DNA from: Octopus sinensis
Taxonomy: Eukaryota
Reading direction: 5' to 3'
Length of the DNA stretch: 64,000 nt
Assembly: GCF_006345805.1 (NCBI RefSeq)
Contig: NC_042999.1
Span: forward strand, 39,122,001-39,186,000
Shown here: positions 1-64,000 of the stretch, piece after piece
Layout of the letters: each line of letters opens with the position of its first letter
How positions within the stretch are numbered: the stretch's first letter is position 1
The notes under the pieces: model-generated
What the model was told of the DNA's origin: nothing
Seen by the model: the letters and a program-made list of their open reading frames with translations, nothing else
Database searches by the model: none
Translations under genes and position numbers: made by a program

Positions 1-850
1 GCGTCTCGAAACAAGGATATGCACAATAGTGTCAGAACAAAATACCAGGAACTTTAGACTGCAAGAACTCAAAAACACCCTAATTGACAGACATTACCCA
101 GCTCAACTCATAAAGGATGGGATCAGACGTGCAACAGAAATCAACATAGAAACTTTAAGAAAAGTTCAACACAACAACACACCTTCCCCGAAAATACTAC
201 CTTACATATCCACATACAACCCCAGAAACAAAGAAGCCTTCACCATCATCACCCAGAATTTACCAATACTTCATAAGGACCCCAAATTAAAGGAAATTCT
301 AAACATACACCAAATCATTAAAAGCTACAAACAACCTAAATCACTTAAAATGATTCTCACAAAGGCAAAATTGTTTTCTGAAATTACGGATGCAAAAGTA
401 AAAAAATGTGGTAGACCGAACTGTGCAACATGTCCAAACCTGCTAGAAGGATCAGAATTGCTCTTCAAAGAGGGACAGAAATTCAATATCATATCTAATT
501 TTACTTGTGCCTCTGAAAACATAGTTTATGTCATAAAATGCTCGGGCTGCCACCAAGACTACGTGGGATCCACGGTACTATCACTCAGACGTAGATGCAC
601 ACTGCATCGACAACAGATTGCATTCCCAGAATACAGAATCATACCCTTTAGTGAGCACATTGAGAAATGCGCAAAGCAACTACTACCAACATTTTTAATC
701 TTTCCATTTTACCAATGTGCTATCGGAACACCAACACAAATTAGACTAAACAAGGAAACATTCTTCATTGAAAAATACAAGCCCAAACTTAACCATTCCA
801 ACATACTTTTACAGAGAAATTCACTCCAAAAGAAAGGCAAAAAATTTTAA
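1..850 (+). mobile_element. Penelope-like retroelement, 3' part of ORF (RT C-terminal helical region, Cys linker, GIY-YIG endonuclease); 5' end lies outside the window
   Basis: Open 273-aa frame with CGRPNCATC linker, FTCASENIVYVIKCSGCHQDYVGST (GIY-YIG), R...H motif and RLNKETFFIEKYKPKLN end, typical of PLE endonucleases; an HHR follows in the 3' pLTR region. Confidence 0.9.
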
Positions 851-960
851 GCGATTATCTCCCTTACACCGGAAGAAATCACTTATAACCTCCCCCTTAT
901 CTGGAACTCTTCTCAACATAAACATAACGATAACTCTTCTCAACGTAAACATAACGATGT

Positions 961-1000
961 AAGAAATTTGAAAAGCTGAACGCGAAACCGGTCATTTCTT
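961..1000 (+). ncRNA. Minimal type-I hammerhead ribozyme (U3-A8 core variant) in the PLE pLTR
   Basis: aagaaat-TTGAAAA-gc(tgaac)gc-GAAA-ccg-GTC-atttctt: 7-bp stem I, 2-bp stem II, palindromic stem III (ACCGGT), GUC cleavage triplet. Confidence 0.7.
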
Positions 1001-1115
1001 CTAAATTATGTCATTATAAGAAAAACATTTATAACATTCTTCAGACATATTGACTCAAATATATATTTTTTAACCTTTTAAAACAAGCCTTCTGTATTTT
1101 TTTCACTTTTTACTA

Positions 1116-1210
<95 letters not shown>

Positions 1211-1503
1211 TTGTAGTTGGTTTGCAAGATTCTTTATGTGAATTTGTGTGTCGAAGCATATTTAATTGTGTTTGAGGAGAGCCATTCTCTTTTAGGACCT
1301 TAATACTTACCACACTCACCGGTTCGATTTCTATTCATTTACTTATTAGGTTTTCAAGAAAGTTTTTGCGGAATTTTAAAATTTGGTTTTAAATTATATA
1401 TTTTCAAATGAATTTTAGTTAACTCACTTTGACTGAGATATGTGCATCTGAATTTAAAGGTTAAAAACCACAAGAACTTTCTTGACAACCTAATCTTTAA
1501 TTT

Positions 1504-1544
1504 CTCTAAAATTTTCGTTGCGTCCAGCAACATCTTCAATAGTC
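1504..1544 (-). ncRNA. Degenerate minimal hammerhead ribozyme in a probable PLE pLTR fragment
   Basis: Minus strand: gacta-TTGAAGA-t-gttgc(tggac)gcaac-GAAA-AT-TT-tagag; 5-bp stem II, palindromic AAATTT, short stem I; C3U is uncompensated. Confidence 0.45.
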
Positions 1545-2404
1545 GTTGACTCCCCCCTGTATCTTGCTTCATCATTTTTATATCTTTTCCAGCTGTCTCT
1601 TCTCTGTTCTGCATTAAGTTGGCTTCTTCATCTGCACAACGTCATCAGCTATATATATATAGGGCCAATATTTTCTATCGCCGTATATTCTCTTGAATGA
1701 TGTTGATTCGTAAGGGATATTATTTATAACTACTGGATATTCGTTTATTCAAAGCATCCAATATATCAACTTTTCGCTTATTTTACACATACACATACAT
1801 AAGCGCACACACAGATGCAGACACGTATGCGCATACATGCACAAGCGCACACATGTGAAACCTGCAATATTAACATCAATTGTGTATCAGGCAAATAAAT
1901 AACAACATTTAAACACAGTATAAGTATAAAACCTTATAGTGAAACCAAATATAACATAAAGATTTAAACAAATGCATAATAACAAGTAATTAATAATCCA
2001 CTTCTTTAATAATATCACTGAGCAAATAAAGAAATAAGATATTGGAAATAAAACATATAAAATGATTAATTGCACTTCATATGCTATTATGTTATGTTAT
2101 GGCACTTCAATGATGCAAATAGGATAGATCCAGAATTGAAAAAAAATGAGACAAGTATAAGAATATGAGAAAAGATTGGAAGGAAATATAAATATATAAT
2201 AAATGTATTGGAGTCCTTACTTAAGAGTAACATTACTGTAAAAGCAAGGTTTACATCGACATTTTGGAATTTGCGTAATAAGTTTTGTATGGTATAAATA
2301 AATTGTAGTCAGATCAATTCATTGTTTTTCTCAATTTAGAGTAAGTGAATGATTATAGTCGTTAATTAAATATCAAAAATAATCGATAGTATATAGTTAA
2401 AATA

Positions 2405-2457
2405 ATAATAACAACAACAAAAACAACAAAAACAACAACAACAACAACAACAACAAC

Positions 2458-2550
<93 letters not shown>
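2405..2550. repeat. (AAC)n/(AAT)n microsatellite
   Basis: Direct inspection; abuts the 3' end of the adjacent minus-strand SINE. Confidence 0.95.
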
Positions 2551-2551
<1 letters not shown>

Positions 2552-2761
2552 GTTTCAAATTTTGTCACCAGGGCAAAAGTATTTGAGGAGAGCATGGGTT
2601 GATTACATAAGTTCCAGTGTACAACATGTTACTTATTTCATAGACCCCGAAAGCTTCAAAGGCAAAGTCAACCTCGGTGGTATTTGAACTCAGAACGTGC
2701 AGATGGACGAAATGTCACCGCTTTGCCTGGCGTGCTAATGATTCTAACCGCTCGCCGCCTT
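2551..2761 (-). mobile_element. tRNA-derived SINE with Meta-SINE-like central domain (family B)
   Basis: Minus-strand head aaggcggcgagc..., B-box-like gagttcaaatacc, domain gaggttgactttgcctttg...tttcggggtc; about 10 homologous copies in the window. Confidence 0.75.
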
Positions 2762-2799
2762 AATTATGATGATAATGACGACAACAATAACAACATTAA

Positions 2800-2843
<44 letters not shown>

Positions 2844-2849
2844 TGGAAG

Positions 2850-2882
<33 letters not shown>

Positions 2883-2929
2883 TATATATAGAAGTATACA
2901 TACATAGGTATGTTTATGTGTGTATAGTC

Positions 2930-2960
<31 letters not shown>

Positions 2961-3006
2961 TACATATATATATGTACATATATATGTATATATATATATA
3001 TATATA

Positions 3007-3051
<45 letters not shown>

Positions 3052-3076
3052 GTATATATATATATATACATACATG

Positions 3077-3112
<36 letters not shown>

Positions 3113-3123
3113 TACACACACAC

Positions 3124-3176
<53 letters not shown>
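2800..3176. repeat. (TAC)n plus compound (TA)n microsatellite
   Basis: Direct inspection; source of the IY-rich spurious ORFs. Confidence 0.95.
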
Positions 3177-3178
<2 letters not shown>

Positions 3179-4793
3179 TGCACACGGAGTCTAATGAAAG
3201 TGCCTCAAACATTTGAGAAATCTATGAGGATATACAATAAGATCGATGTAGTTGCATCACAGGATCGGATAATGTTAGGTTCGATGCATTGCCTAATATG
3301 TGCATATATACCAAAACACGTATGCAAATATATGCATATACATTGCGTTCTTTACGCGCTTTTGAGAATGTACGTGGGGGCGCTGAAATGTTCCTGGCAT
3401 CTGAGTTCTTTTACAGAGCTTAGAAAAACTCAAGAGACTACTTTAATAAGTGTGCGAATCTGAGAGCGGATTATGTTAAATAAAATCCTAATTGATCCTC
3501 TTGTATTTTATTTTACCCAAAGCCAGGAACTTTTCAGTTTCCCCTCGTATGTATCAATTTTCTCTTTAGTATGTTTATGTTGCAGTCTTCTCTCTTAATT
3601 ATCCCTTATATATGATGCAGTGCAACTAGGTTTACTGATTTGCACATTTGTGACTATTTCAGTACGCTTCTCGTAATATAACACTAACATGTCATCTGAA
3701 ACAAAAATCACACTTAATGTTTTCTCATGTTGTAATTGCGGTTGAAATAAAATTTTATTTCACCCCTAGATTTAAAAGTCAATAGCATTAATATTTTTGG
3801 CATTGAATTGAATGAGTTCAAATAAAACATTGGCTAACAGAAGAAAATAGTCAGGATGAACAAAATAGCGTGTGAAAGACAGCCAAACTGAAATACATGT
3901 AACGGCTTTAATTGTTTCCTAGCTTACAGTAAGACGTTTTAGATTCTAAGGAAGTAATCGCTATAGAGAAAATTATGACTGATAATGAGCGAGCCTGCTG
4001 ATTGAAACTACTTATTTAATACCTGTCGCATTAAATTACACACATGTATACGATGCATGTATAACTAATTGCGCATAAGATGAGCAGAAGGAAACCACGG
4101 CGTGTGTTAAGCTTGCAGTATGAAATAGATGCGTTTCCATACAATTAGTTTTCATATAATCACATTGGCACTCGCTAGTATCGATGCACAAGAAATAATT
4201 AGCTAATTTCTTAATATTCTGGTACAGGAAATAATTAGCATCTATATACTTAGGCTAAATGTCTTAAATTTCAAATTATACATTCTGAAGTAAATTGTTC
4301 GGTGCATCATCTCGGTTTGTGCAGGCATGATGTTCATATCTAATATATTTCGAATATTAGATATGATATACACTCATATGTCTTAAACCTACAGGGTGCA
4401 ACCATCGTTTAATTTCTAAGTCATATATTACCAGGATCCATTTAAAAGTTTTGCATTAACCGTAAAATATATCTCCAAATACCAAAAAAAAAAAATACAT
4501 TGACCTATGTTTTCGACACCTTTCCCTGAATAACTCTACACAAACGATTTCATAAATTGAACTATGTAGCATAAAATAAACGACACATCAATCACTGCAA
4601 CCCTCCACACAAAATATTCCACCAGATGAACGATGACTACAGGTATTCACATAAATTCAGAAGGCCCTCCACTTCAAACCTGCATAAGCACTAACGCATT
4701 CCTGACAAAATCATGTGATCATTTGTCTTGAGATTTAATTTTTTTCACTCAAAGCTATATGGAAATCAAACATACATTTATTTCTTATAACTA

Positions 4794-5178
4794 TATAGGA
4801 GCACTCCGTCGGTTGCGACGATGAGGGTCCCAGCTGATACGATCAACGGAACAGCTTGCCCGTGATATTAACGTGCAAGTGGCTGAGCACTCCACAGACA
4901 CATGTACGCTTAACGTAGTTCTCGAGGAGATTCAGCGTGTCACAGAGTGTGACAAGGCTGGCCCTTTGAAATACAGGTACAAGAGAAACAGGAAGAAAGA
5001 GGGAGAGAAATTTGTGGTGAAAGAGTACAGCAGGGTTAAGCACCACCCCCCTGCCGGAGGCTCGTGGAGCTTTAGGTGTTTTCGCTCAATAAACACTCAC
5101 AATGCCCGCTCTGGGAATCGAAACCGCGATCCTCCGACCGCGAGTCCGCTGCCCTAACCACTGGGCCATTGCGCCTCC
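4794..5178 (-). mobile_element. Full-length tRNA-derived SINE (family A)
   Basis: Head ggaggcgcaatggcccagtggttagggcagcgg...ggtttcgattccc (A/B boxes); near-identical to 37757-38127; 14-bp TSD atttcttataacta/atttcgtataacta. Confidence 0.9.
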
Positions 5179-5544
5179 ATTTCGTATAACTACACATCCA
5201 ACATACATCACCTTTATCTGTGAAAATATAACATTATATTTACTAAAAATATAGCACACCAATTGTTATTGATCATCTAACTGTGAACTAACAACATGCA
5301 TCCATACATTCCCCACATGTTATATATGCGTGATGAGCAATGCCATCGAAAATAACAATATAAAACGGAATCTAATCGTAGTACAAAACCAGCAGAAATG
5401 CTTTGTATAAAATCTTTTCATCATTACTATCTAGCTTACTGCGAAGCTAGAGAGTAAAAAAAGTGTATTAAATTTCGCGTTGTGATGTACCAAGTCCAAT
5501 ATATAACTAAACTTCACACACACACGCAACACACCACACTATAT

Positions 5545-5545
5545 G

Positions 5546-5600
<55 letters not shown>

Positions 5601-5920
5601 TATGCATATGTATATACATATATACATGTATATATACATATATATATACATATATGCATCCACATATATGCATCTACATATACATATATATATATACACA
5701 CATGTATATACATATACACATATATATATATATACATGTACACACGCACACATATATATATATACACATATATATACATATATTTATATACATATACACA
5801 TATATTCATATATATATATATACACATACATATATACATTCATATATAGATGTATATATTCATATACATATAGACATACATATGCATACATATACGTATT
5901 TATACATATATATTATATAG
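5545..5920. repeat. Compound (TA)n/(TACA)n microsatellite
   Basis: Direct inspection. Confidence 0.95.
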
Positions 5921-6052
5921 TACATGTGTGGGAAATTCTGTTTGTGTTTTTGTTTGAGGAGTTGCTAGCTATCATCTGCATCGATTTGTCGATTTTAATG
6001 AAACTTGACACGTGAGTAGAACTTATTTCTGGAAACTTCATGGCATACACAA

Positions 6053-6970
6053 TAGTTAGTTAAGTTTTTGGCTCAAAAAGCAAAAAACAAGGCCATGTAG
6101 GGGGACATGGAGTTATGTACAAGGTGGTGTTCATGTAAAGAGTCCAGGCCACTTGTGGTCAAGGGAGACTTTGAACCGAGCGGTCGTCGGCATCTTCACC
6201 ATCTCGTCCGGCAGCTTACTCCACGGATCCGCAACCCGGACGGAGAAAGACCCTCTCCTTCGATTGAGATGAAATCGTCGCAGATAGAGCTTTTCGGAAT
6301 GACCCCGCAGCCGATGCTCTGGAGCAGGAGTGAAGAACAGCTCCTTCGAGAGGTTACACTTTCCGCTATGATGTTGTGAGCAGAATGAGATCACCACGGC
6401 GTCGTCGTTGTTCTAGAGAATAAGGTCGAGCGGTCTTCAGCCTTTCTTCATAAGAAAATTCTTGAGACCAAGAACCATTGCGGGTTAGCCAGCTTCTGGA
6501 CTCTTTCGATATGCTGTATGTCTTTGAGGAGATTAAGGAGAAGAGGTTTGAATCCCGTACTCCAATATGGGTCTCACCAGCGTGACATAGAGCGGTAGGA
6601 ATATGGCTGCTGTGAGCATCGAATGACCGTCGAATCAAGAACAGAACTCCGCGTGCTTTGGTTGGCCGCAGACGCATTGGCCGAGGCGAAAAGGAGGATC
6701 CACTAGATACCCAGGTCCTTACCTGATCGGTCCTCTCCAGCAGCAGATGACCCGGCTCAAAATTCAAGTTGAGGGCAGAGGAGGAGAGCAACAGCCAGAT
6801 TACAGCACTTTGACACGTTCAGACACAGGTCCCATTCGTTAGACCATCTCCAAATTTGGTGAGGCATCGACGAAGATCCTCTATATCACCGCGAGGAGCG
6901 ACCAGTTTGAGATCGTCGGCAAATAGAAGGGTGTTTTGCATGAGGTCGTCTGGCAAGTCGTGCCCCTGGA
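6053..6970 (-). mobile_element. 5'-truncated, internally deleted CR1-clade LINE (RT FADD motif, C-terminus, 3' UTR)
   Basis: Minus frames: NTLLFADDLKL; SYEERL...SLEQRRRRGDLI; HRLRGHSEKL...FSVRVADPWSKLP...FKVSLD; short (TAAC)n-like tail. Confidence 0.85.
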
Positions 6971-7559
6971 AGCGATCCTCATATATATCTAATATATCTT
7001 ATTTTAACAGTCAATGGAAATAACCCATTCGCCCAGATTTTAACGTCCAAGGGAAATAACTCATTCAATATTCTTAATTCATTCAGTATAAATTAATTTC
7101 TGTTTGCTTATTTCTTGCACTGTTAGCACTATTATCGCAATTTATCCAGTACATCATTAAACATGTAAATAGTATTTTCCTAAACAATAGATGCACTTAT
7201 TTCGGTTACTCACATATTCACGAATATACCAACGCTAGCGCCGATGAGGTTAATATTATCTGGGAACGCACAAAAGCCCTTTTCAGAGTTATTTACTTTG
7301 AATTGTTATTATCTCATATCTGATTAGTCGGCTATTACGTAATAAACTTCACAATTTTAGTATACATACCATATTAGTATTTCCTCCTAGGTTCTATATA
7401 CTCTGAGAGCGCTTTAAAGTCCTTTCGGGGCGTCTTTATTTGAATTCTTACTATCGGGTAACTAATTTCATGTTATTACATAACTGACTTCACAATTTGT
7501 GCATTGATATCTTTTTGGGAATTCCTAAAAACAAAACCATGTGTAAGACACTTCGTTAT

Positions 7560-7822
7560 TCTCTGTAAATGCACAAAAACCGATTTAAGGGCTGCATAAG
7601 TTGTATTGCTGTTATTGGAGTACCAAAGCAATTATGAGAACGTAACAAAGGGATAAGCCCTACTTTCCCATGAATTACCTGTAAATCTGTTTTGTATCTT
7701 TTCATTTGTCTTGCTCGTTTTACAGTCCGGTATTTGCTGAAGTCGCTTGAGAACATTCTTCGTGGTAAGACGATTTGGAGTCTTCTAGCATATTAGGAAT
7801 CCACCTTGGTGGTTATTCCTCT
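7560..7822 (-). mobile_element. Fragment of unclassified repeat family X (same family as 21450-24043)
   Basis: Minus strand accaccaaggtggattcctaatatgctagaag...ttctcaag...ttcagcaaatacc...agacaaat aligns by eye with the start of the unit at 22021. Confidence 0.6.
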
Positions 7823-8104
7823 TATATATATATATATGTAATATAATTTCTTATTCTTCGGATTATTTAAAGTATGCTATGCCACTTGTTTAAATTGATA
7901 TTAATTAATTTAACTTTATATATATATATATATATATATAACAAATTTGAGTTGTGGGGTATCGCACGAGTGGAATTATATACGAAAGAAGGTTTGAAAA
8001 TGCAATTTAAAAGATGTTTATTTACTTAACTGGTTTGACTCTTTGGAAAAAGATTGTCAAAAGTAACATATGGAAGTTTGGTTGCGTTAATTATTGGTTG
8101 TCGC

Positions 8105-8186
<82 letters not shown>

Positions 8187-8504
8187 ATATATACGGTTTA
8201 GTGTCTTTTGACAATAAAGATAATCTGTAAACCTAATTTGATTATTATCAAACACACACACAGAAAAGTGTGTGTTTGTTTATGTTTACGCCCCTAATTT
8301 ACCCTCTCTATATATACAAATCCTTCTCTTTATGATTATATCTTTGACAACTATGTATGACCGTGTCTTTCTATTTACAATCTGTCTTTCCCTCTGTCTT
8401 TATGCATCCTTCAATTCCTCTTTCTGTCGATCTAGCAGTCTATCCATGTATTAGTCGCTCTGTATTTATGTGTATGTTTCTATCTGCCTTTCCATTTACT
8501 CACG

Positions 8505-8617
<113 letters not shown>

Positions 8618-10731
8618 ATCTATCTATCTTTCGTGTCCAGAATGTAAAATATGCCAGCAATATTATATTAAAAGTGAATTAATCATATAAAGTTTATCGC
8701 CTTAAACCATGCAGCTTGCGTCCGTTGATGTACATGCAAATGGAACTCAGAAATATTAATGTGAATCAACAATAATTTCAGTAAAAGTTTGCAAATATCA
8801 AATTAACGACATAGAATATGCATTATTAATCCGAGGAATAAACGATATTTTAGAAATAATTACTACATTCTCTTCAGTCGCTTTTATTTCATATTCCATT
8901 TATTGTTTCTTGATTTTCTTAATTTATTATTTTGTTATTTTTTCTTATTTTTGTTATTTCGTATTTAATGAATTGTAGAATCAATATTTAGAAAGATACT
9001 ATTATGATGATTGCAAGTATTATGGAATAATTTAAAAAATTACATTTCCTCTCATAACCTCAAGAGATCAATTAGCTAATGGAATTCAATTTCTGAGAGG
9101 GCATCTTAGAATAAACACGAGAAGGTTTCATCCCATTTTATACTTATATCGTATTGCTCTGATTTCTGTTGTCTTGCTTTATAGATTGAGAATGGAAAGG
9201 AAACGGATGCATATCATTATACGAATGAAACTTAACGGCTACTATGTAGACACTTAAAACTATTTAAAAAAGGAATGTATCTCGATTGCCTGGATCTGTT
9301 AATAATATATCACAATATGATAATGGAAACCCCTTTTATAATGAAAAAGCTCTAAGCATCATATAATTTAAATGCGTACATTGTATAGAGTAATTCATCT
9401 ATAAGATTATTAAAGGTCGTTAAATATGTTGCATCGTGTAACTACAAAGAATTTACCATATATATAAATCGTGATATTTTTGACACAAGGAAAGCGCTTC
9501 CACAGTATTGCTCTAAAACTTAGTTAGAGTAGTCCTCATTTAGTACTGCAACCCATTCTTAGAAACAGTAATCATAGTAAATAATGCGGGTATGGAAGAA
9601 CTATACAGTAAGATATATCGAATAGATGAACAGAACGGGAAAAGTTTTTATTATAGGCCTCATCCTCAGCTAATGAACAATAGTTACATCCTGATATTCA
9701 AACTGTAGGTGAAATTGAAAATTTGAAGCTAACACAATATATCAGAGTCTATGAATAAGATATATTTATGTGCTTCAGTATTTGCTATGTATGATATACA
9801 AACAAACACAACTTCTAACAAAAAAAAAAATCACAACGGTTTATAAATATTAAAAAATGGTGATTTTATTGTGTAACGTATGCGCCAACAAGACAAACTT
9901 GCAATACATTACGCCTCTAAGTTTGGAAGTTAAATTTTTTCAATAAATTTAGTACCAATCTATCAATCAAGAGAACTATATTAAATTACCAATAGTTTTA
10001 AGCGATGTATATAGCAAAAGAACATTAAACTATATTTTAAGCTATCTTTCAAAACGATGAGATTTTGAGACATTAGACTGTCTTAATCGCTACCGTCTAC
10101 CTCTCAATTTTCAAAGAATATTGATTTTGAAATAACACGAAATGGAGCATATTGTTAGCTCTCTAGTGTAGTTAGTATACGGTACCATCCAAAACGCATG
10201 TATATTTTTTGAACTTGTACCTGCAATGTGAAGTAGCAGGTTTAGTTACACGTTTGTCATCATATACAATAATTACATTTCTTGCGCATATAAAAGGGCC
10301 ATACATCGCATAAACAGATTTCGTTGTTTTCCTTACGAATTTACGAGTTTTTTTCTTTACATCTATATAAAGGTTTCTAAATATACATACGCATTCACAA
10401 ACGCACATACACACATGAATTGAGTACATATGCACGGAGATATTTGTATGAGTGTGTAATTTTTTTATAAAGAGTTACATGATATTACACGCATGCACAC
10501 ACACAGACACATATATGTGTACATATATATATATATACATATATAGACATATATATATACATACATGCATATATATAATATATATAAATATAGATCCATA
10601 CTTATATAACTATATATATATGTATATACATATATACATATATACATGCATATGTATATACACATATATACATATATATATACAAATATATATATACATA
10701 CGTATACATACATGCATATATATACATATAT

Positions 10732-10792
10732 ACTCTTTTACTCTTTTACTTGTTTCAGCCATCCGGCTGAGGCCATGCTGGGGCACCGCCCT
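10732..10792 (-). mobile_element. 3' tail fragment of CORE-type SINE (family C)
   Basis: tactcttttacttgtttcagcca...gccatgctggggcaccgcc matches the SINE tails at ~31550 and ~56740. Confidence 0.6.
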
Positions 10793-10814
10793 TGTTGCTA
10801 CCCTCTCTAAGTCC

Positions 10815-11495
10815 AGTTTGCCGTGGCTGGCCACTAATCTAAGAGAGAGTTTGTAGCTACTGCCCTTAGGTTACCTTCGTACCTTGCAGTGGGTTCATCT
10901 GGGATCCCGGAAAGCAGCTTGTCTAGATGTTTTTTGAAAATGTCCACATCCGCATCATGTAGATCTCTTAGTTTTCTTGGCAGTTTTGAAAAGCTGAGGG
11001 CCCCTGAACCCCAGGCTATTACGTATCTGCTCCTTACCCTGGATGTGGAAGACGGGACCTTTGGCACCACACAGTGACGTCCTGTACGGGGATTGGAACA
11101 GCTCTCAATTCCAAAATTTGGTGCTAGTCCCTCCAGGATTTTCCATATGTATATCACTGCATATCTCTCTCGTCTTCGTTCCAAGGAGTACAAATTGAGT
11201 TCCCTAAGCCTCTCCCAATAGTTCTTTTCTTTCATGGTGGAAATCCTCTTGGTGAAATGTCTTTGGATTGTCTCAAGCTCTGTGGTTAGTTTGACACTAT
11301 GCGGTGACCACAGTTGAGAGCAGTAGTCCAGGCGGCTTAGGACAAATGTCCTCCATAGTGTCAACATGGTCTCGCAGTCTCTTGTCCGGAATGTCCTCAG
11401 GATCCAGCCAGTGAGTCGTCTGCACATTGTCGCCACCTTCGCGATGTGTGAAGAAAAAGATGCATCGTCACTCATGTCTATCCCCAGGTCCCGTA
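10815..11495 (-). mobile_element. CR1/L2-group LINE ORF2 C-terminal fragment, 5'-truncated into a (TA)n tract
   Basis: RDLGIDMSDDASFSSHI...ILRTF...VLSRLDYCSQLWSP...LETIQRHFTKRI...YWERLRELNLYSLERRRER...FKKHLDKLLSGIPDEP. Confidence 0.9.
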
Positions 11496-11497
11496 TT

Positions 11498-11500
11498 GAT

Positions 11501-11554
<54 letters not shown>

Positions 11555-11875
11555 ATATACATATATTATGTATACAAATATATATAAATACAGATATATA
11601 TATATATATATACATACATATATATATATTCATATATACATACATGCATAAATACACACGTATATAAATATATACGTATATACATACATATATATTTATA
11701 TACATATATAAATATATGCATATATATACATATATACACATATATACATACAAACATATAAATGTAAATATATATATTCATATATATATACACATATATA
11801 TATATACTTGTACATATACACATATTCAAATACATACATATGTATATACACACATAGATACATATATTCACATAA

Positions 11876-11927
<52 letters not shown>

Positions 11928-12211
11928 CTATATACATATATTTATACTTACATATATATACATACATTTATAAATACACATATATATATACATACATATA
12001 TATAAACATACATATATATATATACATATATATACACACACATATACATGGATATATATATATATTATACTAATTATATATATACATAGATATATATAGT
12101 ATATATACATACATACATATATATATATACACATACATATATATATATACATATATATACATATATATATACATGTGTATACATATATTTATATATATAT
12201 ATATATATATA
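11498..12211. repeat. Long compound (TA)n/(TACA)n microsatellite
   Basis: Direct inspection. Confidence 0.95.
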
Positions 12212-12380
12212 CATAAGGGACTAAAGCCATCTGAATATGGCTAGGGACAGGGCAGGGTGGTGGGGGTGTTACTGTTGCATTTAGCCCCAGGCGAACATCG
12301 ACGTCACCAGAAAGGCCCGACACCGTCACGGTGTCCTTTAACCTGCAAAGGGAGGTAATTCCCCGATGAAGCGGAAACCA

Positions 12381-12426
12381 CACACGGACCATGGTTTCAA
12401 GGTGTATTGCCTATCGTCGGCGTGTG
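12381..12426 (-). ncRNA. Minimal hammerhead ribozyme (U4C core variant)
   Basis: cacacg-CCGACGA-t-agg(caataca)cct-t-GAAA-ccatg-GTC-cgtgtg: 6-bp stem I, palindromic stem III ACCATGGT, GUC site. Confidence 0.7.
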
Positions 12427-12481
12427 TTCTATATATGAATATCCTGCAGAGTGAGAATTCGTCGAGGAGGCGGAAGCCTAC

Positions 12482-12527
12482 CACATGCCGACGATAGGCA
12501 ATACACCTTGAAACCATGGTCCGTGTG
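12482..12527 (+). ncRNA. Minimal hammerhead ribozyme (U4C core variant), opposite arm
   Basis: cacatg-CCGACGA-tagg...cctt-GAAA-ccatg-GTC-cgtgtg. Confidence 0.7.
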
Positions 12528-12745
12528 TGGTTTCCGCTTCATCGGGGAATTACCTCCCTTTGCAGGTTAAAGGACACCGTGACGGTGTCGGGCCTTTCTG
12601 GTGACGTCGATGTTCGCCTGGGGCTAAATGCAACAGTAACACCCCCACCACCCTGCCCTGTCCCTAGCCATATTCAGATGGCTTTAGTCCCTTATGTTAT
12701 CGAGCAGTTACTGTCTATATCTCTTTTAGAGAATTATTATTGCTA

Positions 12746-12824
<79 letters not shown>

Positions 12825-13138
12825 GCCTGTATATATATATATGCACATATATAACCCGAAATATGTGTATCTGGCTGATGGAAAGTTAAAAAGAGAAAAA
12901 GACCGTATATGTGTGGGGATCTGATATTCGTCTATTATTACAACTATATGAACCTTTAGTTTTCTGTTACTGTATTACATGATATATTCATTATATTTGC
13001 ATATTAGATATTCAATAATACTTCAATGGCTTTGGAATCAATACAAATTGAAATCTAGTTTATGAAGTATATGTTTACATGAAAAATCAATTAAGATGTA
13101 ACTATCACAATTGATGTAGTAAACATACATTAATAATG

Positions 13139-13169
<31 letters not shown>

Positions 13170-13411
13170 CTGTGTGTGTGCGCGTGTGTGTTTATGTATA
13201 TACATACGCTTACATATATACTATATGTAAATATATATATATATACATATCTATACACATCCACAAGCTCTAACTTACACACATATATGTACGCATACAT
13301 ATATATGTATACACACATATATATATATATTTACATATGTGTGTGTGTGTGAGTGGTCTTGTTTATACGTATATCTATATGTACAATATGCTTATAGACA
13401 TACACACACAG

Positions 13412-13467
<56 letters not shown>

Positions 13468-14203
13468 TGCGTATTCATACACCTCTGTGTGTGTGTACTT
13501 GTGTGCGGTGTATGGTTATGAATAACCTGTGTATACACGTTGAGAGTTACAAGTGTAAATATCTGACTGAGAGCGTGCAAATGTGCATGGAGTTTTCATG
13601 GTAATTTGCGAAAGAAAACAATCTTCGAACGAAAGTCGGATGTTGCAAACAGGAATACGGAAATATCAACGATATTTCAATAGAAAAATATCAATAAGTA
13701 GAATAACATACATCCAAATTAACAATAGAATCTTTGTTCTGGAATTGAGTCACGATGAAAAAAACTTGTAACCAACAGTAGAATCAAACAAACATTAACT
13801 TGAATTTCCTTTTAAGTAAGCTTCCCTGAAATAATAATCAAATTCTACCGAATCATTTTCTAAGGAATATTCGGTGCCTATAATTAATGTAAATTTTGAA
13901 AAAAGTAGTTTTCATAACCCTGCACACACGTACTACATTAAACATACACAGACGCACCTTCTACGCACAGACGAATACGTCATGCACTTACCTACATAGG
14001 CACCTATGTACGTACTTACATACATACGTACACACATGCGTACATAATTGGAGCTCTTATTCTTGTTAGTGCATTGAATTGAAATCCCATTGCAAAAAAC
14101 GAAACAAAACACTGATTGTAGTAAAATGGTAATTAAATAGTTTCAAATCCACCACATGCTCAGTCAATTCTTTCACATTAATAAAAATAAAACCGACGGA
14201 GAA

Positions 14204-14336
14204 CTACATTATTTACTTTCGACGGATACTTTGTCTTCATCTTGTTTGTTGTTAACACAACGTTTCGGCTGATATAACCTCCTGCGATCTTCAGGTGTCT
14301 TGGGGAAAATTTGAACCTGGGTTCTCATTCCTAAGG

Positions 14337-14385
<49 letters not shown>

Positions 14386-14560
14386 GTTATTATTATTATT
14401 ATTATTAAGAACATCGAAAAATATCTTAAGAATGAGAACCAAGGTTCGAAATTTCCCCAAGACACCTGAAGAACGGTGGAATGTATATTAGCCGAAACGT
14501 TTTGTTAACAACAAACAAGATGAAGACAAATATCCATCGAATGTAAATAATGTACATAAT
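14204..14560. mobile_element. Fold-back HHR element with (ATT)n centre; degenerate HHRs at ~14254-14299 (-) and ~14461-14506 (+)
   Basis: Diverged inverted arms; gacac-CTGAAGA-...-gcc-GAAA-CG-TT on both strands; same family as 27124-27381. Confidence 0.75.
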
Positions 14561-15512
14561 GTACATAATCCCTCATATCTGAAATATGGAACAGATAAAT
14601 AACTCGTAAGTAAAATTTATTATTTAGCTTTAATACCGTACAATTAGTCTAATTCGTCTTTGAGTGAATTCGTTACTTCACCAATTTTCTCCTAGGAAAG
14701 AGAAATTAGGCGAATTATAATGCATTTAAAACAATTTATTTTATTCTATTTAATTTTTTAAATACTGCATTTTTCCCAAAACTACAGGCATGAATAATGG
14801 TCTTACATACAAATGTAATTTTTTTTTGCTTAAATAATATTTTCCATATATGAAATGAGTTTCTTAATATAAGCCCACAGGCTAAAATCGGATGGGCTTA
14901 TTTTTGGAAAAGCCCAGGAAATATGTTATAATTTTCATTTTAATAAAATATATTGAGGCAAGCTTGTCTTTGTTTTGCAACGGAAAGATAAGTATGTCAA
15001 ATTAAAACCAGAGTGGAGAAACTGCGTGTATGTAATGGGAGGAAAACAAAACAGGATTATAAATACAGAGACGATATCCTAGACATGGCAATCAGTGACT
15101 AACCAATTACTGCATCCAACTGTAGGAAATGTAAAGGAATATAATATTCGCTACAATAATCTCAGACAATGCTTTTTATCTTTTAAATACACGTTAGACT
15201 CGTGAGTGAAATGCATTTTGTAATAAGTTTTGTAATAAGTAATGTCCAGACGTGGGTATCATAAAGTAGAAGCGCCAGACAGCACACATGTACATCCACA
15301 AACACGTACACATGCAAACATTTATACGTACACTAATAAATAAATACATACATACATACATACACATACATACATACATACATACATACATACATACATA
15401 CATACGTACATAGAGTTAATCAAAACAAGAAAGCACAAAAAAACACAACAACGCGAGGACGTGGAACAAATATAGTATTATTGGACGCTCGGGAAAGAAG
15501 GAAAGAAGGAGG

Positions 15513-15547
15513 GCTTAACGTTTCGAGCGCAGCTCTTCGTCAGAAAC
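15513..15547 (-). ncRNA. Minimal hammerhead ribozyme in a PLE-pLTR-like fragment (~15415-15620)
   Basis: gttt-CTGACGA-a-gagc(tgc)gctc-GAAA-CG-TT-aagc: canonical core, 4-bp stem II, palindromic AACGTT. Confidence 0.7.
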
Positions 15548-15629
15548 ATAGGAGAAAGAAAGATCCAGAGAAGGGAAGACAGAGGAAAAAAATTCGCGGT
15601 CACATTTTGAAAAACCGACATACATATAT

Positions 15630-15709
<80 letters not shown>

Positions 15710-15713
<4 letters not shown>

Positions 15714-15900
15714 ATATTAATTAGAGACAAAACCACTATTTTGCAAAACAAACAAGGAAAGACTTAATACATAAAATTTTAATAAATTTATTTTTTATTT
15801 TTTACTTTTTTTTACTTTTTATTAAAATTTTATGTATTGATTAAGTCTTTCCTTGTTTGTTTTGCAAAATAGTGGTTTTGTCTCTAATTAATATTATATA
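15710..15900. repeat. Inverted repeat with ~75-bp arms and a T-rich spacer
   Basis: tataatattaattagagacaaaaccactattttgcaaaacaaacaaggaaagactta... is mirrored at ~15818-15900. Confidence 0.85.
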
Positions 15901-15957
15901 ATATTTTACTATAACATTGGATTTAATCCTAAATCTGATTTTTTCCCTAATATTTAT

Positions 15958-16019
<62 letters not shown>

Positions 16020-16801
16020 CGACTAGTATAATTATAGAACAATTGCAAATTGAAAGTTTCAACTATTATCATAAGACAATGGATAAAATGATTAGCGCAG
16101 ATATTATAAAGTCCTAATATAAACAGGTTCAAAGCCAAGATGAAATGAATAGAAATAGATGTAGCAAAACCAGTATAATACACTGCTTAAAGCATTGAGA
16201 AATCTGGAAAACATAATGGAAAGTATGATGAATAAGGCACAAGCCTGGTAGCAATCAAAACAATATGTGGAATCTCTGAATCAACTATGTCGACTTATTT
16301 GAATGCAGAATCCATTATAGCTCACCAGCATATTTCATATATTTTATTTTTATACAGTCCGGAATTAAACAGGATATATAATAAAGCAGTAATGTATATC
16401 TATTGGAAAATCTAGATAGAAATAGATTCTACAAGCCATTAGCAATATGTCAAATTAACTCAACAGACATCGAACTAATCAGAATCAATACAACCTATAA
16501 GTATACAGAGGTGAAAACTTAACACTGGCTGTATTGTTACGAACAAAACGTAGTCTCAGCATTTCAATTGACTTACGTCTAATTCTTGTAATTCATATAA
16601 ATATATATTTCTTCTTGAAAAGTAAAAATGTATCGTTTTATATGGAGATATGTAAATTGAAAATACCAGTGTTTCGCACATGGAAAATGATACATTCTTG
16701 TTAATGTTACAAACCCGAAGTGGCAAATTATCCATCTATCTCTCTATTGGTATTTGCCCTCCGTTTATCTTTCTCTTTATATATATATATATATATATAT
16801 A

Positions 16802-16967
16802 CTTTATTTAAAGCAGCGGAAAATTCAACAAAACCTGTTACTCTGAGTTTCCCGTTGCCGTTCATCGGCCAGATTTTGCTAGAATTCTAGCAAAAACTGT
16901 CCGATGAACGGCAACGGCAAACTCAGAGTAACAGGTTTTGTTGAATTTTCTGCTGCTTTAAATAAAG
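16802..16967. mobile_element. 166-bp spacerless palindrome with an HHR in each arm (16829-16878 on -, 16891-16940 on +)
   Basis: Centre gctaGAATTCtagc; plus arm caaaaactgt-CCGATGA-a-cg(gcaa)cg-g-CAAA-ctcaga-GTA-acaggttttg (minus arm has GAAA); 9/10-bp stem I, stem III ACTC-A-GAGT. Confidence 0.75.
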
Positions 16968-17049
16968 CATATTACTCTACCACTGGTATTTGAGTACTCT
17001 TTTTTCTATCTTGTTTCACATTTATGTGTTTACTCCAGTATATGTATAT

Positions 17050-17091
17050 ACTAGCATTAAAGAACCGTCGTTGCCGGGCCATAGTGCTAGT
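17050..17091 (-). mobile_element. Helitron-like 3' terminus (hairpin + CTAG|T)
   Basis: Minus strand cccggcaacgacggt...gCTAGt; same motif as 34655-34683. Confidence 0.5.
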
Positions 17092-17148
17092 GCATGTATA
17101 TATGTGTATATATATGTGTACATATTACATGTACATCTATATATATAT

Positions 17149-18617
17149 AATGATAAATATCAGAGTTAGTTATATACAGTAGCGGTAACACATCGTGACG
17201 TATTTTTGCCATTTCAATATAGCTAACCCCTAAGGGTGGATGCTAATGTAGTTTTTAGCTCCAGGAGAACACACTCCTCCAGCTGGCCATAGACACATTT
17301 TCTGTCAGAAAAGTCGACCTCGGCGGAATTTGAACTCAGACGAAAAACCGCTAAGCATTTCGCCGGCGTGTTAACGTTCTTAAGAACCTATAATACAATC
17401 GATAGAAGTTGTTGCGTAATAAAAAGGAGGCTCGATGTGAAAGTGGAGAAAGAATTGAAATTGTCCTGGAGTCTTCAATCAAGTTGAGGGTCTTCCACTT
17501 TTAAAGGGTGAACAAACTCTTATGGACTGGATTTTAATGTTCTAAGCTTATTAGTACAAAACAACGGCACTGTCTGTAACCATCCACAAGGAGAAATGTG
17601 CAGTCAAGTTATTCTCATACTTCGAATGAATTTTTCGGAAATGTAAGCGGAAGTTTTCACTTTTATAGAAAAAAACAAAATGAATGAGTGAGTGGGCGAG
17701 TGAACTGGTTGGCGAGTAACATAGAGACTGGTGTGGGGAGCAGCAGCAGTGAATAGAAAGAGGCGATAGAGAGAGGGAAAGCGAGAAAGTAGAGTGAGGA
17801 AAAGACAGAAGTCTTTGTAGATTATTAAGTGGTAAACGGTTTTCATTTCACACACAACACGCAAGCAGGCAACCCATACACACATACATCTACACTCGTT
17901 TAGGCGGTGTACATACAGAGGGCGAGTCTGTTCGGCAAGTTGTAATGACTTGTCTCGAAACTGAAGTGGTTTTACTCGAATGATACCAAATTTGTTCTTC
18001 TTTGCGGTATCTGTTTCCGTTTAATGTTGGAGGAGGTTCAATGAAGGGGATGAACCACAGAACACAAAAATGTGTGGGTCGCTGGTGGTTGTGGTGGCCG
18101 ATGATGGACGAGGAAGGTCGCGTATTTTGATTGTTAAGTATGTTTGTCATAACAGAAAGTGTGTCTATGGCCAGCTGGAGGAGTGTGTTCTCTGGGGCTA
18201 AAAACTACAGTAGCATCCACCCTTAGGGGTTAGCCATATTGAAATGGCAAAAATACGTCACGATGTGTTACCGCTACTGTATATAACTAACTCTGATATT
18301 TATCATTGTTTGATTTCACTTTTTCAATATCAGCGACAGTGGACGCTGGAAAAAGTATAAGTATTTGTGAAGGAAATCTAATTCTCGGCGACAACTATGA
18401 TCGTCACACGCTGACGAGAGGTCAATACCTCGAAACTCGAGTCCGTGTGTATCATAAGTTGAAGACGGGAAGGATGACTTCCCTTTGCAGATACTGACAG
18501 GACACAGAAAGTGTGTCTATGGCCAGCTGGAGGAGTGTGTTCTCCTGGGGCTAAAAACTACAGTAGCATCCACCCTTAGGGGCTAGCCATATTGAAATGG
18601 CAAAAATACGTCACGAT
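17149..18617. mobile_element. PLE-pLTR/retrozyme-like array: inverted partial copy (17149-17305) plus partial tandem direct repeat (18152-18503, 18504-18617)
   Basis: The ~155-bp arm 17149-17305 is the reverse complement of 18152-18307; the sequence recurs at 18504 (period ~352 bp); canonical HHR inside the unit. Confidence 0.75.
18393..18460 (+). ncRNA. Canonical type-I hammerhead ribozyme
   Basis: cacacg-CTGACGA-gaggt(caat)acctc-GAAA-ctcga-GTC-cgtgtg; intact core, 5-bp stem II, palindromic stem III ACTCGAGT; stem I extends via tatgat/atcata after an internal loop. Confidence 0.88.
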
Positions 18618-18689
18618 ATATATATATACATCTACACATAAAATACAAAATACAAAGTTATATCTTGATATTGCTAGTGATAACAATAC

Positions 18690-19400
18690 TCAAAATATAT
18701 AACAAACTGGAATTGTTAGCACGTCTCTTGAAATTTCGATCCATTGTATCTTGTCCTCCCTCTTGTATAGAGGTGTGGCTACAATCCAGCCTACCTCTAC
18801 TTCTGGGTGGGGGGCATTTTAAATGTTTTTTCCGGGACGTCCTGCGTCCCAGATATAAAGGTAAAATTAAAATATTTCCACTTTGCAAGTTCGAGTCGAG
18901 TACTTCCTTGCACGCTCCGTTGACTCGATCCTTGCTTCTATTGTGGCGAATTTACTGCCTCTGCTTAGATATCTTTCATAGTCGCACCAAGACACTTTTC
19001 GATGGTGCTTTCCTCCAGGTGTTCAAATCTTTTTTTTTCTCTACGTCGTATACTTTTTAGACAATAGTTTTTTTCTTTAATTTAAATTTTTATTTCGTTT
19101 GGTGGTGTTATCCTAGATTCACCGTCTTTGTCGGTGATCAATCCGTATTTCTTCCATTTTAATTTCAATGACTTCGCGCCCGCCGACGGCTGCAGCGAAA
19201 TTCATTTTTGGAATTTCTTCTATCGAAGGTATACTAATAAAAATGCTTCCGTGTAAACGGTGAAAATATTGCCAATTTCCCCAAACAGGGACACAATTCA
19301 ATTTTTAAACAATAACCAAAGCTCCTACAGGGGGAGGGCTACAATTATTTAACAAATGAAACCCAACAACATTTCCCTTACGTGGAACCAACAAACGTGA
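18690..19400 (-). pseudogene. Decayed L1/Tx1-type ORF1 (gag-like) remnant, distant relative of 38590-41165
   Basis: Frameshifted peptides MNFAAAVG...KDGESRITPP...IEKCL...SRGSKFATIE...ILPLYLGRRTS...PEVEVGWIVA align with YASATG...KDGTSLRLT...IEECL...NYGTVE...PPEIEEAWLMA. Confidence 0.55.
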
Positions 19401-19962
19401 TAACAATAGTTAAACAGTAATAATAATAACAAACCTTACAGTGAACCAAAAAACAGTACGCAATTGAAGCTATAGTCCTTTATGTATAATAGTCCATCTG
19501 GACTATTCCATTTCTGCACCCTAATTTTATTTTTAATTTATTCCCATTAATGTGAAACCACTTATTGAAGTTCAAATCATTGATGCAATTTTATACCAAT
19601 TGCTATTTTTACTTTTGTTATGTTACGATTATATCATACTTTAGTTTGATTTTAATTATTACTTACTACATATAATTCAATTTTTATTATTATTGTTAAA
19701 GTGAAAGCATCTGACATAAAATAGAGAAATATTTTTGTTTCACTTTTAACACGTAATACTGAAACAAAAACTTGAATCGGTAGATAGCCAAAGGATTGCC
19801 TTACCCATCGATTGTCCTTAGCTTGCAGAAACTTTGAAATAACTGTCAACAAAATTACTGTATGACGTTAATAAATATATATAAATGTGCGTTTATATAA
19901 ATATATATGGAAACACAGGGGCCATATATATATAGGTATGTATGTATGTATGTACATATATA

Positions 19963-21095
19963 CAGTAGGTATCAAATTATTAGGCACCTCTCTTTTTATC
20001 CAAATAAAAGTATTTATTTGTTCGAATCCAAATATCTTTTCACTGAATGATTTCAACACTTGTCTCAGCAAAGTGTAGGATGATAATTTGGATCCGCGCA
20101 GATATAAGCAAATCGTGGCCATTTTCCTGGAAAAGCAACAATTTTACCCTCCTAAATTATTAGGCAAGTACCCACTAAAAAGCGTGATTTAACATCAAAT
20201 GAGCAGTCCACAATCGCTTCGGTATTTGGAAAAGCAAAAACGATACTGGAAATATCAAAGATCCTGGGAAGAGATCATCGACCTGCGGTGAAGTTTGTGG
20301 GGTCTTCTGCTTTCCGTTCGAGGGCTGACAAGGGTAAATCGAGAGTTGTTTCCTGGCATACCCTATCACGTATTACGACAGAAGTTGCGAAGAACACGTG
20401 TTTGACTAGTCGAGACGTGTTTAAGTGTCGCCTTGTGAAGCTGGTAGCCAGGAATGTAAAGCCTGTTATAAGGCTCCTTCTGAAGGATGTTCATAAACAA
20501 AATAGAATCAAATGGGTAGAAGACTACATGCAGATAGATTTTTTCAAAAGTTCTCTTTACTGACGAATGCCGTGTTAACCTAGACGTATTAGATGGGTGG
20601 AGCGTAGGATAGGTCGCAATTAGCGTAGACGTCCTCATCATTTGAGACGCCGATATCTATAGCAATTAGGCTTCTCTGGATACTGTTCGAGGAAGTGGCC
20701 AGCGTGTTCACTTGAAAACCTCGATTGAAAATCTATGGAGTCTTTTGAAGAGTAATATATATCAAGATGGACGGCAGTTTTCAACGACAAATGCGTTCTA
20801 GGAAGCTACCGTGGATGCTGCTGAGAGAATTACACCAGATGAAATAGTTACCTTGAGAAATTCAATGGAGAAACGCCGCAGTGGTGTTTTCTCATGTAGA
20901 AGATCATACATCCATCATTAAGAAGTTTATGATATCATATTTCCATTCAAACATATCATTATGTTCATTATATTGTCCGTTACGATTCCATTCGTTTTTA
21001 AACTTTAAATGTAGCATTAAATAAATTTTTCTCATTACATAATTAGCAATTATATTAGACTCACCTAATAATTTAGGACGGTGAAAATAAGGCCT
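19963..21095 (+). mobile_element. Decayed Tc1-like DNA transposon (transposase remnant ~20185-20920)
   Basis: Starts TA|CAGT; internal repeat aaattattaggca (19974, 20154) inverted at ~21065; peptides ISKILGRDHR, KVLFTDECR, WPACS...NLWSLLK, SMEKRR. Confidence 0.85.
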
Positions 21096-21310
21096 ATTAA
21101 TATATAAATGGTCGTTGATTCTTTACGTATAGGTGGACCACAATTATAATGGTACCATACATGCAGAGAGATGTTATCACCATGTTGTGGAAAGTTGTTT
21201 TGATTTGAACGATAAAACACTCTGTTACTGGCAAAAAACTGAGCTGCCTAAAAATTTGACACGCAGTGTACATACGCATAAACATACACACACACACACA
21301 CACCACACAC

Positions 21311-21347
<37 letters not shown>

Positions 21348-21357
21348 ACACACATAT

Positions 21358-21399
<42 letters not shown>

Positions 21400-21450
21400 T
21401 ATCATCTCTCTCTCTTTATATATATATATTATATATATATATATATATAT

Positions 21451-21580
21451 ATTACACATACGTTTGCTGAATTTTCTTGAGAACAATCTTTTGTTAGTTC
21501 TCAGACCATATGAATTCTACTTCTAGCATATGGGATGTCCACTTAGTGGTCATCCCACTTATATGTATATAAATATATGC

Positions 21581-21613
<33 letters not shown>

Positions 21614-21782
21614 TATTCATCTCTCTCTCTCTTTTTATATATATATCTATATGCATATATATATACATATAAGTGGGATGACCACTAAGTGGACATCCCA
21701 TATGCTAGAAGTAGGATCCATATGGTCTGAGAACTAACAAAAGATTGTTCTCAAGAATATTCAGCAAACGTATGTGTAATAT
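21451..21782. repeat. Fold-back of repeat family X: ~120-bp inverted arms around a (TA)/(TC) spacer
   Basis: attacacatacgtttgctgaa...gtggtcatcccacttatatg mirrored at 21660-21782. Confidence 0.85.
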
Positions 21783-21881
21783 AATTTTTCTGAATCTTCA
21801 AATTTTTCAATATGCTAGGCCAATGGTTTAAATTGATATTAATCAAATTAACATTCAATATTTTACCCTTATATATATATA

Positions 21882-21927
<46 letters not shown>

Positions 21928-22020
21928 GAGGGTAGAGATTGATATTAATCAACAGCAATTTAAACCAGTGGCTTAGCATCCGAATATTAAAAATAATATT
22001 ACATACAAAATATAAAAGGA

Positions 22021-22521
22021 ATGACCACTAAAGTGGATTCCTAATATGCTAGAAGTGGACATCAAATCGCATTAGCACGAAGTGTGTGTCTCAAGAAAAT
22101 TTCAGCAAACACCAGAATGTTAAAATGAGTAAGACAAATCAAAATATACAAAATAAAATGATTACCTACGTACCATGGTTTCGTGTGTTAATATCTACGA
22201 ATGTAAATATCTGCAGACTCCCCTGTGCAGTTCGTCATTTACAAAACATAATTTTCAATACTAGACATCGAAGGTTCACTCGAAAGACATCATGTATGAT
22301 GTTTTGCAAATAAAACTTGGGGGTATCTTACAAAGGCCGGAAGTAACATTGCAGTTAATAAATTTCTGCAGCTAATTTACCGGTTAGAGGACAATTGTTA
22401 TTTCGAACTTCAACAATGAAGCTAGAAATTGATATTTATTTGTGTGTGTATATATATATATTAAGTGGTGTGCATATAACTTCATTATTATATGCATACA
22501 CACAGACACAGACGCACAGAC

Positions 22522-22608
<87 letters not shown>

Positions 22609-23211
22609 GTGTGCGCGTCTGTGTCTGTGTGTATGCATATAATAGAGAAAGAAAGGGGAGAGACAAGGAGAAAGAGATAGATAGATAGACAGACAGATGA
22701 CCACTAAAGTGGATTCCTAATATGCTAGAAATGGACATCAAATCGCATTAGCACGAAGTGTGTGTCTCAGAAAATTTCAGCAAACACCAGAATGTTAAAA
22801 TGAGTAAGACAAATCAAAATATACAAAATAAAATGATTACCTACGTACCATGGTTTCGTGTGTTAATATCTACGAATGTAAATATCTGCAGACTCCCCTG
22901 TGCAGTTCGTCATTTACAAAACATAATTTTCAATACTAGACATCGAAGGTTCACTCGAAAGACATCATGTATGATGTTTTGCAAATAAAACTTGGGGGTA
23001 TCTTACAAAGGCCGGAAGTAACATTGCAGTTAATAAATTTCTGCAGCTAATTTACCGGTTAGAGGACAATTGTTATTTCGAACTTCAACAATGAAGCTAG
23101 AAATTGATATTTATTTGTGTGTGTATATTATATATTAAGTGGTGTGCATATAACTTCATTATTATATGCATACACACAGACACAGACGCACAGACACACA
23201 CACACACATAC

Positions 23212-23289
<78 letters not shown>

Positions 23290-23913
23290 GTGTGCGCGTC
23301 TGTGTCTGTGTGTATGCATATAATAGAGAAAGAAAGGGGAGAGACAAGGAGAAAGAGATAGATAGATAGACAGACAGATGACCACTAAAGTGGATTCCTA
23401 ATATGCTAGAAATGGACATCAAATCGCATTAGCACGAAGTGTGTGTCTCAAGAAAATTTCAGCAAACACCAGAATGTTAAAATGAGTAAGACAAATCAAA
23501 ATATACAAAATAAAAAGATTACCTACGTACCATGGTTTCGTGTGTTAATATCTACGAATGTAAATATCTGCAGACTCCCCTGTGCAGTTCGTCATTTACA
23601 AAACATAATTTTCAATACTAGACATCGAAGGTTCACTCGAAAGACATCATGTATGATGTTTTGCAAATAAAACTTGGGGGTATCTTACAAAGGCCGGAAG
23701 TAACATTGCAGTTAATAAATTTCTGCAGCTAATTTACCGGTTAGAGGACAATTGTTATTTCGAACTTCAACAATGAAGCTAGAAATTGATATTTATTTGT
23801 GTGTGTATATATATATATTAAGTGGTGTGCATATAACTTCATTATTATATGCATACCACAGACACAGACGCACACACACACACATACATATATATAATAT
23901 ATATATATATATA

Positions 23914-23963
<50 letters not shown>

Positions 23964-24043
23964 CTGTGTCTGTGTGTATGCATATAATAGAGAAAGAAAG
24001 GGGAGAGACAAGGAGAAAGAGATAGATAGATAGACAGACAGAC
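22021..24043 (+). repeat. Three near-identical tandem ~680-bp units (starts 22021, 22697, 23378) built from family X plus internal microsatellites
   Basis: Each unit starts atgaccactaaagtggattcctaatatgctagaa; the same spurious 75-aa ORF repeats three times. Confidence 0.92.
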
Positions 24044-24576
24044 ATAGGTAGAAATGTACAGCCATATGTTTGTGTATGCCTATTTCGGCAGAAAGATTTG
24101 CAACTAAAGAAAAATACTAACAGAATTTAGAGTAAAACTTGTAACAGTCATGTAATGAAAAGAAGGAAAATTCAAAACTTCATAAATAGTAACGAGAAAC
24201 TTCGAGAATGATAAAGCGTATTCCTGCAAATCCGTAAAAAAAACACATCTTCGTTTGCTTTATTCACAACTAACAGATAAATTTAGGGAAAAAAGAAAAT
24301 TAAATAAGATTATGAAAACGCTTTCAGTAATAACACTGAAAGTTTCGAAAGATCCAAACAATTCTTCAGCAGAAATAAGTATCATTAACTAATAATGAAG
24401 TTATATGCACACCACTTAATCACATGAAACCTAAAGGTATATCAGCAATAAAACAATAGTCTCCCTGATGGAGAACATAGAATTTCGACATTTATAATTC
24501 GGTCACACTGCATAATAGTAATGTTTATTTTAAATGCACTGTAATTCATTACCATCATATGGAAGGTTATCATAAC

Positions 24577-25204
24577 TCTATCTATATTATATTTCAAGTA
24601 ATCATCTGGCCTAATTTATTGTGGAGCAGCGAAAAGTATAATGGGATCTGACAGGCGGATTTTAAAATATACTTCAACTCATGTATTGAGTATTTACTTC
24701 ACTTTTGCTGAGAAACTAGACGTCTCTCTCTCCCCGCTCTCTTTTTCTCTATATATATACATAGTCAAATGGCTATATCTATGTCCACCTTACTATCTAT
24801 ACGTATGCATGTATGTCTATATGGAAATAGGTGTCTATGTATGAGAAAATGTTTTAATCTCTCTGATGTAGGAATGATATATTTAAACTTAAAGTATAGG
24901 TACAAAGTATTAAACCATCATTTTATATAGAAGGAGCAACTTTAACTGTAAGTATTAGACACAGATTAGGGTTTAAAGATATTGAATATTACAGACAGTA
25001 GACAAATGGACAATAATAGCACATCAAAATTTGTTTATCGATTTCGTTTGGACGTATCTCAGTGAAGCATAACAACTAATTCTAGTTAAGGCGATCAATG
25101 AGACTGTCCTATCAGAAGTAGATGCTTGGGAATCATTGAGAATGCAGCAGCTGCTCCACAATAAATTAGGCCAGATGATTACTTGAAATATAATATAGAT
25201 AGAG
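24577..25204. repeat. ~55-bp perfect inverted repeat pair with a ~520-bp spacer
   Basis: ctctatctatattatatttcaagtaatcatctggcctaatttattgtggagcagc and its reverse complement at ~25150-25204. Confidence 0.85.
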
Positions 25205-25667
25205 TCTTGAGTGAGACGTCAGTTTCATTTTCGTTGAATATTGGAAGTAACTTTCCTAAAGATTTGGTTTTAATGCGAAAAGTACTTTTACACTAAGTTA
25301 TTATCTTGTTTTAAGTTATTGGTTTTGCCACTCAGTTGGTTCATTGTATTATTATTAATGTCTATAAATTCGTTACAGTTGGTCGTAGTTGTCATGAAAC
25401 AATTGATTTTGTTTTACGAATGTGTAGAATATGCAAATGATTGTTATTTCTTCTCACTCTTTGTCTGTCTTTTGTTTATCCCCAGGTAAGCTCCTATCTA
25501 GTATTTCTATTATGAAGTTCATCCAGCTGTGAACATCCCATCCTTTAAATAGACAGTTTGTGTGTGTGCATCGTGTAAAAACTTATCATTCACACCCGTA
25601 TTCATACAAGCCACACACACACATACGTACGTATTCCTGCACTACACAGACTCACAATCACACGAAT

Positions 25668-25729
<62 letters not shown>

Positions 25730-27123
25730 ACACACAACATCTCACACGCACGTACTTATAAGAGACATTTCTAAACTGGCGCTTTCCCTTCTTCGAATAT
25801 AGTAGAATGTATGAAATTTACAGAGGAATAACTTTTATATTACGAGGCCAAATGAACGACAGGCTTCATTCCCAGTCACGTTGTTTCGCCTTGTAGCAAA
25901 TATCGTTCTCTTTACTATAATTATAATTTTAGTACGGAATTTGTATCAGATTAAATTATCTTAAATATATTATAATTTATGTCACATTGATATTTTATGT
26001 AACATGTCATTTGTTAAGGTAAGACGTAAACGAATATGGGTGGGTTTAAATAAAAAGAACATACAGGAAATGATTAGTATTGAGATGATTTTTTGTTGTA
26101 GTGTAAGATTATGCCCATAAACGGTTTTTTTCCCCGGGATTAAATGGTAGACTGTGTATATAATACGTGTATGAATACAGACGCCGTCTTTCAAGTGATA
26201 GAAGAAACACGAATGCACTGAATTCCATCAACCACTGATTGAAAACTAGTAAAAATAATTGTCTAGTATATTATATGCGAATGAAATATATAAGAACTTA
26301 ATTTAAAAAAAAATGCATGGGCAAGCCATAATATTTCGGCCGATTTCTAGATTCGATTGAAAAAGGTCCTAACCTCCATTAACGCATTGTACTCAACGTT
26401 ATCATTAACTACACACAGTCTGTCTATCAGTTCTTATATACGTGAAACAACTAAGAAATTTTAAGTATCACAATATCTATGCACGCATACCTCGTGTTCT
26501 TTCTTGTTTCTTTACTGATAGTATTTCGTGTAGAAAACATTGATGTTTTTGCTTTTATTCTCTGTTCAATTTCCTTTGACGTTGTTGTGTGTCTTGATTT
26601 GTTTTTTAGGTTTAGTTAATCAGCATTCATAAGATTCAGACTTTCAGTAGCCTATTTACTATCATTTATTTGTAATCGACTATAGGAAAACCAATGCATA
26701 ATATACCATTTCCAAATTTGGGATAAGGTGAACAGTAAGAAACTGCACAGCACAAATTTAAATTAGTATAATTCTCAGGAGAATTATTGCATCTTTAAAT
26801 ACATCGTCTCAAAACCCACCGATTTTTACTCAGTGGTAATTATCATCACTGCAGTGGACTTTGTTTAATGGTTCACGATATATGTGTTATTTTTCTGGTC
26901 TGTATAGTAAATCAATGTCAGTAAACGAATGATTTAGACATCCCATTTGAGAACGTTTGTGTTGAAGCAACTTCGTCAAATTTTGTACATCTTGTGCGTT
27001 TCCTTTCAAATATGATAGCGTTATGCCTACGGATATAACATCGGCATCGATGCAATAAAAATAAACACTGAATGTGAGCTATGCTCATGTTTTATGCTGT
27101 TCTATATTTAAAAGATGAAAAAT

Positions 27124-27381
27124 TATGTACATCATTTACATTTAACGGATATTCGTCCTAATCGTGTTTGCTGTGAATACAACGTTTCGGCTGATATACC
27201 TTCCAGCCTTCATCAGGTGAATTTGGAAAATGTTAACATCGAAAAATACTTTAGGAATGAGAATCCAGGTTCGAAATTTCCCCCAAGACACCTGATGAAG
27301 GCTGGAGGGTATATCAGCCGAAACGTTGTGTTAACAACAATCAAGATGAGGACAAATATCCATCAAATGTAAATAATGTAC
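27124..27381. mobile_element. Fold-back HHR element; HHRs at ~27177-27220 (-) and 27287-27332 (+)
   Basis: gacac-CTGATGA-a-ggctg(gagggtatat)cagcc-GAAA-CG-TT-gtgtt on plus, mirrored on minus. Confidence 0.8.
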
Positions 27382-27954
27382 TCATGTTTTATAGTTTGTT
27401 CACTAAATTGTTTTAAAATTGATCACGCCGTATTAGAATTGCGTTTCTATATTCATCTATTTGGATGGCAGTATATGGTAAAGATAGCAAAATATTACAT
27501 GCGAAATAGCCTTTCCGCTTAACGTTAAGCTCCATATCTGATGCTCAGACACAAAATATAACCAAAAAAATTTTAAATATTGTCCTATTTTAACTTATAT
27601 TTTATTTAATCGTGATTCTATAATTACTTCTTAGAAATTACTGTCACGATGCTTCATATTTAAAGAAAAACAATTAGTCTTCTTAACCAGGGATGCCTCC
27701 CAATGTTAATGTTAATACGTTAATGTTATTTCGGTAACATTAACGTATCTAGAAATGGGACCTCTAGAATTTAATTCCCTTTAACTGCATATTGAAACCA
27801 TTAAGCCGCTTGTGTTTATATTCATTTATCCACCACCAAATTCTTGGAAACAGGAAAGGCGATGCAAATGCAATCACAATGAAACTGCCAAGAGGCAAAC
27901 CTGAATTATGGCATTTGAACATATTAAAGGAAATTAAGATATTAAAAGAAATCG

Positions 27955-28400
27955 AGTACCGTTGGTTGTGGTGCTCAATGTTGTGGTATGGGTGTTTGTG
28001 ATACCGGCGGTTGTGGTACCTGTGGTTGTGGTACCTGTGATTGTGGTACCTGTGGTTGTGGCAACTGTGGTTGTGGTACCAGTGGTCGAGGTACGGGTGT
28101 GGGTGGTGCCAGCGGTTGTGTTGCTCAAAGTTGTGGTATGGTTGTTTATGATAACGGTGGTTGTGATACCTGTGGTTGTGGTGCCGATAGTTGTGGTACC
28201 GGTGGTTGTGGTACCGGTGGTTGTGGTACCGGTTGTTGTGGTGCACAAATTTGTGGTACCGGTGTTTATGATACCGGTGGTTCTGGCACCTGTTTGTGGT
28301 ACCGGTGGTCGAGGTACGGGTGTGTGGTGCCAGTGGTTGTGGTGCCGATTTTTGTGTGTGGTGACTGTTGTTGTGACGCTGGCGGTTGCGGTGCCGGTGA
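27955..28400. repeat. GC-rich 15-bp minisatellite (gttgtggtaccggtg) with higher-order ~120-150-bp structure; possible Thr-rich coding exon on the minus strand
   Basis: Direct inspection; minus frame reads (TTTTG)n. Confidence 0.8.
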
Positions 28401-28419
28401 TTGTGGGCCAGCGATTGCG

Positions 28420-28870
28420 GTAATGGTTGTTCTGAAGATGGTGGTTGTGGTAACAGTATTTGTGATGCTGATGTTTCTTGTGGGCGTTGTTATGAGGCCG
28501 GCCGGCCGTTGTGGTACTGGTGAAGAGAAGGTGGAGGGGGAAGGGAATAAGGATGATGAGAATTACAAGCAAGATGATGTCGATGATGGAGACGACGATG
28601 TGGACGAGACGAAGACAAGGAAAATGAAAATGGCGATATTGTTGATTATGATGATGATGATGATAATGATGATGATGATGACGGGGAGGAGGCGGAAGAG
28701 GTGAGTAATGATGAATACGGGCATGACGATGACAGTGATGATGATGGTGGCGACGGCGATGACGCTGCTCATGACATTGAGAATTTTGATTGTGATCAAC
28801 AAAATGGCGATGACGCTGATAACACTCATGATATCACCGGTTATGCTGAAGATGCTGTGGTTGAGGAAGG
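28420..28870. repeat. Degenerate (GAT/ATG)n triplet-rich low-complexity tract
   Basis: Direct inspection. Confidence 0.8.
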
Positions 28871-29233
28871 TAGTATGTATAAGTCATGTCTCTGTATATT
28901 ACAATGATTTCGATATTTAACTGACTTATATTGGAGATAAAGGGATTTAACTGGTGAAGTTGTCATATACAAGCAAGGAGGGAATTTAGATGCTTATCGA
29001 AGACATCTAATTGAGCACATATTTATTTATTTTAAGCCGATAGCAAAATTCAGAGATTTCGTTCCCGTCTAGAAAAAGCCATAAAGTTTTATGAGCAACA
29101 CAATGCCATCTCGAATTGCTATCTCAAGAAAATAATTTTTGTCGTACACAAACATATACGTGTGTGCGCGCTATGAGCGCTTTTACATGCACATAGGTTT
29201 GTATGCACACGTATAGGTACATGCATATATATA

Positions 29234-29344
<111 letters not shown>

Positions 29345-29571
29345 TGTATGTGTGTGTGTGTGAGTTTATATTAATGATAACGGTAGCAAAATTTATGACA
29401 CAAATCTGCCTCTTAATTAGACCAGCCGTCGTTCCACCAAAATCAGATGATTTAAAAAAAAATTACTGCTACTATCAGCAACACTCATCCTCACAAATAG
29501 ACGTACATACACGTTTATCTATATCTCGCTCTGCCGCGCACTATATAAATATGCATACATACATACATACA

Positions 29572-29604
<33 letters not shown>

Positions 29605-30918
29605 GCACACATACACACATACATACATATGTACACACGCGCACATATTTATTTGTAATATTTATATAATTTCTCCTATGTATATAGGCGAGAGGAAGAG
29701 AGAGAGAAAAAGAGAGAGAATGACAGAGAGTCGCTTATAATAACAATGAGCCGAGATTATTTCATAATGATTTTGCTGGAGCGATAAAAATTCTCATTAA
29801 AACAGGCATATCCTCTGTTATAAATTGTACTATCCTGTCTTACATCTTAATAGCTAATCACTAAAATGTGAAATATTATAAATAAACTGAGAAAGGCGAG
29901 CTTCGAATTTCAGAGAAAAATGATGGTTGGTTTAACTACATATGCTATAAAAATTTGTGCAAGCGCCACAATATATTTTGTGACGATCGACCTGGAATAT
30001 TATGTTAGTAGCTAAACATAATTTAGAAGTCTTGTTTTAATATTATTCTGAGATCTAAATATTTCAATATTTTAATCTCTTATTTAGAATGAATTGTTTC
30101 ATATATTGAGGATGATTTTTTTTCTTAATTTTAAAATCATTCAACTCATATTAAATATGCGACGAATTTTATTGTATATGGTGCGTTTTTAAAATAGCGC
30201 ATGGAGGTGCATTTACGGAGTAATAGCTACAAAAGATGAATGTACAAGCTTCTGTGGGTCCTTGATGCAAATGAAATTAATTTCTATATACTTTGTAAAA
30301 AGAGCATATGCTTCCACATTACAGTGTATTCTAACACATCTAAAGTGTGGGTAATTTTAATAGGCATATCAGTCAACTCACTCACAAATCAGTATTCGTA
30401 CTTAAGCTAAAAAAAACCCCACAGAATGCATAATAAAGTCGAGAAACAGCACAATAAAAGCTGCTTTATGTATTTTAAGTTACTGTGCTGGAAACGGAAA
30501 ATAATTTAATCTTCTAACAATTACAATTCATTCAGGTAAATGGTCCTAGAATGCTTAGTATATTGCAGCTCACCAATAATGTCAACCGTATTTTTAGGTT
30601 TCTCGTGCATATTACGTTGTAAGGCAACATAATAAGCAAAATACGCACTGTTATTGCTTCACAGAAACTTGTCCCACTGTAGTATTTCATTACAGCATTC
30701 AACTTGCTTCTGTTAAAATGAATTTTTAATTACATCATGCCCATTGGTGTCAAATCCGAAGCACCTATGAAAATAGCCCTTCCCTCAAGAGCGATCAAAT
30801 GAAAACGAGCCGATACTCGAAAATTCTGCACCTGACTATCCGAAGTTTACATGAAAAACAAGAACGCAAAATGTGATGCAGTATAGTTAGTTTTTCAGAG
30901 GAGTGACGTCGTAAGCAT

Positions 30919-31325
30919 GTACGTGGTATGTTCAGTAAGTATCCTGACTGTCGCCATAGTGACGAAGCTAAAGCATGCAGATTGACACCGCTTGACACAG
31001 ACTGACCTTGAATTTTGCTATGCATGCGCACTAAGATTTAACGTTCTAGATCACTTATGCTTTTTACATTAGTACTTGGAAATATGGTGTGTAGCGAGTG
31101 ATCATCACATTGACCATGACAGACAAAGCTGCGCAGGGAATACACATCAAATCTGTCAAAAGCTTGACGGGCAATACCTGCTCAGAGGCTTACACTATTT
31201 TCAAAAAGTTATCATCGTTCTCGACACAATCAAGATCTTGTGCAACTGAAACTCGAGTGTCTTTTTGGTCAGCAGTTTTGGCACAAGCTTTACATATGAC
31301 ACCTCAGTCTCTAGTTTGTTTCATC
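30919..31325 (+). mobile_element. Mariner-like transposon remnant with an internal inversion
   Basis: TIR-like tacgtggtatgttcagtaagtatcc; N-terminus MTDKAAQGIHIK...GNTCSEAY on plus; ADQKDTRVSVAQDLDCVENDDNFLK on minus (~31198-31300). Confidence 0.65.
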
Positions 31326-31364
31326 TAATTAGGGTCTTAACTGGGTGGAGATAAGTGGGTGAGT

Positions 31365-31590
31365 GTGTGTGTGTGTTCGTGTGTGTGTATGTGCTTGTAT
31401 CCACCACCACTGGACAACTGATGTTCGTTTGTTTACGTCCCCATAATTTAGCTGTTCGGCAAAAGAGACTAAGTAGAATGAGTACCAGGTTTTTTTAAAA
31501 AATGACTAGGGGTCGATTCGCTCGACTAAAAACACTTCCAGACGGTCACCAGCATTGCTGCACTTTAACTACTGAAACAAGTTGAGGACG
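31365..31590 (+). mobile_element. 3' half of CORE-type SINE (family C)
   Basis: gtttacgtcccc...ttcggcaaaagagac...gagtaccagg...ggggtcgattcgctcgactaaa...actgaaacaagt. Confidence 0.65.
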
Positions 31591-32011
31591 AAAAATAAGT
31601 TATAGAAATGAGAGTAATTATTTCGTTTAATTTTCATATTATTCGTAGAGTAATACAATTATTTTGCTGAAGCCTCCTTGATATTTCTTTACATACTTTA
31701 CTAATAGATTTCATAATATAAGGAAATGTTCAACTTCTATGTTCTTTAAAAAAGAGAAGGACTTTTATCTCGCCAAAATGAAAATCATATATAAACTGGT
31801 AATGGCTTTGCATTAAAATAGAATTCAGCTAACAGTCACATTAAGTTCACTACATTCATTGCTCAAACGATTATAGCGATCTATTTGATTTTGCAAAGAT
31901 TTTACCAGATTACTTCAGTTTTAATTGGCGTGCCGCTGCACTTTACAAAGAAAACAAATTTCTGTAAGCTACCATACAACAAAGGACTTACCACAACCAT
32001 CATCGGCATCA

Positions 32012-32013
32012 TA

Positions 32014-32060
<47 letters not shown>

Positions 32061-32090
32061 GACTACTACTACGACTACTACGGCTACTAT

Positions 32091-32128
<38 letters not shown>

Positions 32129-32155
32129 TTACTACTACTACTACTACTGCTACGT
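32012..32155. repeat. (TAC)n microsatellite
   Basis: Direct inspection. Confidence 0.95.
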
Positions 32156-32571
32156 CTACCAGTCTTCTATGACATCTGTCAGTATTCAACTTCAATCGTA
32201 CCGGAGGCACATGCCAAGGGTAATGGAGGAGGGGGTTAGGTAAACCGACTGATATAACCACAGACTTGACTGGTGTTTCCAAGTGATCAGTTCGTCATTG
32301 AGCAAGGGGAGGGACTTAGGTCAATTTTTCTATTCCATATAAGGTCTGAGGCGTGAGAGTTGTAGAGAGCAACCAGCATATTTTGCTTTTTACTTGCTCC
32401 AGTCAATAAACTACAGCCATACTGGAGGACAGCCCTGAAAGTTTTATATATATGTATATATGTATATATATATAAAATTTATATATATATATGTATATAT
32501 GTATATATATATAAAATTTATATATATATGTATATATATGTATATATATATAAAATTTATATATATATGTA

Positions 32572-32602
<31 letters not shown>

Positions 32603-32603
<1 letters not shown>

Positions 32604-33209
32604 GTCGCCTAAATATCTTTCACCTGCGCTGCCTCCGAAAATCCTTCGCATCAAATGGCAGAATCATGTCCCCAACAAAGATGTCCTCAAGCAAGCAGGA
32701 ATACCAAGCATGTTTACACTCCTCACACAAAGATGTATGAGATGGATTCGACATGTTATCCGTACGGAAGATGGCAGAATCCCCAAGGACATACTCAACG
32801 GAGAGCTTGCTAGGGGCACTAGGTCTGTGGGAAGACCGTTCTTACGATACAAGGATGTTTGCAAAAGGACATGAATGTCTGCATCATCAATATTACCAAC
32901 TGGGAAGCAGTTGCCAGCAACCGTGGCGATTGGCGACGTACTGTAAAAGAGGGAACACAAAGGAGTGACAGAGAGAGAGAGGAGAAATGGAAAGACAAGA
33001 AAAGACGTCAACAAGAAAGTATGACATTACAACCAGCCAGGCAAAGTCTTCGCTACATTTGCGGCACCTGCCAGAGGGAGTGTTTGTCCAGGATAGGAGT
33101 ACACAGCCACAGCAGGAGATGTATTAGGACATGAAATGTAAAAGCCGGACTAGATTATTTTATGCGCAACGCCATTGTCTCCCGAGACAAAAAGGCTGCC
33201 AACAACAAT
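32603..33209 (+). mobile_element. RTE-clade (BovB-like) LINE 3' end
   Basis: FHLRCLRKILRIKWQ...RWIRHV.R.EDGRIPKDILNGEL...GRP.LRYKD; C-terminal CGTCQRECLSRIGVHSHSRRC; 3' stem-loop ttgtctcccgagacaa and (CAA)n tail. Confidence 0.9.
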
Positions 33210-33501
33210 ATATATGGATTTCGTAGACAGGAACTGAAACAAATATATATATGTATATATATGTATATATGTAAGTGTATGTGTGTGTCTCTGTGTCTGT
33301 GTTTCGCCCTCATCACTGCTTCACAACTGCTGTTCATTTATTTACATCCACAAAACTTACTGGTTTCACAAGAACAAACTAATAGAATAAGTACTAGGTT
33401 TATCAACATAAAAAAGCACTAGGCTGTGTCTCATATTTTTGTTTGCCCACTCAGTTGTATCTATCAGTTTATCATTGTGTGTGTGTGTGTATCTATATCT
33501 A

Positions 33502-33566
<65 letters not shown>

Positions 33567-33580
33567 CACTATATATATAT

Positions 33581-33629
<49 letters not shown>

Positions 33630-33637
<8 letters not shown>

Positions 33638-34683
33638 CCCTAATGGAATCCTTAACTCCCAAATTTTAGTAATTTCTTTTATGATCCCAAACTAGGTCAA
33701 ATGTACTGAATGGATCTTTATGAAAGTTGGAAATTATATTCTAAGCATAAGGGCCATAACCCCCATGACAATTCATATATTTTGCTGTTGATGAAACTTT
33801 AACCATAGATATTAGACAGAAGTGAAATAATATTTATAAAATTTCATCTCCTTACAAAGTTAGAAAGACCCCTCCATGGGGACTTAACACCCACAATTTT
33901 GTCATATTATCTAAGCAAAACCGAATACAGTTGTGCTCTTGGAAGCTGTAGGGTTACCCGAGTATAAAAGTTGGGCATTATTTCTAATTCAATGGTACAA
34001 CAGCGTAACAGTTTGCTTTGACATACACTTACATTGTGATTTCTGCAATGTGGTGCATAAATTGTTATGTAAATGAGAGGCATCTTTGTCTCCACTGATT
34101 CAGTTGCAAAGCGTTGAGTAAAGTTTTTTGATTGCAGACCTCCTTTCAGTCTTTTTATTATCACTCGGTCACACATAGTCCCCAGATGGTAACATTGATT
34201 ACAAGGCCTTCCCAGATGAGTGACTGGCTATTCAAAGATATGCATAGATTTTAAATTCATTCTGTCCAGTTACGTATCAGTATAGTGGTCATTTGCAAAC
34301 TCCAGAGGTAACCCTTTAATTTCTCCTAAGCCCTCACGTCACACAGTTGTTAATGTTGATTTCAGTTGGGTCACGCCCTTCCAATTGCTATAGATTCGTA
34401 ATGCATCTTACGGCTGTGCCTGTCACCTGGATGGTGAGGAATCCTACATTGGGAGTGGTAACGACTAGGGTAGGGTAACTGACTGCTTATTGTGATCATT
34501 CGTCTGTTGGTTTCCATGTGGCACGATTATAATTTTTTAGGGTGTGCAAAGAGGGAAATAACCCTCATCTGCAATTTTGATGAAATTCGAAACAGAGATA
34601 TTCCAGTTCATTCAGAAAATATAACAGAAAAGTCTAATTCTTCAATTGAATGTAACCGGGCAACGATGGGTATCTCTACTAGT
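33630..34683 (+). mobile_element. Putative non-autonomous Helitron
   Basis: 3' terminus accgggcaacgatgggtatctctaCTAGt at 34655-34683; 5' boundary only inferred from the TATATAAAA start. Confidence 0.45.
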
Positions 34684-34974
34684 TTATGATAAAGTTGTGC
34701 AGCATCATAAGTATGGTTATGTAGAAGTTAAAACCTAGTTGGTTTGATCTGGAAGGTTGAAACAGCGGGTGCAATTTGCTACTATGTCTTTAGCGTTATC
34801 ATATCGATAAACAATCATCATTATCTTCATGCTTTAAAGCCCATTTTGCATGTTGGCATAGGTTGGATGGCTTGACAGCAGCTGGTAAAGCCGGGGGCTG
34901 CACCAATTTCCAAAGTCTGTTTTGGATTTTTACGTGGCACCTTGGTTTTAGGGTATCACGTGGAAACTTGGTTA

Positions 34975-35912
34975 CGAATATATAAATTTTGAGGGTAGAG
35001 AAGTACTTGATTACGCCGACTCCAGTGCTCAACTGGTACCTGTTTTTTTGACTCGTAGACGACGAAAGTGAAAGTAGACGTAGGTGAAATTTGAACTCAG
35101 AACATAAGCATGGACTGGTTGTCTCAAAGCGTTTTATGTAGCGTACCGAACATTCAGACCCAGATCATCAGCTTAATAATAACGGTTTCAAATTTTGGCA
35201 CAAGGACAAAAGTTTTAGATCTCAGGGGACTATTTGGCTATATGGTCTCTAGCACTTCTCGGGATACTTATTTTATCAAACCCGAAACGATAAAAGACAA
35301 AGTCGATCCCCTGTAGAATTATAACTCAGAACGTTGCCTGGAAGCTTGCCGCCTCTTCATAATATACCGGGGGTTTTCAATGTTTCTTATCATCTATAGA
35401 TTTCTTTGATTAGTATTTATTCTGGTGAACCCCCAAAGCCATTTGATGTATAAAAACTAATAAAATAGAATATTCTTTCCAAATTCTATTTTTTGTTTAG
35501 TACACATCCACTTGCGTTGTATTATGTTGTATTACGTAAAATGCTAGAGAAAGATACCTACCTGTTTCTCGTAATACATACATCTACAGCAACAATTCTT
35601 CATGGACACTTAATAAATAAATGTGGGACCTCAATTTACTACTTTATTTCTGTGGTCCCCAGAAATCTTATTATGGACCATCAGGGGTCATGCAGACCTC
35701 GGCTGAGAACCATTGATATATAACATTGTCAAACATCTTGAAATACTGGGCGAGGACACTCATCGATTATATCGACCCCAGTGTTCAACTAGTACTTATT
35801 TCCTCGACCCTGAATGGGATGAAAGTCAAAGCCAGCATCAGCATAATTTGAACTCAGGACGTAAATGCCGCTGAACATTTCATTGGCGTGCTAATTTTTT
35901 TGGCATCTTACC

Positions 35913-35948
<36 letters not shown>

Positions 35949-36143
35949 TCTGATTTAAATTTTCTCACAAAGCGACTGGGTTTGCGGGTAGATTGTAAGT
36001 CTATTCTGTCTACCTCAGTACTCAACTGCTATTTATTTTACCGACCTCAACAGGATGAAAGGTGAATTTGGCTTCGGTGGGATTTGAACTCAGAACGTAA
36101 AGACGGACTAAATGCTAATGCTAACGACACTACCAGCTCACCG
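34975..36143 (-). mobile_element. Cluster of four co-oriented family-B SINE copies (~34975-35173, 35184-35356, 35740-35912, 35952-36143)
   Basis: Repeated cgaccccag...tacttatt...gaaag.caaagtcga...tttgaactcagaacgt motif chain. Confidence 0.75.
35367..35715. mobile_element. hAT/Charlie-like MITE
   Basis: Ends ccgggggttttcaa ... ctgagaaccattg resemble CAGGGGTTCTCAA-type TIRs; ggacccc-like subterminal motifs. Confidence 0.55.
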
Positions 36144-36595
36144 TATAATAGTTAATAATAATAACAATTTGAAAGAAATATAACGTAAGAAATACTTATT
36201 TTTTCAGTCTCCTATATACAAGAAAACATAACGTAACTACGTTGGCAATAGGTATAATTGGCTGAGGACTGTAATTATCTTCTTTTTTTTATTGTGGCCG
36301 ATGATTTATGAATTGGTTGATACCGTATAATAAAATATTAATTCTGCACCTCTATAATTCACTAAATTATTATGATGATGTTTGTTTTATTGTTGTTGAT
36401 GATGATGATGATTATGATGATCATGACGACGACGACGAAAATGGTGATGATGATGGTTTTCATGATGATATAGGTGATATTGATCGTCAAGTAAAACCCA
36501 GCATGAAAAATGTTAAATGAACATTGATAATCCTGTTTAATGATTTAATGACCACTATTTCATAGCAGTTTGCCGATAAGAGCCGGGAAGATAAA

Positions 36596-36661
<66 letters not shown>

Positions 36662-37756
36662 TGATGATGATGATGATGATAATAATATCGTATAATGAAA
36701 ATAATCAGACGTTTGATATTTCGATATATAAATCACTATATGTTCAATGTATATATTCAATGAAAAATGTGAAATTTAAAAGATAAATCCACCGGAAAAT
36801 TGTTATCAATACAAACAAAGAACGGTATTGAAAACGTAGGAATAACATTCCATTGATGTGAGGAAATATAAATTAATAAAGGAAATTCATTCATAAGTAA
36901 GGAAATAAATATTTTCTCTCTGAAAATCTTAATATCTTAGATATTTATTTTCCGCTCAAAATCACCATAATGAATAAGCAATGAAACAAAAGGCAATAAA
37001 CTTAATGATTTCAGTCTTACATTCAGAGTAAAATGTGTCTCATATTGTTACGTGTTCATTTCTACCACTATTCCCTGTACTCGATCTACGGTTCACAAAA
37101 CATGAAACTTTACACCACGGTTACATTTTCTTTACATAACTTCCAAAGGAAACCGTTTTGCCTGACAACGTCCATGTATATATCGTATAGCTTTCTTCTT
37201 ATCCTAAAATCTCATGCAAACTTTGATACATTTACACCTACAAACATCTGTGTATATTTGTACATCGAACTGTAGTTTGTGCGTATATTTTTCACAAAAA
37301 CTTTAAATTACAGAATTACAACTAACACCAGGAATCCATCTCCTACCAGACCACAGGATTTTAGCGATTTAGGATTAATTAAAATAAATGTTAATCTCCA
37401 CTGGTTTCGACATAAGTTTTAAGATTTTGAGGAAATGCCGCATGGGAATTTCCGAAACGCTTTAACGAATCTAATAATTCGATGATATAGTGAGAACAGA
37501 ATTAATTTGAAGTAATACTTTTCGATATTTTATTTCCACATATAACTTAAATATTGAAATGAAATGTTTATGATATCGTTACGAAACATATATGAATAAG
37601 CAAAAGATTTTAGAGACAAGAAACCAGAGTCTAGCACTTTACATAATATGAGATATATGGCTTTTATCATCACGTGCAATAATGAAATGTATACAAACAC
37701 AAAATATAGAGGATAGTCATGGAGTAAATGCACTGTATGACTATGCTTATTTGCAT

Positions 37757-38127
37757 GGAGGCGCAATGGCCCAGTGGTTAGGGCAGCGGACTCGCGGTCA
37801 TAGGATCGCGGTTTCGATTCCCAGACCGGGCGTTGTAAGTGTTTATTGAGCGAAAATACCTAAAGCTCCACGAGGCTCCGGCAGGGGATGGTGGTGATCC
37901 CTGCTGTACTCTTTCACCACAACTTTCTCTCACTCTTACTTCCTGTTTCTGTTGTACCTGTATTTCAAAGGGGCCGGCCTTGTCACGCTGAATATCCCCG
38001 AGAACTACGTTAAGGGTATACGTGTCTGTGGAGTGCTCAGTCACTTACCAGTTAATTTCACGAGCAGGCTGTTCCGTTGATTCGGAGCAACCGGAACCCT
38101 TGTCGTCGTAACCGACGGTGTGCTTCC
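37757..38127 (+). mobile_element. Full-length tRNA-derived SINE (family A)
   Basis: Same head, body and tail as 4794-5178. Confidence 0.9.
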
Positions 38128-38589
38128 ATGCTTTTTGATAATCAAAATATTGGATCCTTGCGCTGCGTGGATCTGCAACGGACGGACCATATGGATACCA
38201 AGACCTTTCAATATGTTTGCTTGATGATAAGAAATATATTATCAGTGCATATATCTTTATCAATATTTTCCTTATGTGTGTCTTACGCTCGCCTATCCAT
38301 ACTTTATAGTCAACCATTAGAAAGCGTAAATGATGAAAAAGCTGCCACACTGAGAGGGACAGTCGGAAGTAGGGTAGAGAATGCAGCATTATGAGTTCCA
38401 TTCGACGAAATACCACCTGTGATAACTTTTGAAGAGATGAGTTTTCTGACTATTTAAAAAACCAAAAGAGAGACAAACTGAACAGTAAAAAAGATAAAAA
38501 CTGAACAGTAAAAATACTAAAATACTACTTTCTCCTTTGTGGGGTGGAATGCCATTTTCATTGTCATTATTTTTGCACATCTCATAAAT

Positions 38590-40190
38590 CACTCGCTAAT
38601 CATTATATGTGCTCCACGACTGTGTTGTCCGTCCTCGTAGTGTTCCCTCTATATTTAAGGCTTTATGCCTGTAATAAAGAAATGGGGAGCAATCGTTGAG
38701 AGGCTTTTTCGCGTTAATCATTGTTTGATCCCTGTTGTTTATTGATTGTTGAACGTCTTCCGTGGGGGTGAACCTAATGTTGAGCGTCATTATTGGTTGC
38801 TGGTTTTTTAAAATTTTTTTGCTTGTGATACCCATTTATGGGTGAGGTAAAGAGAGGAGTGGGGAGCGAACCAGTTCCAGCCGGCAGATGCGCTTCGGCC
38901 ACTGGAAGAGGTTTGACGGCTGACGTGCTGCGGGTGCAAGTGATGAAGATGAACCAGGGGAGGTTGAAGAAGTTCAGCTGAATCAAGGTGAGGGATGGAA
39001 CCAGTTTAAGGTTGACGCCGCCAGAAAGTTTAACAGCGAGCGTGATGAGGAAGATGGGGTGTATAGACCCTGTCCACAGCACCGAAGGTAATAGAGGTGG
39101 CCACGGTGGAGGCTGTGGAGGAGTGCCTAAGGGAGGTAGGGGGCTTTACAACGTTATAATCGAGAGTGACAAAATGCGGCACAGTGGATGTAATGCTAGC
39201 TAGTGAACAAGAAGCGATAAATCACTCCACTGTGGTGCTAAGGACACCAGAATGGGTACTTTTACCGACTTGTTGTGACAAGCGAGTGACCAAGGTAAGG
39301 ATTGACAGAGAACCCTCGGAGATTGAGGATGTGTGTCTGGTTGCAGCCATCCTGTATAACATGGCGGAGAACGTAAAGGTGTTGAAATTGAAAAGGACGA
39401 AAGAGGTGAACTGAGGGGAAACGGCCGTGAAGCGGCTATCCAAGTCAGTTTACAAGACTTGCATAAGGAAGCAAAGGAGGTGAAACTGCCGGAAGATGTG
39501 AATTTGAGAGCAGAGGTGGAGGGAAGTTTCTAACCCATTGCCAGTGTGGGGTAATGGGATACATGAAAGCAAGGTGTTCCAGAATCACGACGAATTTGTA
39601 GAGGAGCAGGAGCAAAATGCCAAAGCGACAAACCCAGTATTTGAGAAGTGACTAGCGAAGGTGGAGGAGGAGTATACGGTGGTGAATAGGAAGAAGAAAA
39701 GGAAGAAAACGTGGACTCACACCAGAGTGTCCACTAAAGAAAAAAAGGAAAATAACGAAGCATAACATGAGATGCCAACAACATCAAAGCAAGCCAACAT
39801 GGAAAATCGACTGGGACTACAGTAAGAAACAAATAAAAAAGAAGCAAAGCATTAATGGAATATGGTAAAATTTGCGAAAAGTAGAGAGTTAGAGAAGAGA
39901 ATCACAAAAATCAAAACTGTTATAAGAGTGAAACTAACGACAGAATACTATCCAGAAAGCACAAAAGCAATAGTTATTGGCGACGGAAGGACTGAAAATC
40001 TACGAGAACTGTTCGTAAATAAGATAGACCCAACGGGAGTACTCGTCGAGTTCGATGACTTGCCGCCGCAGTAGAATACGGCGAGCTGTTGCCGTATATA
40101 AAATGGTGAAAAAAAAGTCAGTAAAAATTTCAAATTTTAAATAGCTGTAAAAACAGATGCAAAAAGGAAAAAAAAGAAGAGGAAAACAAG
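38590..40190 (+). mobile_element. Decayed ORF1-only non-LTR element (L1/Tx1 ORF1-like, HAL1-like), copy 1
   Basis: Frameshifted RDGTSLRLTPPESL..., ASEQEAINHSTVVLRTPEWVLLPTCCDKRVTKVRI, knuckle remnant CQCGVMGYMKARC, basic NRKKKRKK, stop at 40074, then an A-rich tract; no ORF2 seen. Confidence 0.6.
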
Positions 40191-40269
40191 AGCTGATTTA
40201 TAACTAGTAAACGAAAACCATTTAAATGATACTGCCTGACAGTGGGTACAGGCTAGCTATTTCATCCTC

Positions 40270-41165
40270 ATTGTTGTTATTCATTGTTCAAGAAATTCGA
40301 AATCGTTCGTTCCGTATTTCTTGTCCCCAGTGTGGTGTTTTCTCTGTCCTCTCTCTGTTATGGTCGTAGTGCCAAAATAAAGAGAGTTCGGTGTTGGTAG
40401 CAGTCGTTGAGAGTTCATTTTTTCGCGTTAACCATTATTTGATTCCTGTTAAACGTAAGTCACATTCTTAATGAACTGTTGAAGCTCTCCTGTTAGGGGA
40501 AACCTAATCGTTGAACCTCATTGTTGAATTGTTAGTTGCTGTTTTTTTTTGCCTGTGAAATCATATTTTGTTTTCTTCCCCACATATGGGTGAAATTAGA
40601 GAAAAAAAGGAAGAATGGAGACCGAACCAGTTCCAAACCGGGAGCTATGCTTCAGCCACTGGAAGAAGTTTGTCAGCTGATATGTTGCAGGTACGAGAGA
40701 TAAAGATGAACCAGAGGAAGTTCAACGAGTTCAAATTCAAAGAGAAGGATGGAACCAGTTTGAGGCTGACATCACTAGAATGTTTAACAGCAAGCGTGAA
40801 GAAGCGGGCAGTGGTGTATAGAACGCTGTCCACGGCATCGAAAAAAGTAGAAATTGCCACGTGGAGGCTATAGAGGAATGCCTAAAGGAGGTGAAAAGCC
40901 TCACAACATTTTACACGAGAAGGAGAAATTACGGCACAGTGGAGGTAAGTTTCGCTAGTGAACAAGAAGCGATAAACCATTCCACTGTGGCGCTAAGCAC
41001 ACCAGAGTGGGTATTTCTGCTGACTTACTGTGACAAACTAGTGACCAGGGTAAGGATTGGTAGAGTACCCCCGGAGATTGAGGAGGCGTGGCTGATGGCA
41101 TCCATCCTGTGTAATATGGAGTAGGACGTGTAGATGCAGAAAGTGACGAGGACGAAAGAGGTACA
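40270..41165 (+). mobile_element. Same ORF1-like family, copy 2, truncated by the Gypsy insertion
   Basis: 5' UTR shared with copy 1 (tttttcgcgttaa...aacctaat); peptide GTVEVSFASEQEAINHSTVALSTPEWVFL...RVRIGRVPPEIEEAWL. Confidence 0.65.
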
Positions 41166-43865
41166 GTGATGGGGATAAAAAAATCTTCGGTATTGGTAGC
41201 AGTTCATTATGAGCATTTGATATAAAACGTTGAGTTTCTTGTAACAGTAATATCTATTCGTCATGTCTATATTTTCTTCCACCCCCTGCTTCGTTATATT
41301 CTTTATCAAATACAAGGATATAAAACTGGCGATGAGTTGTTCGAAGCTAGCGTTGGACGCTTGATGTTTTTCGTACGAAACAAAAGAAAAATGGAAGACT
41401 TATTGGCCTTCGTGGTGCAGTTGCAACAGCGACAGCAGCAACGACAACAACAACTTTTACCGCAGCAACTACAACAACAAAACCAATAGTTGCTCTAATT
41501 AATATTGAAGGAGTCTGAAAATGCTTCAGGTTCATACTCGCCAGGCAGCGTAGCAAGCCCAGTTGGAGAATTGAAATACAACTAAGGAGAAGGTATTAAC
41601 TTCTCTGCATATTTTCATAGATACGAAGAAACATTGAAAAAAATACAGTCAAACTTAGTCCGACGAGAAATAAGTAAGACGACTTTTAAGAAAGTTATCC
41701 CCTACCAAACACGGAAAGTAAGGTAACTATATTCTGACGAAGAATTCAGTTGAGATTTGTTTCGATGAAATAATATCTTATCGACAATTTTCAATGAAGG
41801 AAGTGTCCTGTCCAATACTCGCTGGTGCTGCTTAAATTTGGTAAAGAAAAAGATGAAGATTTCTTCACCTATGCCGGTTAGAAATTCAATCTGAACGAGA
41901 TGACCCCGGACATTTTTAAGTCTTTAATTTTTGTACAAGGGCTTACTGCAAAGAAGGAGACAGATTTACGTTCCCAGATATTAACTAAATTCGAGCAGTA
42001 TCGAAATTTATCTCTATAGGCAATAGTAGAAGAATGTCAAAAGTTTATCAATCTACAACATAACGCAAGTAAAACTCAAGAGAAAGAATGTTCTCAGAGC
42101 CCAGCGTGTCGAACGTTAACGAACAAGAAAATATATAAAAGGATACCAAGACCGAATCCATGTTATGAATGCGGTAGTCTACATTTTAGAAATAACTGTC
42201 CGTTTAAAAATAGGAAATGCTACATGTGAGGTAAAAGAGGCCATAAAAATCGCATTGTAGAACAGTAACTAGAAAACGGTTCAACAGAAAAATCGCGTAA
42301 ACAGATTATCAGTGACAATAAGAAAATATGTGTATGTAAGATTAAATAACACAATCATAAACTTATAATTCGATTCAGGCAGCGACATCACAATAATTAA
42401 CACAGATACATGCAAAGAGATCGGGAGATCTAAATTAAATGAAACCTCGAAAATTGTCGTGTTGTTTCAGGAAAAAATATTTTAAGGGCGAATTGATAAG
42501 TAACATTACATTTCGTAAAAAAACCCATTAAAGGCTAAAATTTTTGTGTTAGATAATATAACAAACTTGTTCACAACTAAGAGGATGGAATTGTTTAATT
42601 TATGGAACGGCCCCATAAATATTTTCTTTAAAAATGTAAATGGTCATTTCCATCAGAAGAAATAAGTAGTCAGACGAATTGCAAAAAAAAAAAGAAATTG
42701 AAAATGTTTTTTCTGAAGTCCTATCTAATAAATTAGGTCTGTGTACCAAAAACGCGGTTTCAAATACGAGAGAATGCTATACAAACATCTAAACAAAAAC
42801 GAATGGTACCGTTCGCAGCGTTAAAATAGATAAACTAAGAATTAGAGAGACTAAACAAAAATAGAGTTATCCAAAAATTAGATTATTCTGAACGGCCACC
42901 ATCAACTGTGTACGTTAAGAAAAATAATAATAAAATCAGAATGTGTACTGATTGTTGCACTGGTTTAAATGAAAGTCTTAAAACGTGCCACTATCCGCTA
43001 CCTATTACGGAGGGTATTTTTGCGAAATTGGATCTCTCTGACACGTACCTACAAATTAGAGTAGACGATGAATGCTCTAAATACCTACCAATTAGACTGT
43101 ATAAATTCAATAGGTTACTATTCGGATTAAAAGTCGCACGTGTCATTTTCAACAGATTATGGATGCAATGTTTGCTGACTGAATTCACAATTCCATATCT
43201 GGATGATATACTCATTAAAAGAGAATCTAATGATGAACAATTAGAAGACGCAAAATAATGTATGCGAAGAAATTAGGAAATACGGTTTTACATTGAGTGA
43301 AGAAAAGAGTGAATTTTTATTACAGAAAATAAGATATTTAGGATAAATAATTGAGAAAAATCGACGTCGACCAGACTCGTCGAGGGCAGACGCAATAAAA
43401 AATATGCATCCTCTGACTAATACAGCGAACTTACAGGCATTTTTAGAACTGGCAAATTATTACCAAAATTATATTCCAAAAATGCATAAGATCAGGTTTC
43501 AACTAAATAATCTGCTGAAAAAAGATATGAAATTAAATTAGTCGGAATGTAAGTCAAAAGGCATTTGGCGAAATAAAAACGATTACCTGATTTGTCGTTA
43601 GCATATTTCGATCCTGCAGCGAAAATTGTTGTAGATTCAAACGGTTCTGAGTACGGTATAGGGGCAGATGGTAACAGGAAGGCGGTGGATCATATCTCAC
43701 GTTTTCTGATAGCAGCAGAGAACAATTGTAATCAAATCGACAAAGAAGTTCTAGCAATCATGTTAGCCGTGAAAAAATTTCACAGATTTTTGCACGGTAG
43801 AAGTTTTCGTCTACAGACTGATCACCGTCCGTTAATATCGGTACTTGGATCGTTAAAATATCAAG
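41166..43865 (+). mobile_element. Decayed Ty3/Gypsy LTR retrotransposon (K02A2.6/Mag-like): LTR remnant, PBS, gag, protease, RT, RNase H; integrase missing
   Basis: PBS-like TGGCGATGAG at 41327-41336; knuckles CYECGSLH...C; protease FDSGSDITII; RT KIRMCTD...YPLP...DLSDTYLQI...YLDDILI; RNase H EVLAIMLAVKKFHRFLHGRSFRLQTDHRPL. Confidence 0.9.
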
Positions 43866-44184
43866 TATAGTAGTTATTATATGAAGCAAATTTTCGATTG
43901 GCGTCTTCATCCCGTCCTCTCTTTTGAAAACAGTTATAGATTCATGTTCTGTCTACCTCTACTAATACAGACAAATCGATTCACACATTAGCCACAGTCA
44001 TGTTGTTTATAAAGAATCTTCAGTTTTGTAGATACAGTGAAAAGTATTCGATCATCTATTAGATTGTTGAAAATGTTATGTAAAGATGATCTCCACGCAG
44101 TTCTGCCAAGTAAACTTCACCCACAGTCAGTTTATTAATTTCCAAGGCAGTTATCTTCCCGGTCTGAAAGGCTATTAATATAAT

Positions 44185-44310
44185 TATCATTATTATTATT
44201 CAATAGTCTTATAATGTGCTTTCACTGCACTACCGAGTGCAGCTCTGTGTGCCTTGAGTATGTGGTGTGGTTTGTTGTGATGCTCTTATGGTTACTGTAT
44301 TGAAAGTTTC
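44185..44310 (-). mobile_element. 3' end of a probable R4/Dong-like LINE ending in (TAA)n
   Basis: Minus strand ...LSIQ* followed by a short 3' UTR with hairpin ctgcactcggtagtgcag and (TAA)n; assignment from recalled family ends. Confidence 0.5.
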
Positions 44311-44331
44311 TCCATTTCTTTTAGAGAAATG

Positions 44332-44377
<46 letters not shown>

Positions 44378-44890
44378 CATTTTCAAACTTTCTTAAAGAA
44401 AACTTTGTTATAATGTGTGTTAGTGTACATGCCATAATATTGTTGTTGTCAGTGGTAATAAAATTCAGTGAATTAATGATGCTAATTATCAAATTGTTAT
44501 TACTTTTGTTCTCTGTCCAATGTCTACGTCATAATGCATAATTAAATTTGCTTTCATATCCTTTTTGTGTTGTTTCATTTATATTTATACTTTTGTTTGG
44601 TTTTAGCGGAAAGCTGCCTTAAGTTGAATGGAAATGAAATAAAATCATGTTTAAAATGTCAATATTGACAAATCTTTGTGCTATCTCTGGTGTAAAAAAG
44701 CATCGATTTCTTTGAAAAATATTGCTCTGACTTCAAGCATTATATATACCCCACCATTATTTTTCAGTTCAACTGTAAAAGAAAAAAAAAAAAACTGAAT
44801 GAACGAAGTGCGTGGTTGTACGTCAGATCGTGTGAAATAACAACGTCAACAAAAAGCGACAACATCACTGGCGGCAGCAGCAACAACAGT

Positions 44891-45257
44891 GGAGGCGCAA
44901 TGGTTACAGCAGCGGACTCGCGGTCAGAGGATCGCGGTTTCGAATCCCAAACCGGGCGTTGTGTGCGTTTATTGAGCGAAAACACCAAAAAAAGCCCCAC
45001 GAGGCTCCGGCGGGGGATCGTGGTGACCTCTGTTGTACTCTTCCGCTCCAACTTTCTCTCACCCTTTCTTTCTGTTTCTTGTCCCCGACTTCCTACGCAA
45101 CCGCTGAGCCTGGATGCGCATTCATCCATCCGTCGATGCTCTCGGTGTCGGGGGTTGACCTGCTTTCTCTTCTGCGGGTCTTACGAATAGCAAAGGACCA
45201 TGTTTCGGACTTCTCCCAAAGGACGAAGACCACTGTGCTCAACAAACAAACAAACAA
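44891..45257 (+). mobile_element. Family-A SINE with an alternative 3' tail
   Basis: Head and body as 37757 up to ~45080, then a different tail ending (CAAA)n; TSD-like agcagcaacaac on both sides. Confidence 0.85.
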
Positions 45258-45539
45258 AGCAGCAACAACGACAACAATAATAGAAACGATAATAACACTG
45301 ATGGTTTCGGTATTAGGAATAAGGCCGACAATTTTGTAAATGGTGATATTTATATACGATTTATATACGATTTGTAAAATAACAAATTATTTTGTCCACC
45401 ACAGAAGGATGAAATTCGGATACAAGAACAAGAAATACAGCAATAGTAATTATAAACCTTGATTAATGTGCTAATGCCACTGTCTTGAAGTGAAAACTGC
45501 TGAAAATATACTACATATGGATAGGTATGTATCAGCATC

Positions 45540-45860
45540 ATATATTTAGATGCTGAACGCAAATATTTAGGTGTGTGTGTCTGTGAAGGAGATGTTATTC
45601 AGCACTCCCAAATGCATGACGTCCAAAAAAGCAAACAAAGTGTGAAGCAGGATTGATGCAATAAATTCCTTAGCTATACCTGCTGTAACTTACAGCTTTT
45701 ACATCATAAAACTATCCCTCGTTGAGATCTGTAAATTTTCTAAAACTGTACTACACATGTATTACACAGAAGTTGATGTAGAAATACAATACAACTCCCG
45801 AGAGGATGCAACCATAACGCTAGACACCCATCTAAGGAAAAGATGAGCTTAATATGAAAG
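45540..45860 (+). mobile_element. Highly decayed R4/Dong-like RT fragment
   Basis: KYLGV...EGDVIQHSQM...RIDAINSLAIPAVTYSFYIIN. Confidence 0.55.
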
Positions 45861-46063
45861 TAGAAAGAAACAGCACTCAATATCAGAAGAAAAAAATAAT
45901 GTTAAAGATTAATGAGGCTTAGGCACAACTAGATAAAAGAATAACTCACGTTGTCCTACAATTAATTAAAATGTGAATATATATTCCCAGAAAATTACCG
46001 CAGTTCTGATCTTTCTTCTTTTGAGTGTAAACAAATTTATCAAATATAGCGTAAATAACGTTC

Positions 46064-46123
<60 letters not shown>

Positions 46124-46126
46124 CAA

Positions 46127-46157
<31 letters not shown>

Positions 46158-46497
46158 TTTATCTTTTGACCGACAGATTTAAAAAAATTATTTTTTGTAA
46201 CTGAACACTTTCAAACTTCGTACACCGGTAGAATGTGTCACACAAAACATCTTTTACTCTTGGTGTTGTTGAGGAAATTCTGTATTTTGGAAGTTATTTT
46301 TTGTTAAAGTTGTCAAATTTCGGTACATTCAACCAATCAATGACGTATATTCAGCTGAATTAAATTACAGCTGTTGTTTGTCAACAGGAAGTTCCGGCGG
46401 TGTATATTTTATGTTTTATATGACACACAAGTATACGAAGTTTGAAAGTGTTTAGTTACAAAAAATAATTTTTTAAATCTGTCGGTCAAAAGGTAAA
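46158..46497. mobile_element. MITE with ~65-bp TIRs
   Basis: tttatcttttgaccgacagatttaaaaaaattattttttgtaactgaacactttcaaacttcgta mirrored at ~46431-46497. Confidence 0.85.
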
Positions 46498-47208
46498 GAC
46501 ACCTAACAGCCAGCAAGGCCAGCAATTTTCAGAGAAATAGGTTAGGGAGTACCATGTACCTAGTACAGGATTTTTGCTATTATCATATCGGTACCTTAGA
46601 GACGAAAAGACATAACACAGGAGTAAAACAAACAGAAGAGGGAGATACAGTAACAAAAATAACAGCAACTGCAAAACGAAAGAAGAGTTAGAATATGTTG
46701 ATATTTATAACTTTAGATTGTATTTTTAATGTAACATTTTTTGTTTAATATCTAGTATCCAAAATTTTTATATTGTTGTTAATGTTATATCATAAAGTAG
46801 ATACACTGAATTATAATCTAGCGAAAGTGAATTACATACAAGATAACATGTATTAGTTGCACAATTATTAATATCGCATTCTCTAGGAAAATATATTGTG
46901 ATAGCTGGTGTGTGAGACATGGAAGAAACAAATCGAAGTGTTAATAATTTGAATGTCAAAATTCTACACCGATATTTGTATTTCTCCAAAAAAGCTTAAA
47001 GGATGATGTATCGCGAAATATGACATTTTTATTTACGGCAGTTTCTTACGTATTTCATAATTCTATGAAATAGGATACGAAAAAATGTAATTCTTATTAA
47101 AAACGAACATATTCCCATAATTAAACCGGCCATGCAAAAATTTGCTCATTGATATTCGATGATATCACAAATGCAATTCGAGAACATAAAACATACATAC
47201 ATACATAC

Positions 47209-47263
<55 letters not shown>

Positions 47264-47475
47264 TGCGTGAGTGTGTGCGCGTTTGTGCACAAATACATAT
47301 ATACATGCATACAAATATGCATAGATATATATATATGTATGTATATATATATATGTATGAATATATAGATATATGTAAATATATATACATATATATTTAC
47401 ATATATTTATATATTCATATATATATATATACATACGTATATATATATGCATATATATGATTATATAAATTTACG

Positions 47476-47565
<90 letters not shown>

Positions 47566-49199
47566 GTGTGTAATCTTAGCAATATTTCACTTTTAATAGA
47601 GCTTTTGTAAATTATTTATATCCGTTAGCTCTAATAGTTTCCTTCAGGCCTACGATAAATAATAAATATTCAGCAATATTTGGTTTAGTGATATTCCAAG
47701 AGAGCGTCCAATTATTGAAAGAACTCAGTACGCTAATATACACTTACATACACTCTCTTATATGTACAGCTATATGTATCTCGATGCTGTGCTATTAAAC
47801 ATCTTCATATAAGTATAGTTGCTGTAGTGAACCGCAACACGTGTGTGTTAATAATTGTATCTTCACCGAACTCGGAATCTTCCATACTTTTGCATCTAGA
47901 GTCTGTAGTCGCAGTGAGTTTACCTCGGTATGAGTTTGATGAAACGTTATGCATTCGCCCAGTTACTTATGAGTGTATGCGTAACGAGAACCGCAAATCC
48001 CTATGTTCTTAAATAAGTACATATATGTCAGTATACATTGTCGGTGCAGAGGTGTGCCATACTCGACTCTAACTTGGTGCATTTACTGTTAAAATATCTA
48101 TTGAACCCTGAAAATTGATACACGCACACACAAACACACATACACACATACACACACATGTACATATATACATATGCATACACACACACACACATATATA
48201 TATATACATATATACTTACATAGATACATACATACACATACACACATCTGCATATATATATGTATGTATGTATAATATATTCCGGCAGGTACGCTTCAAG
48301 CATTCTATTATGGTTCCAAGTTATGGCTTATTGCATCGAGTGTAAAGGAAAACCAAATATTATTCGAGTTAAAACGATCTCAATGTGTTTCATCCGATAT
48401 GTAAATCATGAGTTCCGTTTATCGCATAACAAATATTTTACAGTTTTTTCAAGACTCTTTAGTGAAAGCTGCTATCACGATCCAATATGCAATTATATTC
48501 CCTATATCATTTTTGGTCGCTGCAGGTGGATTTCACGTTGGCCTATCAGGGCACGGTTCCAGTTATTTATAATATATCTCAATCTGAAATAGCTAGGTTT
48601 TGGGTCCTGTTGATATTCATATGTTCATCTATTTCATCCCAGTAGCCTTACTCACAAAGAACACATACACCCACGCATACAGTTATATTAAGAGGCTGAT
48701 AACTATGGGACACACAGCGCCAGTGGAAATGCAGATATGCTAAATACTCATCAGTTTCCGAACAAATGTCACCACAACTTCGATACCTTTTGAATAATAT
48801 TGTTCATCCCCCCCCTTTCCAATAACATAACTTCTGGGTTATAAATAAGTGTACACAATATGGAAACACGCAAAGAAAATTCAACATGTTCCATTAAAAG
48901 TATAGTTTAGGCCCAGACCAAATGTTCACGAAGACATGATATGGAGAAAATTTGAAAAATATATAGCAAAAGAAATAAATATGCAATAACGAATTAAAAA
49001 CCACAACCACAAGCAAAATATGAAATAGCCATAAGTTAAAATACGATACAGAAAATAGGAACAACTATAGAAAAAACATCAATTGCTAATAATAGCATCC
49101 CTTAATGAAACACTTGAATGAAGACGGTGTAGAGTAATTACGAGATATTTGGTTTTGTAGCTGAAATCTTTTATCTTTTATAAGTTCTAGTAATTAGAT

Positions 49200-49543
49200 G
49201 TGGCCATGGAGAGGCACTACCTTGGAGAATTTTAGCCGAATGTATTGACCCCAGTTCTTACATTTATTTTCAAGTACTGGTATTTATTCTATCGGTCTCA
49301 TTTTCCTAACCGCTCAGATACGGGAGAGTAAAGGCACCATCATCGGTTGTCAAGTGATGGTGAGGAGTAAACACAAAGACACACACACACACGTATACGA
49401 TTGACTTTCAGTTTCCGTCTACCAAATCCAATCAGAAGGGTTCGGTCGGCCAGAGGCCATAGTAGAAGGGACTTGCTCAAGTTAACACTCACAGGGACTG
49501 GACCCGGGGCCATATGCTTGGGAATCAAGCTCCTTACCACATA
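49200..49543 (-). mobile_element. CORE-type tRNA-derived SINE (family C)
   Basis: Minus-strand head tgtggtaaggagcttg...ggtccagtccc, CORE-like acttgagcaagt, internal (TG)n, family tail. Confidence 0.75.
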
Positions 49544-49987
49544 GGTATAAATTCCACATTGATCATTGTTTTAGCTTCATCTCTTTACCCAAAAGACATG
49601 TTTGTCTCTTTGACATAGATGGCGACGTACATGAATAACTTGTGCTGGCAATGAAGCTCCTGCGACTGATCTGCTTATTTTTCACACTCCATCTGTGCTC
49701 ATAAGCGAGGTAATCACAAAAATGTGCATGTACATGCATTCCTATATGTGTGTTCATTGCGTATACACACACATACACACATATTTAGATATATTGATAC
49801 GTATATCTATGTGTACACACACAAACACATATGTCATCCACTTTCTATTTGTTTATGCTTCTATTCTATTTCTCCCTTAAATCTCTTTCTATCTTTCTCT
49901 CTTACTTCACTTCTCTTGTCCTATGATGTCAAATTTCTTAACGATATTTTAAAATTACTAGCGTTCTCTAACCACCTTTGTTCCCCC

Positions 49988-50060
<73 letters not shown>

Positions 50061-50063
50061 CAC

Positions 50064-50094
<31 letters not shown>

Positions 50095-50348
50095 CAGAAA
50101 AGGGAAAAGAAAATATATTATAGCTACTTGTTTCATTCCATTAGTATCCCAATGGAAAAGTAATGCAAACTAAGAATAAGTATAAAAGGAGACAGATCAG
50201 CAAAATAACAAAAACATTTCCGAAAAGGATTCTACACACGTTTCAATCTCATAGTATATTTCAATCACCAACAATCCAGTAATCCAGTTGGCACCTGGAT
50301 TGCTATTAACAACGCCTTACGAGGAAATTACATCCTCAAATTGTGTAT

Positions 50349-50398
<50 letters not shown>

Positions 50399-50757
50399 TA
50401 TATTGTAACTTCCTACACCTGAAGAAATGACGTATCAATATATGAACACACTTTTATATGTCCTCCCTGATAGGATTGATGCATTTTTTCACATTATTCT
50501 TCCTCTCAGATTTATTTTTAATGCATCTGACGTGACATATCTCGTTGATATGGTGACATAACTGATTTAAATGCCATCTTCAGCATCTGTCTCTAGTGCT
50601 CCAAAAACATGTCTCACTTCTCCTCGGAATTAACTCCCACGCAAGTGTGATTGCTCATTCCTTGGGCGCTTAAGTGACATTTGACTACCATGCAACTGTT
50701 CCTCTGGATCTTACCTTGTAAACTGATCATTCATATGTATATATGCATGTATGTATG

Positions 50758-50791
<34 letters not shown>

Positions 50792-50941
50792 TGTATGTAT
50801 GTATGTATGTATGTATGTATGTATGTATGTATGCATGTATGCATGTATGTATGTAGGTATGTATCTATATATATATATATGTATATATATACGAAAAAAC
50901 AAGTCAAGATAGAAAATGCTAAATTAATTTTATAAAGAACA

Positions 50942-50984
50942 TTTCAGTACCGGTCTCGGTCATTTGAGACCTTTTCAACTGTAA
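50942..50984 (-). ncRNA. Minimal hammerhead ribozyme (U3-A8 variant, with a probably inactivating GAGA)
   Basis: ttacag-TTGAAAA-ggtc(tcaaat)gacc-GAGA-ccg-GTA-ctgaaa; palindromic ACCGGT as at 961-1000. Confidence 0.6.
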
Positions 50985-52699
50985 CAATTAAATAATTAAA
51001 TTTAGATAAATTAAAAGAAAAGTTTTTTTAAAAGAATATTTGTATAGTGTTCAAATATAAGTGGCATTTTCCTTGTTTCTGCCTTTCTCTGTCTCTCGTG
51101 TTTACTCTTGTGGGTTCAAGGTATATATATATATATCAATGCAAAGATATACCTGCAAAGCATAATTTGAATTTTGATGAATACGTTACCCGTGCTGCTT
51201 ACAAAAATTGTCATTGAATACGCTAGGTGTTACTGTTTTACTTGTCTGTCAATTGGAAAGTTATGCTCTCAAAAAATTTTGCGTTGTTCTTGAATTAGTT
51301 TGAAAATAAAACCAGTTTGTGTTTTTGACATAATTTCATGCATATATGCGTGTGTGTTTGTTTGGTATATATATATATATATGTATATATAGATATGGGA
51401 ATATCTATATGTATATATGTGTGCGCCTGTGTGTGCGTGTGCGACGGGCGTGTGCGCGTGTGTTATAAGTATATATTTGAGTAGCAAACACCGAAGAGTA
51501 TATAATTTGTATCGATCATATTATCTTCTCTGATAACCGTCTTAGACATGTCTCCTGTTAATGCTACACCAATGTTCACACATAAGCATAATTCTACTTA
51601 GTACTGCATTGAATATTGCAATTTGCCTTCACCTTGGAAAAACGGAGCCGTGTTAAAGGTATTCATTGATGAAATGAAATGAAAAGAATGTTTCCATTGT
51701 ATGTGAGGAGATCCAAATTTACAACAGTTTTACTAAAATTCTCCATTATTTTGTACATTATTACATTCGCCTTGACTTATTATCTTGAAAGACACGGAGA
51801 ACAAGTAGTATAACGGTATTCCTTTAATATATGTCTTGTCGTTCTTACTCTATTCTTCCAGCTAAGGTTATGCGACACTGAAGCGACTTTCCGTGATGCA
51901 AACAATAAAATAAAAACAAAATTCCAGCAACTGGCTAACGTTTCCTTAATATCTGAATTTCCAAGAATTGAAATTCCAAACAATGATAATAACTGTTTCA
52001 AGACTACAATGTATTATATAAGGCAGATTCATAACAGCCATTGATATAACTTTGTGTTTGGAGCGTATTATCTATTTTATATAAATAACAGCAGCCCCAC
52101 CAACAGCAACCTATTTATAAATTCCAATTTAATTTCCTAGAGATCAGCATTCTCTTTGATCTTTCTTTTTAAAGAAGTTTTAATTATGATGTTGCAGTTC
52201 CTGTTGTGGCGGTTATTGTTGTTATTGCTACAGCTTTTGTTAGCTTGTCTTAATAGTATTTTACATGTTTATGATGTCGATATTTTTTTCCCTTTCTCTT
52301 TTTTCATAGTCTTCAATTCTGTTGTTTAATGGAAACACTCAATATTTGACGCTGTTTACAGTTTTTAGAGTGTTTCTCGTTACGGAACCACGTTTAAAGT
52401 ATGCAGTAAAATACGTATTGGAGCTGTGTTATAAATACGTTAGTATTCAGATGTCTTTTCTAAATCATATTTTTCTGATTTTCATAAGTAACTCTGTACA
52501 TTAGATATAATATACAGACGATAATAAGTAAGCAATAAATAAATAAAAATATGCAAATGCTATGCGGTTTTTCCTTATAAGGACTTAACTTGAAATACAA
52601 AATTCTAATACCACTAAATATTATGAAGAAAGGTTTATCTCCCTTGTAATACCTGCAAGCAATATTGAGCCTTACATTTATATATGTATGTATGCATTT

Positions 52700-52782
<83 letters not shown>

Positions 52783-53409
52783 TTGTGTGTAGGTTTCTAA
52801 GTGTGTTAGTAGGTGTGTACGACTGTCTGTCTATCTACTTCTCACTAACTGTTATCTGTCTCTTTGTCTCTCTAGGTCTCTCTCTCTTTCTCTCTCTCTA
52901 TATATGCAGATCTCTCATGCATACCCCATATATGCTATGAAATGAAAGTAATCACACCGGATGAGATGTCTGAATATGTATCTCTCGCTAGCTGTCTACC
53001 TCTCTATCGTTCTGTTTGTCTGTCTGTCTGTCTGTCTCGTCCTCTCTGTCCTTTCATCTTTTCTTAGTGCAAAATTCAACACTCACCATATATTTAACAC
53101 ATACACTGTCTGTCACTCAATCTTTCTCCCTCTCTCACCATTTATTTCTCTATCCCGTTCTTTCCTCTTCTCTCCTGTACTCTCTCTCTCTCTATGTATA
53201 TGTATAGCTATCAAATTGAATGCGTTTAAGTTTGTATACATGTGTAGTTGTGAGGGTGTGTGAGTGTGTGTATGTACACTTTTGTAAGGAACTTCATTAG
53301 GATGACAGAGTCAACAGGCCCTCACAAATCATCAGTAGTGAACTCAGGACACACACGAGCACAAGATACATTGATCAGATAACAAGCGTGCAAGATACTG
53401 TGTTGCACT

Positions 53410-53720
53410 GATTCACCAGAAGACGTTCCATTTCAATTCAAACGACTTCAATTTATAGTGAATCTTAGTTTGGCCAAGATGATCAACAGATCATGAGGAC
53501 AAACATTTTCATTTGCCGATTTACATCTTGAAGATCTTGGTTTCACCCATGGTCAGATTTACGTTGGTTGTTCAACAGTAAGCAGTTAGAAAAACCGTTA
53601 CATATATACACCAAATGGAAAAAGAAAAAATAGTCGTTTATGGAGACATTATGAATTGCCCCAAATAATGCAGAAATCCGCCATTATCAAGGGGCCAACC
53701 CAACAGGGTAATCACTATTT
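53410..53720 (+). mobile_element. Helitron Rep/Hel (PIF1 helicase) C-terminal remnant with degenerate 3' end
   Basis: PEDVPFQFKRLQF...MINRS*GQT...LHLEDLGFTHGQIYVGCSTV...YIYTPNGKRKN matches Helitron helicase motifs V-VI; not in the ORF track because of stops. Confidence 0.85.
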
Positions 53721-55151
53721 GACATGGGATAAAGAATTGAATAAACGCATTGTATTGTGAAAATTATCTGGCAAAGACAAGCTACATATATGTGTATGTG
53801 TGTATGTGTGTTCGTGTTTGCGTGCGTGTGTGCGTGCTTGTGTGTGTTTGTGTGTGTGTGTGTGTTTGTCTAATCCTGCTTTAAAAATATGCTTCCAAAA
53901 TAGAGGAGCTACTTAACCACGTGGATGGTTTTAACATGTACGCATATAGCATCATGCGCAACATCCATATAGTAATTTTCTTGTAACAAGTGTAAAAGAA
54001 GTGGCTTACTCATATCACATGTTTGTGATGCAACATTGGCCCTGTGTTATTTTTTTAACTGCTTTTTAAATATTGTACCGAGGCGAAGAGATACAAGGGA
54101 AAGAGTATACACAGGGCCCGAAAGTGAAGAAGAGTACGGAGTATTTTCGTTTGTTCATAGTATGTTGCGGGGGAATTTAAACGCGTCTCAGAGAGAATAT
54201 GTTCCCTTACATTTATGTCTTTCACCGATAAACAAGAACACGCAAAGCGGGTATCGGGCGCTTGAAAATGCTGCTGCTGCTACTGATGAGGGTGATGATG
54301 ATGATGATGATGATGATGGTGACTTCGACAACGACGGTGATGATATCGGTGCCTATTTCGTTTATAGGCCAGCCGTGTGCGAACGGCCGTGACGATACAA
54401 GTGCAGAGAAATAGCTTTGTTTCAAATACAGGCGAATGATAAAATGACAGATCCTGAAATACAAGTATACATGGAATACAACACACTCTATTGGTATGAA
54501 AAAAAGAACATATATGCATGTGTGTGTGCAAAAGTGTGTATGTGTCTGTGTATATGTGTGGGTGTATGTGCATTTGTGTGGTGCAAATACCCATGATTAA
54601 GAGTTCTGCGTGATGTACTACGAAATAGCTCTGGTGATGCTTTTGTCGTGTTTATTGCTACAAAACTGTCTTCACATCTTTTAAGATATTGGCTGTGCAT
54701 ACATAGTACAAGGTACATATATCACAGTGGGGAACGAAAACCTACACTCGTTATTACAGTGGCGGTTTATATGGCATAAAATTACAGAAGCGTATCCTAT
54801 TTAAATTCATATACATTTCTCTGTCTTATTTTGCCTTTGTCATCGGGTATCTTGCATGTGTTTGCCTAAAGAAAAAGAGAAACAAATACAGGCTTTTTAA
54901 ATTATGAAGAATAGCATAAACCTAAATTTAATCAATAGAACTTTTTTCCCAAATACCTTTTCATAACAAACGACTACAGAAGCCAACATATACAAGCCCA
55001 CACACCCAAAGATGAATTTAACTTAACAGCGACCATATAAAGGCAATACTAAAACTACTGCAACGCAGTCCGACGATAGGTTAGTTTGTCGAATCTTTGA
55101 AGTCACTGTCAACCATATTTTTATATAAATACACATGCATGCATGTTTAAA

Positions 55152-55191
<40 letters not shown>

Positions 55192-56284
55192 AATTCAATA
55201 CGTGTGGAAATAAATTTTCGATTGTTCAAACTATTGTATAGTTCTTCAAATGATATAAATGTTTTTATATTATCAAATTTGATACAAAACCTCTTTTAAA
55301 TGGAAGAAACCTGATAGAGCATATTTTCGAAGGGGCTTCGACATTGTTTCAAAGCTGAAAAATATTTATTAAGTTAAAAAGTAATGAAATAATGAGTTCT
55401 GTGCCGAAGATGATGTACTATCGGATGAGACAGCCCGGAATATATGTTAGATCACAACATTTTTTCACCATTTTATTCGATTGATCCTGGCTGAAAGATT
55501 GTAAATATCTTCCGCAACGGGATTCGAATTCGAAACTAATAACAAATACAAGATTCTAACACGAATTAAAAACTAATATTTCACCCGTCCCTCCTACTGA
55601 TTTTGCCACAAAGTAATATTTACAATCGACAGTAATATTTGTATTCTTTGTTGACTCATGATTTGTGTCATATAAACTATCAACACCAATGAAAAAATGA
55701 GGAGAGAAACAAAAAAAAAACCATTCAATAAAATAAGAAGTGAAATATTTCTCGTAGTGTCATCTCTTGTTTCCCTCACGTAGATAGTGAACATGGATTC
55801 AAATTCTTAACTGGTATGTGATGTTATTTAATACCTATGACTCAACACTTATGCCAATTCTCAGTAGCAAGTTATCAAATTACAGGCGCCATTTCTTGGC
55901 ATTTTTTTATTATTTATTCCACTCATGATCATCGTCAATCTTTATAATATAATTTAGATTATTTTGATGTTACCATTTTCAATGAGTCAGCAGGCTTCGG
56001 ATTCCTAATATGCTGTAGATTGTCTCTTCAGGGATTTCTTATTTGTTATTTATTATTGCGGCTTTTCGTATCCATAGTTGCAAAGAAAACGCTAATAATA
56101 ACTTGTAATAAACAATCTCTGGATTGGATTAATTCTGTTTGAAAGATTGAAAGACGACAGAGAATGTTTTAAATTTATATTCTGAAACGGAAAGAAAATT
56201 ATAGTGATATATTACATCATTATCATAGTATTGGTATGACATTTGCTGCAACGACTTTGCGAATGCTAAAATATGAAAGATATT

Positions 56285-56780
56285 AAGTGGCAGTGCGGTA
56301 AGGCGTTTGTGTTTTACTGTCACATGGTTAGGGATTCAGTCCCACAATGTGTCATCGTTGGTAATTACCTCCCACTATAGCCTCTGGCCGATTAAAGCCT
56401 TCTGAGTAGATATGGTAGTTTACACACACACACGTGTGTGTATGTGCGTGTAAACTACCATATCTACTCATAAGGCTTTAATCAACCAGCGTTTGATTAA
56501 AGCTATTACTCTGCACTTTAATCGGCCAGAGGCTATAGTGGGGGGTATTTACCAACTATGACACATTGTGGGAGTGAGTCATTGTGTTTGTCCTGCCCCA
56601 ATTCTTGGCAACAGGTGTGTTTACGTCTCCGTAAACTAGAGGTTCGGTAAAAGAGACCGATACAAAAAAATAAGTACCAGACTTTTAAAAAAATATACTG
56701 GGTTTGATTCTTTCTACTAAAGTTCAGCAAGGCACTCATCCAGCATAGCTACCGATTAATGACAGGCACAAGCAAAATCT
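56285..56780 (+). mobile_element. Family-C SINE containing an internal inverted duplication (56336-56578)
   Basis: SINE head and tail are present; 56336-56397 is mirrored at 56516-56578, and 56390-56425 at 56448-56483. Confidence 0.75.
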
Positions 56781-58564
56781 AAAATAATTAAAAGCTTGAT
56801 TATACCTTGAAAATGATGCGTGACAGTCTAACATCTAAAGCGTGACTTAGTGATATACTGACAATTTCTCGTCATAGATATTTTACTAATATTGCTATAT
56901 CTCTTGAAATTTTCTCGTTCCTGGATGAAGTCTACAGCTAATGTAGTTTCTTTAGGCAAGAAATTTCTTCTTTAATTTATAAGCATTGAACGTTCCAGCC
57001 TTATTACTGTGTTTTTCTTATTCCGAATTATTGTGCGTTGAATGTAGTCAAACATGTAGTCAATTAAATTTATTGTACCCAAATTACTATATTAGTAACA
57101 CGTTCAACGATATTTCTTTACCTAAGCTACTAATACATCTCAGAAAATCACTAACGATTCATATAATTTCTTTAAAAATCTAAAAGTTGGATCTCGGAAT
57201 GAACACAAAATGAATGCAGCCACCAAATTACACACGTGCCCTTAGATGTGTATTGAAATGATAGTAATGGACAGCTTGACATGGAAAGGGAGTTACTATC
57301 GAAGGCCAGTCTGAATAGAGGAGTCACTTCAATATGTACAAAGAAACGCGAAGTGTAAATCTTAATGGTACATCAGGGATATGTTATATGTCAGGGTTAA
57401 GTGAATGTTTCATCTCCTCGGTTTCGAGTTCTTTTATACACATATACACTAGCATATGGATCTGTACAAACGTATATCTATGTATTTTTGCAGGTGAGCA
57501 TGCTCTTCTATGTGCATATAAAAGTATACGAATATATTAGGGTCCCTATGTACATATGCATATAGATGCGCACACGTATATAGTTTAAACGTTTGAAATG
57601 TATGATTATACATCCCAGTCGCATTCTGATAGTGCTTCATTTGTTTACCAACAGTACTTCCAGATCGATTTAAGTGCATCCGTTTTCAAACTTCATTTAT
57701 ATGGAACTTAATAGAAGACAACTAACTATTTCAGGGCTATATGGTAAGATAGAGGTTTGTGTAACGTACACAGAGATTGTAAAGTAAATGTTTTATATAA
57801 GAAAGGTGGTAAATGAAAGCTTTGCTATTTCCTATGAGTTTAACATTCATTTTCAATGGTAAATATTATACTCGTATACACAATAGCCTCGGAGTTTTTA
57901 ACATTAGAAGTGATACATTATTGTTGCAATCGAAAAACATAAATTACTTCCCTTGACTATGGACGTTCAAAGAAACTTATTTCTGCCACGCTTACTGCTA
58001 CAAATCGGAATTAACTTGGAATCTTTCTATTATAGTACTGAAATCGAAATATGTTTGGCACACCTTCTAGGAAAACTTGGCATAGCACCAGTGCAACATT
58101 GTTAATTTCCTTTTTGTAAAATTTTGCGTGTTGCCTACAAATATCACAGTTATCCGGTTCTCGTTTTACACCGACACACACACACACACATGCACACACA
58201 TACACACACTCATATAAATACATACAAAAATAAGCGCCAGTCACAAATGCATACGCTATTTCAGCTGTGCCTGTGTGTATTTGATATGTGTGAGTATATT
58301 TGAACTATTGTACGTATCTGTGCATTACACTGACATACAGACACATCAACACTCACAGATACATTTTACGCAGACTCACGTACAAACTCATGCGCATACA
58401 AAAGCGCACGCGCACACACAAACGCACACACACACACACACAAACACTCACACTCTCACATATATATATATAAATAAATATATACATTATTTCTGAGGCT
58501 AAAAATGGTAGCAACACCGTCCTAATCAGGACCGTCGCTTTACGTTGGAAAATAGACTTCTCTT

Positions 58565-58598
<34 letters not shown>

Positions 58599-59938
58599 AA
58601 AAATATATATATTTATATAAGCAAGTCTGCTGATTAAAGAGAAGTATGAAGGCTTGCATCCATTTCTTTGTTCCTCAGTGCATATTGTTTTCAACATCTC
58701 AAAAGATAACTATTGTTGAGATAACTAAGTTTTCAATTTAAAAAAAAACAATTGATTTCATCACCTGCACATGCATTTTTGTCTCTCAGGCTTCTTAAAT
58801 GCAATGCATGGTAGCATCTGCATTTTCTATATTTTGCACCATTCATCATATTTAAAGATATATACGTAGTCGCATCGTAGGTGCTGTGTATATCAAATAT
58901 ATTATACAGATACACCTCGACATAGGTTACCGTCAAAAGACAAATACATTAATTTTACATTGATTCAGTCGTCGATTTGAGATCCTCAGTATCCAATAAT
59001 GTATATTTATATCCGACTAAACGTAGATATTGTGTTAGGCCACAGAATACTGTCTTACCTATTTTGAGAGCACTTCTCATTTCGACAAATTGGGTATAAA
59101 GGTACCGTATGTATATTGCTGGCAGTCGAAAACCGTTTGCAACAGCAAAAAAAAAAAACTGCCTGATAACCTAATTTCAATATAACTAGGTTTGCTTTTG
59201 TACAGGGGACAATATGAGAGGCCTTCTTAAGATAAACAACGCAGTGTCCGGTGGTCTAATACAATGTGCACATTAAGTTGGATATAAAGACTGCCTATTT
59301 TATCTTTGGTTTGAGCAAACGGGCTGAATAAATACCTGGGCAGATAGCAAAATCCATTATGAGAGAGGTATTATTCCTATTTACAGTGGTGAAATACTGG
59401 ACATTACAGAGAATGATAGCCCGGCGTATTTTATTGAGTAGATGCGATTCAGTATTCATCACAAGGTATATCTGAACATTCTGTACCTGAATGCATAAGG
59501 GCTAAATTATTTGGTCATAGGAATTTCAATTCTCTAAGGTAAAATCCAAGCTGACGGATGAGATTATTAATTAGTTGGCAGGCCTCATTCCTATTCAGAA
59601 CTCTTCATTGGAATAAATTATCTAAATGTTATCACTTTACTTCATTACAACGGCTGTTGTATATAGAAGCTTGATTAATTTGTTTCAGCGGTGAAATAGA
59701 TCCCATCATTTGTTTCAGGTAGCCAGTACTCTTTTCATCTATTCTTTCCTTCTTTTGAAGGATTTGATCTAAGGATTGTCCTTCATTCAACCACTCCATT
59801 AAATATCACCACAAATACGCAAGTTAATATCATATGTATCTATTCTAGTTACTACAGTTAGACAAATATAAACCATCTGTGAAGATTCCAACTTAATCTA
59901 GTAATGTTCATATAATATATGAATGCTAGTCAACATTT

Positions 59939-60005
59939 TGTTCACAAGATGTAGTGTATGGATACATATGTTCACAAGATGTAGTGTATGGATACATATG
60001 TTCAC
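59939..60005. repeat. Perfect 30-bp tandem duplication
   Basis: tgttcacaagatgtagtgtatggatacata x2 + tgttcac. Confidence 0.95.
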
Positions 60006-60835
60006 TTGCAGTGACTACATACTTTTGTAAACTCTCCAGTAAATCTCGTTATATCTATCTCTGAAATGCATATTCCGTTTAGCGTAATAACTTCCGGTAG
60101 TGTACTTCTTATAAACACATAAGCATCCATTGCTTTTCTAAGGTTGTTTTAGAAATCTATGCAGGTGTGCATGTATGCCACAATTATTTTAATTATGTAA
60201 CAATCTTCTGTTGTGTTAGCGACTTTGTTACTTTCAAACACACCCCTAGCATTTGAATTTTTATAAGACCGACTGTAATGAGTCAACTATAAGTGGTTGA
60301 AAAGCTTTACATATAAGAGTTGTCCACATAAGTATTGGATAAATATGCTTTAGTCTCCAGCCTTTAACAAACTTCAGAGAGTTAAGGGCTTACATATAAA
60401 CATACCTATCTGAGATGTCTTTAATGTTTCAATATTTCACTTTTTCCTGTTTTCAATCGTATACAGTAGGTATATCATGATATTGGATTGCAAATAGGTA
60501 CAACAGCTAAGTTTATTGATATATAACAGAAATATGCCTAGTATAATTAGCACTTTGTGTTCGATTCGAGCCCGATTTCGTGTGCCTAGAAGTATAGTAA
60601 TTTAATAGAATACCGACAGAACTTTCTTCAAGTCATTCTTCAGGTGTGTTAATTAGTATGCAATAGATTCCTACACCGCATTGAGTGCTTATTTAAAATT
60701 CATTTATGAGAAGAAAATATAGTGTCACGACGTTACAAGAGCGAGAGTGAGTAAGATTGGCGATATCGACTGAATGTTTGCAACTGGGCGGTTTGAGTCT
60801 ATAAAACTGAAACAAGCATGTTTTTTCAATTTGCA

Positions 60836-61022
<187 letters not shown>

Positions 61023-61833
61023 TATTCACACGGCAAAAAATACACGCACACACAAATAAACAAACACGCACACACACTCATACACATATATGTGGTGGTA
61101 TTGGTTCCTGCGCGCAGGCGCACGTATATGTGGGAAGGAGTGTTTTGCAGTAAATATTTCCTAACAGCACGTCTTTAACTTTAGCGATATCCAACATTAG
61201 CAGAACAAGAATTAATATTATTTTCTTTTTTTTTTATTTTTATCCTCAGGTTTGTTGAGAGCTATAAGTAATTTTAGCATTGATTTCTCTGAGGAATCAG
61301 TAATGAAATTAGTTTTGCAATTCATTTTACATGTGTGATTTCCATTTTACATCGAACAATAAGAAAGCATCGGAGCAAGTATATACCAAAATTTATGGAT
61401 TTAACCTTTGGGAGTTTCGAATTTCCAATGCAGTTGAAATATATTACCATAAACTAATGTATTGCTTTTGTACATTTAGAAGAGAAAATTAGAAAAATAG
61501 CGTAATATATACGAACAATAGCAAATGACAATCATTCATAATAACACAAAATATATTAATAAAAAGGTGGATTAAATTTTACAAAGGTTTTAAAATCTAA
61601 GTTACTTTAAAATGTCACCTTTTATATTCGGTTCCTAAATTCAGACCAGATTAAATGTATTGGGTACATTTAAAAAAAGAATTACCATAATTTAACGTGA
61701 TCACGATCAATTAAGTAATTTCTTAAACAGAACAAATACTGCATTAAGAAGTCAAAAACAATCTTAAAGATGAAGTGACTAGGCGTTTTCACTTTGGGAA
61801 ATAAGTCTAAAGCTATTTATTAGTAACTAATAC

Positions 61834-63020
61834 CGGTTTTAAAATTTGGCTCAAAGAAAACAATTTTGGGGAAGTATGAATGTAGAGAAAATTGAAGCTA
61901 AAGACTAATCTGTTACGTATTTTATCGACTACCGAAATGAGGAACGGCAAAATCAGACTCGGCCAAAATTGAACTCAGCACGTAAAGAAGGACGGAATGC
62001 CATTAAATATTTTGTCGGCGGTCTAACGATTCTGCCAATAAAAGTATAATATTGGTTCAAATTTTCCTACAAGGGAAGCAACAACGGGGAATAGAATTAA
62101 GTTTGCTCCTTCTCAAGCCATGCCTGGCTCATAAGGGCCAGTTATCGGTTTCCTTGATGTATAGGTTCCCCATCTGGACGGGACGCCGGTCCGTCGCAGA
62201 TGAGCTGCAAGATGCAGAAGGAAAGAGTGAGAGAAAGTTGTGGCGAAAGAGTCAGCAGAATTTCGCCATTATCTTTTGTCGGAGCCGCGTGGAGCTTAGG
62301 TGTTTCGCTCATAAACACGCACATCCCGGTCTGAGATTGAAACCCGCGATCCGTCGACAGTGAGTTCGCTGCTCTAACCACTAGGCCATGCGCCTCCACA
62401 ATATGATTAATTGGATTACATCGACCTCGTTTCACCACTGCTACTTAATTCATCGTCCCCGAAGATGAAAGGTAAAAATCGACCTCGGGTGAAATTCAGT
62501 TCAGAAGATAAAGACGGACAAAATAATGCGAATCATATTAAACGACGTGGTCACGATTCTGACAGCTCGTCGCCATATAAATATGTGTATATTTGTTTCA
62601 AATTTGGGCACAAGACAAGTAATTCAAGGCTAGGGCTTAAGTTGATTACAGTGACCCTAGTGTTTCACTGGTAATTATTTCATCGACCGCCGATGGACGA
62701 AAAGCTGAGTTGATTTTGGCAGAATTTGAACTCAGAAGTTTAAAGTGGACAAAATACCACTAAGTGTTTCGCCAGGAGCGCTAACGATTCTGCCAGCTCG
62801 TCGTCTTAAATAAATGTATAATATTCTTTTCTTTTCTAGGCACAATGCAAAAAATTTTTGGGGAGGGGGCCAGTCGATTAGATCGACTCCAGTACCCAAC
62901 TGGTAATTAATTTATAGACCCCGAAAGGATGAAAGGTAAAATCGACCTCGGTGGAATTTGAACTCTGAGCGTAAAGACAGGCGAAATACCACTAAAAATT
63001 TTGTCCGGCGAGTGTACGAA
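61834..63020 (-). mobile_element. Cluster of four co-oriented family-B SINEs (~61834-62038, 62053-62575, 62595-62807, 62836-63020)
   Basis: Repeated family-B motif chain; the second copy is split by a family-A SINE. Confidence 0.8.
62101..62397 (-). mobile_element. Family-A-related SINE with a third type of 3' tail, nested in a family-B SINE
   Basis: Head ggaggcgcatggcctagtggttagagcagcg; tail ...cccttatgagccaggcatggcttgagaaggagcaaac; imperfect TSD aatagaattaa/aatatgattaa. Confidence 0.8.
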
Positions 63021-63163
63021 GATATCCTGAAGGGGACATGGAAAACTCTCCTTTTCCATTCTTTTATCTTTCTCGAGAATGATTCCCGAAAGAATGGCTA
63101 TACTCATAATGTTCGACTATCCACTAAGTACGGTAGGTATGCAGAATACTTTTTGTAGATTTT

Positions 63164-63206
<43 letters not shown>

Positions 63207-63250
63207 TATATATATTATATGTGTGTGTGTGTACTTATATATATATATAT

Positions 63251-63282
<32 letters not shown>

Positions 63283-63739
63283 ATATATATATAAAATTTA
63301 ATATAAGGGTGAGAAATTGGATATTAATTTAATAACATCAATTTAACACCAGTGTTCTAGCATATTAAAATCTGAAGTTTCAGTAAATTATATTATATAC
63401 ATATGTATATACAACCAGTGTTGACCAAACGCCACTCGACAGTAAATCAAAATTCCATAAATGCTATCCGTAATTATGCATTGACTTGAATGGAGAAATT
63501 TGTCGCTGAAGAAGGACTTCAGGTTGAACAGTTTTCATAATGTTTCACACCTAGATGCTTTTATTCAATTCATTCAGTTGTTAAACATAAATATGTCTTG
63601 GAATTAAATGTTTCTTGTATACTGTCCGTTGAATTTTGGGCAACCATACACACACACACATACACACACAATTATATACATATATATATATATATACACT
63701 TATATATATGTGTGTGTGTGTGTGTGTGTACAGCGTTTA

Positions 63740-64000
63740 CCAGTAGCCACCCTCTTGACCCAAGGCAGTACTACCTCTTCCAAGCACCTAATGTAGGCCG
63801 TGCGGAATGATGAATGGAGGCATAAGGTTGCCATCACCGGAGGTCACTCCAAACACCATGATGTTGGCTGGATGTTTGATTTTTATCACTCTCGGTACAT
63901 ATTTGGGGGACACGGTAAGCCAACGGTTGTCCTGTGTGTTCACCATCTTATCCTGGCAAACATTCTTGTCGTCTGAGAAAACAAAGCATGTTCAGATGAA
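63740..64000 (-). mobile_element. maT/DD37D-type Tc1-mariner transposase fragment (continues past the window end)
   Basis: FSDDKNVCQDKMVNTQDNRWL...PRVIKIKHPANIMVFGVTSGDGNLMPPFII...YIRCLEEVVLPWVKRVA. Confidence 0.8.

What the first reader, a model, noticed from the sequence alone, without database searches (positions are those of the whole stretch)
12211..27381. Recurring fold-back mini-elements with a hammerhead ribozyme on each strand, in several unrelated families
Seen: four non-coding inverted-repeat elements of 166-490 bp (12211-12697, 14204-14560, 16802-16967, 27124-27381; three sequence families) each carry a minimal HHR in both arms. The layout is always the same: minus-strand HHR left, plus-strand HHR right. 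The inversion point lies about 0-50 nt upstream of HHR stem I. 17149-18617 shows the same polarity. Established: PLE pLTRs carry minimal HHRs with palindromic stem III that are thought to act as dimers, and PLEs often have an inverted 5'-truncated pLTR. Inference: these are ORF-less ribozyme hairpin units, either mobilised in trans by the PLE RT/GIY-YIG or produced by a stereotyped template switch near the ribozyme. A transcript of either strand would hold an HHR plus its antisense arm, which could gate cleavage and form long dsRNA (ADAR or siRNA substrate). I do not know of this being described as a system in cephalopods.
Basis: partly seen in the sequence, partly recalled or inferred. Interest (0 to 1): 0.8.

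Follow-up and report, generated by a model that had tools for sequence, protein, structure and literature searches.

The report
Two-armed Penelope retrotransposon insertion stubs
The four hairpins are real, but they are cut-short, head-to-head insertions of Penelope-like jumping genes and a small passenger element, a layout already described for this class; the ribozyme motif appears twice only because it lies near the element's end, and the two arms were likely primed from two start sites on one RNA.

Summary
The four inverted repeats and their outward-facing hammerhead (HHR) motifs are real. They are 5'-truncated insertions of Penelope-like elements (PLEs) in the known "inverted truncated copy plus tail" layout, not ribozyme-hairpin units. 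Two families are 3' ends of coding PLEs found elsewhere in this genome: 16802 is Hydra-like, and 14204 and 27124 are Poseidon-like. The 12211 family is a 361-nt tandem retrozyme-like passenger. Inversion points are not tied to the HHR. In the 12211 family arm ends run from -433 to +158, and in the 16802 family only 22 of 44 fold-backs keep both HHRs. Only 1 of the 8 motifs has a canonical core with intact stems. What this adds: 104 of 111 fold-backs carry the tail on exactly one arm, and the arms share alleles. That favours twin priming from the two RT start sites of one RNA over self-priming (inferred). Side findings are a tRNA-like segment in one PLE 3' UTR where many copies begin, and an 846-bp host-DNA capture at 17310-18155. 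This scan noted the same pattern before in other genomes. Opposite-strand HHR pairs are already in print (Cervera 2014).

The parts
12211..12426 (-). Family A (361-nt retrozyme-like monomer), left arm, ends at the core 3' end in (TA)n; HHR-like motif 12387-12420 (U4C, palindromic stem III)
12428..12743 (+). Family A right arm; HHR-like motif 12488-12521; 46-nt tail 12698-12743 on this arm only
14205..14343 (-). Family B (3' UTR of a Poseidon-like PLE), left arm, degenerate HHR 14259-14294, no tail; (TTA)n centre 14344-14408 is the element's own microsatellite
14410..14596 (+). Family B right arm, degenerate HHR 14466-14501, tail about 14562-14596
15400..15600 (-). Family S: solo element of about 190 nt with HHR 15517-15543; 8 of 8 copies in the 800-kb sample are not folded back
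15703..15960 (.). Family F fold-back with a one-sided tail, truncated before its HHR (longer copy L119 carries the HHR in both arms)
16802..16884 (-). Family C (3' end of a Hydra-like PLE), left arm, HHR-like motif 16839-16868 (U4C), no tail
16885..17038 (+). Family C right arm, HHR-like motif 16901-16930 (U4C, G12C), tail 16968-17038
17149..17305 (-). Family E (353-nt retrozyme-like monomer), left arm with tail, no HHR
17310..18155 (+). 846-bp captured copy of a host locus on contig C8 (99.3% identical; the only other match to this part), joined to the right arm by a 4-nt microhomology
18152..18617 (+). Family E right arm (1.3 monomers), canonical HHR 18411-18443, core end without tail
27097..27219 (-). 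Family B left arm with tail (about 27097-27123), HHR 27181-27216 with broken stem I; 12-bp TSD at 27084-27095
27235..27380 (+). Family B right arm, intact minimal HHR 27292-27327, no tail; TSD copy at 27381-27392
2..805 (+). Fragment of an unrelated coding PLE (RT thumb to GIY-YIG), about 50% identical to Neptune-like PLE proteins of this genome

Best explanation
These hairpins are 5'-truncated head-to-head insertions of Penelope-like elements and of a retrozyme-like passenger, each likely folded anew at insertion, and they carry the hammerhead motif twice because it lies within about 70-210 nt of the element's 3' end. Inferred mechanism: the PLE RT/GIY-YIG protein nicks both target strands and primes reverse transcription twice on one RNA, once at the tail start site and once at the core start site. 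Both cDNAs stop early and join head-to-head, often through 1-6 nt of microhomology. The result has outward-facing arms with the same alleles, independent 5' ends and a tail on one side only. The ribozyme plays no shown part in the fold. A read-through transcript would pair the HHR with its upstream antisense arm and is predicted to silence it.
For: Shown here. Family C runs into a 464-aa RT (YRDD) plus endonuclease frame with the CxxC/E/N/CxH pattern of Hydra PLEs. L321 is itself a fold-back, with a 132-nt tailed arm and a coding arm of about 2.6 kb. Family B runs into a GIY-YIG ORF end in 7 of 30 position-ordered copies. Families A and E are non-coding tandem monomers of 361 and 353 nt. Head-to-head in 20 of 20 close pairs. 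Exactly one tail in A 25 of 25, C 41 of 44, B 33 of 37 and E 5 of 5; two tails in 1. Arms agree at 272 of 275 polymorphic site comparisons in A (174 expected if independent) and 46 of 47 in C. Junction overlap of at least 1 nt in 15 of 22 (A) and 25 of 44 (C). One 12-bp TSD brackets the whole 27124 unit, and TSD-like repeats of 9-13 bp lie at several B loci. At the shared B centre the arm keeping the native loop is the tailed arm in 8 loci and the tailless arm in 3 loci with both ends resolved; simple self-priming does not allow the latter. From papers: layout and one-sided tail (PMC8557442, PMC3846280); both strands cleaved and extended, two RT start sites bounding the tail, HHR cleavage dispensable in vitro (PMC11167929); opposite-strand HHR pairs 100-700 bp apart (PMC4209133).
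Against: Twin priming is inferred from genomic end products only. The exceptions are L014 (two tails), L077 (left arm ends 46 nt past the tail) and 6 fold-backs scored tailless. The loop-orientation test rests on 11 fully resolved loci of 30, and recombination between the arms could flip a loop after insertion. Hot spots exist: 36 of 109 family C arm ends fall at -18 to -12, and 211 family B loci share one exact centre. That leaves room for some whole-unit copying. No autonomous partner was identified for families A and E. In the 800-kb sample the orientation bias alone (5:0 against 3:5 in controls) is not significant (p=0.075). Loci came from best-hit or exact-match searches and so favour young copies.
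Confidence: 0.85

Rival explanations
1. Same PLE origin, but the second arm arises by self-priming: the cDNA folds back at a short palindrome and copies itself, and the endonuclease trims the second arm at the core end (Arkhipova 2013 model).
For: Arms share alleles. Junction hot spots sit at short palindromes in families B and C. The model is proposed in PMC3846280.
Against: About half of solo family C copies lack the tail (10 of 21), yet tailless/tailless fold-backs are 0 of 25 in A, 3 of 44 in C and 3 of 37 in B. The tail sits on the arm lacking the native loop in 3 fully resolved and 3 half-resolved loci of 30.
Confidence: 0.3
2. The fold-backs are dedicated non-autonomous ribozyme-hairpin units that move as a whole.
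For: 211 family B loci share an exact 22-nt centre. Family C arms are very short and 22 of 44 fold-backs keep both HHRs.
Against: Junctions are distinct in 25 of 25 (A) and 37 of 44 (C). Repeated junctions occur on different haplotypes and with the tail on either side. The only identical pair (L070/L071) also shares flanks. None of 18 descriptor-intact HHRs in 800 kb has an opposite-strand partner within 600 nt. Family A has 0 canonical cores in 33 distinct contexts.
Confidence: 0.05
3. The ribozyme sets the inversion point: a stereotyped template switch at or just upstream of the HHR, or at its cut site.
For: Family C arm ends cluster 12-18 nt upstream of the core (36 of 109).
Against: Family A has only 9 of 68 arm ends at -55 to -5, and 0 of 25 fold-backs with both ends there. 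Cut-site enrichment is absent (1 of 68, p=0.74; 3 of 44, p=0.34). The family B hot spot is about 150 nt or more upstream, at the tRNA-like segment.
Confidence: 0.07
4. The palindromes are assembly or amplification chimeras.
For: Perfect palindromes are a known artefact class (own knowledge). No listed contig spans a whole element.
Against: One-sided tails, TSDs and arm divergence are not expected of chimeras. In two DNA runs of different studies, contigs enter the 27124 element from both flanks with 0 differences and in the head-to-head polarity (records 9, 16, 17, 24). They cover only 25-30 nt inside the element, short of the tool's 31-nt bridging rule.
Confidence: 0.02

Closest known systems
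EN+ Penelope-like element insertion units (pLTR, adjacent inverted 5'-truncated copy, one-sided tail; Arkhipova 2013 PMC3846280, Craig 2021 PMC8557442)
   Same: Head-to-head inverted truncated copy, tail at one end, palindromic junctions, HHR near the 3' end, (TA)n targets or TSDs, capture of host sequence between the repeats.
   Different: Here most copies are so short that only the 3' UTR remains. Tails are about 35-70 nt. The one-tail rule and arm concordance are quantified; I did not find this in the passages read.
Dual minimal HHRs on opposite strands in Schistosoma mansoni (Cervera and de la Pena 2014, PMC4209133)
   Same: Pairs of minimal HHRs 100-700 bp apart on opposite strands, attributed to truncated PLEs.
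   Different: Only mentioned there, not dissected; a different phylum.
Hydra-clade PLEs (Craig 2021)
   Same: Family C parent has a C-terminal EN with CxxC and CxH around the conserved E and N, an HHR and (TA)n insertion.
   Different: 3' UTR of about 1.3 kb; no tree was built and the N-terminal motifs were not seen, so the clade is assigned by motif only.
Metazoan non-LTR retrozymes (review PMC7761336; bioRxiv 10.64898/2026.07.22.740005)
   Same: Families A and E are non-coding tandem monomers of 353-361 nt with a type I HHR and palindromic stem III. A monomer-length circular contig occurs in two runs guessed to be RNA.
   Different: They integrate with the full PLE signature (inverted arm plus tail). 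Family A cores are all non-canonical (U4C or C3U). Cleavage and circular RNA are untested.
Twin priming of LINE-1 5' inversions (recalled, not from a call)
   Same: Both target strands prime on one RNA; microhomology at the junction.
   Different: In L1 the second primer starts internally and the inverted part does not duplicate the 3' end. Here both primers would start near the 3' end, giving an inverted duplication.

Membership tests
EN+ PLE insertion | 3' end continuous with an RT plus GIY-YIG ORF | tested here: met
   Families C and B. Not found for A and E, which are non-coding.
EN+ PLE insertion | Inverted 5'-truncated copy head-to-head at the 5' end | tested here: met
   20 of 20 close pairs; 44 of 65 C, 18 of 30 B and 25 of 43 A loci
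EN+ PLE insertion | Optional tail at one end | tested here: met
   104 of 111 fold-backs have exactly one
EN+ PLE insertion | TSD or microsatellite target | tested here: met
   12-bp TSD at the 27124 element, none clear at the 14204 element; (TA)n flanks in A, C and E
Hydra clade | CxxC and CxH around E and N in the EN, no CCHH, (TA)n target | tested here: inconclusive
   Motifs read by eye in the L321 frame against PMC8557442 section 11; no Pfam hit; no phylogeny; RWK and DKT region absent from the fragment
Minimal type I HHR | Conserved core with stems I and II and a palindromic stem III | tested here: inconclusive
   Intact in 1 of 8 motifs of the four elements and in 18411. Stem III stays palindromic across families and within A through double changes. 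The 18411 motif cofolds as a canonical dimer; the 12488 and 27292 motifs do not. U4C lowers activity in vitro but was tolerated in a viroid (PMC3088659).
Minimal type I HHR | Self-cleavage | not testable with these tools
   Needs an in vitro assay or raw RNA reads
Non-LTR retrozyme (families A, E) | Tandem non-coding monomers, each with a type I HHR | tested here: met
   361-nt and 352-353-nt periods
Non-LTR retrozyme (families A, E) | Circular monomer RNA | tested here: inconclusive
   One 390-391-nt contig closing on itself in each of two runs only guessed to be RNA; tandem transcripts or DNA would look the same
Whole-unit mobile hairpin element (MITE-like) | Same junction and arms at many unrelated loci | tested here: not met
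tRNA-derived SINE (short family B copies) | tRNA-like head with A and B boxes at a fixed 5' end | tested here: inconclusive
   11 of 30 anchored arms start within its first 9 nt. ARAGORN found 0 genes in 8 loci. Rfam tRNA scored 12.2 bits, E 4.9, in one copy and nothing in another. The segment also lies inside the coding element's 3' UTR.

The most novel reading that the evidence does not exclude
Penelope-like elements integrate by twin priming from the two RT start sites of a single RNA, one cDNA on each nicked target strand. This single step would explain the inverted arm, the head-to-head polarity and the one-sided tail of the whole class, and it works for retrozyme passengers and captured host sequence too. 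In one family a tRNA-like internal promoter in the PLE 3' UTR may also spawn SINE-like progeny.
Probability: 0.45. Interest if true: 0.6.

Novelty: new member of a known kind. Interest (0 to 1): 0.3.

Why it matters
As a new ribozyme system it does not stand. The residue worth keeping is mechanistic. How PLEs finish integration is still open (PMC11167929 calls the later steps unvalidated), and this genome holds thousands of young two-armed copies whose one-tail rule and allele sharing make the twin-priming and self-priming models directly separable. The copies are also a plausible source of near-perfect dsRNA in an animal group noted for very high hyper-editing (PMC5625713), which is untested here.

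Tried and rejected
Rfam scan of the window: no gathering-level hit and no hammerhead family among the 150 of 214 rows shown. The repeat finder was swamped by microsatellites. An apparent rule that one family C arm carries G12C came from query bias; it vanished in the position-ordered sample. Family C copies beside Neptune-like PLE ends (L115, L129, L140) are separate insertions into the shared (TA)n. A hairpin upstream of the family C hot spot folds no better than shuffles (z about 0.35), so that hot spot is unexplained. One search's end map used a reference with a private duplication and was redone. Run search: no RNA holder listed on record; contigs cannot show strand, level or editing. No partner PLE for A or E among 30 GIY-YIG loci and 5 long-ORF loci. 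Dropped before counting: second hits of the same insertion (5 of 70 C loci; 17 of 60 A loci, including the duplicate L071), and the window's own locus L001. Families T and U in the 800-kb test used references taken from that sample. Paper searches for a cephalopod description, for twin priming in PLEs and for a tRNA-like promoter in PLEs found none. Subscription papers, Repbase/Dfam and all supplements were not seen and may already describe these families.
Full report
Scope. The window lies on contig C3 of a 2.72-Gb genome. Positions below are relative to the first base of the HHR core (C3 = 0).

Observation. Self-BLAST and arm alignments confirm all four inverted repeats and their head-to-head HHR-like motifs. 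The arms are 99.5% identical at 12211, about 95% at 16802, and 80-90% at 14204 and 27124. Of the 8 motifs only 27292-27327 has a canonical core with intact stems. Both 12211 and both 16802 motifs carry U4C, 16901 also G12C, and the other three have broken stems. The 17149-18617 element has an HHR in its right arm only. The window also has a solo HHR element (15517-15543) and a fold-back that stops short of its family's HHR (15703-15904; compare L119). One 12-bp TSD brackets the whole 27124 unit. Contigs of two DNA runs from different studies enter it from both flanks without differences, though 1-6 nt short of the tool's bridging rule. An artefact is unlikely.

What the families are. Family C (16802) has 2329 exact matches to a 36-nt piece. 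Long copies extend about 1.3 kb upstream into an ORF. L321 holds a 464-aa frame with an RT YRDD motif and an endonuclease. It matches a Neptune-like PLE protein of this genome at 23%, E 1e-9, and RT-related clusters in the Atlas at 0.98. It has no Pfam hit. Its CxxC/E/N/CxH pattern fits the Hydra clade described in PMC8557442 section 11. L321 is itself a fold-back, with a 132-nt tailed arm and a coding arm. Family B (14204, 27124) has 1617 exact matches to a 45-nt piece. It is the 3' UTR of a PLE whose GIY-YIG end is seen upstream in 7 of 30 position-ordered copies; 'Poseidon-like' is my recalled reading of that sequence. Its UTR runs stop codon, tRNA-like segment, (AAT)n, HHR, core end, tail. 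Family A (12211) is a young (97-100%) non-coding 361-nt tandem monomer, and family E (17149) a distantly related 353-nt one. The genome has many coding PLEs: 5029 GIY-YIG candidates, 150 scored, with open frames up to 883 aa.

Polarity. 20 of 20 close pairs among the first 100 listed C matches are head-to-head. In 800 kb of arbitrarily chosen genome, HHR-bearing families gave 5 head-to-head and 0 tail-to-tail of 34 clusters. Two control repeats gave 3 and 5 of 149. The fold-back rate differs (p=0.006), but orientation alone is not significant there (p=0.075). This is the known PLE layout: an inverted 5'-truncated copy with a tail often at one end only (PMC8557442, passages), and head-to-head junctions with palindromes (PMC3846280, passages). 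Opposite-strand minimal HHR pairs 100-700 bp apart were reported in Schistosoma (PMC4209133, parts 1-2 of 4 read).

The junction is not set by the ribozyme. In A, 25 of 43 loci resolve as two-armed. Their arm ends span -433 to +158, and both HHRs are kept in 7, one in 12 and none in 6. None has both ends at -55 to -5. In C, 44 of 65 insertions are fold-backs, with both, one or no HHR in 22, 9 and 13, and 37 distinct junctions. In B, 18 of 30 are fold-backs. Ends are not enriched at the predicted cut (1 of 68; 3 of 44). Against my reading, C has a real hot spot at -18 to -12 (36 of 109 ends), which I cannot explain. B has one at the start of the tRNA-like segment, and 211 loci share the same palindromic centre. 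Of 18 descriptor-intact HHRs in 800 kb (0 in a shuffle), none has an opposite-strand partner within 600 nt. Family S never folded back (8 of 8). In whole-hairpin transcripts of the 12211 and 27124 elements the HHR stems have probability 0.0. Family A spreads with 0 canonical cores in 33 contexts: 18 U4C, 14 C3U and 1 with both. That fits the report that HHR cleavage is dispensable for insertion in vitro (PMC11167929, parts 1-2 of 4). Stem III nevertheless stays palindromic through double changes, so some selection on the fold remains.

Mechanism. Exactly one arm bears the tail in A 25 of 25, C 41 of 44, B 33 of 37 and E 5 of 5; two tails occur once (L014). L077, which the script did not resolve, is a further exception by eye. 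Solo copies have or lack the tail about equally (11 and 10 in C). The arms share alleles: 272 of 275 comparisons in A against 174 expected, and 46 of 47 in C, so one template is used. The two 5' ends vary independently and often overlap by 1-6 nt. The purified lizard PLE protein cleaves and extends both strands, starts RT at two sites that bound the tail, and is predicted to be a dimer (PMC11167929). I infer twin priming: one cDNA from each start site, joined head-to-head. Self-priming (PMC3846280) explains allele sharing. It predicts tailless/tailless fold-backs, which are rare here, and a fixed relation between loop and tail. At the shared B centre the native loop lies with the tailed arm in 8 and the tailless arm in 3 of 11 resolved loci (30 examined). 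Post-insertion flipping could blur this test. I put the PLE-insertion reading at 0.85 or more and twin priming at about 0.45-0.55.

Side findings. The filler of the 17149 element is an 846-bp, 99.3% identical copy of a locus on C8, joined by 4-nt microhomology; capture between PLE repeats is described in PMC3846280. Two runs guessed to be RNA each hold one monomer-length contig of family A closing on itself, compatible with a retrozyme circle or tandem transcripts but not proof. 11 of 30 B arms start within the first 9 nt of the tRNA-like segment. A pol III start is possible, but the tRNA evidence is weak.

Novelty. The layout and the PLE-retrozyme link are in print (bioRxiv 10.64898/2026.07.22.740005, part 1 of 5 and passages; PMC7761336, passages). 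A recent octopus repeat annotation lists active Penelope families but contains no 'ribozyme' or 'palindrom' (PMC13282606, passages). Searches found no cephalopod description and no twin-priming proposal for PLEs, within the library's limits; supplements and subscription papers were not seen. Other passages read: PMC3088659, PMC5625713, PMC10886601. Earlier notes of this scan report the same pattern in other genomes; they are not independent support. Verdict: new members of a known kind, interest 0.3.

Noticed in passing
window 17310-18155; L392 822-1666: 846-bp host segment from contig C8 (99.3% identical) captured between the arms of a retrozyme-like insertion, with a 4-nt microhomology at the right joint.
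   Followed up: yes
L339, L348, L353, L355 (family B 3' UTR): A tRNA-like segment with pol III box-like motifs sits inside the 3' UTR of a coding PLE, and 11 of 30 copies start at it; possible PLE-borne SINE.
   Followed up: partly
window 12428-12743; runs X1, X11: A single monomer-length contig closing on itself in two runs guessed to be RNA; possible retrozyme circle.
   Followed up: partly
family A loci L051-L080, L231-L260: Two subfamilies with different non-canonical HHR cores (U4C and C3U without G8A), yet palindromic stem III kept by double changes; U4C also recurs in families C and S.
   Followed up: partly
window 15400-15600: Family S: element of about 190 nt with fixed ends and a minimal HHR; never folded back in 8 of 8 sampled copies; partner unknown.
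   Followed up: partly
L115, L140, L327 (3' UTR of the Neptune-like PLE): HHR-like motif with the U3-A8 core variant near the 3' end; these PLEs have frames of about 780 aa, overlapped upstream by a second long frame.
   Followed up: no
window 2-805: Fragment of a coding PLE (RT thumb to GIY-YIG) followed by a short 3' UTR ending in (CT)n(TA)n.
   Followed up: partly
window 21448-21979: Further head-to-head repeats around (TA)n with a one-sided extension and no HHR detected; probably another PLE-type family.
   Followed up: no
window 22021-24042: Three tandem copies of a unit of about 677 nt at 97% identity.
   Followed up: no
window 24575-25205, 46158-46497, 56333-56580: Other inverted repeats; 24575/25150 has perfect 56-nt arms around 519 nt, MITE-like.
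   Followed up: no
L033-L034, L181, L187 (family T): Another tandem HHR monomer of about 560 nt, in arrays of up to six or more units, with head-to-head inversions.
   Followed up: partly
window 10834-11565 (minus), 32664-33134, 42839-43258: Long frames that look like decayed LINE or LTR retrotransposon RT pieces, judged by eye.
   Followed up: no
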